64,000 nucleotides of DNA from Octopus sinensis. Its lineage: Eukaryota. Shown piece by piece: positions 1-64,000 of this stretch (the stretch's first letter is position 1; every line of letters begins with the position of its first letter). Made by a program: the position numbers and the translations under genes. The DNA lies in contig NC_043014.1 of NCBI RefSeq assembly GCF_006345805.1, forward strand, positions 620,001-684,000, in the 5' to 3' direction. The notes beneath the pieces were generated by a model. The model was not told the DNA's origin and ran no database searches. It saw only the letters and a program-made list of their open reading frames with translations.

Positions 1-1295
1 CCTGAAGTATTCTCAAATACCTGCAGACCCAATTATACAGGAATATGTTCCTAACATCATCATCATTTAATGACCGTTTTTCATGCTGGCATAAGTTGGA
101 CAGTGTGACTGGGGTCTGGGAAGCCAGAAGGCTGCACCAGACTCCAATCTGATCTGACAAGGTTTCTACAGCTGGATGTCCTTCCGAATGCCAACCACTC
201 CAAGAGTGTAGTGGGTGCTTTTTACATGCCACCAGCACGGGAGCTGGTCAGGCGGGACTCATATAAGAGGTGACAAGTTGGCAGAATCATGAAAAAGTTG
301 AATAGGATACCTTGTGGTTTTTGTTCTGGTCCCCTGGGCTGATTTGCAACCCACTGAAGTTAACTTTGTCTTTAGGGGTTAATAAAATACCAGTCAAATA
401 CCGGGATCAATTCTCCCTTTCTCATCATAATTTAGTGTCCATGTTCCATGCTGGCATGGGTTGGAGGGGTTGATCCAACAGCAAAGAGGACTGCATCAAG
501 CTCCAATGTCTGTTTTGGCATGGTTTCTGTGGCTTGATGCCCTTTCCAACACCAACTACTTTACAAAGGAAATCAATTGTTTAGTCCTTGAGAGAGAAGA
601 GCTCTGCCAAGATTAAAAATGGCCAAGGCACTCTGTGTGTCACAACTGTGCTCATATCGCTCCAGCAGAGGCTGAGGGTCGAAGGAAAATGTTAAAATAT
701 AAATGTATACACTCAAAAGAGAGTTTCAGGTGAACAAAGTCAGGTAATATATATATATAGGTGTAGTTGTGTGGCACAGGCATGGCTATATGGTAAGCAG
801 TTTCTTCCTCATTAAATGCTTCAGGGTTCAGTCCCACAGTATGACACCTTAGGCAAGTGTTTGCTACTATAGCCTTGGGGCAACCAAAGTCTTGTGAATG
901 GATTTGGTGGAAACTGAAAGAAGCACATCATATATCATCATCATCATCATCATTTAATATCTGTTTTCCATGCTGGCATAGGTTGAACACATATACACAT
1001 GTATGTATGTATGTATGTACGTACGTGTGTATATGTGTCTGTCTTTGTGCTCCATCACTGCTTCACAACCAGTGTGGGTTTGCATGGTTGCAGTCTAGTG
1101 ACTGAAATAAAAAGATAGAAAGCTACACACACACACACACACACTTCTTATTATCTTCATGTCTGTATGCTTCAAATTCTGAAACCCTCAGTGTCTACAC
1201 TGTGTAGCATAGATCACAATGCCTACAGAGCATTTCATTAAATTCACCAAATTTATCAGAAAAATGCCAAGGTTGAATTAAAAAGCAATACAAAC

Positions 1296-1348
1296 CATGA
1301 GGCGTCGAATGTAATCTTTGATTGTCGAGCTAAAACAATTGTATTGAT
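1296..1348 (-). CDS. NSMAF: NSMAF/FAN coding exon 7 (INTIVLARQSKITFDAS-W); gene continues beyond window start
   Basis: Acceptor aactttcag|, donor TG|GTTTGT; 53 nt, phase 0-2; resembles FAN ITAILQSRLARTSFD. No further exon found in 1-1295. Confidence 0.88.
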
Positions 1349-1813
1349 CTGAAAGTTAACGAGAAATTAAACAGGTGAGACAAATGATCCACAAAAAGAT
1401 ATTACATCATTAAACTCTGGAATAAAGTACATTCGTGTGTGTGTGTGTGGGGGGGGGGTCCTCAAAAGCATTTAAAAAAAATCAAATCAAGGAGAACTAG
1501 CAACCACTGACGAGACAGGAAGCTCATGGCTTACTCAGTGGGACTCAATAAAATTCATCGTTACTGCTGTGGCCAAGAAAGAAAAAAAGGGAGGAAGAAA
1601 AAAAATCAAGGACTTAGATCTACAAACTGGGTTTGAGCCGAGACAGCAGTTGGGCTGATAATGCTTGTGAGGAAGTATTGAAAATCATAAAGCATTATAT
1701 CATCAGAGAGAGAGAGAGAGAGAGAGTGTGTGTGTGTGTGTCCATCTGTCCATGTATGCATGCATGTCTGTAGTGAAATGAAAAACACATGGCAGTCAAG
1801 TAAATCCACTCAC

Positions 1814-1927
1814 CATTGAAGCCTGTTCTATTTTGTCAAGGGTTGACGCTCGATGCAGTTGGGCAATATGGGATAAACAAGCATTGACTGTTGTATAAAC
1901 TAAACGAAATATATGTTCTTCTACACC
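1814..1927 (-). CDS. NSMAF: NSMAF/FAN coding exon 6 (GVEEHIFRLVYTTVNACLSHIAQLHRASTLDKIEQASM)
   Basis: Acceptor ttttctattgcag|, donor ATG|GTGAGT; 114 nt, phase 0-0; conserved FAN motif QLHRAS.LDK. Confidence 0.95.
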
Positions 1928-1947
1928 CTGCAATAGAAAAAAAGGAT

Positions 1948-1988
<41 letters not shown>

Positions 1989-2896
1989 CAAACACTAGAG
2001 TTGTTTCTTATGAGAATATCTGTCTATAAGACCAGAACTGAGAGACAAGTGACAGCAGCAAAGCAGAAATCAATGTAACTTTACAAACCTGTCCAACCCA
2101 CACTTCTAATACAATATTCTTTCAATAACTAAAACATCGGTGTACATGTGCAGTGTCATTATATTCTCGTAGTTTTCTCTTTTTAAATAGTTTTGATCCT
2201 CTTTAATGTCCCACTCGTTATCTTTCCCTAATCTGCTACCCTTTATGTATCATCCTTTGTCCAGTCTCCCCCACCCACCCATCCCTCACTCATGGCCCTA
2301 CCATTACACCTTGCTAACACACCATTCTTTAAACCAGTTTAAGCCCAGTAAATTTCCAGATAATCCACAACATTTACCCACCACTCTCACCAACTCGTTC
2401 CCTTCCACATCAAAAACCTTTTATGGAGAACGGTTAGATACTCCATTCCACCAATTTGCAGTGAAGAAATATTGAATACAGTGTTCTGGGACACAGACAC
2501 AAATACATGCACAAGTATATATTAGGATATTAATGATTTCCATACAGATCCCAACAACCAAATTTTACTCACAAGACACTGGACAACCACAGGCTGTAAC
2601 AGACTTACCCATGGTGCCATGCAATGAGACTCAACCCCAAACCAACATTTTTATGGAGCAAACAACCACACCTGAATCAGTGAACAACACCCACACACAC
2701 GTGTATCCTGAAGAGCTAGTTTGTATATAAATTCTAGGGCAAACAGATCCTCAGTTTGCCTGGCTGTCACAATGGTTTCCACTTTTACTTAATAGTTTAG
2801 TGATTGGTTGTTGGAAAGGCATCCGGCTGTGGAACAACCCCTCACACAAACAAACACACACACATCGCAGGTGATTCAATGGCAATGTCCTCTTAC

Positions 2897-2990
2897 CTTA
2901 ATATAAACAAAAGGTGACACAATGTTCTTCTCTTTAATCTTCACAGTTAGGTTAGATTCAATAAAAAAGGTTTTTCCTTGGATATCAATC
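2897..2990 (-). CDS. NSMAF: NSMAF/FAN coding exon 5 (IDIQGKTFFIESNLTVKIKEKNIVSPFVYIK)
   Basis: Acceptor ttttgtctttag|, donor AAG|GTAAGA; 94 nt, phase 2-0; KEKNIVSPF resembles FAN KEHNVVAPY. Confidence 0.88.
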
Positions 2991-4429
2991 CTAAAGACAA
3001 AAGAGGGACATAACCATAATAGCAGAACAGGAATAAATGGGAGACACAGAAATGGAAACAGTTAAAGGAGTCACTTAACAAGGGACAATTTGGTTGCTAT
3101 GGAGACAGTTTAAAATACAGTTTTATAAAGGAAAAGAGAGAGATATTGTTGCCAGCATCAGAATAAATATTGGATTAGTTTCAAGCATCACCATATATGA
3201 GGTCCGGCTTCTGGTCAATCAAATCCACTCACAAGGCTTTAGTCAACCAGGGGTTGTAGCAGAAGACACATGTCCAAGGTGCCCCGATGCGGGACTGAAC
3301 CCAAGGCCATGTGCTTAGGAAAGAAGCTTCTTAACCACTCTGCCACGTCTGTGCTTACACACACACACACACACATGCCATGTTGGACCACTGAAATCTA
3401 CAAATTCTTTTCATTTTCTCTCAGTTTATTTTCTCTTATTCCTCTCTGTTAAAGAGTGTAAGCTCAAAATGTAAAAGATTTATTCTTTGTAAGCCTGGTA
3501 ATATATATATGTGTGTGTGTGTGTGTATAATAAAAAAATATATTTCTGGGCCATTGGTGAATATAACAATCAAGTGTGGCACATCAGGAAAATCCGTTAC
3601 TGAACATAGACTTACTGTGTTGTACAAGATAATGGCTAGCAAGGAACAGTTGGCATAAATGAGCAGTTGTTAAGGTGGCAACCACTTGAAACTTGTTGAA
3701 ACAAGGGCAGGCATCAAACTCAGGAAGCCAGAGGAGTGTTTCACAAACTGAAGAAGAGGAGTGGGGGGGAGGAATGCCTGCATGTGGTTTGCTTAGATCA
3801 GAACTGCTGAACAAAAGCAGCATTGGCTCCCTGGCTCTTGCAGTTCTGTTAGAGTGATAAGGGAACGTCTGTGTCTCAGTGCAGAACAAATACGACATTG
3901 GGGAATTTCATTTGAAAACACTGCATTTATTTTGCCTTGCTTTTGTTTTAACCTCTAAATGACTGTATGTGAGGTGGGGGGCATTGGAGGAGGTGGCCTT
4001 GTGCATGGTGATGAGAGGGACAGAAGCAGGTATTTTGCTGTAGAGGAGATACATAGCTACTCACTGAGAGAGAGAGAGAGAGAGAGAACCAGTTGTGTTA
4101 CTATTTCATCATTATTTCACCTTTCACTGTTCTGTGCTCACGTGGGTCAAATGGAATTTGCTGAGGCAGATTTTTTAACGACCTGATGCCCTTAACCTTC
4201 TCCTGTTCTCAAGCAATGTGATATCTCCCCATGGCTAGACATGTTTGCAAACAAAAGACACAGCTTGTATAACAGTGGCACTTGTTTACGACAACCAAGC
4301 AACATCAAGGCAAAGAGACAACAACTCAAACTTACAAAGTTTACTTTTGTCACAATTTTCAACAACATCTGTTTTCTGACTTCACAGGGGTGAGGTGGTG
4401 GGAGAGAGAGAGGCATTTTTCAAATTTAA

Positions 4430-6294
4430 ACACTAAGTGATTCCAAAAAGGTTGCGAAAGACAGCAGCACCATTTCCTTGGCATCTTCACCAGCAAACTG
4501 ACAGTTTGACAAAAGAAACCCTAAAATTCCAATTATAAATTCCACTCTCCAGTGGGCCCTCTTCGCAACCCTCACACAAACCAGATCACTGACGACCCCA
4601 AGGAATGCGCAGAACTCATTGCCGAGTGCTATGCAAACATTTCACTGTTGAAAGTCAAATGTACCATCTTCACCATCACTAACAGCAAACTCCATAACAA
4701 CTATGGAATTTACACCTGCAATGCTGCAACGTCACCTTCAAAATAAGCGCAACTATGCCTCCCCTGGTCTCGATGGAGTTACATACCTGCTTCTCAAACG
4801 TGGCAGGCACTTCCTTTTACACCAGCTTTCTATTTTCTTCCAGTACTGTCTCAACAATGGTGCTACTCCGGAGCAGTGGAAAACTGCCAGTGTCATTCCT
4901 CTGTTCAAAAGGGCGACCGCACATCACCTGTCAACTATCGCCCAGTCAGTCTCACTAGCTGTATTGCAAAACTGATGGAATCGTGTGTCAGAGAAACACT
5001 CTGGAACTTCTGGAGCTCTCACAGTCTCATCCGACCCTCACAATATGGATTTGTCCCTAACTCCAGCTGCAGTGACCAGCTTGTCGAGTTCCTTGAGGAC
5101 ATTACTCAGATTACTGACAGTGGCTCATGGGTGGATGTTGTCTACCTTGACTTTGCTAAGGCTTTCAACTCTGTGCCACACAAAAGGCTTATGGTGAAAC
5201 TCTCTGCAATGGGTGTGGGGGATGACCTTTTTAACTGGTTGAAATCCTTCATCCTCAGCCGAAAGGAGGTAGTCACAGTTCTAGGACAGCACTCTACACC
5301 ATATGAGATGTCATCGGGTGTACCACAGGGATCTGTCCTTGGTCCCTCTTGTTTGTGGCATACATTAACGACATAGATGCCAATTTAAAGAATGCCACAG
5401 TATTGAAATATGCAGACGACATCAAGCTGTACCTTGAAATCAAGAGGACAGATCCTGATGTCTACAACTCTTTCCTGCAATCAGACCTAGACACAATGCA
5501 GCAATGGATCACAGACTGGCAACTGAAACTGGCTGTGGACAAGTGTACCACCATGCATTTTGGGAGAAAAAACCCTGCGTTCACATACTCCCTCCACAAC
5601 ACTGATATCAAGAAATCCTCTTGCGAGCGTGACCTAGGCATCACTGTCAGCAGTGATTTGCGTTGGTCAAAGCATATCTCTAAGATTGTCAGGAAGGCCG
5701 AGGGTGTCTTGGCATCACTCAGCAGGTCTTTTGTTAGCCGCTCTCCAGCCATCTATTTAAAACTGTATACAGCTATGGTACGACCACACTTGGAATTCGC
5801 ATCATCAGTTTGGAACCCCTATCTTGCACAGAACATTGACCTCCTGGAATCTGTCCAGAGACGTGCAACCAACGCATACCCTCCATCAGACACCTACCAT
5901 ATTCTGAGCGCCTTGTTTCCCTGAGCATGGATTCACTGAAGCTCCGGCGTTGGCGACGGACTTGGTAACACCCACAAAGTTATCAACCACCTCACAACAA
6001 CAACACTGAACACCTTTTTGATCTCCATGTGTCTAACACACGTGGACATGCCTACAAAGTCAGAAAACAATACAGCTCCCATGACTTTCGGAACATTTTT
6101 TCACGCTCAGAGTTGCTGAAGCATGGAACAAACTGCCTGCGTCAGTTGTTGACTGCCATGACACTGCATCTTTTAAGGCCCTCATGCTTTCCGAAATCCG
6201 CCGAAACTACACCTGATTATATATACACTTTAGATGAGTTGTAGTGCACCTGAGCACTGTACACAATTATTATTATTATTATTATTATTATTAT
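4430..6294 (+). mobile_element. 5'-truncated CR1-clade LINE (RT domain to 3' tail), antisense in NSMAF intron 4
   Basis: PVNYRPVSLTS, YLDFAKAFNSVPH, SGVPQGSVLGP, KYADDIKLY, ERDLGI, VRPHLEFASSVWNP, TRGHAYKV; ends gcactgtacaca(ATT)n. Confidence 0.95.
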
Positions 6295-6694
6295 AACCAG
6301 ATATAAAGTTTTCCTAGAACAGAAAACACATGCAATGGTCTTCTGTTTAGTCTCTGTCTAGCAAATTCTATAAATAAAATTTTGGTCAGTCTGAGACTAT
6401 AGTTGAAGACGGCTGGCCATGGAACCATACTGTGAGATTGAGTCAAGGGTTTGAGAGAAAACTTTCCAATCACAAAGCTACAGCTGGGTCACATCCTTGT
6501 ATCTTGTTGTCACACCTGCACCATGCAGCAACACCTGTGTCACATACCTGTACATGTGTAACACAGTCACACATGCACCACAAAAAGCCATGTTTCTAGT
6601 GCAATGATGATGGAGATAGTTTACTAAGCTGGAGACGTGAACACCATCAAACAGACACACACTGAGGAGGAGGAGGAGGAGCGGAGGGACTTAC

Positions 6695-6750
6695 TTAGAG
6701 AACAGCTTGGCTTGGCGTTCACCTAGTTTCTTCACATTTTTCAATGGAAA
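6695..6750 (-). CDS. NSMAF: NSMAF/FAN coding exon 4 (FPLKNVKKLGERQAKLFS-K)
   Basis: Acceptor ttcaattccag|, donor AA|GTAAGT; 56 nt, phase 0-2, fits both neighbours. Confidence 0.85.
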
Positions 6751-7216
6751 CTGGAATTGAAAAGATTAAACACAGAATTAGATGAAGATCTGACACAGAA
6801 TGAAGGCCACCACTGCAATAAACACAATAAATAAACATAATATACTTGGTGAATGGCACGAAAGAAATTCTTGGCTCTTTGGTCATTTCATAACTTTTAC
6901 TGATGATGATGATGATGATAGTAGACAAGATGAAGAGCAAGATTGATTGAACAAGATTTCGACAGCAAACCTGTCTTTGTCGAGTTCAAAATAGGAAGTG
7001 ATAAAAATTCCAAATCATAGAAATTTAAAGTATGAATGAGAGCGACCAATGTCCACACATGGATGGAATGGCATCAGCAGTCTTTAAGTTTCAGTTTTAT
7101 AACAGACAAACAAAAAACATGAAAAGAAAAAGGAAAAAGAATATTTAATCAAATAGTCTTGTATAAATTGGATGATATTCTCCTGTCATTTTATTCATTC
7201 CTCCAGGGCATGATGT

Positions 7217-7814
7217 TTATAACCTGCAAACATATTTCTCCTCATGCATTTTGAATATTGAAAGTGAAGCAGATTCAGAATATTTTCTGAGAATATGCTC
7301 TTTCAAAACTTTTTCAAAATTGCAGCCATTTGAAGCAAAATGTTCAGTAAGTTCTAGTTGAACAACTGTTATTTTGCCTGACAACGAATCTGTGCCCATT
7401 AAATCTTTTGTTTGATTGTTCTGTTGTACAAGCAACATAAATCAAGTTGTGTTTCATGCATTCTGCCATGTACACCAAATGGGAATCTCTACATGTCCCA
7501 CCTTCTGTATAAATCATAACATTTCTGTTATGGTTCCTGATGGAATTCAGTTGATTCATATTGCTGCTCAATGAACAGGGCTTACCTCTCTTGCAGCTGT
7601 TTTTCAAGTTACAGTGTGCAGATACTCCAATGTTAGTTTTCTTGGAGTCAGAAATAGAGGTCAATAGTTCTCTTATATTTTTATTCCATCCAAAGACTAC
7701 ACTAGGCGGCTGAGAAAATATCTGTTTGAAACGAGGATATTTTGCCACCTCATACTGGTAACTTTCATGCAACACTTTTGAAATACCAGTAAAATTTCGG
7801 TGCCAGTTAATCAC
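7217..7814 (-). mobile_element. Penelope-like element remnant (GIY-YIG endonuclease)
   Basis: FSQPPSVVF..KNIRELL, TCRDSHLVYMAEC..LIYVACT...KRFNGHR, then after a frameshift ELTEHF..CNFEK.L..HIL. Confidence 0.8.
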
Positions 7815-8524
7815 TAATTATATTGTGTTTGCTAAAATTATACATGACAGTTTGACTATCTTTGCTAATCTTAGCTATTTCATTTGCTATTTCCTTTAAT
7901 TGAAATTTAAAGACTGATGATGTCATTCCATCAATGTGTGGACGCTGCTCACTCTTGTTTATACTTTAAATTCAAATTTCTATAATTTTGAATTTTTATC
8001 ACTCCTTATTTTGTACTCAACAAAGATGCTTGCTGGGGAAATGTCGTTCAACCAATAAAATATCCATTGCAATCGCATCACGCTCTTCATCTTCTCTGTT
8101 TATTTTTGTGAAGAGTTATATCAATCCTGTTAAAATAGCAATAGCAATAATAATAATAATAATAACAATTTCAAATCTTGGCACAAGGTCAACAGTTTCA
8201 AGTCAATTACATCGATTCCAATGATCAACTAGAACTTATTTTATCAACCCCAAAAGGATGAAAGGCAAAGTTGACCTTGGTGGAATTTGAACTCAGAATG
8301 TAAAGGCAGACAAAATACTTAGCAGCATTTTGTCCAGCGTAATAACAATTCTGCCAGCTTGCTGCCTTATAATAATAACAATAATAGTAATAGTAATAAT
8401 AATAATAATAATAATAACATAAATAACATCCTCTTTTTCATCATTTTTTTAAACATCCACTTTTCTATTTGCACAGACAGAATTTATTGGAAAGTTTGAG
8501 TGCATGTGTGTGTGTATATATATA

Positions 8525-8895
8525 TATTCTTTTATTTTTTGTCATTTTGACTGTGGCCATGCTGGAGCACTGCCTTTAGTTGAGCAAATCGACCCCAGGA
8601 CTTAATCTTTCTAAGCCTGGTACTTATTCTATTGGTCTCTTTTGTTGAACCTGTAAGTTATGTGGATATAAACACACCAGCCTCAGTTACCAAGCGATGT
8701 TGAGGGAACAAACACACACAAATATATATATACAATGGGCTTCTTTCAGTTTACATCTACCAAATCCACTCACAAGGATTTGGTTGGCCTGAGGCTATAG
8801 TAGAAGACACTTGCCCAAGGTGGCACGCAATGGGACTGAACTAGGAACTATGTGGTTGGTAAGCAAGCTACTTACCATACAGCCACTCCTGCACC
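8525..8895 (-). mobile_element. SINE family A copy
   Basis: Same body, more diverged. Confidence 0.85.
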
Positions 8896-9289
8896 TATAT
8901 ATATATATATGTATGTATATAGCTATCTACCTTTTATCTCTTATGATTTGGTTTGTATCTCTGTAGGGTGTTAGTGACAGATGGTCATTGATTCTGATTT
9001 TAGTGGAATTAATCGACACCCAGCCCTGTCACTCACACCCTACATCGATACAAGCCAAATAAACATGGCAACAGGAATCTCTTTAGAATCTGCTTCCTGA
9101 AGATTGTACACTTTAATGAGAACCACCTCTGCTATCCATAAGGCCATCTGCAGAGAAGGCCTCAACATCCTGCTCACCAACTCAGGACCATCCCTGCATA
9201 GACACTGGTCAACGAGGAGTTACACATGGAACAGCAGCCTTGCACACAGGAAAACTGTCCTCTCTACGACATGAGGAAATGTCTGCAAA

Positions 9290-9545
9290 TATACACAGGA
9301 TACCAGATATGGTATTCCAAGCATGATGACTATCACATTGGTAGGATGGTTCGACTATTCCACATCCTACTGAAGAAACAAAAACCTGGCTACCAACATG
9401 TCCTCCATCCACAAACATTTAATCAAATGTGGAAACACCACCAAAGAAGCAGATACTTCCATTCTGGTAACAGAGTGGAATACACGAAATCTCTGTTTCA
9501 AGGAAGCCTTATTGATCCACTGACTCAACCCGAAAACCAGTAGAT
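9290..9545 (+). mobile_element. Decayed Penelope-like GIY-YIG remnant
   Basis: YQIW...YHIGRMVRLFHI followed in another frame by SSIHKHLIKC...ILVTEWN..LCFKEALLIH*LNP. Confidence 0.6.
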
Positions 9546-9755
9546 AATCAGAGTTGGGCCAGTGGTTCCTGTAAATAAATTACTAACCACTCCCTACATC
9601 ACTGCAACCATGATCAGCATCCTCATCACTCTAACAGTCACTGATAACGTTGCCTACCAGCACCTTGTTAACCACCACCATTGCTTGCCACAACGAGGAA
9701 TGTTGCTGTTGGCAGCCACCACCTTAATAATGACTGCTACGAAGGTTTACACCAT

Positions 9756-10167
9756 CAACACCATCTCTGACTCCTCCCACAACATTGACCACCAACACCA
9801 TCTCTGACTCCTCCCACAACATTTACCCCCAACACCATCTCTGACTCCTCCCACAACATTGACCACCAGCACCATCTCTGACTCCTCCCACATTTACCCC
9901 CAACACCATCTCTGACTCCTCCCACAACATTGACCACCAACACCATCTCTGACTCCTCCCACAACATTTACCCCCAACACCATCTCTGACTCCTCCCACA
10001 ACATTTACTCCCAACACCATCTCTGACTCCTCCCACAACATTGACCACCAGCACCATCTCGGACTCCTCCCACAACATTGACCACCAACACCATCTCTGA
10101 CTCCTCCCACAACATTTACCCCCAACACCATCTCTGACTCCTCCCACAACATTGACCACCAGCACCA
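9756..10167. repeat. 37-bp minisatellite, ~11 copies
   Basis: Unit caacaccatctctgactcctcccacaacatt(gaccac/tacccc); one copy lacks 3 nt; no spacers. Confidence 0.97.
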
Positions 10168-10355
10168 ACAATGCCAGTATTGAGTACTGCCATGGTATTT
10201 ACTGAATGACACGCACCCACCCCTGCATACCTCAATTACTAAATTAAAATACAATGAGTAAACCTTGTTCTGTCCATACTGCAATGTTGTTAACAGAGGA
10301 AGAAACTGATTTCATTTCATTGGAGTCAAAAGAAAGGACCAAATCAGTTACGTAC

Positions 10356-10434
10356 TTTTAATAATGAGTACTTGGCTTCTTTAGGTTCAAAAACTACAGA
10401 CTTGGAGCAGATCTTTAATTTTCCTCGTTGTTGC
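10356..10434 (-). CDS. NSMAF: NSMAF/FAN coding exon 3 (QQRGKLKICSKSVVFEPKEAKYSLLK)
   Basis: Acceptor ctcttttgcag|, donor AAA|GTACGT; 79 nt, phase 2-0; matches human FAN 'IRGSLKICSKSVIFEPD' (GRAM/PH-like domain). Confidence 0.95.
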
Positions 10435-10510
10435 CTGCAAAAGAGAGAAAGAGGAAGGGAACAGAGTTACAAACAAGGAAGGAGGGGGGTTATTTTAGAG
10501 AGAGGAGACA

Positions 10511-10541
<31 letters not shown>

Positions 10542-11834
10542 AATAGATATATATAAAGATAGGCAGGGAGAAAGATAGCTAGGGAGATATATAAGTATAG
10601 ACAGAGAGATAGATAAAGATGTGTATTTAGGAACCCAAATAAGTAGGGGTGGAAAATGAGGGTGTATGTGAGAAGCAGCTGTGATAAGAGGATGACAATA
10701 GAAAATAGATTGGTTAAAGAGAGACAGTGTCATTGGGAAATACATTTTAGATCATACAACAAATTGGAAGGATTAGATGCTTCCAAACGCACGTACGTGT
10801 GTGTGTGTGTGTGTGTGGGGGGGCTGAAGTATTATGTAACACAGACAAGACTACACAATATTGTTCTGTTTATCAATGTCATAATTTTATGATGCGTCAT
10901 AGTTGTAATGATAACTTGAGGTTAGATATTAATGCAAAATATGGAGCAAGATTTTGATAATAATGTTGATTCATTGCTTAATCACTTTGTAAGTGTTGTG
11001 AGTTACGTGAGCGTGTAGTTAACATCCGAACCCTGTGGTGTGGGGTTCAGTCCCACTGTGTGACATGTTGGACAATGGCTTTCTACCTTGGGTTAATTAA
11101 AGCCTTGTGAGTGGATTTGGTAGACAAAAATTGAAAGGAGCCTGCCATGTGTTCAGGTGTGTATGTCTCCTTGGCCTAACACTACTTTGTAGTTCTAAAA
11201 CGGTCGTACAAACAATGTCCGTTGCCTGTTTTCAACTTTTCCATGCTTACACGAATCACATGAAATTTGTTGAATCAGATTCTCTGTGGTTGGATGCTCT
11301 TTCAGTCACCAACCCTCACTGGTTTCCAAGAAAAGTAATATTTCCTTCCCATGGCCAGGCATCTTCTGGCAGAATACTGGAAACAAAGGACACTGCTTGT
11401 AGGACGGTGATGCTCATTTACAACCATCACATGATGTCAAGACAAAGAACCACACACACACACACAGAGGTTTTGGTTGACTGAGGCTATAGCAGAAGGC
11501 ACTTGCCCAAGGTACCACATGCTGAGAGAGAGAGAGAGAGCTTGACCCATGTCTCTCATACTGGTGCCATATTAGAGGTGATTAAACAAGAGATTTTATG
11601 CTACGTCTCCATCATAACTGCTGCCATAGCAACATTATTACTCTCATTTAATGCAAGAGAGGTCGTCTAGGTTGTAAAATAACCAGAAGGGTCTGAAAAA
11701 ACTACTGACTTAGATTGTTGAGTCTTAAAAATGTGTGAAAATGCAGGACCAAGCGACCCCTATTGTAGTTTGGAGAAGTCTGATGGGAAGCAAAAGAAAA
11801 AGGAAGAAGATGAAACATTGAAGATGGTACTTAC

Positions 11835-11933
11835 TTATTAATAGCATCAGTTTCTGACGAGGCAGGTGGGTAATAAATCACAGCAAATTCTTCAAAATAA
11901 ATTTCCCCTGGCTCCAAGTCAAGTGGGGAAAAC
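11835..11933 (-). CDS. NSMAF: NSMAF/FAN coding exon 2 (FSPLDLEPGEIYFEEFAVIYYPPASSETDAIN-K)
   Basis: Acceptor tttttccaaaag|, donor AA|GTAAGT; 99 nt, phase 2-2; matches the invertebrate FAN motif RFSLLLLEPGEIYFEDF. Confidence 0.92.
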
Positions 11934-13677
11934 CTTTTGGAAAAACAGATAAAAATGGAATATTAATATTTTTGAAAACATGTGAAGGAATGGATCAAGA
12001 GATGCCTAAGACTGAGTTCCTGTGCCACAGACGACATTTCCAGCACCATATCTGAAGAGAAGGGCGGGGCATCACCGAAAAGGAAGGGGACGGGTATTCG
12101 GAGCTGATAAAGAATAAGTATTGTTGGAATTCTGTCCCTTCTACAGACCCTCACATCCTCTGCTCCATTGTTCCGTTTCTCTGTAACAAGAATACACACT
12201 TGATAAACTCACCCCCTTGTGCTACGGTCTTGACTCTGTGTGCAGTGGACCGTAGCCAGGTTTTTGTGGCAATTGCTTTTGTAGCATTCTACTAGGAAGC
12301 AACTGGTCTCTCTCTCTCTCTCTCTCTCACACAATCATCAACTAGTGTCAATACAGACCTATATGCAAGGCCATGAACTGGCAGAATCGTTAACCTGCTG
12401 GGGAAAATGCTTGGCAGCATTTCCTCCATCTTTATGTTCTGGGTTCAAATTCCACTGAGGTTGATTGACATCATTTTTCATCCTTTTGGGGTTGATCAAA
12501 TAATTACCAGTTGAACAGTGGGGGTTGATGTAATCAACTTGACTCTTCCCCTAATTGCTGGCCTTGTGTCAAAATTTGAAATCATCATCGTTTAACGTCC
12601 GCTTTCCATGCTAGCATGGGTTGGACGATTCAACTGGGGCCTGGGAAGCCAGGAGGCTGCACCACGCCAGTCAGATCTGGTGGTGTTTCTACAGCTGGAT
12701 GCCCTTCCTAATGCCAACCACTCCGTGAGTGTAGTGGGTGCTTTTTATGTGCCAGACGAAGCTGGCAAACGGCGATGGACGGATGGTGCTTTTTACGTGC
12801 CACCGGCACGGGGGCCAGGCGAGGCTGGCGAACGGCCACGCTCGGATGGTGTTTTTTACGTGCCACCGGCACAGAGGCCAGGCGAGGCTGGCACAGCCAC
12901 GATCAGATGGTGTTTGTTACGTGCCACCAGCACAGAGGCCAGTCGAAATCAATATATATATATACACATTAAACAGATCATCAGTGGTGGGGGGGAGGGG
13001 GCAGTTCCATTAGATCTCTGCCTGCTGGTGTTTAGTCACAAGACACAACCTGCTCCCCCTCCCCTCTAACCAAACAGCTGTTTCTTTCACCATGAAATTA
13101 CGCTTGTATTGCAATGACCCAGTTTTCAGCTTTCTGTTCAAGCTACGCCCGCCTTCTACCATCACATGCTTTCAGAAAATGCATGAAGGCCTCAAATCCC
13201 CCTAACCCTGTACATACCTCTACCAGATATTCTTCAAATTCAGGTTTCAAATCATTCCAGTCATATTTCCTAAGAAATATGGCTGGATTTCAAACATTTG
13301 AATAACATTTTGGGAATTTAATTTAATTCTTTCATAAAATCTTATGTTTTAAATCTAAACCTAAGCATTTCAAAAAGTAAGGTTTTGCGTCCTAGAAGCA
13401 GGAGTGGTGGTCTCAGGCAGATCGGCATCGATAGAATTTTGTTAAGAAAAAGTTTGGTTAATATTTCGTGACAGAGGGATGGATGACCAAAATTAGTAAA
13501 TCATCAGATAAATTGGATTGCTTAGCTCGGATTCTTAACATTCTTGTTTCAAAACCAGCCGAGTTTTATCTTTCAGGGTCAATAATCTAGGAGACACCTT
13601 AAGCAATTTAATCAACTCTACTCACTCATCTAAAATTTCTTGCCTTGTGTCTATGTTGCTTTAATGTTTAATTTTTT

Positions 13678-14030
13678 ATTTTTTACTTGTTTCAGTCATT
13701 GGACTGAGGCCATGCTGGAGTGCCACCTCGAAGGGGTCAGTTGAACAAATCAAGCCTCAGTTTGGTATTTATCCAATTGGTTTCTTCTTTGTCAAACTGC
13801 TAAGCCATGGGGACATAAACAAACCAACACCAGTCGTCAAGCGGTGGAGGCCAAACACACACACACAGAGGCTTCCACATAGTTTCAATCAACCAAATTC
13901 ACTCACAAGGCATTGGTTGACCCGGGGCTGTGGTAGAAGACACTCGTCCAAGGTGCCACACAGTGGGACTGAACTTGAAACCACATGGATGCCAACTGAG
14001 ATTCTAAACCACACAGCCATGCCTCTACCT
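13678..14030 (-). mobile_element. SINE family A copy, diverged
   Basis: Same body. Further partial or diverged copies at ~760-920, 3200-3355, 11020-11160, 38140-38480, 50728-50830, 56092-56340, 61155-61560. Confidence 0.8.
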
Positions 14031-14604
14031 GTTTATGGAAAGCAGTTTTAAGACAGTGGCCACCACCACAGACTGAAGGACTATCTCTCTTTACAGTCTT
14101 TAATCAGTTAAAATAAACTTTGTTTATCAGTGATAACAAATCCGAAATCTAAATGCAAAGTCATTGGGAAAAATACATTTCTATCCAACCTGGCAGTTCG
14201 CCTCTACCCCCACCCACCCACTACCACATTCAACCCTCCAACCCCCAAGGCCACATATGGCCCCCACCCACCATAAGCATTTCAAACAACAAAATATAAT
14301 GTTATATTTCAGTGTTAAACCATTAAGTTTCTGTTGATCAAATGGATTGAATTGACCCCTGGTGGACACTAACACCTAACAAACATCTTAGTTACACTGC
14401 CCTGAGATGGTGGTGGTGGTGGTGGTGATGCTAGCAGCAGCAGCAGCCACCATAGTGGTGGCAGTGGTGAGGGTGACAGACGTTACAAAAGTATCCAGTT
14501 ATTATTAATGTCACGAGTTTGGTAATAAAATATTTTATGGAACAATAGGTAGAAAGACTGTTTCTTTATTGAACTTTACAATTATTCTACTTTTCACACT
14601 AAAA

Positions 14605-14890
14605 TAGACAAAAAAAGAGAAAAAGTGAGAGAGAGGGAGAGAAAGAGAAAGTGAGAGGGAGAGAGAGAGAGAGAGAGAAAGTGAGAGAGAGAGAGAGAGA
14701 AAGTGAGAGAGAAAGTGAGAGAGAGAGAGAAAAAGTGAGAGAGAGAGAAAAAGTGAGAGAGAGAGAGAGAGAAAGTGAGAGAGAGAGAAAAAGTGAGAGA
14801 AAGTGAGAGAGAGAGAGAAAAAGTGAGAGAGAGAGAAAAAGTGAGAGAGAGAGAGAGAGAGAAAGTGAGAGAGAGAGAGAAAGAGAGATA
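14605..14890. repeat. Compound (GA)n microsatellite with periodic AAAGT interruptions
   Basis: Direct reading. Confidence 0.95.
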
Positions 14891-15264
14891 GACAGACGGT
14901 GACACCAACTAAAGTGACTTGTATGTTTAAAGTGAGTTTCAGGGAATTCAATAGCAATTATTTCAATAATTAACATATGCTCGTTAGAAACAATAGAGTG
15001 TAAAGTTAATTGTTTATGGTTTAATGGTATTTATTGTTATTTATTACTGAAATAACCAAACAACTGCTAAGAATTATGGTCAATTTATGCTAAATATACC
15101 ATCATCATCATCATCATCATCAGCAGCAGCATTTTAACGTCCACTTTTCCTTCCTTGCAGAGAGAATTTATCAAGGCAGATTTCTGTGAGGTCAGATGTT
15201 TTCAGGTGAAGAGAATCTATTTCCCGTGGCCGGACATGTTTCCACGAAAAGGATAATGCTCACT

Positions 15265-15668
15265 TTTACTTGTTTCAGTCATTTGACTGCGGCCATACTG
15301 GAGCACTGCTTTTAGTTGAGCAAATCGACCTCAGGACTTATTCTTTGTAAGCCTAGTACTTATTCTATTGATCTCTTTTGCTGAACTGCTAAGTTACAGG
15401 GATGTAAACACACCAGCATCGGTTGTCAAGCAATGTTGAGGGGACAAACACAGACACACAAATATATAAACACATACAGACACACACACATATATATATA
15501 CATATATACGACAGGCTTCTTTCAGTTTCCATCTACCAAATCCACTCACAAGGCTTTGGTCAGCCCAAGGCTATAGTAGAAGACACTTGCCCAAGGTGCC
15601 ATGCAGTGGGACTGAACCCGGAACCATGTGGTTGGTTAGCAAGCTACTTACCACACAGCCACTCCTAT
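15265..15668 (-). mobile_element. SINE family A copy
   Basis: Same head, body and tail as 56396-56790. Confidence 0.9.
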
Positions 15669-16304
15669 GCTCGTTTATAATCATCACAATGGCATTCTTT
15701 CATTTACTACCACCACCACCACCACCACCGCCACAATAACTACAACAACAATGTTGTGATACTGTAGTGTCCCATTAAGACTTTCATTTCTTCTATCTCT
15801 TCTCCTCACCAAATTGTTTATATCAAACTGGTTTATTTAACAAACAAACTGTGAATTTTGTAACTTCTTTTACTTTCCACATCACCATTGTTTGGGGTGA
15901 TAGAATTGGTAGAGCTTCACACAAAATGCCTTGTGGCATTCAGTTGTGGCTTTTTAGTTTCTCTGTTGAAATCTAGCAGAGGTCAACTTTAAGAGCTTTT
16001 TGACCTTCTGGAGTTGATAAAATAGCAAAGAAGGGCAACAGGGGTCTATATAATTGACAGTCGCACTCAGAGGTAAATTAGAAATTAGTATTATTATTAT
16101 TGATTCAGGGTCGATAAATTAAGTACCAGTTGCATACTGGGATCAATGTAATTGACATAATCCCTTCCCCCAAATTTGAGGCCTCCTGCTTCCAGTAGAA
16201 AATATTATTATTATTGATGATCCGACTGAGGTTCATTCATATTCTTGGTAGAATTTCTGTGGGTAGCAGGTACCCTTAGGTAGCCACTAGTTTTCAATAA
16301 TCTT

Positions 16305-16490
16305 TCAAGTGCTTAGGACCCGCCTAATAATCTTTCCTGGCCCCAAGAGGTAAACTTTCTTCAGAAGCTCTACAGGACAATCCATTCTAATCTCCTTCAA
16401 CCATTTCCTTAGATCTTTACTTACACAGTTCCCAATGCACCAATTATCACAGGCACAACCTTTCCAGACTCCAAATTCTTGCAATTTCAA
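16305..16490 (-). mobile_element. C-terminal fragment of an R4/NeSL-like (restriction-like endonuclease) non-LTR element
   Basis: CIGNCVSKDLRKWLKEI..PVELLKK..LLGPGKIIRRVLST resembles the typical vIGALG..LQK..LLGTA.ILR.vL terminus. Confidence 0.6.
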
Positions 16491-17242
16491 ATTTTAAGGA
16501 GTTATATTATTATAATAATTATTATTGAATTGGGCTGTAGGAGGCTCTGAGGGGAGGTAGAACCTTTGGTGTCTGGAAACTGTGGACAGGCATTTCTGGT
16601 CCTCAATAAACTCCTAATCTCCTGCTTGATGGCCCTTAACACCATACCCCAGTATCCCACTTCAGCTGGTGAGCAAAAACAAAGAGAGGGGATGGTGTTA
16701 ATACTGCATCAGTAGGTGAAAGACTCAGGGTAAGGCTTCACAAGGAGCCAATGGCTAGGACAGAGGAACCTGGTCAGGTCAACAGCCTAATGTTCAGGGC
16801 CCAGGCATGTCTTGAGTAAAGGCATGCAGTTGTGACTAACGGCATGGGGAGGAATGGGTGATGCCAAGCTAACTTATCCATGAGGATGACAACCAGACCA
16901 GATTAGTTGTTGCCTGGGTTACCATCGGAGAGGGAGCAGGCCTCAGTTTCACTGATTCACAGAGGGCAGCAGAAATCTGAGAGAAATGGTGAAATCTGGT
17001 TGTGGCATCATCAACAAATGGCCGAATGGCTACACAAGGAAGGATCGGCAGAGCATCAGAAGAAAATGCTTTGCAATGTTTCTTCTGACTCTTTACATTC
17101 TGAGTTCAAATTCCTCCAAGGGCAACTTTGTCTTTCATCCTTTTGGGGATCAGTAAAATAAAGAACCAAGCAAGTACGGTGGTCAATGGTATTGAGAAAT
17201 ATACTTCCCTTCAAAATTGCTGGCCTTGTGCCAAAATCTGAA

Positions 17243-17287
<45 letters not shown>

Positions 17288-18213
17288 GGACTGGCAGAAT
17301 CAGTTGAGTGAGTGAGAGAAGAAGCAAAAGATGAAGTCTTCTTGTATACTACATTGATGATGAATGAAGACCTCATAATCACAGCTGGTGGCTTTAGAGT
17401 TTAAGTAACAGCAGGATGGCTACCGTGATGCCTATGAAGGTTATGGAATATGATATCAAGAATGGAGCCCCTAACTATTGACAACTTTAAGTTGAGGAAA
17501 CTAAGCAGGCAGCCACATAATCCCCTGGCACTCAGGAGACCGGGCAAGCCTGGTCACGATCTCATATTCACCCTGAACTGGTTTGACAATGAAATTATGA
17601 ACATTAAGCCCTCATTCAGTGAAGAACCCATCCACTCTACACAACTGAACAAACTAACAATCATTGACCTCTGCAGAAGAACTAGATGAACTCAAAAACA
17701 ACACAAGACAATCTGAAGGTATTGAAACTGAAAGATCTCTCTGTTACACATAAAATCCCTAATAGAAGTGAGGGATCTTTTACAAGGAGGGGGAGGAGGT
17801 AGCAGAGACGTACAACAAAGGAGACACCTGGGAATTTTTAAGAGACAACCTGACTTGATATGGGCCAGAAATCAAATCTGTGACTGGAGTATTGTTCCAG
17901 CCAGATGGAAAGTGGTGGCATTGAGGCTGAGTGTCAATAGACAGAGCTATAAAAACAGAAAGACAAGTCTGGGAAATAAAGGAAACCAGGAATAATGGTA
18001 AATGAGGAGCTAAATGCCAGCCAGGTGTACATAGCAAAGGATGGAGTGGAAAATAAAAGGGTTTACCAATGTTTTGTGAGGATTGAAGGCATGAAGTATT
18101 CTGTATTGCAAAGACAGCGGTCAGGATGAATCAGGGTGGGGTTTAGAATAACGGTTATCCACTCGTGCTCACTAATGTCAAAAAGAAGTGATGAGGAGGG
18201 ACAGAACTTCTAC

Positions 18214-18249
<36 letters not shown>

Positions 18250-19200
18250 ACTGAAAGACCCAATGGAGGAGTCTAGCTTATGGATGGGCAATTTTGGATT
18301 GGAAGGTAGAGAAAGTATCTAAGCCATGAAGAATAATTGGTGAGACATTGAGAATATGTAGTGAAGCAGTATTTGTTAGTCAGTCACACAGTCTCTTAAG
18401 GGGTCCAGGGAAGTGTTGTACAGGGGGTACATGGCTGTTGTAGTGGAGCTATCCATCAACTGATGCAAAAAGCAAACTGGATTCTTTCGACAGAATTACA
18501 AAAACAATGAAATTAATGGAGGACCAGGTTATGAAAGAAACCAGTGTTGCCAACAGCAACAACAGCAGCAGCAGCATTTTATGTTTGCCTCACCTGGCCA
18601 GGTACCTTTTCTTACAGCATAGACCGGGACAGTTTAACAGCCACACAATAGCAGCTAAAACTCCCTCAAATCACATACTATTGTTTTAGAAAGGGAAGGA
18701 CACTCTGGATATTGTTATCCTAGCTATACTATGACTGAAATAAAGATAAGATGGTTATGGATGGAGTGTCTCTGATTAGGTGTCAGGACTGACCAGGGGT
18801 TAAACAACATCACCAGACACCCCCTCCAAAGGATTACACTTTCAAAAAGCCCCATGGACACAGCATTAAAAAATGACCCCTAAATGTTTCTTGTTTACAT
18901 GGAGAGATTAACATCCAAAGGGGACTGGAACAACTACCCCAACACTGGCAAAGAAGACCCTCTTTGTGTCATTTTACCAAAAAAGGAAATTGGAAAGGTG
19001 TGACAATGGAAAACTCCACCAGGTGGCAGTGGATCAAAGTGACCACAGAGATGGTGGTGGGTCAACTTGACCACATAACAACCAGACCCATCCTCTGCTC
19101 CTTCCTCTTCTCTTTCTATTACTGTTCCTACAAAGATCTAGACACTTTGGGATTAGTAAGCTGTGAACCCCTTCGAGACATTAATCCCCCCTCATTCAAC

Positions 19201-19236
<36 letters not shown>

Positions 19237-21254
19237 CATCTAATATATTCCCATCTACCCAATTATTCACAAACCCGCAGATTTTTATCCATGGTTTTCT
19301 CGCTACAGAAATCGTTGACTGCCTCGCCTCCAACTCCATTATAATTAGTCATAATTAGTCTGTGAGAAGGCAGATACAAAAACAAATCAATTTAAACCAT
19401 CTGCTGCTTCATTAAAAACATGAACATCACAACACACCAGTACATCCTGTCCAATACTGTTTGAATTAAATCATCCCAGACTATGAACAAAAATATATAT
19501 CGATTCCGTTCATAATTATAGACCAATTAATTGGAGGACGCTAATGAAAGGAAACAAGACGAAATGTCATTCATTACCTGCAGTTTTTACAAGTTATGGG
19601 TGTCTCCCACCCGTTTACCCTACGTGTACCACCCTGTTTCTCATTGATCACTAAAACATTACCAACTTGGTTAGATTTTCCACAATTATTCCCCAAAAAA
19701 CCAAAACGTCATTTACTAATTATAAAATCATACTTTGGCTTCAGCAGATAAAACAGCTTTTATCGACTCCAGTCTACACAAAAGAAAATAATAACTGCTC
19801 CCTGGAGTAGGGTGGAGAAACGTAAATAAACACCCGAGACAATCTTTAATTGTTAGGAATCCAAAGAAATAGTCTTCGGCAAAGGAACACCCTAATAACA
19901 ACAAAATACCCAACTCCCGTAAACATGTGTGCATATATAATATACATACTGTATATAGGTGTGTATATATATCAATATACTACATGTGAGTGAGGAGGTG
20001 GAGGATGGAAATGCTGACATCATTGTTTTAATTTAGAATCTAGTTTCAATGTTATTATTATTATTATTTTACTGAAAATAAAAAATTGTTTTGAGAGAAA
20101 TTAACATCAGATGAAGGGAGGGAGACGGGGTGGTTGTTAGTGGTGGGAGAAATAGCAGCCAAACTCCTCCAAACCATATTACATCGTTGTCAATAGAAGG
20201 ACACACACTAAGTAATGCAATCTTGGATACACCATTAAAACAAAAAATGGGATGTTCACCGCTGGAATACCTGCTTGATCATGTGTGTGTGTATGTATAT
20301 ATATATATATATATATATACACTCACTTCTCTGTATGTATAAGTATAAACGTATACGCATATTCACATATAGTCATATGTATATACGTACATGTGTATAT
20401 CCATGTGTGTGTATATACGTATATACATACATATATATATATACACACACACATATATATATAAAAGAACATTTATGAGCATGTGCTTCAGAGATTAAAT
20501 GCTTTATAGTCACCTAGTACATTACTGGTATCTGTGGAATCAGAACAATGAAAGAACAATTAATATAGGGATGAAATCCCACCAAGGGCCATTAGGAAAA
20601 AATATCTGGAAGATTCCCATTAAAAGTGGTGGCATTCATGCTTTAACCACTTTCATCGTATTTTAGCAAATATGTCTATTATTGCCGTATTAAGAATTAT
20701 TAAGGGGACACAGGAGGGCCTTCTCTAAGAAGCAGGCCCTTCAAGTCTCTCCCAGCCAGCTAGAGACCCTACATCGGGTATCAGCCCATCCTTAATTAAG
20801 GGCAAACAGGGGTTAAAGCAGGTGTCGGAGGAGGGGCTCATCACAGAATTCTCGTAACACCATCGTGTGTGTGTGTATACATGAATATACGGCTATCATT
20901 TGATAAGATCGTCGAATATACATACATTACATTAATAATAGCAACAAGATTTGTCTATTAAATGTACAACATTGAATAATATACGATGAGTGATACAGAC
21001 AGTGTTGTAAGGAGGTGTGTGCATATTAATGTGCAATATTGTTTATCTACAGACACACACACGCGTGTATATACAGACATGATATATGATAGAGAGAAGT
21101 GTGTGTGCGTATATATATTAACGAGTGTTCAAAACTATATATAAATATATTCGATATATCCAAGTGAATACATTGAAACGAACGAACGAGAGGAATACTA
21201 GTGGGAGGGTTTTTTTCTGGTTTTTCTTCTGAGTGAATCATCGACTTACAAAGG

Positions 21255-21399
21255 ATGGATGGATAGATAGATACAGATGTAGATAGTTGGATAGATAGAT
21301 AGACAGGCAGATAGATAGATACAGATGTAGATAGACAGATAGATAGATACAGATGTAGATAGTTGGATAGATAGATAGACAGACATATAGATACAGATG

Positions 21400-21447
<48 letters not shown>

Positions 21448-21613
21448 CAGACAGATAGATAGATACAGATGTAGATAGACAGATAGATAGATACAGATGT
21501 AGATAGTTGGATAGATAGATAGACAGACAAATAGATAGATACAGATGTAGACACACAGATAGCTAGGATACAGATGTAGATAGTTAGATAGATAGATACA
21601 GATGTAGATAGAC

Positions 21614-21645
<32 letters not shown>

Positions 21646-21830
21646 GGATGGATGGATGGATGGATGGATGGACGGGTGGATGGATGGATGGATGGATGGA
21701 TGGATGGATAGATAGATAGATGGATGGATGGACGGGTGGATGGATGGATAGATAGAGATGTAGATAGAGAGAGTAGAGAGAGAGAGAGAGTGTGAGGGAG
21801 GATGGATAGAGAGAGAGAGAGAGAGAGAGG
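21255..21830. repeat. Compound (GATA)n/(GGAT)n/(GA)n array with higher-order ACAGATGT units
   Basis: Direct reading. Confidence 0.95.
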
Positions 21831-22083
21831 ATGTGTTTGAAAGGAGAGAGAAGACGGGTGACCGTGTGTGTTTGTTTATTTCGTGGGTGTAAATAAACAC
21901 CAACAACCTTGATTCCAGTTGTTGGCAGCAGACATTCCCAAAGTCTCTGAGCAGTTTCTTCTTTCATTCATAAAGAAAAAATCGACCAACACATTACCCC
22001 CCTCCATACATTATTCTACATACATACACATATTACACCCACACACACACACATATATATATATATATACATACATGTCACAA

Positions 22084-22130
<47 letters not shown>

Positions 22131-22254
22131 CACGCATATGTACGGAGATAGATATTATGTGGGAGAGAAGGACCTCAAACTAACAAGACGCCCTCCAACG
22201 AAGACCACCACCATCAACAATAATATTAAAGCCGTGATAGCCACATCGACCTAC

Positions 22255-22295
22255 CTTTCCCTCTCGTTGGCATTACACGACTCGAGAAAAGCCAT
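22255..22295 (-). CDS. NSMAF: NSMAF/FAN coding exon 1 (MAFLESCNANERE-R)
   Basis: ATG at 22295 (gaaaagATG); 41 nt; donor AG|GTAGGT, phase 2, joins the next exon to give ERFS. 'MAF...ERFS' is the FAN N-terminus as I recall it. Confidence 0.88.
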
Positions 22296-22420
22296 CTTTT
22301 CTGCCTGTCGTGTAGTTGCGAGCTGTAGGACAGGCTACCATACCATGCAAGACAAGGGCAGGGAACCGGATATCACGGGGACCGTTCCTTGCTGCCACTT
22401 TCTCACTCCCACTGCTATTT
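22296..22420 (-). promoter_or_regulatory. Likely 5' UTR / core promoter of NSMAF
   Basis: CpG-retaining, GC-richer stretch directly upstream of the ATG, next to a long CT-rich tract. TSS cannot be located from sequence. Confidence 0.45.
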
Positions 22421-24217
22421 CTCCTATTTACACACTTTTCTCTCCAGATATATTTCCTCGTTTTCTGTTTCTCTCTTCACTAATAATTCCTTTATCCTCT
22501 TCTTTTTTCACTCTATTTCTTTTTCTTTCTCTCGTATTTTTTCACTTCTCTTTCCTCCGCTGCTCCTCCCTCGCCGTTAACCACTTCTCTCTCTCTTTCT
22601 CTAATAATATTCCTCACTCTTTATTCTCAATCTATCATTCCATTTTCTCCTCTCACTTTACCTTACACCCTCTCTCTCTCCCTTTATATCTTCTCCTTCC
22701 TCTCTCGCTCTGTATTTCTTTGCCTTTACATTCACTCTTTCTCTCCTCCTTTTACTCATCCATATCTAACTTTTTCTCTTCCCCTCCCCCACTGCCTCTG
22801 TTCATACTTTCTTTTGCCCCTCTCTCTCTCTCACAATATTTCCACACACACATACACACACATGTCAGTTACTATGTTCGAAGACGGCGTTCCCCCCCTC
22901 TCTCTCTCTCACACACACACACACTCCACCACCACCACCAACAATGATAATTATTAATCCTGTTTCTTTATTAGCCACAAGGGCCCAAACATAGAAGGGG
23001 GACAATACAGCCTGATTGGGGTCAGACACACAATGATTAATTGACTTTTAAAATTTTACAAAATATAACAAAATCGAATGAGATACAAGGACAAAATAGA
23101 AACATGAGATGGGGCAGAGAGATGGGTTACCCTCTGACCCCACGGGCCCCATTCTTCTACTGGACCCTTTGTATCCAGACTTGTGGCATGTTCACGAGGA
23201 ATCTTTCATTCCAGCCCCAGATGGTGTCCGAGAGATTCAAACTAAATCGTTTCAAATAAACTCACAGCCAAACTTTCATTCCCAGATGTAACAACTTCGC
23301 ATCATTTTTTCTATTCACTTTCAGATCATTCTCTCCATATGTCAAGAGAAGTTGTGCAGATCTCGGTCAAGTCTCGTTGGGTAGATGAGGTATTCCTTCC
23401 GTGGCCATCCCATCTCTTCAAGACAGGACTACATTATATAATAAATCCTTCCCAGCCATGACCGCCCCATCTAGTACAATAGATCTTTCCTATTTAGAGT
23501 GTTGGGTTATGATTTGAATTAATTTAGGCTGCTATTTCTAGTAACTGACCATTTAGAGGGTCCCGCTTTAACATAAAAAGTAAACAAGAAAGTGAGCTCC
23601 TGGTTATAAACATGATGGCCTGATTTCCAATCCCAGTGGTAGGGATTTCTCTTCGCAACATTAGCAGCCAATGTCTTATTCTTTTATCCTCTACATCCCT
23701 TCCCCACATTTCCACTTCATGCGCCATGCTTCCTACCCACTCCTTCCTTTATATATCTCCTTTTGATATGAGGTAACTCAAAGCTCTGGGATCACGTAAA
23801 AGACTTGTTTGGTTCTTGGTAACAGACAATAATAACAGAACTTGGCAAGGATGTCATCGAGGGGCTTATAGTAACTCTGTGAAGTGAGTGGGGACGAGGA
23901 CAAGTGTTATTAAATGTAATTGTGGTTGAGCTGAAATTCCTTGAGGCGGATCTTGTACGGATGGATGCCCTTGCTGTCATCAACCTTTATCTCCTTCCAA
24001 ATGAGGGGGAGGTGTATTTTCTAGTCCCTCAAACATGCACTACATAAAAGCTGAACATGTTTTTAGTGGAAAATTGCAAATGTGTAACCCAGCATGAATG
24101 GCCATTGCATTAGTTTACAGGGATCAGAGTACCATGCAGTGGGATTGAACATGGAACCATGGGGGTAGGAAGTGAACTTCTCAATCACCCATCTGTGCCA
24201 GCCGCAATCAGAATATA

Positions 24218-24545
24218 TAATAATAATAATGAAATCATTGTATATGGTGCTCAGGTGCACCACAACTTGTCAGAGTATATGCAGTAATGTACAAATGTCT
24301 GGGAAGTGAACAGTGTATGAGTCAGATACATGCTTGCGTGTGTATGGAGGGGAGAAAATCAAGTGTAGTGTTGGTGAATCTCAGGAAGCATGGAAGTTTT
24401 GAAGGATGCAGTACTCCGACAACTAACAACTAATGCTGGCAGTTTGTTCCACGCTTCAGCAACTCTCAGCGTGAAAAAATGTTTCCAAAAGTCATGGGAG
24501 CTGTGCTGTTTTCTGACTTTGTAAACATGTCCACGGGTGTTAGAT
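24218..24545 (-). mobile_element. CR1 3'-end fragment (family related to 4430-6294)
   Basis: Reverse complement matches 6020-6294 (agagttgctgaagc.tggaacaaactgc...gtgcacctgagcac..(ATT)n). Confidence 0.85.
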
Positions 24546-25089
24546 GGGTGGAGTTTGGAAAGGATGTCAGAAACTAGTGCACATAATTGTCTTCTGTCAT
24601 AATTAGGTCTAATTAGTTGATGTTAATTTTTGCTAATTGAGAGACATAATTGTCTTAAATATAAATTACAATAAAAAGCTTAATGATTATTCATGTAAAT
24701 TAGCTTCTCTTTCCCAGCTTGAATCCTCATGCCATTTCATCTTGCCTGTATTATGTCTGAAGCCTGGCTTATTTCCTTGCTCTATGTTAAACTGTGGTTA
24801 CATTAAGCAATCTTATTGAAAATGTGCTTTTTTCCACCTTTTCGTTTTGTTTGGGTATTTTATACAGCCTCGTGTCTTTGGTTGTTTGCATTTGCCCACC
24901 AGCCCCCTCCACCACCACCCATACTGGAAGTCTTTCTCTCAGAACCTCTACCAGAAATCTATACAGAATGATCTGCCCCACCCCTATCTAGCGGTCTGTT
25001 TCTTGATAAATGGGGCAAGTGTGAAGGAAATACAGGTTGAAACCTATTTACAAAGAGAAACAGCAGCTATTATTTCAGCCTTTGCTCCT

Positions 25090-27660
25090 CCTCAACTGGG
25101 ACGACCTGGTGAATAGAAAGACTGATTTTATGACACCCTTTTGCAGACGACCTCATCAACAAGCGACAGTAGCCTTCTCTTTGTGAAAGATGGTTGCTTA
25201 TAAATGCCAAAACCTCCCCAGGTGAAGAATGCACCCCTCAACATAGGTTAGTCATTAACAATTTCAGAATTAGGGCTAGGAAGCTGCCAAGAAGACAACC
25301 AGTGTGGAAAAGACAGGTCTGGAGGCTTAAGGATCCTCTCAATGGTCAGAGATTTAGAGACATGTAACTTGAAGCATTTGAGAAAAAGAGGAAGGTCTAG
25401 CAACATAATGCGAAGGACAATTGGGGGTTCCTAAAGGACAACTTGTTGAGGGCCACTGATCAAATTTGTGGTTAGTGTAAAGTTCCTTCTTGACCTAAGG
25501 TGACATGGGGGTAGATTAGTGTAGTTGACAGCGCCATTAGAGAGAGAGAGAGAGAAGAAATAGGCCTGGAAGGGTGATGGTATCAGGGAACTGTACCAGA
25601 TAGCCAGAAGGGAGACTAGGAGACAGGTATATTTAGCCAGAGGAGAAGCAGAAAAGAAGAAGTTTACTAATGTTTTGCAGTGTGAGGACCAGAGGCTGGA
25701 AGTGTTTCATATTGCAAGACTGTGTGTGAGAGAAAATCGTGATGCCATAGGAGAGAAGTGTGTCTGCCCAGATAATGGTTCACTTGCATTTAATAATTTC
25801 ACAAAAAGAAAGCGACTTGAAGATGCCATTATGAAAGGCTGTTAAATGTGGAGAATTAATGGGAGAAGAAGAGTCTGTCAAATGTCGACCTATCAGCTAC
25901 CTGAGTCAATAGTAGCTTGGTAGATAAAGCAATTAAGGATATGAAAACAAGGAAATCCCTGGCCCACAAAGAATCCCTGCTGAGATGCTTAAAATATCTG
26001 GTAGGGTGGGACATGGTCTGGTCTCCTGTATAGTTAATCCGGTTGTCCTTGAGGGAGTCACACCCAATGACTGGTGTTGCAGCACCATAGTCAACTGCTA
26101 CAAAGATAAAGGTGATGCCTTAGTCAGAAATAATTACAGACCAAGTAATGAAAGTTATAGAGAGGGTTATAGCTGAACTAATTGGAAATTAGCCTAGATG
26201 AGATGCAGTTTGGTTTTGTGCCAGGAGAAGCATTTAGCCAAAAATAAACCTTTGTACTTGGCTTTTGTTGCCATGGAGAAAGCCTTTGACAGGCTCCCCC
26301 ACACCTGTATCTAGAGACAGATGAGTGGTTTGTGAGAGTGGTTCAAGCCATGTACAGGGATGCTGCCAGTGAAGTGAAGCAATGAATTCAGTGAACAGGC
26401 AGAAGTTCATCAAGGATCAGTTCTCAGCCCCCTCTTGTTTATCATAGTCCTCCAGGCCATAACATGAGAATTCAATACAGGCTGCCCCTAGGAGCCTAGA
26501 AGCTGATAATTTGTTCTTATAGCTGAATCACTACCTGACTTAGAGAAGAAATTTCAGGTGTGGAAGCAAGGTCTGAAATCAAAGGGTTTCAGAGTTTAAT
26601 TTTGCAAAAACCAAAGTCTTAGCAACTATGAAAACGGACAAATCACCAAGTCCTTTCAGGAAGGAAGAAGGACCGATTCAGTATGTAAGAAGGGTGTTGG
26701 TAGAAACTCCATACATTGTATCCAGTGCAAGCTTTGGACACATAAAATGTATCACAGGAAGGTTAACAGAGAAAAAGGTCTACATTTGGCAGACTTTTCT
26801 TCTCCCATTCATTCTCCACATTTAACAGACTTTCATTGTGGCATTTCCAAGCCTCTTTCTTTGCAAGTGTTTGTGTGTGGAAAATTGTACTAAAAATGCA
26901 CAGACAATAGACTCCCTCAAATGCTTGTGGAGATCATGAGAAGTAGTAGATAGCTTCTGTTACTTTGGTGACCAAATTAGCAGTGGTAGAGGAAGTTCTG
27001 AAAGCGTAGCTACCAGCATAAAAATGGGCTCTGACTATGGAGGGCATGTGAAGGCTTGAAAGAAATGAACCTAGCACGCTCCGCTGGATGGGTAATGTCA
27101 GTGTGCATACATGAGAGAGTGTAAACGACTTAAGAGGGAAACTGGATACAAGAGGCATCTGATGTTGTTTGCCAGAGAGAAGACTGTGCTGGTTTGGTGA
27201 TGTGGTGTGTATGGATGAGGACAGCTGTGCAAAGAAGTGCTGAGCTCTAATTGTGGAGGGAACCTGTGGAAGGGGTAGACCGAGGAAGAAATGGGATGAA
27301 GTGGTGAGAAAAGATCTGATGCTGAGGAAATGAGAAGGGGCCAGGAGCTGCGGCAATTTGCTGTACATGAAAAGACTTGTCAAGTTAGGTAAAATAATGG
27401 TCGTCCATAGATATAGGCTTATCCTTTACAGGTGTTGGTACCACGTGAAATGCATTTGGGCTGTGTAAAAGAACCTATGCCAGTGGCCTGTAAAAGGCAC
27501 CCAGCACACTGTAAAGTGGTTGACTTTAGGAAGAGCACCCAGACGGAGAAACCATGTCAGAAGAGACAATGGGAATCTGGACAGCTCCTTTCAAACTGTC
27601 CGACCTATGCCAGCAGGGAAAATGGACTTGAAATGATGACGACGACGATGATGATGCTTA
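25090..27660 (+). mobile_element. Decayed RTE-clade LINE with 3' UTR and (GAT)n tail
   Basis: Broken motifs PQHRLV, AFDR, VHQGSVLSPLLF, RRLCWFG, GRGRPRKKW; many stops and indels; ends aatgatgacgacgacgatgatgatg. Confidence 0.85.
27389..27542 (+). repeat. 154-bp direct repeat, copy 1 (upstream of FANCG)
   Basis: Differs from 30932-31087 by 4 substitutions and one 2-nt indel. Confidence 0.97.
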
Positions 27661-27711
27661 CGAGTGTGTGTATGTGTATGTATTCAGGTGAGGTTTATGG
27701 CTGGAGGATCA

Positions 27712-27957
27712 TCATCATTGTTCGACCGTGGTCGAGACAATGGAATTTTCCATGCTACGCCAGACTTCATGGTCCATCATGGCATTACGGAGGTCTTGTT
27801 GCTGGATGCCTGTATCCCTGGAGATTACATCAGGGTAGGAGAGTGTGCGCCCTCTGGCATTGCGAGTAGATGGCTTCCAGAGGAGAAGAGTAGAAATTGG
27901 CTGGAGGAAGCTGTACCAGAGCAGGCTCGTCTGACTCAGGAAAACATGGAAAAGTAG
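27712..27957 (-). mobile_element. 3' end of a second RTE-type LINE
   Basis: ISTLLLWKPSTRNARGRTLSYPDVISRDTGIQQQDLRNAMMDHEVWRS...* followed by a (GAT)n tail. Confidence 0.7.
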
Positions 27958-27959
27958 AT

Positions 27960-28227
27960 GGAGAGTTGCTGAAGCATGGAACAAACTGCTGGCATCAGTT
28001 GTTAGTTGTCGGAGCACTGCATCCTTCAAAACTTCCATGCTTCCTGAGATTCGCCAACACTACACTTGATTTTCTCCCCTCCATACACACACAAGCATGT
28101 ATCTGACAAATACATTGTTCGCTTTCCAGACATTTCTACATTACTGCATGTACTTTATATGCACTTTCAGATAAGTTGTGGTGCACCTGAGCACTGTATA
28201 CAATTAATTTCATTATTATTATTATTT
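27960..28227 (+). mobile_element. CR1 3'-end fragment immediately upstream of FANCG
   Basis: Matches 6108-6294 and the reverse complement of 24218-24460; ends gcactgtatacaatt..(ATT)n. Confidence 0.85.
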
Positions 28228-28257
28228 TAAAACCTTTTTAGATTTATCGACATAATA

Positions 28258-28358
28258 CATACACACACTCACACACACAGACACACACACACGCACACGC
28301 GCGCGCACATTAACTGCGATTACGATATAAGGGAAGTAACTCTCCTTCCCGCTAAAAC
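28258..28358 (+). promoter_or_regulatory. Compact putative FANCG promoter / 5' leader
   Basis: (CA)n/(CG)n alternating tract 28258-28309, TATAAG 28326-28331, small inverted repeat GGGAAG..CTTCCC 28331-28350, ATG at 28359. Confidence 0.35.
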
Positions 28359-28592
28359 ATGTCGTCCTGCGACTTTCCCGCTTCGTCTGCGATTCATTCG
28401 GCTGTTAAAGAATTTCTCTCTGGTAAATATATTAAAGCAATAGAAGCATTAGATGTATTACAATTCCAGACCTTTGATATCTCCGAATGGGTGAGAGATA
28501 ATAATGTGTTTCTGTTTCGGGCGGTGAGGGACGAATATGAAGAACACGGAGCAATTCAGCGGAAATTTGGAAAAGTTTTGAGAAGTTTTTGA
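28359..28592 (+). CDS. FANCG: FANCG-like gene, N-terminal ORF (77 aa)
   Basis: aaaacATG context; TPR-like helix SAVKEFLSGKYIKAIEALD; EWVRDNN resembles human FANCG LWREKND (from memory). Ends at TGA 28590-28592, overlapping the ATG of the main ORF. Confidence 0.7.
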   Translation: MSSCDFPASSAIHSAVKEFLSGKYIKAIEALDVLQFQTFDISEWVRDNNVFLFRAVRDEYEEHGAIQRKFGKVLRSF

Positions 28593-30640
28593 TGAAAATT
28601 CGCAGCAATTCTTGTGTTTATGACGACGCCAAACAATGCCAGATGTTAATTCTTGAGTGTGTTGTTCTCTATAACTTGTTATTCTTCCATACAACACGAC
28701 AATTGGCTGCCACCAGCGACGTGTCTGGAATTTCTCTGCAAACTCAAAGATCTCATTTCGAAACCACTTTACAAAGAATTCTTCATTATAAAAACAATTC
28801 CAGTTCTTGTGAAGCGGTGTCAAGCGGGAAATCCAAGACTAGCAAACCATGTAAGTCAAATTCTGATTTTCCTTGGTTTTATTTCCAACCAGTCTTTTTC
28901 TTGTGTTATTGTCTTGCTCTTTGCACAGACAGACAAACGATTGTTGATATTTGCCATAGATTTCGAACAGAGGAATCAATAAATGAATCTGATTGGAAAA
29001 TCTGTTTTGCTTCTCCAGTTCTTGTTGGCTTTGAAGAAAAATTGAAAAATTCTCACCTTCTCTTACAAGAACTGGCTGTCGTTTTCAAAACGTTCAATTC
29101 TTGTCTCCCTCTTACCGAAACTAATTCTAGATCTGATGTTTCTCTCTCGCAGAACCCATATAAGCCACTTGTTACTTATATTAAGGCCCATTCCCTTTAT
29201 ACAAAGAATATGTTTGAAGCAGTCCTGCAACTTTTCCAGGAGGAAGACACGACCTACTACACTGACCTACAGTCCGTATTATTCCTCAATCTCCAGGCCT
29301 GTTGTTATTTCAAATTGGGCAATTGTTGGAGTGCCGTAGAAAGATTTCAAGCAGCTTTAAAACTCGACTTTTCTTTTCTTGTTCCTTTATACAACGTTGC
29401 CGTTGTCTATCAACAACAGAAACACGTTCAGGCGGAATTGGACACTTTGAAGCATCTCACGTCTGCTTTAAATTCTACAACTTCCATTCAACACAACATC
29501 GTTCATTTGGGTGAAGACAATCAACTGAAACTAAGTCGGTCTTTAGACATGTACGGGGCACCCCTACGTCTACCTTATATCATGTATCTTACTTGCAGAC
29601 GATGTCTCCAAGAGAACCATTTAGACGAAGCATCTGAACATTATCTTGATCTTTTAGGTTATTTCAGAGAGAACCATTTCCTTCAGCAGTCTGAGACATA
29701 TATGCTATCCTGGCCTTTACCCAGCATCACAGAAATCCATCTGGAAGCAGCGTTTTGTATGTTAAAATCCGGAAAATACGACGAATGTGTTATCATTTGC
29801 GACTGGTTGTTATCTTGTGTGAATGGTGACAATTCTAAAGAATATCTTCACGCCAGTTCAATGATGTCTTCTCAATTGAATAGGTCTGATGAAGAAGAAG
29901 ACTATTTTTTACTGAGAGGTTCCCAGTTCTCCAAAGATCGGAACTGTTCTATGACAAATTTTGGTAATTCTCCTGACCAGGACCATAGCAATGGCACTAA
30001 CAATTCTTTATCTCATCTTGCAACCACATTACTTGCTTTACTGTACAAAGCTGATTCCCTGGCCCATATTGACCAACTGGACAATGCTTTACAAACTTTG
30101 CAACTTGCAACCCAAACTGTCCAAGAAAATCCTCATCTGTTAAGTAAAGTCTTACCTCTTCAGCAAACTTCAGAGAAATGTCAAAAAGGAGATAACAGCT
30201 CAGCCGTTCCATTTTTAGGTGATGCCACTGACGCCCTCACCCCATTCCTCTCTGTTGTTCAAGCTGTCTACAACAACACTGCAGTCCTACTTCAGAGCAG
30301 GCACCAGTACCAAGATGCTGTGCATTGCTTCCGCCTGGGTCTTCAGATTTCACCAAACAACCTTCTGCTTTCTTTCAACTGTGTCTTGACCCTGATTCGC
30401 TTGAAACAGTTTGAGAGTGCAGCTGACCTGTGGACAGCATATCGTGAGATGAAAGGTAGTAAAACAGCTTTGCATAAACTATTAAAAGCGAAAAGAACTC
30501 AGTTTGGAAGCTTCAAGGACCAAAAAGAGTCCCTGAAACCATCATCAAAATACACAGACGAACCATCTTTGTTTGTTGTTTTACAACTGGACATTGCTAT
30601 TTTGGAGAATGTTCTTAGAGCAAGAGACAAAGCACTTTAG
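28592..30640 (+). CDS. FANCG: Fanconi anemia group G (XRCC9)-like TPR protein, main uninterrupted ORF (682 aa from ATG 28592; frame open from 28541)
   Basis: [89 protein letters not shown] and [32 protein letters not shown] align to remembered human FANCG TPR segments ([55 protein letters not shown]). Confidence 0.9.
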   Translation: [682 protein letters not shown]

Positions 30641-30780
30641 ATGCCAGGTTGGAAATATTGTTTGTTCCAATCCTTTGTGGAGATTAAAAATAACATGAGC
30701 TGAGATTTGGGGAGCAGAGTGAAAGGTATTGCTTAAGGCTTCACTCAAATTTCTGTGATCTACCATGGTTTTTCTGTTGA

Positions 30781-31715
30781 AAGACGATCCCAGGTCAAAA
30801 GAAAGGACACCGTACTTCTATGATGGATAAACTCTGGGAAATGGTCCAGCTACCAAACTGGTTGTTTCAGTGCCTGACTTGTGTGTCCCCTGCCACCATT
30901 GCTGCTGAACAGCAACAACAAAACCCGACAAGTAAAATAATGGTCATCCATAGATATAGGCTTATCCTTTACGGGTGTTGGTACCACGTGAAATGCATTT
31001 GGGCTGTGTAAATGAACCTATGCTAGTGGCCTGTAAAAGGCACCCAGCACACTCTGTAAAGTGGTTGACTTTAGGAAGAGCACCCAGTCTTCCGCTGCCA
31101 TTGCTGCTGAACAGCAAAAGCCGACTACTTTGTCTCCCCAAACCAGCCCTGTTGATAAAGAACAACAGCAAAAACTGAAGCCGCCCGTGTCTTCCTCCCC
31201 TGTCACTCTTCAACAGCAGCAACAAAAATTGGCCATTCATGCTGAAGAACATCAACAAAAACAGAAACTTAAGCCCCCTGTGTCTTCCTCCCCTATTGCT
31301 CTTCGACAACAAAAATTGCTCATTCCAGCTGAAGTACATCAGCAGGAACAAAAGCCTACCATGCCCTCCTCTCCTGATACTTCTCAACTAGAGCAGAAGT
31401 CGGCCATCAGCACAGAAGTTGCAGAAATTAGACGAATGATTTCTGCTTTGAGTCGTGAAATTGCAGGAATCAGAACCAGTGTCTGTGCAACAACTCACAG
31501 CGAAGGGTCGTACCGGAGTGCCTTGCTCAGCAACTTACCTGTGGCTTGTACGGAACCTCAACGCATCGAGGGGGTTGCTGAACACTCATGAATTAATAGC
31601 CATCGGAGTGCCGGAAGATGTGGTAGATCTGCAGGCATTCATTGGAAACACAGCTAAGGATCTCAGCTGTGTCCCTCCACATTACACTCTAAATGGGTTA
31701 CCACTCTGGAACTAG
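30781..31715 (+). mobile_element. Putative CR1/L2-type ORF1 remnant, interrupted by a 154-bp insert
   Basis: LWEMVQLPNWLFQCLTC (PHD-like end), Q/P-rich ~30-aa repeats, coiled coil EVAEIRRMISALSREIAGIR, SYRSAL, and in the next frame ELIAIGVPED (RRM-like). Assignment is inference. Confidence 0.5.
30932..31087 (+). repeat. 156-bp direct repeat, copy 2 (downstream of FANCG)
   Basis: Near-identical to 27389-27542. Confidence 0.97.
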
Positions 31716-32399
31716 GCTATGCCTCTTACCAACGTAAATTTTTTCCCTTTCATCATCTCAGGTTCAATAAAATAAATACCAGCTATCTACTGAGGTTCAT
31801 TCATGGATTTTGTTTTGGTCCTAAATTCATTCATAGCTGAGAAACAAAACATTTATCTCCCTTCCCACACAGGCGTTTGGAGACAAGGGAGACAAATCTG
31901 TCGTGCCTGTTCAGTCACGGTTTTCCGACGTTTAAAACGAATGAATTCAGGAAGTTTCGCATCGAATTAATGCAGCGCTTCATCGAAAATAGGGGAGAAG
32001 ACCTTACATGTAGAAGCGTGCATTTGACAAAAATCAAAACCACGAGCTCTGTATGTGATCAACGACTTGCTAGAAGGAGCAATCAAATCTATTTTATTCT
32101 GAACTGTCATAAAATACAGAAGGAAGCATTGGATGGTATGATCGTAGATATAGTAACTAAAAAGCAGATGAGATGGTCATGGCTGGAATGACTTGAATCA
32201 AGTCATTTCTATGAGAGCTGACCTAAGGCTTACAACAGACTTTACAGGCAACCCCCTCATCCTACAACAAACAGCATTTGTAGCTGGCTGTGTGTGTGGT
32301 TGTCAGTGTGAGCTTCACCATTCTCATGTGATCTGACAGTGAGGGTAACAACCCTTGTGGAAGTAAAACCAGTGATGCTTCTTATACCCGACTTTTGTC

Positions 32400-32600
32400 T
32401 CAGGAAGCTTATACCCTGACATTACGCATCCAGTGGATCATACGAGCTTCATTTCTTTCAAGCCTTCACATGTCCTCAGCATTCACGGCCCATGTTTCAC
32501 TGCCATGAAGCATGGCAGTTTCCACATATGCATCGTACAGTCTACCTTTCACCCTGAGCAAGAGGCCCTTTGTTACCAGCAGAGGTAGGAGCTAGAGTAA
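32400..32600 (-). mobile_element. RTE LINE fragment
   Basis: Minus strand LYDAYVETAMLHGSETWAVNAEDM*RLERNE; homologous to 27010-27110. Confidence 0.75.
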
Positions 32601-32870
32601 GCCTAGTCTTACTCTGATCATTACACTCTTAGAGCAACCCCCCCCCCACTACAAACTTAGTCGCCTAACCATAAAAGTTAATAAAATATTTAATGGCTTC
32701 ATTACACCTGGTTCTAAAATTTATATATTGACATAGAATTGGGGATAGGAAAGGGAGCAGAACTAAAATAGGAACTGAACAGGGAATTGGATAGGACATG
32801 AAACAGTTTAATGGGAACAGGAACTGGAAATAACCCCTGTTTTTTCTGGGTATTACTGGGTAATTTAGCT

Positions 32871-32915
<45 letters not shown>

Positions 32916-33954
32916 CTTAAGTGGCACATAAAAATCCCCTTTTGAGCGTTGGGCCTCGGCAGTGTGGCTGATGCTGGTTTCATGTAAAAGGCACCCTTCA
33001 AGTGTTGGGCCTCACAGAAGCAATGTGGCCAAAGCCAGTGTTGTGTGAAGAGCACCCTTCGTGCACTGGTCATCATGGAGGTAATGACAAATGATTGAGG
33101 CCTTTGACAATATGCTGTGCTTGAGCAGGTAGACCCATCAAGCCAATTGACATACTGGTGTGATGCAACTGGCACCTGTGCTGGTGGCACATAGAAGCAC
33201 CCATTACACTCTTGGAGTGGTTGGCATTAGGAGGGGTATCCAGCCACTTAGACCCCATGCCAAATCAGACTGGAATCTGGTGCAGCCCATCATCTCAACA
33301 GTCCTTGTTAAACCGTCCAACCCATGCCAGCATGGACAATGGATGGTGAATGATGATGACATATAATTGAATAAGTTGTCGAGAAGGAACATTTTTTGTA
33401 ATTCCTGCAGTTGTTTCCCATTAACAGAGTTCTCCAAGTGCACAGGTATTTGGTTACGTAACCATTTCCCTGCATTGGGAAAATTCTTGTAGTTATTACA
33501 AAAATATGTTCCTTTATACTGCTTCTTGTTGACTCCAAATTATTTGGCAATCCATTCACACACTACAAAAATCTGGCAGCAGGTATAATACTACTGTCAG
33601 CACTGGGTGAGATCTGACGGTGGACAAGCTTTATGCTGTACTATGTTCTTAACAGAATATAACCTAACTTATAAATATATATATATAAGACAGAAGATGT
33701 GTATGTATATGTGACCGACCATTTAGTTGATCCCCTGTAAAATCAATATTTTTCATCTGATTTCATTCACACTTAACAAATACATCACTTATGTTCTACA
33801 GATGGTTCTATACTCTTTAGATTTTTCACTTATGGAATAATGAGGCTTCTAAAGAAAGGGTCAGAAAAACCTCCATTTCTGATGTACAGTGACTACTGTG
33901 GACAAAGGAGGTAAGTCTTTGTGAAGTAACATTCAGGAATTGTCTCCTTTACAT

Positions 33955-34530
33955 TTGTATCTCTTGCTATACTTTTTTGGTTGACAATCAGTGGGTCGTA
34001 CCCTTCAACAGGGTGCTCTACAAGACATTTTATGCATGCATCAATGTAGAATTCTGTAATTCTGTCAAATCCATACGAATGCAAGTACGTTACCAAAAGA
34101 TCAGACAGAGCTGTTTTTCAAATGAAATCTACATGATCAACAGATTTTACAAACGATGAAGTGACTATTTTCAAAACTGGATGCTACATATCCACCAATG
34201 AAGCCACATGGAGAACTTTAGGATTCTCAATTCATGGGACATGGCAAAAATGATACCATTTTCATTCCAAAAAATCCGCTAAACCCAACAGACTGCCCCC
34301 GTCACCCTATGCAGACACTTCAATTCCCCCTCAAACTCAGCTTCTCCATGACAATTAACAAAGTACAAGGTCAGTCGCTGAAAGTTGTTGGATTGGACCT
34401 TCGAGCATTGTGCTTTTCACATGGACTGTTCTACATTGGTTGTTCCAGAATTGACCATCCAGACAACTTATTCGTCTACGCTCCAGAAGGAAAAAAACCA
34501 AAAATGTCATTTACAAAGCAACCCTACAGT
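33955..34530 (+). mobile_element. Internally deleted Helitron (Rep fragment fused to Pif1 helicase C-terminus)
   Basis: VDNQWVVPFN..INVEFCNSVKSI and DEVT..YISTNEATWR..FSIH (Rep), directly followed by IFIPK..LQFPLKLSFSMTINKVQGQSLKVVGLDL..CFSHG.FYIGCSR (helicase motifs V-VI). Confidence 0.92.
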
Positions 34531-36099
34531 AGTTACTTGTCTACTGTACTCTTCACATCTTCGCCAAACTGTTGCCATTAGCAATCAGACTTCCTGCAAG
34601 CATTTCATTGATGTTTTGCTCCATTTCCCTGATTGCTGTCAACAGTACATCACCTCCAATGACCCTTCTTACTTCACTCATAAGCATAACCTGGCATCTG
34701 CCTTTATACATACCATTATTCTATTTGTGTGTTTGTTTTTCTTTATCTTACAAGACTTTCATTGAAAAAAGGCTTCAATATGGTTGTGTCAGGCATTGTG
34801 AGAAAAATAATTCCATGATACAAAACGCTTCAGGGTCTAGGATCCCTAATACCTGCTGCAAGTGGGATCTCATTTCATGGACGTTCATCTATTACTAACT
34901 TATTATTATTAATTTATTCATTGCCTGAGTTTCTTAATACCATATCATTAGCTGCTAACGAAAATGGTAATTATACATATTACGCTTATCAACTTGAAAC
35001 GACTTCTAACTGCAGCCTAATTCAACTTCAACCATCAACAGGATTGCACCATTATAATAAACTACACTGTCCAAAAGAGGGGTGCATTTGCTTATATACG
35101 CATGTGCATAGGAGAATTTGTTTTGGGGTTTGAAAATGTTTCTGAATCTCAAAACTTGTCACTTTTAAATTTTGCAATAAATTTATTCAAATACGAAACC
35201 AGTTTTGATAATTTATTTGTTTATCAATGATAAAAAAAAATAAAAAAGGGGGATTCGGAGAGTTTAAATTTACAAGGGAAAATTCAGAAAAACATGTTTA
35301 AATTATCACATTAATACAAATTTCAGGGAGTTTCACTGAGATAGACAGCAATATGAGTTGGAATGTTTAATGAAGATCCTAACAAGTATATGTGATTGAA
35401 AATCCAGTCATATTGAGTATTTATTAAAAAAAAGAAAAGAAAAAGAAAGAAAAAATGTTTTTTTTAACGTTTTCTATTGTAGTGCATTGAAGTTTTTCCT
35501 TGTTGGTCACTAGTTTGAAATTGTTGAGTATATGTTTTACAGAAAAGGATCAAATTTGATTTGATGATGTTTTTTACTTTTCTTTGGGTGTTTTGGTAAA
35601 ATATTTTTGTTTTGCCAAGTCCAGCATTTTGTTCATTTTATACTTTTTGAGATTTAGTTATAAGTTGTATATTTAAAAAAAAATTATATATATATATATT
35701 GGTTATTTATGTATTGGTTTATGTCTATCACTGTTTGAGTTGCATAATGGTGGTTTTATCTCTAATTTATATTTTATATTTTATATATTTATACTGTGAA
35801 ATTTGATTTAATACTAAATTGAATTTTTCCCTGTAAGTTTGGAGTTATACTCCCTAATATTATTATATATGTATATATGCACACACACATTCGTATATTA
35901 ATACATCTGCCTCCTTCGCTGCCCCCTCCCATGAGATCTGACAGTGAGGATAACAACTCAGGTGGAAGTAAAACCAGTGCTAACTTCACTTGACCCCATG
36001 GCAGTGTGGGCTAGAAGGAAGTTGAAGTCTAAGACTGGTATGATCCCTTTAATGGTTAATGGGGTCTTACCAAACTGGCCTCTATCAAGAGCAAAAACA

Positions 36100-36830
36100 T
36101 AAATAAATAAACCACAAACGCCTCAGATCAAGAGAGCATCATCAAACTGCATCTTCCCGTCCTTAAATTTGGAGCAGCATGTGGCGAGGGCTGGTGTGTT
36201 CTAAATGTTAGGTCCTCCAGGCATAGTCTGACCCTTCTCTTCAGGACTAGAAAAGAGATCATCCTTTGACAATATTGACCCCTGTCTGCAGACTCAGATA
36301 AAGTTCACAAAGGATTATTGTAACCCTATCTCTTGGTTGGTGCTTGACACACAGACATCTTAAACCCCCATCGAAAGAAAGCTGCTTCTTCCACTGATTG
36401 ACATAAAGTCATTCACAGACACAGATTCACCATTTCCTCCTGTTGCCTTTTCTACCACTCCTATAATGGCCTCTACTCCTCACACGGTTGGTGACATGTC
36501 ATCTCATCTCCATTCACTCATCTTCCATATTATGTCAGCCACCCTCCCACCTTGATCAGTTGCTTTAGAAGCCACTACTTGACACAACCTTCTCAGTAGC
36601 CCTGTGCAAAACCTCTTTGCCCACGATCGACAGCAGGTTGATGCCTCTCCAGTTTGTTACTGTCTGCTAGGTTCTCCCTTTTTTGGTAACTTAAAATCAC
36701 CCCTTGCTGCTAACCTCGAAGGTCCTTCTTCCCCTGCCAGCAGCAATCCATCAGCTGTCACTATTTATATTTCAACAATTCTGCTGGGATCTCATCCGGC
36801 CCCGCAGCCTTGTTGTTCTTCATGACTTTC
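36100..36830 (-). mobile_element. Decayed RTE-like LINE fragment
   Basis: Minus strand AAGPDEIPAELLK just before RT-domain remnants; heavily decayed. Confidence 0.5.
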
Positions 36831-37380
36831 ACACATTATCTCTCTTTTTCAATTCCTCAAGACTTTAAGAGATGTAGTTGCTGGTCCCTAGGTCAGACAA
36901 AGCAGGGCAGCTGGGGCTGGTTGGTTTGGGTGTTTCCAGGGCTATTCTAAAATCAGGCAAAGCAACCGACAGGGGACCCTACATTGATTTATTGATAACA
37001 AACCACAGTTTACACAGACTGGCATTGATGCTCTCATTTCCCAGACCCCAGTGTGCTCTGGGCCTTCAGGTGGCACAGGGAAACATCCAGCAACAAATAA
37101 ACTAACAAGAGAGCTTCAATGTTTGTGCTTGACCCTCTAGAAATAACAGCTAAAACTTCCTCTAATCGTTCTCTACTATCATAGAAAAGAAAGTGTTGGA
37201 TAATGTAGTCTTCCAAACAGGATTAAGACTGGATGGTCATGGTTGAAAAGTCTTTGGTTTGCTCAATCAATTCATTGAGGCAAACTTAGTAAGATTGATT
37301 GAAACTAGTTTTTGTCAATCAGGGAACAACCATGGCTATCACTCGCAACTGAGGATGACTTGGTAGTGTGTACCCTGCTA

Positions 37381-37584
37381 CCCTTTTCATATCAACCCAC
37401 CCGCGACCACCCCTCCTGGTTCTGTGAGACAAACTACCTGCTTTAGAGGGGTCTAAATTAAACTTTCTTCCATCAAAATTTTATGTTAATTTGTTCCAAT
37501 AACGAGCAAGTCATTTTACAAATTCTTCATTATTTTCAAGATTAATTGAAAACAAAGACAGAAATATACCAAGAAAAGGGTTAA
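37381..37584. mobile_element. piggyBac-type MITE, older copy
   Basis: CCCTTTTC...GAAAAGGG termini, 200 bp, right TTAA intact; reverse complement is related to 47979-48178. Confidence 0.65.
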
Positions 37585-39349
37585 ATGTATTTGGTGCCCT
37601 TGAAAAGGTGAGCATACATGAAAACCCTAAGGGCCCTCTCATCGTTGACTCATCAGGCCATCGAGGATGGTGGATGAGAGACAGCTGTGTGTAATGTTCA
37701 GATAAATTGCAGACTGTAGACACAGCTCTGTCCTTATGCGCTGTGCACCACTGACTAACAATTGATGTGCCCCCCCCCCAGCAACTGTTGAAAGGGAAAA
37801 CCTTATCCAAATGAGTTTAGGTTGTGGCAGTGAGAAAGACCTGAATGTCAACGAGACTTCAAACCAAATGATATGGTTAACATTTTCAAAGCAGGCTTGG
37901 TATTTGAAAGCTGAGCTTTCTGTCCAAAAGCTTTTCTAAAACGTCTGACAGTGACCCAGCTGGAGCAGTTTAAATGAGGCTATACAAGTTCTGTCCTCAC
38001 TTGTATCTTTTTTTCATTCATGTTTATCCTCGGGACAAGGTGATCTTTGGTTAAAGATGTCTCAACAGCCCCTGACCCCTGACCTCCTCCTGTTTTATTT
38101 ACCTGTCTCTACGACTGCATTACCTCGTTAGTTAGCTTTTAGCTTTTACCTGTTTCAGTCATTAGATTGTGGCCATGCTGGGGCACTGCCTTGAAGAAAT
38201 TTTAGTCGAACAAATCAACCCCACCCCCACTTCTTATTTTTTTAAAGCTATTGGTGCCTTTTACAGGAACATAAACACACCAACACCTGGTGGAGGTGGG
38301 GGGGGCAAACATGGACACAAACACACCCAAACATACATATGACAAGCTTCTTTCAGTTTCTGTCTGCCAAATCCATTCACAAGGCTTTGGTTGGTCCAAG
38401 GTCATAGTAAAGGCATTTGCCCAATGTGCCACATCGCAGGATTGATCCCAGGACCATGCGGTTGGGAAGCAACCATGCCTGCCTTTTTCTCTCTATTATT
38501 ATACTAAGGCAGGAGCTGAGAGAAATTTGGAAGCTACTCAGAGTAGAAGTCAAGGCTAACCTAAACACACACACAGTTACGAATCTATCACTCAACCATT
38601 GATGTTGTGGCTGCAATGCCTTCATCGATGCCACTGTCCCTGTCTACTCCAAAGAATCACTCAGACATGAAGGTTTAGACATTTTGATGATGGATTCAGT
38701 GCCAAAGAAACACAAAAGGAAATCCTATGAAAATCTAAAACAAAACCAAAAAATATTGCATCAGAATATGCAAAGACATAGATATTGCCATTCTGGAAAT
38801 ATCTCCTTTTCCTTCACCACATTTTCATATATATGTATATAAACACTAAATATACCTATGTGTATGTGTGTATATACATATATATATAAACACAAATATA
38901 CACATATGTATATATATATTTATATATATATATATATATAAACACAAAATATACCTATGTGAGTATATACATATATATAGACACAAATATACACACACAC
39001 ACATATGTATGTATATACACACACACATGCATTAATATATAACTCATTAGAACAAGTTGTTTATAGATATTCTTTGGTTCCCTAACTGTATGTTTCAATG
39101 TATATATGCATGTATACACACATGCACATATACAAAAACAGTTTGGTGTGGAATGAAATGTAGGAATATAGTCCCCCCCCCCCCGCAACCACTCAAATTC
39201 TTGGCAACATGGCAACAGTATCAAATTGACTGAAGTTTCAGATTCATTAATGTTTGTTTGGTAGAGTTTATTGCCTCCACTTGCTGCTATTAGTACCAAT
39301 AGTGCAAGATGGGGAGGTTGAAGCGGGGGGGGGGGGGGCTCACCTACAC

Positions 39350-39377
39350 ACACACACACTTCTTCTCAGTTCACTCC

Positions 39378-39414
<37 letters not shown>

Positions 39415-39446
39415 CTATATATATACACACACACACACACATATAT

Positions 39447-39493
<47 letters not shown>

Positions 39494-39700
39494 TATATAT
39501 ATATACATACACACACATATATATATACATACACACACACATATATATATATATATACATACACACACATATATATATATATACATACACATACACACCT
39601 ATATATTTGTATATATATATATACACACCTATATATGTACACACACACACATATATATAAACTATATACACTTGTAAATTTACCTCTTCACACACACATA
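39350..39700. repeat. Compound (TA)n/(CA)n microsatellite
   Basis: Direct reading; source of several spurious YI/HT ORFs. Similar tracts at 20280-20465, 38830-39030, 55125-55680. Confidence 0.95.
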
Positions 39701-40769
39701 CACAGACCCCTTTTTGGTTGACCCCCAACGATACCAGAGCAGTACACTGTACATGCGTGTGTGTGTGTGAGTGTGAATAAATTTTGGTATACATTGATGA
39801 ATGCTTCAGTTTTCAAACTATTGTTTGATCAATAATTTATTCACAATTATCAAATCAACATACATTATGTAAACTAACTCATTTACATATGAACTAATGT
39901 ATTTTCCACATCAATTGACTAAATACCAGTGAAACATTAAAGCGGATTAAACTACCTCCAGCTCTCTCTCTCTCGTTTCTGGCTGAATTGTTGATGGAGG
40001 AAAGCTTTGTTATTTTTAATAGAGATGAGATAAGCTTTGATGGCAGCGGTGTGGGGGACACAGCTAAGTTAGGAAAACAACAGTAGTTATAGAAATGGCG
40101 AGAAAGAGACGACTGTGTATCTGTGATGTTGGGGTTGTAGAGAATTTGCGAGTGAACCTTTGACTTAGTAGAACAGCTTCCTTTTGGAGGCTGTCTGGTG
40201 TGTCTATGTGTAGATGGGGTTTGTGTGCCCCAAAACAACAGGACCACTGTTTCCAAAATGGGATCTGTGTTTTGATATGTTTGAGGTGGCCATTAGATAC
40301 TCAGTGAAAAGTCGTCAATTCAGCAGGTAATTAAAGCCGAAATATTTTCTTGTCTTAAAATGAAAAAGTCACAGAAATCTCAAGAATTCTTTCCTTGTAA
40401 TTCAAAATTGATTTCATTTTCTCAGTTTTTATCTTATTCAATCAAATTTCCTTGACAAGGGATACCAGGATGTGTTGGGTGCCACTCTCCTTAGTTGAGT
40501 GGATAACAGTTGGAATAGTTACAAGATCCACTTGTAACAAATAAGACCATTCCAGTCTCATATCTATGACCATGTTCCAGACAAACAGGAGAAAATAATA
40601 TCAAAACATTATTTTTATGTCTACTTTCCTATGTCTGCCTTTCTTTGTGAGGTTCAACATCTTCAGATTAGATTTCTGCTACTTCTCTGAATGTCTTGTT
40701 TTTTTTTTGTTTTTTTTTTTGATCTTCCATGTCCATAGTTTTTTAAAATATATTCTGCATTTCTGTACC

Positions 40770-41060
40770 CATCTTTCATCATTTATGCACACCACATGCC
40801 TCTGCCAACAGCACATCATCTGATTTCTCCTTACACCTAGTTTATTTTCCAGTTCATTTATCCACCACACCATGTTGCTCATCATACTCATTCCATTCCT
40901 CTCCATCCTCCATGTTTCACGACCATGCAGCATCACACTTTGTACCCAAGCATCATGCAATCTACCTGCCTCTCAAACAGAGACTCTTGTTGTCACCAGC
41001 AAAAGTAATTTCTCCTTCAACTTTTTTATCTTCCCTCTCCTTATTCTGATGGCTCTTCTT
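40770..41060 (-). mobile_element. RTE LINE fragment
   Basis: HDAWVQSVMLHGRETW..MERNGMSM. Confidence 0.65.
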
Positions 41061-41405
41061 TCACTACACCCTCCTTCACACCCAACTTGGTTGCCAAGGT
41101 AACAAAAACTCAACTGTGTCTACAGATCCTTGCTAATAATTGAAAAGACTTTATTTTACAATTTCTGACTGTGGACTAGAAACAGGTAAAACAGCTGAAC
41201 TCCACTGGGTACGATGTGCTTGTCAAGGCTCACGTTGAAGAAGCCAACAAACAGATGTTCTTCTTTACTCAGCAACAATTTAATGATGCCATGACCATCA
41301 CAAATGGATTGAGCTAATAATTATAGCCACAAAAGGAATAAAATAATATTCCTGGAAACCAGTCACAACTTGATGTTGAAGTTTATCAAACAGAAGGACC
41401 GACTA

Positions 41406-41515
41406 AAGTCAAGGCATTGGTGAGGATGAAGGCAGACTCAAGTCAAGGCATTGGTGAGGATGGAGGCAGACTCAAGTCGAGGCATTGGTGAGGATGGAGG
41501 CAGACTCAAGTCGAG
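41406..41515. repeat. 34-bp tandem repeat x3.3
   Basis: aagtc(a/g)aggcattggtgaggatg(a/g)aggcagactc. Confidence 0.95.
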
Positions 41516-42739
41516 GTGTTGAGGATCCTACCTATATATATATAACATTGACAGGAGCAGACAACTTGTTTTCCAGTCCGAAAAGAGCAGGTCCCTGGCC
41601 CTCTTCCATCTTCCAGACTTCCACATCTCTTCAGTAAGACTCCTCCCATATTTGTTCCACTGTTGTTTCCTCCCTACAAACATTTTATGCCTCTTTTACA
41701 AATACAAGATCCTCAGACCCACTGTGTCCTCTCTCTGCCCTCTTTCCACCACTGCTACATTGATCTCTATCCTTCTGAATTAGCTCCCTCTCTCAAGATA
41801 CACACACACACCCCTCAAACAAGGCCAGTCCCACTTGAAAGCAATCATAACACCAACAATAAAAACAAAACTCCATATATTTTGGAAAAAACCCAGAAAT
41901 GTCTTTTATTTCTGACCCATTTTAAATATTTGAATACTGAAAACAAAATAGAATTTTAGGAAGGATGAGGATCAAAAGAAGTAAAATAATATTTAGAAAG
42001 AGCAATTAGTGTGTTGTTATCTACCCCAGTCTTCATTCGTATCACTTATGGGAAGGGCATGAATGTCACAGCTTCCTGTTTGCCTCTTTCACATCTTCAG
42101 CAAACAGAAATTATTATTGTGAAGGTTGGGAACGACAATCCTCCATTGATGTGGATGGTCTGACCAAATCATTGACCGAGACTGGACACTAGTGAAGATA
42201 AGGAAGCCGCCTGTTTGCCTCCATCCCAAACAACGTATGGGCCATCAGGTTTCCAGCATCTCGGTCGGTTGAATGTGTGGAAGGTTTTCTACCACAAACA
42301 GAAACATATCATCATCATCATCATTTAGCATCTGCTTTCTATGCTGGCATGGGTTGGATGGTTTGACTGTGGACTGACAAACCAGGAGGCTGCACCAGAC
42401 TCCAATCAGATTTGGTAAGATTTCTACAGCTGGATGCCCTTCCTAATGTCAACCACTCTGAGTGTGTAGTGTATGTGTCACTAGCATCAGCCACACTCGA
42501 ATGAGGCTTTTTATGTGCCACCAGCACAGGTGCCAGTCAGGTGGCACTGGCATATATATATGTGTGTGTGTATGTATGTTTCTTGGCAGCTGGTGTTGGT
42601 TCATTTACATCACTATAACTTAGGGATTTGACAAAAAGACACTGATAAAATAATTGACACTTCCAGGCAGTGCTCCAGCATAGCCACAACCCAGAGATTT
42701 AAACAAGTAAATGAGTGTATGTATGTGTGATAATAATTT

Positions 42740-42990
42740 TTATATAATCTTTCTGTTTGTGTATGTGGGTTGGACAGGTGTTCTCCCACACACCGTCTCA
42801 CCACAAATTTCTCTCCCTTTGTCATCTTCTTTGCGATGTGGTCTTTCCTCCTGACACCATCCCTAACCGCTTCTGCCCAAGTCTTCCTCCCGCTTGGATC
42901 TCTTGCTATTTCTTTATCCAACGGTCATCATCCGTTGACAGTATTACATCGCCATAGCAACAAAGTCTCCTCCCTTGTTCACAACAACTG
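42740..42990 (-). mobile_element. RTE LINE 3' fragment
   Basis: PSGRKTWAEAVRDGV..W-type C-terminal motif. Confidence 0.55.
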
Positions 42991-45064
42991 ATTCCTTTTA
43001 CTGTTTTCCCTCACCTCATATATATGCGTAGGTATGTGTGTGTGTGTATGTATGATTGCCAGTGCTCTGCTGAAGCTGCCAATTATGAAGTTTGGCACCA
43101 GACCATTCATCAGTCTGTCTCCGGCTTCAAAAGTGCATCACACGGGGCTGTCTTTGAGGAGAAAACCATAAGGAAGAACTGTGGCATGGCAGCACCAAAC
43201 CCTAAACAGAATTAAGCTTACAGCCATTTCTGTTTGTCTTGCATTGACCAAGTCAGACCCTGTTGACATGAAACCAACAGGGACGGTCCTCTTTTGTGCA
43301 TCTTTGCTCTTAAAGCAGCAACAGCCATTATGTGTGTGTGTGTGTGTGTGTGTGTAGTGGCCCTTAATCTTCATATTGTATCAAGATGAATATGATAATG
43401 GGCTGACCCCAATGTTGCATACAATATCTGGGTCACTGCTTTATTTTTGTTTCTGAGTTCAAACCACACCAACATCTGCTTCACTTCTAATGTCGGGGCG
43501 GGGGAGAGGGGGCAATAAAGATATGTACCAGTAATAATTTAGGCTCTCTGCAACTCACTAAACACGTCACTGCAATCGTTGCTACAGAAACTGGCGCCGT
43601 GCCAGACATCATGAGGAATACAAACATATGGTGTTGTTGTATCTCTCTAAAACTAGAAACGGTTCTCACAAACAAGTGATGAATGTATGAGTGACAGAGC
43701 CGTGTCTGTGGGGCAGGAAACCTGATAGCAGCCATTCGCTTATTGGGTTAGCAGCTAATTGGGGTGGGGTGGGGTGGGTGGGGCGGGGGCAATTATATTA
43801 CTTGTTAATTAGATGTGCAAGTGGGAGTTGTGGTGGTCATGCCTTTCTTTAAGGGAGATAGGGCAGATGGCAGCACCAGTCTCTGAATGTTAAATGGTTT
43901 TTTTGTAGAGAGAAAGAGAGAGAGAAGCAATGTAACTGATGAAGGAGGAGGAGGGGGTAAGAAAGAACTATGAAAGGAGGAAGAGAAGAACAAGTAGAGG
44001 AGGAAGATGAGGATGAATGAGATGAGCAGCTTTTGTAAGAAGTGTTTCCATGGTTCTGCTCCAGACTGGGTTGGCCATTTCTCTCAAGACCTTTGCATGA
44101 TTATTTGCTATAGGTCATTCCTTTCCCAAGTAAAGCATATGATCAAAGACATTCCAACTATGACTATCCCATCTTTCATGTCACAAATGCCGTGTATCCT
44201 CAGACTTATTCTTTTTTCTCCTTTTTCTTTTTGACGATAGGGTGTTTGGCTGCTCTCTTTAGCAATTTGATCAACCAGCTAAAGGCTGTGTTGTTGGTTT
44301 CCTACACCAGAATATTGATGAAACCAATTTTTAATTGTACCAAGAGAGGTAAAGAACTGTTAGTCAATTATATTGACCCCCCTCCCCCATATATGACTGG
44401 TATATCTTAATAACCTCTTTCCCCTCACACTCACACACACACACTTCTGGAAGGATGAACGGCAAAACTGAATGCAGTTTCAGGTATAGTGTATCTAGGA
44501 TTACATTATACTGACCCTAGTATGTGACTGGTACCTTACTCTATTGGACACGTGGGAGGATGATAAGCAGAATTGATATTGGTGGGTTTTGAACTCAGAA
44601 TGTGAGGAATTGGAAGAAATAGCACAAAGAATTTTTCCTGATGCTTCACTGATTCTGCCAATCCACTGCCCTAATAGTAATAACAACAACAACAATAACA
44701 AAAAAGGGATTAAAACTAATGAGTTTGATACAGTTCTCTATCTGGGGTATGAACACTCCATCATGGGAGTTGGCTTTCATTGGCCTTCTGGAAATTAAAA
44801 AGGAATGTTTAAAGAGAGAAAAAAAACCCAACAAAAAACAAATAAATGTAAAAATGTTCCAAGATTCTGGGAGAAGTTCCAAGGTTGACAACTTTCACTA
44901 AATCCATTAAAGTCTTTGTGGCTCAAACAAAAGTTTCTCTGACGCTGCACGACCTTCATGAGACCTTGGTGAGGTTCCTGCACCAACACGATCAGTGCAG
45001 GGCTTTCAAAGATAATAATGATAGTCTTTTCTACTCTAGGCACAAGACCTGAAGTTTGGGGGAA

Positions 45065-45490
45065 AGGGGGCCAGTCGATTACGTCAACCCCAGTGTGTAA
45101 CTGGTACTTATTTCATCGACCTCGAAAAGGATGAAAGGCAAAGTCAACCTCATCGGGATTTGAACTCAGAACGTAGCGACAGGTGAAATACTGCAAAGCA
45201 TTTTGCCCAGTGTGCTAACGATTCTGTCAGCTCACCACCTTAATAATAATAATAATAATAGTAATAATAATAATGATTTCAAATTTTGGCACGAGGCCAA
45301 AAATATCAGGAGAAGGGATAAGTCAATTACATCGACCCCAGTGCGTAACTGGGACTTATTTCATCGACCCCGTGGGGATGAAAGGCAAAGTCGACCTTGG
45401 TGGAAATTGAACTCAGATCGTAGCGGCAGACAAAATACTGCTATGCATTTCACCCAGCTTGCTAACGATTCTGCCAGTTTGCTTAACAAC
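45065..45490 (-). mobile_element. Two tandem copies of a second tRNA-derived SINE, family C
   Basis: Head g(a/t)gagct(g/a)gcagaatcgttagc...gagttcaaat, body gtcgactttgcctttcatcc..ggggtcgat; separated by (TAA)n. Other copies at ~8200-8370, 12370-12580, 15900-16190, 16970-17240, 44500-44670, 60420-60540. Confidence 0.85.
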
Positions 45491-45706
45491 AACAACAACA
45501 ATAATAATAATGGCCATTTGAAAGGTGTGTCAGAGAGATATTTAAATGGAATTCTGGAACATTATTATTAATCACAGAATGATGGCAGAGTTTGGTGAGG
45601 AGCAGAGACCGAATAAATATAAAACTCCACTGACAAGACACGTGAATCCTGATTAACAAACATAATGCAGCAAAGCAAGTCTTAAAGAATTTGTCTTTGA
45701 CAGTTT

Positions 45707-45902
45707 CTACGAGTTCTCGCCAACAGTAGCATAGGTAGAATCTGAGTCGGAATCATCATAAGATCTTTTCCAGTTATTCTTGGACGTGTTGGGGTCAAAT
45801 CGCACAGCATAGGATGAGTCATAACGGCTTAAGTGGTCGTACAGGTGTTTGTCTTTTCTCAAATGATTGGGTGATGACAGGTTGTGGTTTAATTGATTTA
45901 AC
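45707..45902 (-). CDS. Same gene: terminal exon (LNQLNHNLSSPNHLRKDKHLYDHLSRYDSSYAVRFDPNTSKNNWKRSYDDSDSDSTYATVGENS*)
   Basis: Acceptor ttgctttgctttctag|, phase 2, open to TAG at 45707-45709; five Tyr including YDHL and STYATV. Confidence 0.82.
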
Positions 45903-46478
45903 CTAGAAAGCAAAGCAAAAATATATATAATTAGACAAAGAAATAAATAATTAGCTAATGAAATAGATAATTCACCATCATTTTGATGTCCACTTTCCCA
46001 TGGGTCAAACAGAATTCACTGATGCTGTTCTTGTCCCCTAACCTTCCCTTGTTTCCAAGCAACGTGATATTTCCTTCATGGCCAAACAGGTTTCCATGGA
46101 AGATTGAAAATGAAGAACATTGCTTAAGTGATGTTGACAATCATTGATAATCATTGAATGAAATCATAACAAGGGACTCCAAACACACACACACCTGACA
46201 AACCTGCTGAATTCATTCAGGAGATACATGTAGTAGAAGACTTGCCCCGAAGGGCCAAGCACTAGAACTCCATCAAAAGCCACATGGCTATCAAGTGAAC
46301 TTCTTGAACTCACAGCTTTGCCGGTCCCTCTGTGCATGTAAATACACACACACACACACACACAAATATCTGTTTGTTAATGTCCCCATTAAGTACCAAT
46401 CTACACAATAAGGTAGTTTCAAGAAGGACTGCCCCCAACTGCCAGGAACTACTTGCAACAATGTCAACCTCCACTTAC

Positions 46479-46592
46479 TTGTTCTTCTTGGAGCCATTGA
46501 TCAGGGTCGTCTGATATGGAATCACAGTTGATGTCGGCCGATTCCCTGACGTGTCTCGAGATCTTTGTGTAGACTTGATTTTCTTACAGTAA
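46479..46592 (-). CDS. Same gene: juxtamembrane cytoplasmic exon (YCKKIKSTQRSRDTSGNRPTSTVIPYQTTLINGSKKN-K)
   Basis: Acceptor ttctcttcctctag|, donor AA|GTAAGT; 114 nt, phase 2-2; basic stop-transfer residues directly after the TM. Confidence 0.85.
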
Positions 46593-47974
46593 CTAGAGGA
46601 AGAGAAGAAACCAGATGATGGTGTGGGGGAAGCAGGATATTTTAGTGCTGCAGGGTGGGGGGTGGCATTAGGGGTAGCAACATCCCAGCTGTCCCAGCGT
46701 CGTCCTCTTTACACCAACTCTGCAATCACCACCACTGATGTCACAACTACCACCAACTTACAACAGCCTCTACAACAATCACCACTAAGTGTGCTGTGTA
46801 ACATTATTCCATACAACCAGCCACTGCCAACCAAAGACGGAGCTTCTAAGCAGCGCCTAGACCTGCAAGAAATTGCAACCAATTTTCCCTCAGATTACAT
46901 GGGAAGGTTTTAAAAAAGGAAAGGACACACTGCATAATGTAGTTCTAGTATATCTAGGAATACATTATTGAATGTGCTGAATAGTAGACGAAGTGGGAAC
47001 ATGATTAGTAAGTACTGAACACTTGAGAATGTTGAGCAGTGAGTGCACTGAGCAAGCGGTGGCTGTTTTGAGCAGCAAATGCATTAGAGCTCAAGTGTTG
47101 AGTAAGAGGTATATTGAGTAGGTGTTGACCACTTATGGTGTAAGAGTAACAAATGCATTGTGCAGCAAGTCCATTGACTGTGGTGAGCTATGTGTGAATG
47201 TATTGAGCCATGTTTGAGTGGTAGTTGCCTTGAGCAGTGAATATGTTGAGTAACGAGTGTGTTTGGCAACAAATTTATTGAGCAGTGAGTTTGTTGTGCT
47301 CCTTCCTCCAGCACCCGTGTCAGTCGTACACTGAAGGAATTGGGTGAACGATGAGGAGTGTGTGGCACTGGATTGCTTACGTAATGTGGACTGAGCAGAT
47401 AGAACTAATGCTGCCAGGCCAGGGACCCTCAACTCCTGACAGAGTTGGAAGAGTTACATTATTGGTACAGAGTGGACCTTGGGGCCATTTCGGTGAAGCC
47501 CCTCTCTCTGCAGATCTAAACACAGTTGATGACTTACTACAGAAGAGAAGCAATTAATTGATAATTACATTTAATTCAATAATTAAAGAATAACTGACTT
47601 CCTGCTTCAGCAGTCTGAAATCCACAAAAGTTGACCAGCAGAGGTCAGAGACCTTAACCTGGCCTTTTTCTAGAGTTTCATGCCATAGAATAAATCCCTT
47701 GTCAGTTCTACCATGATTCCCACCTTCTGAATACTTCTTAACTCATAAAAGACACCCACCCCATAGTTCTATGGTTTGACACCTCATAGTCATAAGTAGG
47801 ACCTTTGTCATTGCTAAGACATAAATATGACACTTCATAGTTGTAAAGTCATAAATATGATCCTCCTCCTATTTCTATGATGAAAGTATGATCAAGGTAT
47901 TTGCTCTCCCATCATATTCTAAGACTCCCCAACACTTGTCACCCATATCTCCAAGGGTGGGTAGAAAAACTGGT

Positions 47975-48182
47975 TTAACCCTTTCATTACTGTATTTATT
48001 TTGAGATTCTCTGTTCTTCTCTCAATTATTTTAAATATAACAAAGAATTTAGTAAAATAACTTAGTTATCATTAATCTAGTGTTATGAACATAAATTGTG
48101 ACTAAGGTTTGGTGGAAGATTTTAATTCAAAGCTTATGAAAACAAGAGCCGGTTTCAGCCGGGTTAGTAACGAAAGGGTTAA
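47975..48182. mobile_element. piggyBac-type MITE with TTAA target-site duplication
   Basis: TTAA-CCCTTTCATTAC ... GTAACGAAAGGG-TTAA (11/12 TIR match); 200-bp element with no ORF. Confidence 0.9.
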
Positions 48183-48273
48183 TGAGGTTTCACAATTGTC
48201 TGTATCAAAGATGAATTTTGCTAGGATAGATTTCAGGGTGGTAGCCATGGGATACAAAAAAAATGGGACTCAC

Positions 48274-48349
48274 CAATGGATTATTATTGACAAGATGGCC
48301 ACCAAGATGAGGACAGCACAACATAACACAATTACAGCGATTTTATAGC
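48274..48349 (-). CDS. Same gene: transmembrane exon (G-YKIAVIVLCCAVLILVAILSIIIH-C)
   Basis: Acceptor ttttctattttcag|, donor TG|GTGAGT; 76 nt, phase 1-2; ~21 consecutive hydrophobic residues. Confidence 0.85.
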
Positions 48350-49079
48350 CTGAAAATAGAAAAATTGACGGCAAAGGTCACTCAAAATATACATGCTGCA
48401 TCCATGTGTGTGTGTAGAGGCATGTATGTCCATACTGGCATGGATCGGATAAGGGGATTAAGGGGTTGAAATAAGAGAGAATAGATTAATGTAAAACTGC
48501 AGATTTTCATCCAAGAAAATTTCCTTTAAAGACGTGTTTTCTAACACTGAACGTCTCTAAAGGGATTGTCTCTGGGCAAAAAACTGCAGCCTCTGCTGTT
48601 TAAACAACAAATGTACATAAAGTGATATTGGTAACATTTATGATATAGAGCTGCTGCCTGACATGGATTCTTAGATGGTTTACACACACACACACACATT
48701 ATTTGTTTGTATAAGAGAAATGAAATGAGGAGAATAAATGTTTATTCGTTTACAGCTGTTTCATAATATTATTTAAATAACAGATGTTACACAAACTCAC
48801 ACACACATTAAATATACTTATAAATAAATATCTATGCATTTGTACACCCATATATAGAAGGGTAAAGTAAAAAAAGTAAAGTTACTTTCCCAAGTCATAC
48901 CGAGAAGGTATGGCTTCCTGGGTTCATGGCATCTATACTCCCCACCTGGGTGGGACACTGGTCCAGTGCAGATATAGATGGGTACCGAGAACCCTCACCA
49001 TTGATTCATGGTAGTCAAAAGTATCAACTCAAGGCCAGTCTTTGGTTGAGACTGTTAGCTTACTTCTCAGCACTCTTTA

Positions 49080-49109
<30 letters not shown>

Positions 49110-49115
<6 letters not shown>

Positions 49116-49665
49116 TATAGGAATCTCTTCAATAGGCAAAACCTAAAAATTAGTTTTAGTTCAACCCTAAACTTTAAAAACATAATTACACACAATGCAA
49201 CACAACAACACAAAGCCGTCTGTTCCTGCAGGGATAAAGACTTGTGCCCGCTAAATGGAGCCTGTATGACCGAGGCCATTATTTATGAAGCCACCATAAA
49301 TTCTACAAATACTAATAATACAGTTTCATCCAAGAGATATGTGGGTCTCACAGAGGGAAATTTCAAAGCAAGGTTCAACAATCACACCTTAAGCTTCAGA
49401 CACTGGAATGAATGAAGAAATACCAAATTATCCAGTAAAATATGGTTCTTAAAAGAACAAAGTGTCATCTATAAGATTTACTGGAAGACCTTGGCCAAGT
49501 GTAAACCTTATAGCAAAAGTAGTGGCAAGTGTGGTCTTTGTGATATGGAAAGATGGCTCATCTGGAAATGTTCCTTGGACCCCACTACATGTCTGAATTC
49601 AAGGACTGAAATTTTTGGATTACGTCCACATCTGACAAAATACTTGTTACGGTTTTGCCCCAGAT
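49110..49665 (+). mobile_element. Penelope-like element 3' remnant (Cys-rich linker plus GIY-YIG)
   Basis: CSCRDKDLCPLNGAC..IIYEAT..KRYVGLTEGNFKARFNNHTLSFRH, *RNTKLSSKIW, KCKPYSK..CGLC..E..I..LNSR.EI; contains in-frame stops. Confidence 0.9.
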
Positions 49666-51177
49666 CACGGCTACAATCCACATTTTTACTATGTTCCTGT
49701 ATAAGCTAACTATATGTCTTAACTTCTTTTAATTGTTTCTTTTTTAATTGTGTGAATGTGTACGTGTGTGAGTATATGTACATGTATGTATATATTTTAT
49801 ATGTATATGAGTGTGCATGTGTATATGTATGTATATGAGTGTAAAACTGTGTCCGGTGCATAAGTGTGACTTTCATACACATGTCCTCTTCATTTATACA
49901 GATATGCATATGTTTATATATTGCAGATGTAGGTGTGTAATAGGAGGGTGTATATATATTTATATATATATAATATATAATGCAGGAGTGTGAATGCATG
50001 TCTGAATATATATATATGTATAGCTCTGTCTGGCACCTGTGCGGGTGGCACGTAAAAAGCACCCACTACACTCACGGAGTGGTTGGTGTTAGGAAGGGCA
50101 TCCAGCCGTAGAAACACTGCCAGATTTGACTGGGCCTGATGAAGCCTTCTGGCTTCACAGACCCCAGTAGAACCGTCCAACCCATGCTAGCATGGAAAAC
50201 GGACGATGATGATGATGATGATGATGATGATAAATGTCTAAATATATGTGTATTATTTTACGTGTATGCCTGTAAACACCTATGTGTATATGAGGATGAG
50301 GTTACGTACACATATACATGTGTGCATGTGTATAGATATGTGTATGTATGAGTACGTACATACACATTTGTGTGTGTGTATGTGCATGTACATATGTAGA
50401 TGTGAACGCAGGAGGTTTATGTCTATGTATTGTGAGGATATGGTTGCATGTAATTTTTATTGTTTTTCTTTTTTCACTTTTCCCACCTATTAGAGTAACT
50501 TCCCTTTTTATTCAACGGTTATTTCATAGCGTCTCTTGCCATTAATAACCGATGAGAATGCATTGTAACTCTTTGCTCCAACATTTGAAACTCCGAGTGC
50601 TATAACGACAACTTTTTACTGTTTATTCTAAATTGTAACGTATATAAATATCCTCTATTTATCTAATATTGAGGTCTCATTCTTTTTTGGGTACTTTTTA
50701 TTACATATATATATATGTGTGTACACAGGTGCATGGCTTAGTGGTCACAAATGCAAGACCATGGGTTCAATCCCCAGACCGGGCATTGCATTGTGTTCTT
50801 GAGCAAAGTACTTCATTTCACGTTGCTCTGATGGACGGAGTGAGCTTATATCTACACAAACATTCGATCACTATAAACAAATGATGTGTGTGATCGATAA
50901 GAAATGGTTGAACCCTCATACATTGTCTAAGAACGGGAGAGTCCATCATAAGGGTGTACACAGGCATATATGGTTATATGGATATTTTATGTCTGTAAAT
51001 GTTGATGTAACATCTACTCTATAACTAATAAGATGATGAAACACTTGTAAACAAATGGAACAAACATATATTCTCTCACCGGTCTTCTTTTCTCTGTTCT
51101 ATTTATAGAGATTTTTGTTAGCCATGCGCTTAATGAAGAGCTGAAAGTGAGATCTGTTTGATTCTTTGAACCTCTAT

Positions 51178-51212
<35 letters not shown>

Positions 51213-52402
51213 CCCCCTGCCATCCCAGTCCTTTATATATATCATAACTGGATGCTTTTGTCATCACACCAGTCCCACCATGGGGCTATAATAGTGTGTG
51301 CACAGGCATGCCCCATCCTATTCCTTCATATTACTTCCAAGAGAAATGACAACCAGCAACGATTATCAATAAACTATAAACAAAAACCCCAGGAAATGCG
51401 CATTAGCGCCGGCAATTAACTAGCTGGTTCTAGATTATTAATTAGGGCTAATTATAGAAAATATGTCAAATTGGTACTTCAGCACGGTTCAGTTTGAAGT
51501 AGCAGGGGTAGTGGTGATGGTGGAGGGGGGGTTGAATGTTAACAAATATCTCAATACAGCAAAGATGGTTATGATGATGATGATGATGATGATAAGTAAT
51601 TATTAGCAACACACAGAGAGAAAGCTCCAGCTGACCAGGTCAGTAGAGAAGTAGACAATCAACTGGTCACCTCAGTGATCTCATATCTTTCCCAGTCCAC
51701 CTGGCTGTAAATAGGTACCCCAGGCAGATGTAGTCCACACATGTTAATGTTTTTCTATGGTGCCAAGTTCAAGCCTTACCATTGCCACCAGAGGCTCGGA
51801 TGGTTGTGGGGTCACTTCTTCAGCTGAGAACTGCACTGTGTCCTTGAGCAAGGTGCTTCATTTTAAGTGAGCTCACTTTCTGTCTTCATTCCCTCCACAA
51901 TTCACAATCCCTCCAGTACCACATGCTCCCCTCCTTCAATGCCCTTCCCACCCATCCCCACCACACTCCACTACCATTCAACTTTTCCCCAGTTTTTCAC
52001 ATCTTCTCTCTATTCTTTCCTGGCTACATTGCCATTCTACCATTCTATTTCACATCATCCTCATCATTTAGCATCCATTTTCGATGCTGGCACGGGTTGA
52101 ATGGTTCGACAGGAGCTGGCATGGCCAGAGAGCTGCACCAGGTCCCAATTATCTGTTTTGGCATGGTTTTCTACCGCCAGATGACCTTCCAACTGCCAAT
52201 CCCCTTACAAGTCAACCACAAGTGCTTTTTCTGTGGTACCATTACATCATATCATGAATAATTCTACAATTCTACGATAGAATGGACTGACGGAAGATTC
52301 AAAATATGAACGAATATAAACAGGAGAATCCATTTAAAAAGTTTTTGATATCTGTTGTGGAGGTATTGAGTGCTGCATTTGCCAAGAAATTGGTCATCAT
52401 AC

Positions 52403-52516
52403 CTGCTAAAGTTGCGAGGCAAATTTCTGCAAGGCTTCTGCCTTTTTTAGGTTTGTCAGAAACTGGACAGGAAATAAAATCTTGGAGGCTGACATCCTTC
52501 ACAGTCTGATGAATCA
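52403..52516 (-). CDS. Same gene: stalk exon (IHQTVKDVSLQDFISCPVSDKPKKGRSLAEICLATLA)
   Basis: Acceptor ttcttctgatttcag|, donor CAG|GTATGA; 114 nt, phase 1-1; only that frame is open. Confidence 0.65.
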
Positions 52517-53438
52517 CTGAAATCAGAAGAAAAATGAAGTTTAAAGAAACCAGAACCAACGACAGTCTGCAAGTTGGTAGAGTTTAACAGTTGTTGGTAT
52601 GGGACTTTGGTTTTATATATGGAGGCTGAATAGTTGCAGGGGATAAAAGACTGCAAATAATTCTGATAGGCACCAATTTATGGTTGTACGAGTTGTTGTG
52701 CAAACCAATGTTACCAAGACAGCTTTGTGCCTCTTATCAGGAGACACCTATTGCTGGACTGCATCTTGTCTGTCAACCCCTCTTATTACACTGACCCCTG
52801 TCTACCCTCAGTCACACTACCCCTGACATGCTGCCAACTGTGTGAACAGTGACAGCACTTTCTTAATGCTAGAAGCTCTGGGTCAAGAGGATCTCAACCA
52901 ATTACTGGTATCTTGATCTTTGCAATGTTAACCTTCAGGTCTTTTCCCACAATTTCAATTTTTCAAATTCAAATTTCTCATTATTTATTCAACAATTTTC
53001 ACAGCAATACCAATACAGAAAACCTCTGATCCTGGTTGCTTGATCAGGGAATCGGGGTTAAACAACAACAAGAACAAGATCAAAGACCCTTAGCGCTTGA
53101 TGCAGTTTAAAGGTCAACAAAGCTGGCTTTCCTGAAGGCATGTGTAGAGAACATTCCTCTCCATGGGGTCAATGCCTGGACTACGAAGAAAGAACTACAA
53201 GATCCCTTTCATGACATGTATCTCAGAAGTGTTCAGAACATCTCATAGCATGAACGCAAGAATTAAGAAATTTACAGACACATTCTACCTATGTCTGTAA
53301 TAATTGGTCAAAACAGGGTCGAGTTTTCTGACCCCTGCTATTTTGCTGAACAACAAGGCCATATTAGTCAGATGTTATATTTTAGAGACTTCCATTCCCC
53401 AGTAGAGGATGAACACCACTCAGCCACTTTGATGTTGT

Positions 53439-53476
<38 letters not shown>

Positions 53477-54005
53477 CATGAAATTGAGAATCTACATTTT
53501 TGATCTTGTTTCTGCTGGATAAGAAATGACCTAGGGCTGAACAGTCAGCAATTCAACCAACACAACCCCCTCTGTTGGTACTCCACAGCCACCTAAAGCC
53601 ACTCCATCCCACCTTCTGTATAACCCTAACCCTAACATCACTCTCTGACTTCCCTGCATCTTAAACAAGTAAGTCTCTCTGCTGTCATTTGATTTGCTAG
53701 AGATAACAACTAAATTCTCTTACTGTCTGAAAACAAGAAGGACTTGAGACAATGTTGTTCTTGATGTACAAAAAGGGGAAAAAATTAAATAGTCATGGCT
53801 GGAACATGTTTGGTCTGTTCCAGCTCAAATAGGGTCCACCTCATAGGACAATGTCCTCCTATATATAAACATTTGTGTTGACTTGTGGCTCTCTACATTA
53901 AATTACTAAAGAAGGTGAGGGCTTCTAGAATGGAATTCTATTGGACCTTGCTACATCATCAGTCCTGCTTCTATTCACTGATAACAGAATGTCCTCCTTT
54001 CTTAC

Positions 54006-54047
54006 ATTGTAATCCCAACAAAGATTTCTTTTGAAAACAGGTTTCAA
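54006..54047 (-). CDS. Same gene: 42-nt exon (F-ETCFQKKSLLGLQ)
   Basis: Acceptor gacttttatag|, donor AAT|GTAAGA; phase 1-1, open. Short, so it could be skipped without breaking frame. Confidence 0.55.
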
Positions 54048-54325
54048 CTATAAAAGTCACAACTGGTTCAAATATTTCATTTCTAAGAAGTCCCAACACC
54101 TCTAAACATGCAGTGAGGGACCCTTGATATAAGCAGACAATGTTCCCGATGAGCACCCACCACCTAGGTTACATTAGATAATGTATTCCTATATGGACTA
54201 GTCCTTGAAAGAGGGGATGGTCACTGCTTCATCATGTCTGCTCAATTGGACTAATTATGGAAGCAAACAGTGACTCGATCAGTTTCCAAAATATTAGGAC
54301 AAAGTAACCGTACCCGGGTACTTAC

Positions 54326-54637
54326 ATTTTGCTACCAACCAAGTCGGTGACTTAGGATCAATAGTTAGGTCTATTGCTTCATTTGCTGTGACATTGATAA
54401 CTAAAGCTCGATATAACGGTTTCTGTTCATGATGATTACGATGATGCATTGCCAAGAGGCTGGCGTCAGAGGCATTGAGGACGTAAAGTATCAACATTCC
54501 ATTGGTGAGAGTCTTCAGCCTCCAATTACATCTTGTAATAGTTTCCATATTATGTGGTGTAACAAGGAAGATTTGGTCTTCTAAATCTCTGGAATTTGTC
54601 TTGTCTGAACACACATGTTCTTTTTCATTCTTAACAT
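54326..54637 (-). CDS. Same gene: CUB-like exon (DVKNEKEHVCSDKTNSRDLEDQIFLVTPHNMETITRCNWRLK...SPTWLVAK)
   Basis: Acceptor ttttcctttggtag|, donor AAT|GTAAGT; 312 nt, phase 1-1, open; CUB-like C..LxxP..CxW pattern; sequons NAS, NVT. Confidence 0.8.
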
Positions 54638-54902
54638 CTACCAAAGGAAAACAAAAGCAAAAAATTAAAAGAAGAAAGGAAATTATAGAAAGAAACAAAT
54701 AAAATGACATCATTTTAAAACAAATCACTGACTCTCTGTTAATTGTGACAAGTAACACATGAAAATACCGCTTAGCATTTCGCCTGGTTTGCTAACAATT
54801 CTGCCAGCTCAGCACCTTAGTAATAATAATAATAATAATAATAATCTACAGATTGAATTTATAAATATTCCAATGTGTCGCTATGGGAGTTTCCACAAAC
54901 CT

Positions 54903-55051
54903 CATGTTTCTTCCAACCATAATCCATATTCCTCGGATGGCTACAGTACAGTTTGTACTGTCCATGAACAAAGACCCACCTGATGCCTATGGATATTACA
55001 AACTGTATTGTAATCAGCCCAAGAATGCAGGTGATGGTCACAAAAAACATG
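54903..55051. repeat. Imperfect ungapped inverted repeat (63-bp arms, 23-nt loop)
   Basis: 46/63 positions complementary by manual alignment. Confidence 0.85.
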
Positions 55052-55130
55052 GAAAGATGCATAGCAAAGCCTTAAAATAGTTGTAAATTCCATCCATGGA
55101 TTATTATCATCTGTAGATAAAAAACTGAGA

Positions 55131-55200
<70 letters not shown>

Positions 55201-55626
55201 CATTAAAACTCAAGAACTACCCAAACGATTAATAGTGTTGATGGTGGCAGTGGGAGTAATAACGAGAGAGAGAGAGAGAGAGTGAGTGACCACTGAACTA
55301 ACAGGCTGAAGTAGCACTGAATGAACACACATTTAGCCTTTTTGTGTGTATGTATATATATGTATGTATATGTATATATGTGTATATGTATGTGTATATA
55401 TATGTATGTATATATATGTATATATATTATCACCGTGACCGACCAGACCATCAGATGTTGCTACACATCGCCGGTCACAATGCGTTTCGCATTGTTTTTT
55501 AGCCTTTCAAATGACGCCACTCCGCTGGCTAAGAGAGCAGGCCAATATATATATTATATACGTATGTATATATATGTATATACGTATGTATATGTACGTA
55601 TATATATGTATATGTATATATATATA

Positions 55627-55676
<50 letters not shown>

Positions 55677-55679
55677 TAA

Positions 55680-56088
55680 TCAGCGTCGCCTTACTGGCAC
55701 TTATGCCTGTACTAGTAGGGTGCCAAGAACACCATCCGAGCGTGATCGTTGTGATCGTTGCCGGAGCAGCCAAATGGCTTCCGTACCCGTAAAAGGGCAC
55801 CATTTGAGCGTGATCGTTACCAACGTTGCTTCACTGGCACCTGTGTTGATGGCACGTGTAAAAAGATTCGAGCGAGGTCATTGCCAGTACTGCCTGACTG
55901 GGCACGTAAAAAGCACGAACTACACTCTCGGAGTGGTTGGCGTTAGGAAGTGCATCCAGCTGTAGAAACTATGCCAGATCAAGACAGGAGCCTGGTGCAG
56001 CCATCTGGTTGCCAGCCCTCAGTCAAAACCGTCCAACCCATGCTAGCATGGAAAACGGACGTTTAATGATGATGATGATGATGATGAT
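55680..56088 (+). mobile_element. RTE-tail SINE-like repeat, family D, ending (GAT)n
   Basis: gtaaaaagcac..cactacactc..gagtggttggcgttaggaag.gcatccagc..accgtccaacccatgctagcatggaaa..(gat)n. Copies at ~55-260, 420-570, 12580-12950, 33140-33360, 42310-42550, 50030-50230, 52070-52220, 61790-62160; shares its 3' end with the RTE at 27480-27660. Confidence 0.85.
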
Positions 56089-56395
56089 ACAGGCTGACCA
56101 AAGCCTTGTGAGTGGATTTCGTACACAGAAACTGAAAGAAAACTGTTGTATATATGTGTAGATTTATGTGTGTGTGTTTGTACCCGCACTATCGCTTGAC
56201 AACCGATGTTGGTGTGTTTACATCCCCATAATTTAACGGTTCATTACTAGGCTTACAAAGAATGAATCCCGGGGATCGATTTGTTTGACTAAAGATGGTG
56301 CTCCAGCGTGGTTGCAGTCACATGACTGAAACAAGTAAAACAACAAAACAACTATGCCATTTTAACCCTGAGAAATGCTGGGTATTTTTTTTTTT

Positions 56396-56790
56396 TTTAC
56401 TTGTTTCAGTCATTTTGACTGCGGCCATGCTGGAGCACCGCCTTTAATCGAGCAATTCGACCCCGGGACTTATTCTTTGTAAGCCCAGTACTTATTCTAT
56501 CGGTCTCTTTTTGCTGAACCGCTAAGTAACGGGGACGTAAACACACCAGCATCGGTTGTCAAGCAATGCTAGGGGGACAAATACAGACACACAAACATAC
56601 ACGCACATACATATATATACATATATACGACGGGCTTCTTTCAGTTTCCGTCTACCAAATCCACTCACAAGGCATTGGTCGGCCCGAGGCTATAGTAGAA
56701 GACACTTGCCCAAGGTGCCACGCAGTGGGACTGAACCCGGAACCATGTGGTTGGTTAGCAAGCTACTTACCACACAGCCACTCCTGCGCC
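56396..56790 (-). mobile_element. tRNA-derived ~400-bp SINE, family A, full-length
   Basis: Head ggcgcaggagtggctgtgtggt (A box)...gggttcagtccc (B box), CORE-like ccttgggcaagtgtctt, internal (TA/TG)n, A-rich tail. Confidence 0.9.
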
Positions 56791-57362
56791 TATCTCTGCT
56801 TGTTATTACTATATTTATCTTGCATTAAATTGGCACAGATCGGAACAATGCCATAAACCTGCTGTTGCAAATTGGAATCATTAGCCTGCAGCCAACATAA
56901 ATAACAGAGGAGCTGTTAAGTGCATCCTCAGAAACGTTTCCCATGCACACACACACACACACACACGTCTGCATGCAATGGTTTCCGTCTACCAATTCCA
57001 ACGATGAGAGTCAACCTATGGCTGCAGAAGACATTAGTTAAAGGCATTGTGCAGTGGGTTTGAACCTGGAATGGTGAAGATCAGAGCTGATTTCATTGGG
57101 ATTTAAATGTCATGAATATTAAAGAATCCTGTGCCTAACCTGCCAAGCATATGGCACTTTGAAATTGTTGTATTCTTGACATCCACAGTTTTCAAAACTA
57201 CAGGATGTACAATGGACTTAGAATTCAGAGGAATGTGTGTGTGTGTGTTGATATACAAGTGAATGTGTGAGAGAAAGAGACAGCAAAAACACACACACAC
57301 ACACACACAGAGAGATAGACAAAGAGAGGGAAAGAAAAATAAAGAGACAGTGACATGGAACA

Positions 57363-57397
<35 letters not shown>

Positions 57398-57398
57398 C

Positions 57399-57614
57399 CT
57401 GGGATGCAGCCATAAAGTATTCTGGCATCTATTGATGCATTCTGACAAGAATGTGGCATGTTGCACTTTCGGTATCTGTTGCAATAAAACTTGAGATCTT
57501 GAAGACATTTCCAATCACTGTCCATCAAGGCATTTAACTTTTCAATGAACATCACACTCCCATTATTGCAGGCAAATGTCTGGGCCCTGATGTGGGTGGA
57601 GCAAAATTCAGTTC
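57399..57614 (-). CDS. Unnamed type-I membrane protein: SUEL/Gal-lectin-like exon (TEFCSTHIRAQTFACNNGSVMFIEK...CLQDLKFYCNRYRKCNMPHSCQNASIDARILYGCIP)
   Basis: Acceptor tttctctcctcctcag|, donor CAG|GTATGT; 216 nt, phase 1-1, open; 7 Cys in SUEL-like spacing ending Y-x-C-x-P; N-glycosylation sequons NGS, NAS. Confidence 0.75.
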
Positions 57615-58234
57615 CTGAGGAGGAGAGAAAAATTTATACAAAATATATATTTTTTTTTGTGAAAATGTCTGAAGATAGGGAGAGACCCAGGAGAAGTTTA
57701 TGGATTATGCAACTGGCATTCTGTTGGTTCTAATAATGAGGATTCCAGTTGATCCAATAGTGGAACAGCCTGCTTATGAAATCAACTTATAAGTGGTTGA
57801 ATACCCCACAGACATGCATACCTTTAATGTAATTCTTGGGGAGATTCAGTGTGACACAGAATGTGACAAGGCTGGCCCCTTGTGAATTACAGGTACAGCT
57901 AATTTTTGCCAGGTGAGTGGATGGAAGCAACATGAAATAAAGTGTCTTGCTAAAGGACACAGTGTGTCCCAGGGTATGAAACTCGTGACCTTGCAATCAT
58001 GAGGTGAATATTCAAACAATTAACCATGGGTGCTCCCAATAATGATGTTCTTAGAAAACAGGGGTCAAATTTAGTAGAATTGGGGGCCAATGGGTGGAGG
58101 CTACAATGACTGATTTGGTTCTTCAAGTTTCTCAGTTTGATTCTTAACACTTTGTATGCCATGAATCCACCCAACACCCAATATGTTGATTTGATATTGC
58201 CTAAAATCACCCATATGAAATCACTCATCTCTCT

Positions 58235-58641
58235 TTACTCTTTTACTCTTTTACTTGTTTCAGTCCTTTGACTGTGGCCATGCTGGAGTGCCGCCTTTAG
58301 TCGAGCAAATCGACCCCAGGACTTATTCTATGTAAGCCCAGTACTTATTCCATCGGTCTCTTTTGCCGAACTGCTAAGTGACGGGGACGTAAACACACCA
58401 GCATCGGTTGTCAAGCAATGCTAGGGGAACAAACACAGACAAACAAACACATACACACACACACACACACATATATATATACATATATACCACTGGCTTC
58501 TTTCAGTTTCCGTCTACCAAATCCACTCACAAGGCATTGGTCGGCGCGGGGCTATAGCAGAAGACACTTGCCCAAGATGCCACGCAGTGGGACTGAACCC
58601 GGAACCATGTGGTTGGTTAGCAAGCTACTTACCACACAGCC
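58235..58641 (-). mobile_element. SINE family A copy
   Basis: Near-identical to 56396-56790; (AAAGAGTA)n tail. Confidence 0.9.
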
Positions 58642-58714
58642 TTGTTTTAAAGGAAGTTATGAACTCTCTAGTAAAGGAGATAACTTTAATCTCTTCCTCT
58701 GTCATTTATTCAGT

Positions 58715-58776
58715 ATTCTGTAAATGCCAGGGTCATTCTGTAAATGCCAGGGTCATTCTGTAAATGCCAGGGTCAT
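58715..58776. repeat. Perfect 20-bp tandem repeat x3
   Basis: attctgtaaatgccagggtc. Confidence 0.97.
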
Positions 58777-59698
58777 AATTGAGGCTTGTGAGGCTGCAAT
58801 TTGGTGGAATTGTTTTTGGAGTTTATTTGTTTTTCCATCCTCTGTGAAAGGAACATCCCTCACCTTGCTGAGACTGTGTCCTTAACCCAGTGAGGAGGAC
58901 CCACATCCCTATCTCTGTTTCTTTTTTCAAAGCCTTCCTTTTTTAGATATCTCAAACCACATTCCTGCCCACATATCAGGGTCACTGCTGCTGATATACA
59001 CACACAAACCTCCATTACAATACTGACCCCATCTAAGGGATGCTGCTGTTGTTGCTGTTATGCACAGAAAAATCCTTAGCCACACTTGAAAGCCTCCCCT
59101 TCACCCACAATTGCTGACCCTCCCCCCACACACTTCTGTCTATACTTCTACCACTACTTAACCACCAACTAGGGGCCACACTTGACAAATCCCCTTGAGA
59201 CATGCCTCTTCTCTTTTTCTTTGATTATCTTACAAATCCTTCGCTAAATATTTTATGCAATCCTTTCTCTACAGACTAACCCCCCCACACACACACCACC
59301 ACTATTAGAATTCCTCTCTGCATTTCTTCCACATCAGACATCAAGCTAAATATGAATGTCTCACCAGTGATAAAGAACCTATTACCCCCATTGATACACT
59401 GATCCTTTCTCACACAACATCTACGTAGATAGGGTCTCCCATACTCAAGGTTTCGTGTAAAAACTCTAAAAGTGTCTTTTCATAAAATTTCATTAAAATA
59501 TTTTCCATAGAAGAAGAAGAAAACAAAATTCCCTGCTCTTCACCATTTTCAAATAGTAAGTAATTAGATAATTATATCAAAATATGGGATGAATGAAATA
59601 ATGGGATTTGGTTAGGAATTTATTTATGGCAGTCATTGCGTACTCACTATCTACTGGCCTTATGGGACAGGAAATAAGCCTACACACATACGCACATT

Positions 59699-59741
<43 letters not shown>

Positions 59742-59859
59742 CATATATATATATGTACACACACACACACACACACACTGCTATTGTATATAATACCCAT
59801 GAAAGAATGAAAGCAGGTGCTCATCCTTACAACTCTAAGTCCATTGTGTGTGCATATTT

Positions 59860-59893
<34 letters not shown>

Positions 59894-61740
59894 CTCTGCT
59901 TGAACCATCGACGAATGGAGTCACAGGAGTGTCACTGTGCCTCACTGTACACAAATCACTTCAATGAGTCCCAGCCGTGGTGCGTACCAGGTCTCAGATC
60001 TCTGCAAACGAATTCAGCCATCTCTTCCTCGCCCCCACCCCCCTCTTCTCCCTACCCAAGTTCCTTCCAAGAGGGTCTTGGCAATGCCACTGGATATTGT
60101 TAAATGCCATTCCGGCTTAGCTTTCTTTTCTTTATCATTGTGGGGAGATCTTCATGAAGGCCAATATGCTACTAGATAGATTTTTTTAAAAATATTTTAA
60201 TGGACTTGCAGCCCACATCACAGCACGACGACCCAGGACGAAATACTAGCATAACCTCACATTCCCAGTGTCTGTCCGTCTGTCTCTCTTTTTGCTAAAT
60301 GCAACACAAGAAACTCTCTGACCTTGAGCCACTTATGCAGCTTTACAGTTAAATATGTGTATGTAAACACACACACACATACACGCTTTAATGATTGTGT
60401 GTAGGATGGCCTGAAATTTGAAGAGGGTGGGGGTTAATCAATTCCATTGAACTCAGGACTTGACTGGTACTTTATTTAATTGACCCAGAAAGAGCAAAAG
60501 GCAAAGTTGACCTCAGCAGGATTTGAAACCAGAAGCGTTTCTATGCAGTTTTTATCAAATTTCACTCTCAAGTTTTGGGTCAATTTGCAACAATGGTAAA
60601 TGAATCTCACCCAAGATGCAATGTAGTAAGATTGAACCTGGGTCCTTGTGGTTGCAGATTGAATTTCTTAAGCACTCAGCCATACTGGTGTCTCTAAACT
60701 GAAACCTTACACATCATACTAGCACACAAACCTGACATCCGATTCCTCCCTGAGCCACAACCCTATTGACTCTTTTTCAGCTCAAACTCCACTCACCCCC
60801 CTCTTATTCACCCGTTTCATCTCATTTGGTGATTTTGGCTCCCTCTGAATCCCTCCCACCATCACCAATAATTCTGACCAGATTTCTTCTGCCTCCACCC
60901 AATGACACTCACCTCACTTTGCCCTCCTCCAAAATCATCTTTCAAGACACAACATTTCTTGGTTCTGATGCATTCCCCCCCCCCCCCCGCTCCATCCCTG
61001 TGCTGATGCTGCCAATACAGAAACCAAACCATTTGCTGTTCATGAACCCTACATCAACGACTTCCACATTCCTGACTGACACACCCCAAACCCCCTTGAA
61101 CACTTCCTCACCTCCAAACCAACATCACACACACACACACACACACACCATACATGTGTGGCTGTGTGGTAAGAAGTTTGCTTCCCAACCACATAATTCT
61201 GGGTTCATTCCCACTGCGTGGCACCGTGAGTAAGGTGTCTTCTATTTTAGCCTCATTCTGACCTTTTGAATGGATGTCGTAGATGGAAACTAAAAGAAAC
61301 CTGTTTGTGTGTGTGTGTGTGTGTGTGTATAATCTATTCTTTTACTCTTTTACACGTTTCAGTCATTTGTGTGTGGCCATGCTGGAGCACACTGTCCTAA
61401 AAGGATTTCAGTCAAAGAAATCTACCTCAAGACTTATTCTTTGTAAGCCTAGTACTTGTTCTATTGTTCACTTTTGGTGAACTGCTAAGTTACAGGGACA
61501 TAAACACACCAACATAGGTTGTCAAGTGATGCTGGGGAGGGGGGCAAACACAGACACAAAAACGCACACACACAAATATACAAAAAAGGTCAACACGTGT
61601 GTGTGTCTTTGAGTTTGTTACCATTGCTTAGCCTGGTGTTGGTATGTTTACATCCCTGTATTCCAGCAGTTCAGCAAAAGTGACTGATAGAACAAGAATG
61701 AGGCTTAAAAAACTAAGTATATATATATATATATACATAC

Positions 61741-61784
<44 letters not shown>

Positions 61785-62046
61785 TCATCATCATCATCAT
61801 CATCATCATCGTTTAGCGTCCGCTTTCCCAGCTGGCAGGGGTTGGACGGTTCAACTGAGGTCTGGGAAGCCAGGAGGCTGCACCAGGCTCCAGTCTGATC
61901 TGGCAATGTTTCTACGGCTGGATGCCCTTCCTAACGCCAATCACTCCGTGAGTGTAGTGGGTGCCACCGGCACAGGAGCCAGGCGAGGCTGGCAACGGCC
62001 ACAGACGGATGGTGCTTTTTATGTGCCACCTGCACGGAGGCCAGTT

Positions 62047-62156
62047 GGGGCGGCACTGGCAACAGCCACGTAGCCGGGGCGGCGCTGGCAACGGCCACGT
62101 AGTCGGGGCGGTGCTGGCAACGGCCACGTAGTCGGGGAGGTGCTGGCAACGGCCAC
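62047..62156. repeat. 29-bp GC-rich tandem repeat x~4 inside a family D element
   Basis: ggggcggtgctggcaacggccacgtagtc and variants. Confidence 0.9.
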
Positions 62157-62789
62157 ACACACACACACCCGTGATGTGATTGTGTTTGTGGGTGTGTGTG
62201 TGTACAGCAGCAGGTTGACGAGAGCCAATTGTAAAACATAAGGATGTCGTTATTATTATTACAACTCTTGCTATAATTTATTTTATTATTACTATTATTG
62301 TTGTTGTTGTTGCTGTTCTTAAGAAGTGTAAAGTCTGTTGAAATGGGGTCATCACAGCTGGTTGACCAGCTGAAGTGCTGTGAAAGACAGGACTTGGGAG
62401 CAGGGAGGGGCGGAGACACATTAGGCTCACAGATTACACACACATACACATATACATACAGACACACATGTATACACACACACACAATTAGTCATCCCCT
62501 TAATCTTATTATGATGATCCCAGTATTACCATCGCCCCAGCACCAACAACAACCCATCAAGGGAACTGTTATGTGGATTCTTAGGCCCCTATGAATTATA
62601 AACTGCCATCACTGGAAAAGAAAGACACATTACATAATGTAGTCCTAGGTACACTGTGCTTAGATAAAAGATAGGCTGGAACATCTTAGATCATAAGTCT
62701 GTAAGATCAGGATTGAGCTGAGGCTAAACAGCAAGAAAAACACATCAGATAATGTAGTTCTAGGTAGACTTAGCCCAAATAAAGAGGAG

Positions 62790-63300
62790 GTCATAGCTGG
62801 AACAGCTTTGATTGTAAGGTGTGTTGGATCAGGACTGACCTTGGGTTAAATAACCCACAGCCACTGACCACTACCTTCGCTGACCATATCTTAACTGCTG
62901 GCCAAGCTGAACACCACCACACCAATCTAGGAATATCTTCAATTGTTATGGGCAATGTCCCTCCTCTTAGGTCAACAGGCAACAGATTCAGAAGAGCAGA
63001 GACCATTGTAGTAGTGGTTAGACAACACCAAGAGAGGACACAGCTTAAAAGGAGACAAGTATATCTAGGACTACACTAACCAAAGTGACTTTCGTTATTC
63101 TTAAGATGGAAGGATTTGATAATGCGTGTGTGGAGGGTGTAAACTAGGTGGAGTTAGGGTAGCCTTAAACAGGGGTTTAGTAATTGTTTAGAGCTCAAAT
63201 ATCTTCTGTTTCTGCTAAGTCTTCAACACAACAGTTGGGGGAAAGGGAAGAGGCAGTGTCCTGTTAGGGGACACAGGGAATTAGGGACTTGACATTGGCT
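62790..63300 (-). mobile_element. Highly decayed L2/CR1-like RT fragment
   Basis: Degenerate GVPQG-like segment near 63230-63280 and IEDIPRLVWWCS.W..KI near 62930; weak. Confidence 0.3.
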
Positions 63301-64000
63301 GGAATGAGTGAACAACAGAAATATAATTTACATCAACTTTCAGAAACCCCGTGATGAGAGACAAGTGTGTGTGTGTGTGTGTGTGTATAAATATGTGACT
63401 ATTTCATATAAACCAAGCCATCTCTCTCTCTCTCACACACATACATGCACACATCATACCAAACTGTCCATAGCTGCCTGTTCTACCTTGGTATGTTTGT
63501 GTGTCTGAGTATAATTTATGCATGTGTGTGTATGTGTGTATTTACATATTTCCCTGTTTTTATAAAAGCTGACACATAACTTCATACTCGCTCTCCCTCC
63601 TCTCACACACACACATCCCCCTCCTCCCTACAGACATTCATGCATGGATACACCTTCCTTCAGGTTCTCACGTAGATAACTTCCTCTTACACACATTAAA
63701 CACACATGTACACACACACCACACACACATATGAGCACACCTGCTTTTCTAGTGCCAACACACATGAAAAGAAATCCCCTCCAACACACACACACATCCC
63801 TACCCAAGCTCAAATATATTGTGGAGCATTTTTATAAATGACTGATTCAATAATAATAATAATAATAATTTAATGGCGTGCCAAGCTTCAGTGAGCTGCA
63901 AAATCGAGTCCATCTCTCTATTGTGTCTCCCCTGTAAGTTGTCTGTCATAAACCTCACCACTTCTCCTTATAATCTCTTTGATCTTTTTCACATACCTTT

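What the first reader, a model, noticed from the sequence alone, without database searches (positions are those of the whole stretch)
45707..57614. Hidden 7-exon gene for a SUEL-like + CUB-like single-pass receptor
Seen: seven GT-AG exons chain in consistent phase (1-1, 1-1, 1-1, 1-1, 1-2, 2-2, 2-stop; 1070 nt) into ~355 aa: Cys-rich domain, CUB-like domain, stalk, hydrophobic TM, basic stop-transfer segment and ~100-aa tail. Four N-glycosylation sequons lie on the predicted outside. Knowledge: SUEL domains occur in latrophilins, EVA-1 and rhamnose-binding lectins; CUB domains are extracellular interaction modules. Inference: an uncharacterised, probably lophotrochozoan or cephalopod lineage-restricted, cell-surface receptor (immune or neural). 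I do not recognise an ortholog. The signal-peptide exon was not located.
Basis: partly seen in the sequence, partly recalled or inferred. Interest (0 to 1): 0.75.

Follow-up and report, generated by a model that had tools for sequence, protein, structure and literature searches.

The report
Annotated octopus orphan CUB receptor gene
The exons are real: they are six of the seven coding exons of an already annotated but uncharacterised Octopus sinensis gene (LOC115221306) for a cephalopod-restricted single-pass membrane glycoprotein with a degenerate lectin-like domain and a divergent CUB domain.

Summary
The gene is real, lies on the minus strand, and is already annotated.

**Identity.** Six GT-AG exons (57614-57399, 54637-54326, 52516-52403, 48349-48274, 46592-46479, 45902-45707; 1028 nt) translate exactly to residues 31-371 of RefSeq XP_029647326.1, "uncharacterized protein LOC115221306" of Octopus sinensis. 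The signal-peptide exon lies about 45.5 kb upstream of the first of these exons, outside the window.

No annotated isoform or ortholog retrieved contains it.

**Evidence of function.**
- Orthologs exist in O. bimaculoides, O. vulgaris, Argonauta hians, a cuttlefish and another decapodiform.
- All splice sites are conserved in O. bimaculoides, and dN/dS is 0.37.
- The cuttlefish ortholog sits uninterrupted on 20 short, transcript-like contigs.

**Domains.**
- The CUB call is supported by a cubilin profile hit (E=4.7e-5), a spermadhesin top Foldseek hit, and a Pfam CUB match in a distant gastropod relative.
- The SUEL-like call is moderately supported. hhalign against the latrophilin RBL domain gives 74-80% probability and a score of 31, against a shuffle maximum of 20. 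There is no Pfam match, and the sugar-binding motifs are missing.

**Distribution and function.** An exhaustive profile search of 1.84 billion proteins found five family members. Function is untested.

**Verdict.** An ordinary orphan receptor gene that is not hidden.

The parts
57399..57614 (-). Coding exon 2 of LOC115221306 (216 nt, phase 1-1). It encodes aa 30-101, a 7-Cys SUEL/RBL-like domain.
   Evidence: Exact match to XP_029647326.1. Splice sites ctcctcag| and |gtatgt, conserved in O. bimaculoides. hhalign against the latrophilin RBL domain.
54326..54637 (-). Coding exon 3 (312 nt, phase 1-1). It encodes aa 102-205, a divergent CUB domain with only the first disulfide pair (C111, C138).
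   Evidence: Cubilin profile hit. Foldseek top hit is a spermadhesin CUB domain. The SPSYPR...CxWR motif is kept in decapodiform orthologs.
52403..52516 (-). Coding exon 4 (114 nt, phase 1-1). It encodes aa 206-243, the stalk, with conserved C222.
48274..48349 (-). Coding exon 5 (76 nt, phase 1-2). It encodes the transmembrane helix YKIAVIVLCCAVLILVAILSIIIH.
   Evidence: Hydropathy peak 3.52 at aa 249-267. 98.7% nucleotide identity to O. bimaculoides.
46479..46592 (-). Coding exon 6 (114 nt, phase 2-2). It encodes the basic stop-transfer CYCKKIK and the conserved V(I/T)PY(Q/H)TTL motif.
45707..45902 (-). Last coding exon (196 nt including TAG). It encodes the tail with the conserved YDHL and DSDSTYATVGE motifs.
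54006..54047 (-). It is not in any annotated isoform or ortholog retrieved.
   Evidence: Top-scoring filler. It is 42/42 identical with AG/GT kept in O. bimaculoides, but about 16 other non-exonic 60-nt islands are also at least 97% identical. It is absent from P0011, P0014, P0016, P0017, P0012 and P0013.

Best explanation
**What it is (shown).** The region holds six of the seven coding exons of Octopus sinensis LOC115221306 (XP_029647326.1, 371 aa), on the minus strand. The protein is a type I single-pass membrane glycoprotein with these parts in order:
- a signal peptide, encoded 45.5 kb upstream and outside the window;
- a 70-residue, 7-cysteine domain that looks like a shortened SUEL/rhamnose-binding-lectin (RBL) fold lacking the YGR, DPC and KYL sugar-binding motifs;
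- a divergent CUB beta-sandwich that keeps only the first disulfide;
- a short stalk;
- one TM helix followed by CYCKK;
- a 102-residue cytoplasmic tail with three motifs conserved across cephalopods: PY(Q/H)TTL, YDHL and an acidic DSDSTYA(T/I)VG at the C-terminus.

**How it most likely works (inferred).** It acts as a cell-surface binding or adhesion (co)receptor. The lectin-derived and CUB modules bind a protein ligand or partner receptor rather than a sugar. This is how the latrophilin RBL domain and the CUB domains of neuropilin, Kremen and Neto are used. The conserved YxxPhi/acidic-cluster tyrosine motifs drive endocytic sorting and/or phosphotyrosine docking.

**Evolutionary status.** The gene is under purifying selection and is single-copy in the searches run here. 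It is confined to cephalopods, with one distant gastropod relative of the same architecture.
For: **Identity.**
- The six window exons translate exactly to XP_029647326.1 residues 31-371.
- The annotated gene range is on CM016876.1.

**Function retained.**
- The ORF is intact and all GT-AG sites are conserved in O. bimaculoides.
- dN/dS is 0.37 overall: SUEL-like 0.22, CUB-like 0.44, tail 0.26.
- Exons are 90-99% identical at the nucleotide level, against about 88% mean identity over the aligned region, which is mostly intronic.
- Orthologs exist in Argonauta, a cuttlefish and another decapodiform.
- The cuttlefish ortholog is encoded uninterrupted on 20 short Logan contigs, which indicates spliced mRNA.

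**CUB domain.**
- The domain profile hits cubilin CUB5-8 at E=4.7e-5.
- In the AlphaFold model, residues 110-210 have pLDDT 64-77. The best Foldseek hit is spermadhesin 1spp_A (TM 0.62), followed by Kremen, Neto2, meteorin, PCPE-1 and NRP2 CUB domains.
- The gastropod relative passes Pfam CUB (22.7 bits against a cut-off of 21.4).

**SUEL-like domain.**
- hhalign against the latrophilin RBL domain gives probability 73.5-80% and E=1.5-3e-5.
- The score is 30-31, against 300 column shuffles with mean 10.5, SD 2.1 and maximum 19.8.
- Five cysteines align, including the C2-C8 and C5-C6 partners.

**Topology.** Hydropathy and sequon positions fit a type I membrane protein.

**Shared gene structure with the gastropod relative.** Phase-1 introns sit at the same domain borders.
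Against: - No Pfam family reaches its cut-off on the octopus protein, and there is no Gal_Lectin hit even at E<=10.
- The AlphaFold model is poor overall (mean pLDDT 49) and below 60 over the Cys-rich domain, so the SUEL fold is not confirmed structurally.
- The gastropod Cys-rich domain alone does not match the RBL domain.
- The Foldseek list also contains other beta-sandwich folds.
- No expression, localisation, ligand or phosphorylation data were available, so the mechanism is inference from domain types and motifs.
- No octopus transcript contig carrying the full ORF was found. Only the genome records carry it.
Confidence: 0.8

Rival explanations
1. The exon chain is a chance assembly of open segments flanked by AG/GT in AT-rich, repeat-rich intergenic DNA, and there is no gene.
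For: - The small exons are easy to obtain by chance.
- Codon-usage scores are only weakly above the null: p about 0.5 for exon 57614-57399 and 0.08 for exon 54637-54326.
- The first homology search returned nothing.
Against: - The exons match an annotated RefSeq protein exactly.
- The ORF and splice sites are conserved across species, with dN/dS 0.37.
- Orthologous spliced transcripts exist in cuttlefish.
- One search was a false negative of the word index, as shown.
Confidence: 0.01
2. The N-terminal Cys-rich domain is not SUEL/RBL-derived. It is an unrelated, lineage-specific disulfide-rich module, and the resemblance is convergent or compositional.
For: - Pfam Gal_Lectin gives no hit.
- A PDB profile search with the domain finds no lectin.
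- The YGR, DPC and KYL motifs and about 20 residues are missing.
- The gastropod domain alone scores 0.3% probability.
- The AlphaFold model is not confident over this domain.
- The hhalign E-value would not survive correction for a whole-library search.
Against: - The hhalign score is about 10 SD above composition-preserving shuffles.
- The alignment spans nearly the whole domain, with five cysteines in register.
- The predicted beta-beta-alpha-beta order agrees with the RBL topology (topology recalled from the latrophilin RBL structure 2JX9).
Confidence: 0.35
3. It is a working sugar-binding lectin receptor, a true rhamnose/galactose-binding pattern-recognition receptor of innate immunity.
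For: - SUEL-like similarity.
- The CUB domain evolves fastest (dN/dS 0.44; 81% amino-acid identity between two Octopus species, against about 95% for the rest of the protein). This would fit a recognition surface.
Against: - The motifs that form the sugar site in RBLs (YGR, DPC, KYL) are deleted or replaced in all cephalopod orthologs.
- No expression or binding data are available.
Confidence: 0.1
4. It is a divergent neuropilin-family member: a CUB ectodomain plus a neuropilin-type TM and cytoplasmic domain.
For: Weak Pfam DUF3481 (neuropilin C-terminal domain) hits over the TM and juxtamembrane region: E=0.023 in O. sinensis and 0.14 in Argonauta. NRP2 CUB is among the Foldseek hits.
Against: - The scores (12-15 bits) are far below the 28.5-bit cut-off and fall mainly on the TM helix.
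- The hit is absent in the cuttlefish ortholog.
- There are no F5/8C or MAM domains, and no C-terminal SEA motif.
Confidence: 0.03
5. It is a decaying or non-functional lineage-specific gene, a pseudogene in the making.
For: - The O. vulgaris model lacks the Cys-rich exon.
- O. bimaculoides isoforms X2 and X3 lack the signal peptide.
- Both domains are degenerate relative to their families.
Against: - The ORF is intact in four or more species spanning octopods and decapodiforms.
- dN/dS is 0.37.
- The tail motifs are conserved across all cephalopod sequences.
Confidence: 0.03

Closest known systems
Octopus bimaculoides LOC106879878 (XP_014785088.1; UniProt A0A0L8G181, 'CUB domain-containing protein') and the Argonauta hians, Sepia pharaonis and other decapodiform orthologs
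   Same: Same 371-aa architecture. The O. bimaculoides protein is 90% identical over its full length (94% over the TM and tail), has identical exon lengths and conserved splice sites, and has the same FANCG-like neighbour gene by locus numbering.
   Different: None in kind. All are uncharacterised predictions. Decapodiform orthologs keep the CUB 'SPSYPR' signature that octopods have lost.
Gigantopelta aegis LOC121382277 (XP_041367782.1, 591 aa)
   Same: Signal peptide, then a 7-Cys domain, a CUB domain, a stalk, a TM segment and a Tyr-rich tail. Phase-1 introns sit at the same domain borders, and the first intron is long.
   Different: Only about 24% identity over the Cys-rich domain. Its CUB domain is canonical, with the second disulfide region, and passes Pfam. 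Its tail is much longer and unrelated.
SUEL/rhamnose-binding-lectin domain proteins: latrophilins (ADGRL1-3, PDB 2JX9), EVA-1/EVA1C, fish-egg RBLs (CSL3, PDB 2ZX2)
   Same: An N-terminal lectin-type Cys-rich module on a surface receptor. The profile similarity spans the domain, with five aligned cysteines.
   Different: The domain is about 20 residues shorter and has 7 rather than 8 cysteines. The YGR, DPC and KYL sugar-site motifs are absent. There is no Pfam PF02140 match. It is followed by a CUB domain and one TM helix, not by olfactomedin/GAIN/7TM (latrophilin) or a second SUEL domain (EVA-1).
CUB-domain single-pass receptors: Kremen1/2, neuropilins, NETO1/2, DCBLD1/2, CDCP1; spermadhesins as the fold prototype
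   Same: A CUB beta-sandwich next to the membrane on a type I protein. Foldseek hits include spermadhesin, Kremen, Neto2, NRP2 and PCPE-1, and the domain profile hits cubilin.
   Different: A single, degenerate CUB with only one disulfide. The partner domain is SUEL-like rather than Kringle/WSC, LDLa, F5/8C or LCCL. There is no detectable sequence orthology to any of these.

Membership tests
RefSeq gene LOC115221306 (Octopus sinensis) | The window exons translate to the annotated protein and lie at its genomic position. | tested here: met
   Exact identity to residues 31-371. The locus on CM016876.1 overlaps the window at 100% identity.
CUB domain (Pfam PF00431) | Match to the Pfam HMM above the gathering score. 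| tested here: not met
   No CUB hit on the octopus, Argonauta or decapodiform proteins; the best is CUB_M02D8_5_2nd at E=0.065 in P0013. Met only by the gastropod relative (22.7 bits against 21.4).
CUB domain (Pfam PF00431) | Significant profile similarity to solved CUB domains, including the G-x-I-x-SP-x-YP...C-x-W signature. | tested here: met
   The A4 profile hits cubilin CUB5-8 (3kq4_B) at E=4.7e-5, on all four CUB repeats at the signature. SPSYPR...CxWR is present in decapodiform orthologs.
CUB domain (Pfam PF00431) | Beta-sandwich (jelly-roll) CUB fold. | tested here: inconclusive
   The AlphaFold region 110-210 has pLDDT 64-77. The top Foldseek hit is spermadhesin 1spp_A (TM 0.62), and several other CUB domains follow. 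Other beta-sandwich folds score similarly.
CUB domain (Pfam PF00431) | Four conserved cysteines forming two disulfides. | tested here: not met
   Only C111 and C138 (the first pair) are present in the cephalopod proteins.
SUEL / rhamnose-binding lectin domain (Pfam PF02140 Gal_Lectin) | Match to the Pfam HMM. | tested here: not met
   No hit at E<=10 on the domain or on the full proteins.
SUEL / rhamnose-binding lectin domain (Pfam PF02140 Gal_Lectin) | Profile-profile similarity over the whole domain. | tested here: inconclusive
   hhalign probability 73.5-80%, E=1.5-3e-5 for this single comparison. Score 31 against a shuffle maximum of 19.8. The template profile is only three latrophilins.
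SUEL / rhamnose-binding lectin domain (Pfam PF02140 Gal_Lectin) | Eight cysteines and the YGR, DPC and KYL motifs that shape the sugar site. | tested here: not met
   Seven cysteines, five of them aligned. The YGR region falls in a gap, and DPC and KYL are replaced.
SUEL / rhamnose-binding lectin domain (Pfam PF02140 Gal_Lectin) | Binding of rhamnose or galactose. | not testable with these tools
   Needs recombinant protein and a glycan assay.
Type I single-pass membrane protein | An N-terminal signal peptide, one TM helix, and sequons confined to the N-terminal side. | tested here: met
   One hydropathy peak (3.52, aa 249-267). A hydrophobic N-terminus on exon 1. Four sequons at N47-N183. The AlphaFold helix at 234-281 is consistent. 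No dedicated signal-peptide or TM predictor was available.
Neuropilin family | The CUB-CUB-F5/8C-F5/8C-MAM architecture and the neuropilin C-terminal domain (PF11980). | tested here: not met
   Only sub-threshold PF11980 hits (12-15 bits against 28.5) over the TM segment. No F5/8C or MAM domains.

The most novel reading that the evidence does not exclude
A cephalopod-born orphan receptor, assembled by exon shuffling of a lectin-derived module and a CUB module (all phase 1-1 exons). Its fast-evolving CUB face and conserved tyrosine tail would serve a cephalopod-specific recognition task, for example sucker chemotactile sensing, neural wiring or haemocyte recognition. A deeply conserved 42-nt cassette at 54047-54006 might insert 14 residues between the CUB domain and the stalk in a tissue-specific isoform.
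Probability: 0.12. Interest if true: 0.45.

Novelty: new member of a known kind. Interest (0 to 1): 0.2.

Why it matters
The result has little wider consequence. The gene already sits in RefSeq and UniProt as an uncharacterised prediction, and it is built from common extracellular modules.

What this work adds:
- It confirms that reading raw sequence recovered a true gene model almost exactly.
- It adds a better domain annotation: a degenerate SUEL/RBL-like domain in front of the CUB domain.
- It provides evidence of purifying selection.
- It gives a clear statement of taxonomic range: cephalopods plus one distant gastropod relative.

If a specific expression pattern were found, for example in suckers, brain or haemocytes, the gene would be one more candidate among the lineage-restricted surface receptors of cephalopods.

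Tried and rejected
The first script timed out. Later enumeration showed that the two small middle exons were underdetermined.
2. **First homology search with the two large exons joined.** It returned nothing. This was a false negative of the word index, since the same residues are 81-90% identical to P0011 and 100% identical to P0014. Conclusions drawn from that negative were dropped.
3. **Spliced protein as query.** This was respected, and an alignment of returned proteins was used instead.
4. **Codon-usage log-likelihood trained on the neighbouring FANCG-like exon.** It was too weak to decide.
5. **Pfam on exons and full proteins.** Nothing reached a cut-off. DUF3481, ECSCR and SIT hits fall on the TM segment and were judged compositional.
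6. **PDB sequence searches.** Searches with the full-length and the Cys-rich profiles gave only chance-level hits, such as PETase and the 5-HT3 receptor.
7. **AlphaFold with 3 and with 9 sequences.** Mean pLDDT was 49 both times. Only the CUB region was usable.
8. **The 42-nt candidate exon.** It is perfectly conserved. This is not distinctive, because many intronic islands are equally conserved.
9. **Literature searches.** Searches for the locus and protein accessions, the SRA runs and the domain combination found nothing relevant.
10. **Rfam scan of the window.** No hits.

Full report
**1. Where the window comes from**

A 683-codon ORF at 28589-30640 (+) is 100% identical to Octopus sinensis LOC115221305, a FANCG-like TPR protein. 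Fetched loci from assembly GCA_006345805.1 match the window at 100% identity. This places the window at CM016876.1:620001-684000.

**2. The observation**

The feature lies on the minus strand.
An acceptor ...ctcctcag precedes 57614, and the TAG stop ends at 45707.
- Two large, high-complexity, splice-flanked open segments were immediately visible: 57614-57399 (216 nt) and 54637-54326 (312 nt).
- With a stringent polypyrimidine and donor filter, only 26 candidate exons of 60 nt or more exist on both strands of the whole window. These two are among the only three high-complexity candidates of 200 nt or more outside the FANCG-like gene.
- They lie in sequence that is not repeated within the window.
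- The TM exon (48349-48274), the stop-transfer exon (46592-46479) and the last exon (45902-45707) have strong sites and fit the stated phases.

**3. Is it a gene?**

The first homology search, with the two large exons joined, found nothing. Codon usage was inconclusive.

A second search, with the TM and tail exons plus candidate middle exons, hit three proteins of 369-386 aa:
- O. bimaculoides XP_014785088.1, named 'CUB domain-containing protein' in UniProt
- an Argonauta hians protein
- a Logan-assembled protein

Their sequences contain the two large exons as well, so one search was a false negative of the word index.

The 90% cluster of the O. bimaculoides protein contains XP_029647326.1, 'uncharacterized protein LOC115221306 [Octopus sinensis]', 371 aa. 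Six window exons total 1028 nt: 57614-57399, 54637-54326, 52516-52403, 48349-48274, 46592-46479 and 45902-45707. They translate exactly to its residues 31-371.

Residues 1-29 (MGSIFHGFLRLVEFTFLVYMLMWSFDPVQ) are not encoded anywhere in the window. In the genome they lie 45.5 kb upstream of 57614, about 39 kb beyond the window end.

No annotated isoform (X1-X3 of O. bimaculoides, or the O. vulgaris model) and no ortholog contains 14 extra residues.

The most likely candidate is 54047-54006.
- It is 42/42 identical, with AG/GT retained, in O. bimaculoides.
- About 16 other non-exonic 60-nt islands in the same alignment are at least 97% identical. This is therefore not evidence of coding.

**4. 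Evidence that the gene is functional**

- In the O. bimaculoides locus, all seven exons have the same lengths and GT-AG borders, and the ORF is intact.
- Nei-Gojobori dN/dS is 0.37 overall: SUEL-like 0.22, CUB-like 0.44, stalk 0.13, tail 0.26.
- Exon nucleotide identity is 90-99%, against about 88% mean identity over the aligned region, which is mostly intronic.
- The cuttlefish-type ortholog (386 aa) is encoded without interruption on 20 Logan contigs of 1.4-2.6 kb from different SRA runs. This is what spliced mRNA assemblies look like.
- The Sepia pharaonis genome annotation carries the same C-terminus.

**5. How widespread is it?**

A profile of three orthologs was searched exhaustively against 1.84 billion representative proteins. 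Only five proteins scored E<=0.001.
- Four are cephalopod sequences.
- The fifth (E=3.3e-5) is Gigantopelta aegis XP_041367782.1, from a vent gastropod.

The gastropod protein has the same layout: signal peptide, 7-Cys domain, CUB domain, stalk, TM segment and a Tyr-rich tail. Its CUB domain passes the Pfam gathering score.

Its gene has a long first intron. It has phase-1 introns at the signal/Cys-rich border, at the Cys-rich/CUB border (the same position, two residues after the last cysteine), and at the CUB/stalk border.

The family is therefore cephalopod-restricted with one distant molluscan relative. It appears single-copy in octopus, because no paralogous cluster was returned.

**6. Domains**

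*CUB.* The octopus protein does not reach any Pfam cut-off. Four lines of evidence support a divergent CUB:
- Decapodiform orthologs keep the CUB signature (FLVSPSYPR...C-x-W-R) that octopods have eroded to FLVTPHNMETITRCNWR.
- A seven-sequence profile of the domain hits cubilin CUB5-8 (3kq4_B) at E=4.7e-5, on all four repeats at that signature.
- In the AlphaFold model built with nine sequences, residues 110-210 have pLDDT 64-77.
- Its best Foldseek match is the spermadhesin CUB prototype 1spp_A (TM 0.62), followed by aSFP, Kremen, Neto2, meteorin, PCPE-1 and NRP2. These are interleaved with other beta-sandwich folds.

Only the first CUB disulfide pair is present.

*SUEL-like.* There is no Pfam Gal_Lectin hit. 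A PDB profile search gave only chance-level matches.

The PDB search confirmed it as identical to 2JX9 and supplied ADGRL2 and ADGRL3.

hhalign of the six-sequence Cys-rich profile against these three gave:
- 73.5% probability and E=3e-5 over 62 columns, nearly the whole domain, with five cysteines in register;
- a local re-run score of 31.4, against 300 column-shuffled controls with mean 10.5, SD 2.1 and maximum 19.8.

The alignment places the YGR region in a gap and replaces DPC and KYL. From established knowledge of RBL structures, those motifs build the sugar site. A lectin-derived but probably non-sugar-binding module is therefore the best reading.

Three caveats apply:
- The template profile is shallow.
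- The E-value holds for one planned comparison only.
- The gastropod domain alone does not score, and AlphaFold is not confident over this domain (pLDDT below 60). The predicted beta-beta-alpha-beta order does agree with the RBL topology.

*Membrane topology.*
- There is one hydropathy peak (3.52, aa 249-267), followed by CYCKKIK.

*Tail.* Three motifs are conserved in all cephalopod sequences: V(I/T)PY(Q/H)TTL, H-x-YDHL and the C-terminal DSDSTYA(T/I)VG. They match YxxPhi sorting or SH2-docking patterns, and the last follows an acidic, serine-rich cluster. This is motif-level inference only.

**7. Mechanism**

*Shown:* the gene model, the conservation, the topology features and the CUB-type similarity.

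*Inferred:* a surface (co)receptor or adhesion protein.
- Its lectin-derived and CUB modules bind a protein partner.
- Its tail directs endocytosis and/or phosphotyrosine signalling.
- The all-phase-1 domain exons suggest assembly by exon shuffling.

The CUB domain is the fastest-evolving part: 81% amino-acid identity between two Octopus species, against about 95% elsewhere. This would fit a recognition surface but is equally compatible with relaxed constraint.

**8. Comparison and novelty**

- The gene is already in RefSeq and UniProt as an uncharacterised prediction, so it is not hidden.
- No paper in the searchable library mentions its accessions.
- In kind, it is another type I receptor built from known extracellular modules. 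The SUEL-like-plus-CUB combination is not one I can match to a characterised protein, and nothing relevant was found in the literature search.
- The weak neuropilin C-terminal-domain hits were judged compositional.

**9. Verdict**

It has one spurious or unverified 42-nt exon, and one exon lies outside the window. Interest is low.

Noticed in passing
window 28359-30640 (+): A two-exon gene for a FANCG-like TPR protein: LOC115221305, 669 aa, 100% identical. It has weak but significant similarity to vertebrate Fanconi anaemia group G proteins. It is the upstream neighbour of the target gene, and the adjacent locus numbers in O. bimaculoides (LOC106879875 and LOC106879878) suggest conserved synteny.
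   Followed up: partly
window about 1-22295 (-): The 5' part of a BEACH/WD40/PH_FAN gene (NSMAF/FAN-like, 921-aa product) is annotated on the minus strand. It ends at window 22295 and runs towards lower coordinates. Its exons were not mapped.
   Followed up: no
window 4876-5924 (+): Two overlapping ORFs in different frames both match reverse transcriptase RVT_1 (E=6.6e-21 and 1.6e-8). This is a frameshifted non-LTR retrotransposon remnant, lying inside the NSMAF-like gene region.
   Followed up: partly
window 45014-45511, 50026-50274, 55901-56243, 56383-56793, 58234-58641: Copies of interspersed repeat families, each with 5-11 matches elsewhere in the window. They lie in the introns and 3' flank of the target gene. 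Some translate to ...GTEPGTMWLVSKLLTTQP, which looks like a tRNA-derived SINE. Rfam gave no hit.
   Followed up: partly
window 54294-54758 (-): The 154-codon ORF that contains the CUB exon extends upstream through the 60-nt polypyrimidine tract. There it reads MMSFYLFLSIISFLLLIFCFCFPL, which looks like a signal peptide. It is intron sequence in the annotated model and in the orthologs.
   Followed up: yes
window 54006-54047 (-): A 42-nt phase 1-1 open segment with AG/GT flanks is 100% identical in O. bimaculoides, within a 122-nt block at 96% identity. It could be a conserved cassette exon or an intronic regulatory element, but equally conserved islands are common in these introns.
   Followed up: partly
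protein level (P0015, P0016, P0017): The O. vulgaris model (299 aa) joins the signal exon directly to the CUB exon, skipping the Cys-rich exon. This is in frame because the exon is phase 1-1. O. bimaculoides isoforms X2 and X3 start downstream and lack the signal peptide. Whether these are real isoforms or annotation artefacts is unknown.
   Followed up: no
tool behaviour: The word-indexed protein search missed proteins that contain the 175-aa query: the O. sinensis member is 100% identical, and the cluster representative is 81-90% identical. It found them when queried with the C-terminal half. A 'no hit' from that tool is not reliable on its own.
   Followed up: yes
window 62840-63043 (-): A 204-nt open segment with strong splice-like flanks lies inside the 45.5-kb first intron of the target gene. 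It gave no hit when included in the homology query. Its region aligns to O. bimaculoides at about 87% identity, which is intron level.
   Followed up: partly
window 34315-34505 (+): A short ORF (...VQGQSL...GLFYIGCSR...) has a weak helicase C-terminal match (Herpes_Helicase, E=0.0057, below the cut-off). It resembles a PIF1/Helitron-type helicase remnant.
   Followed up: no
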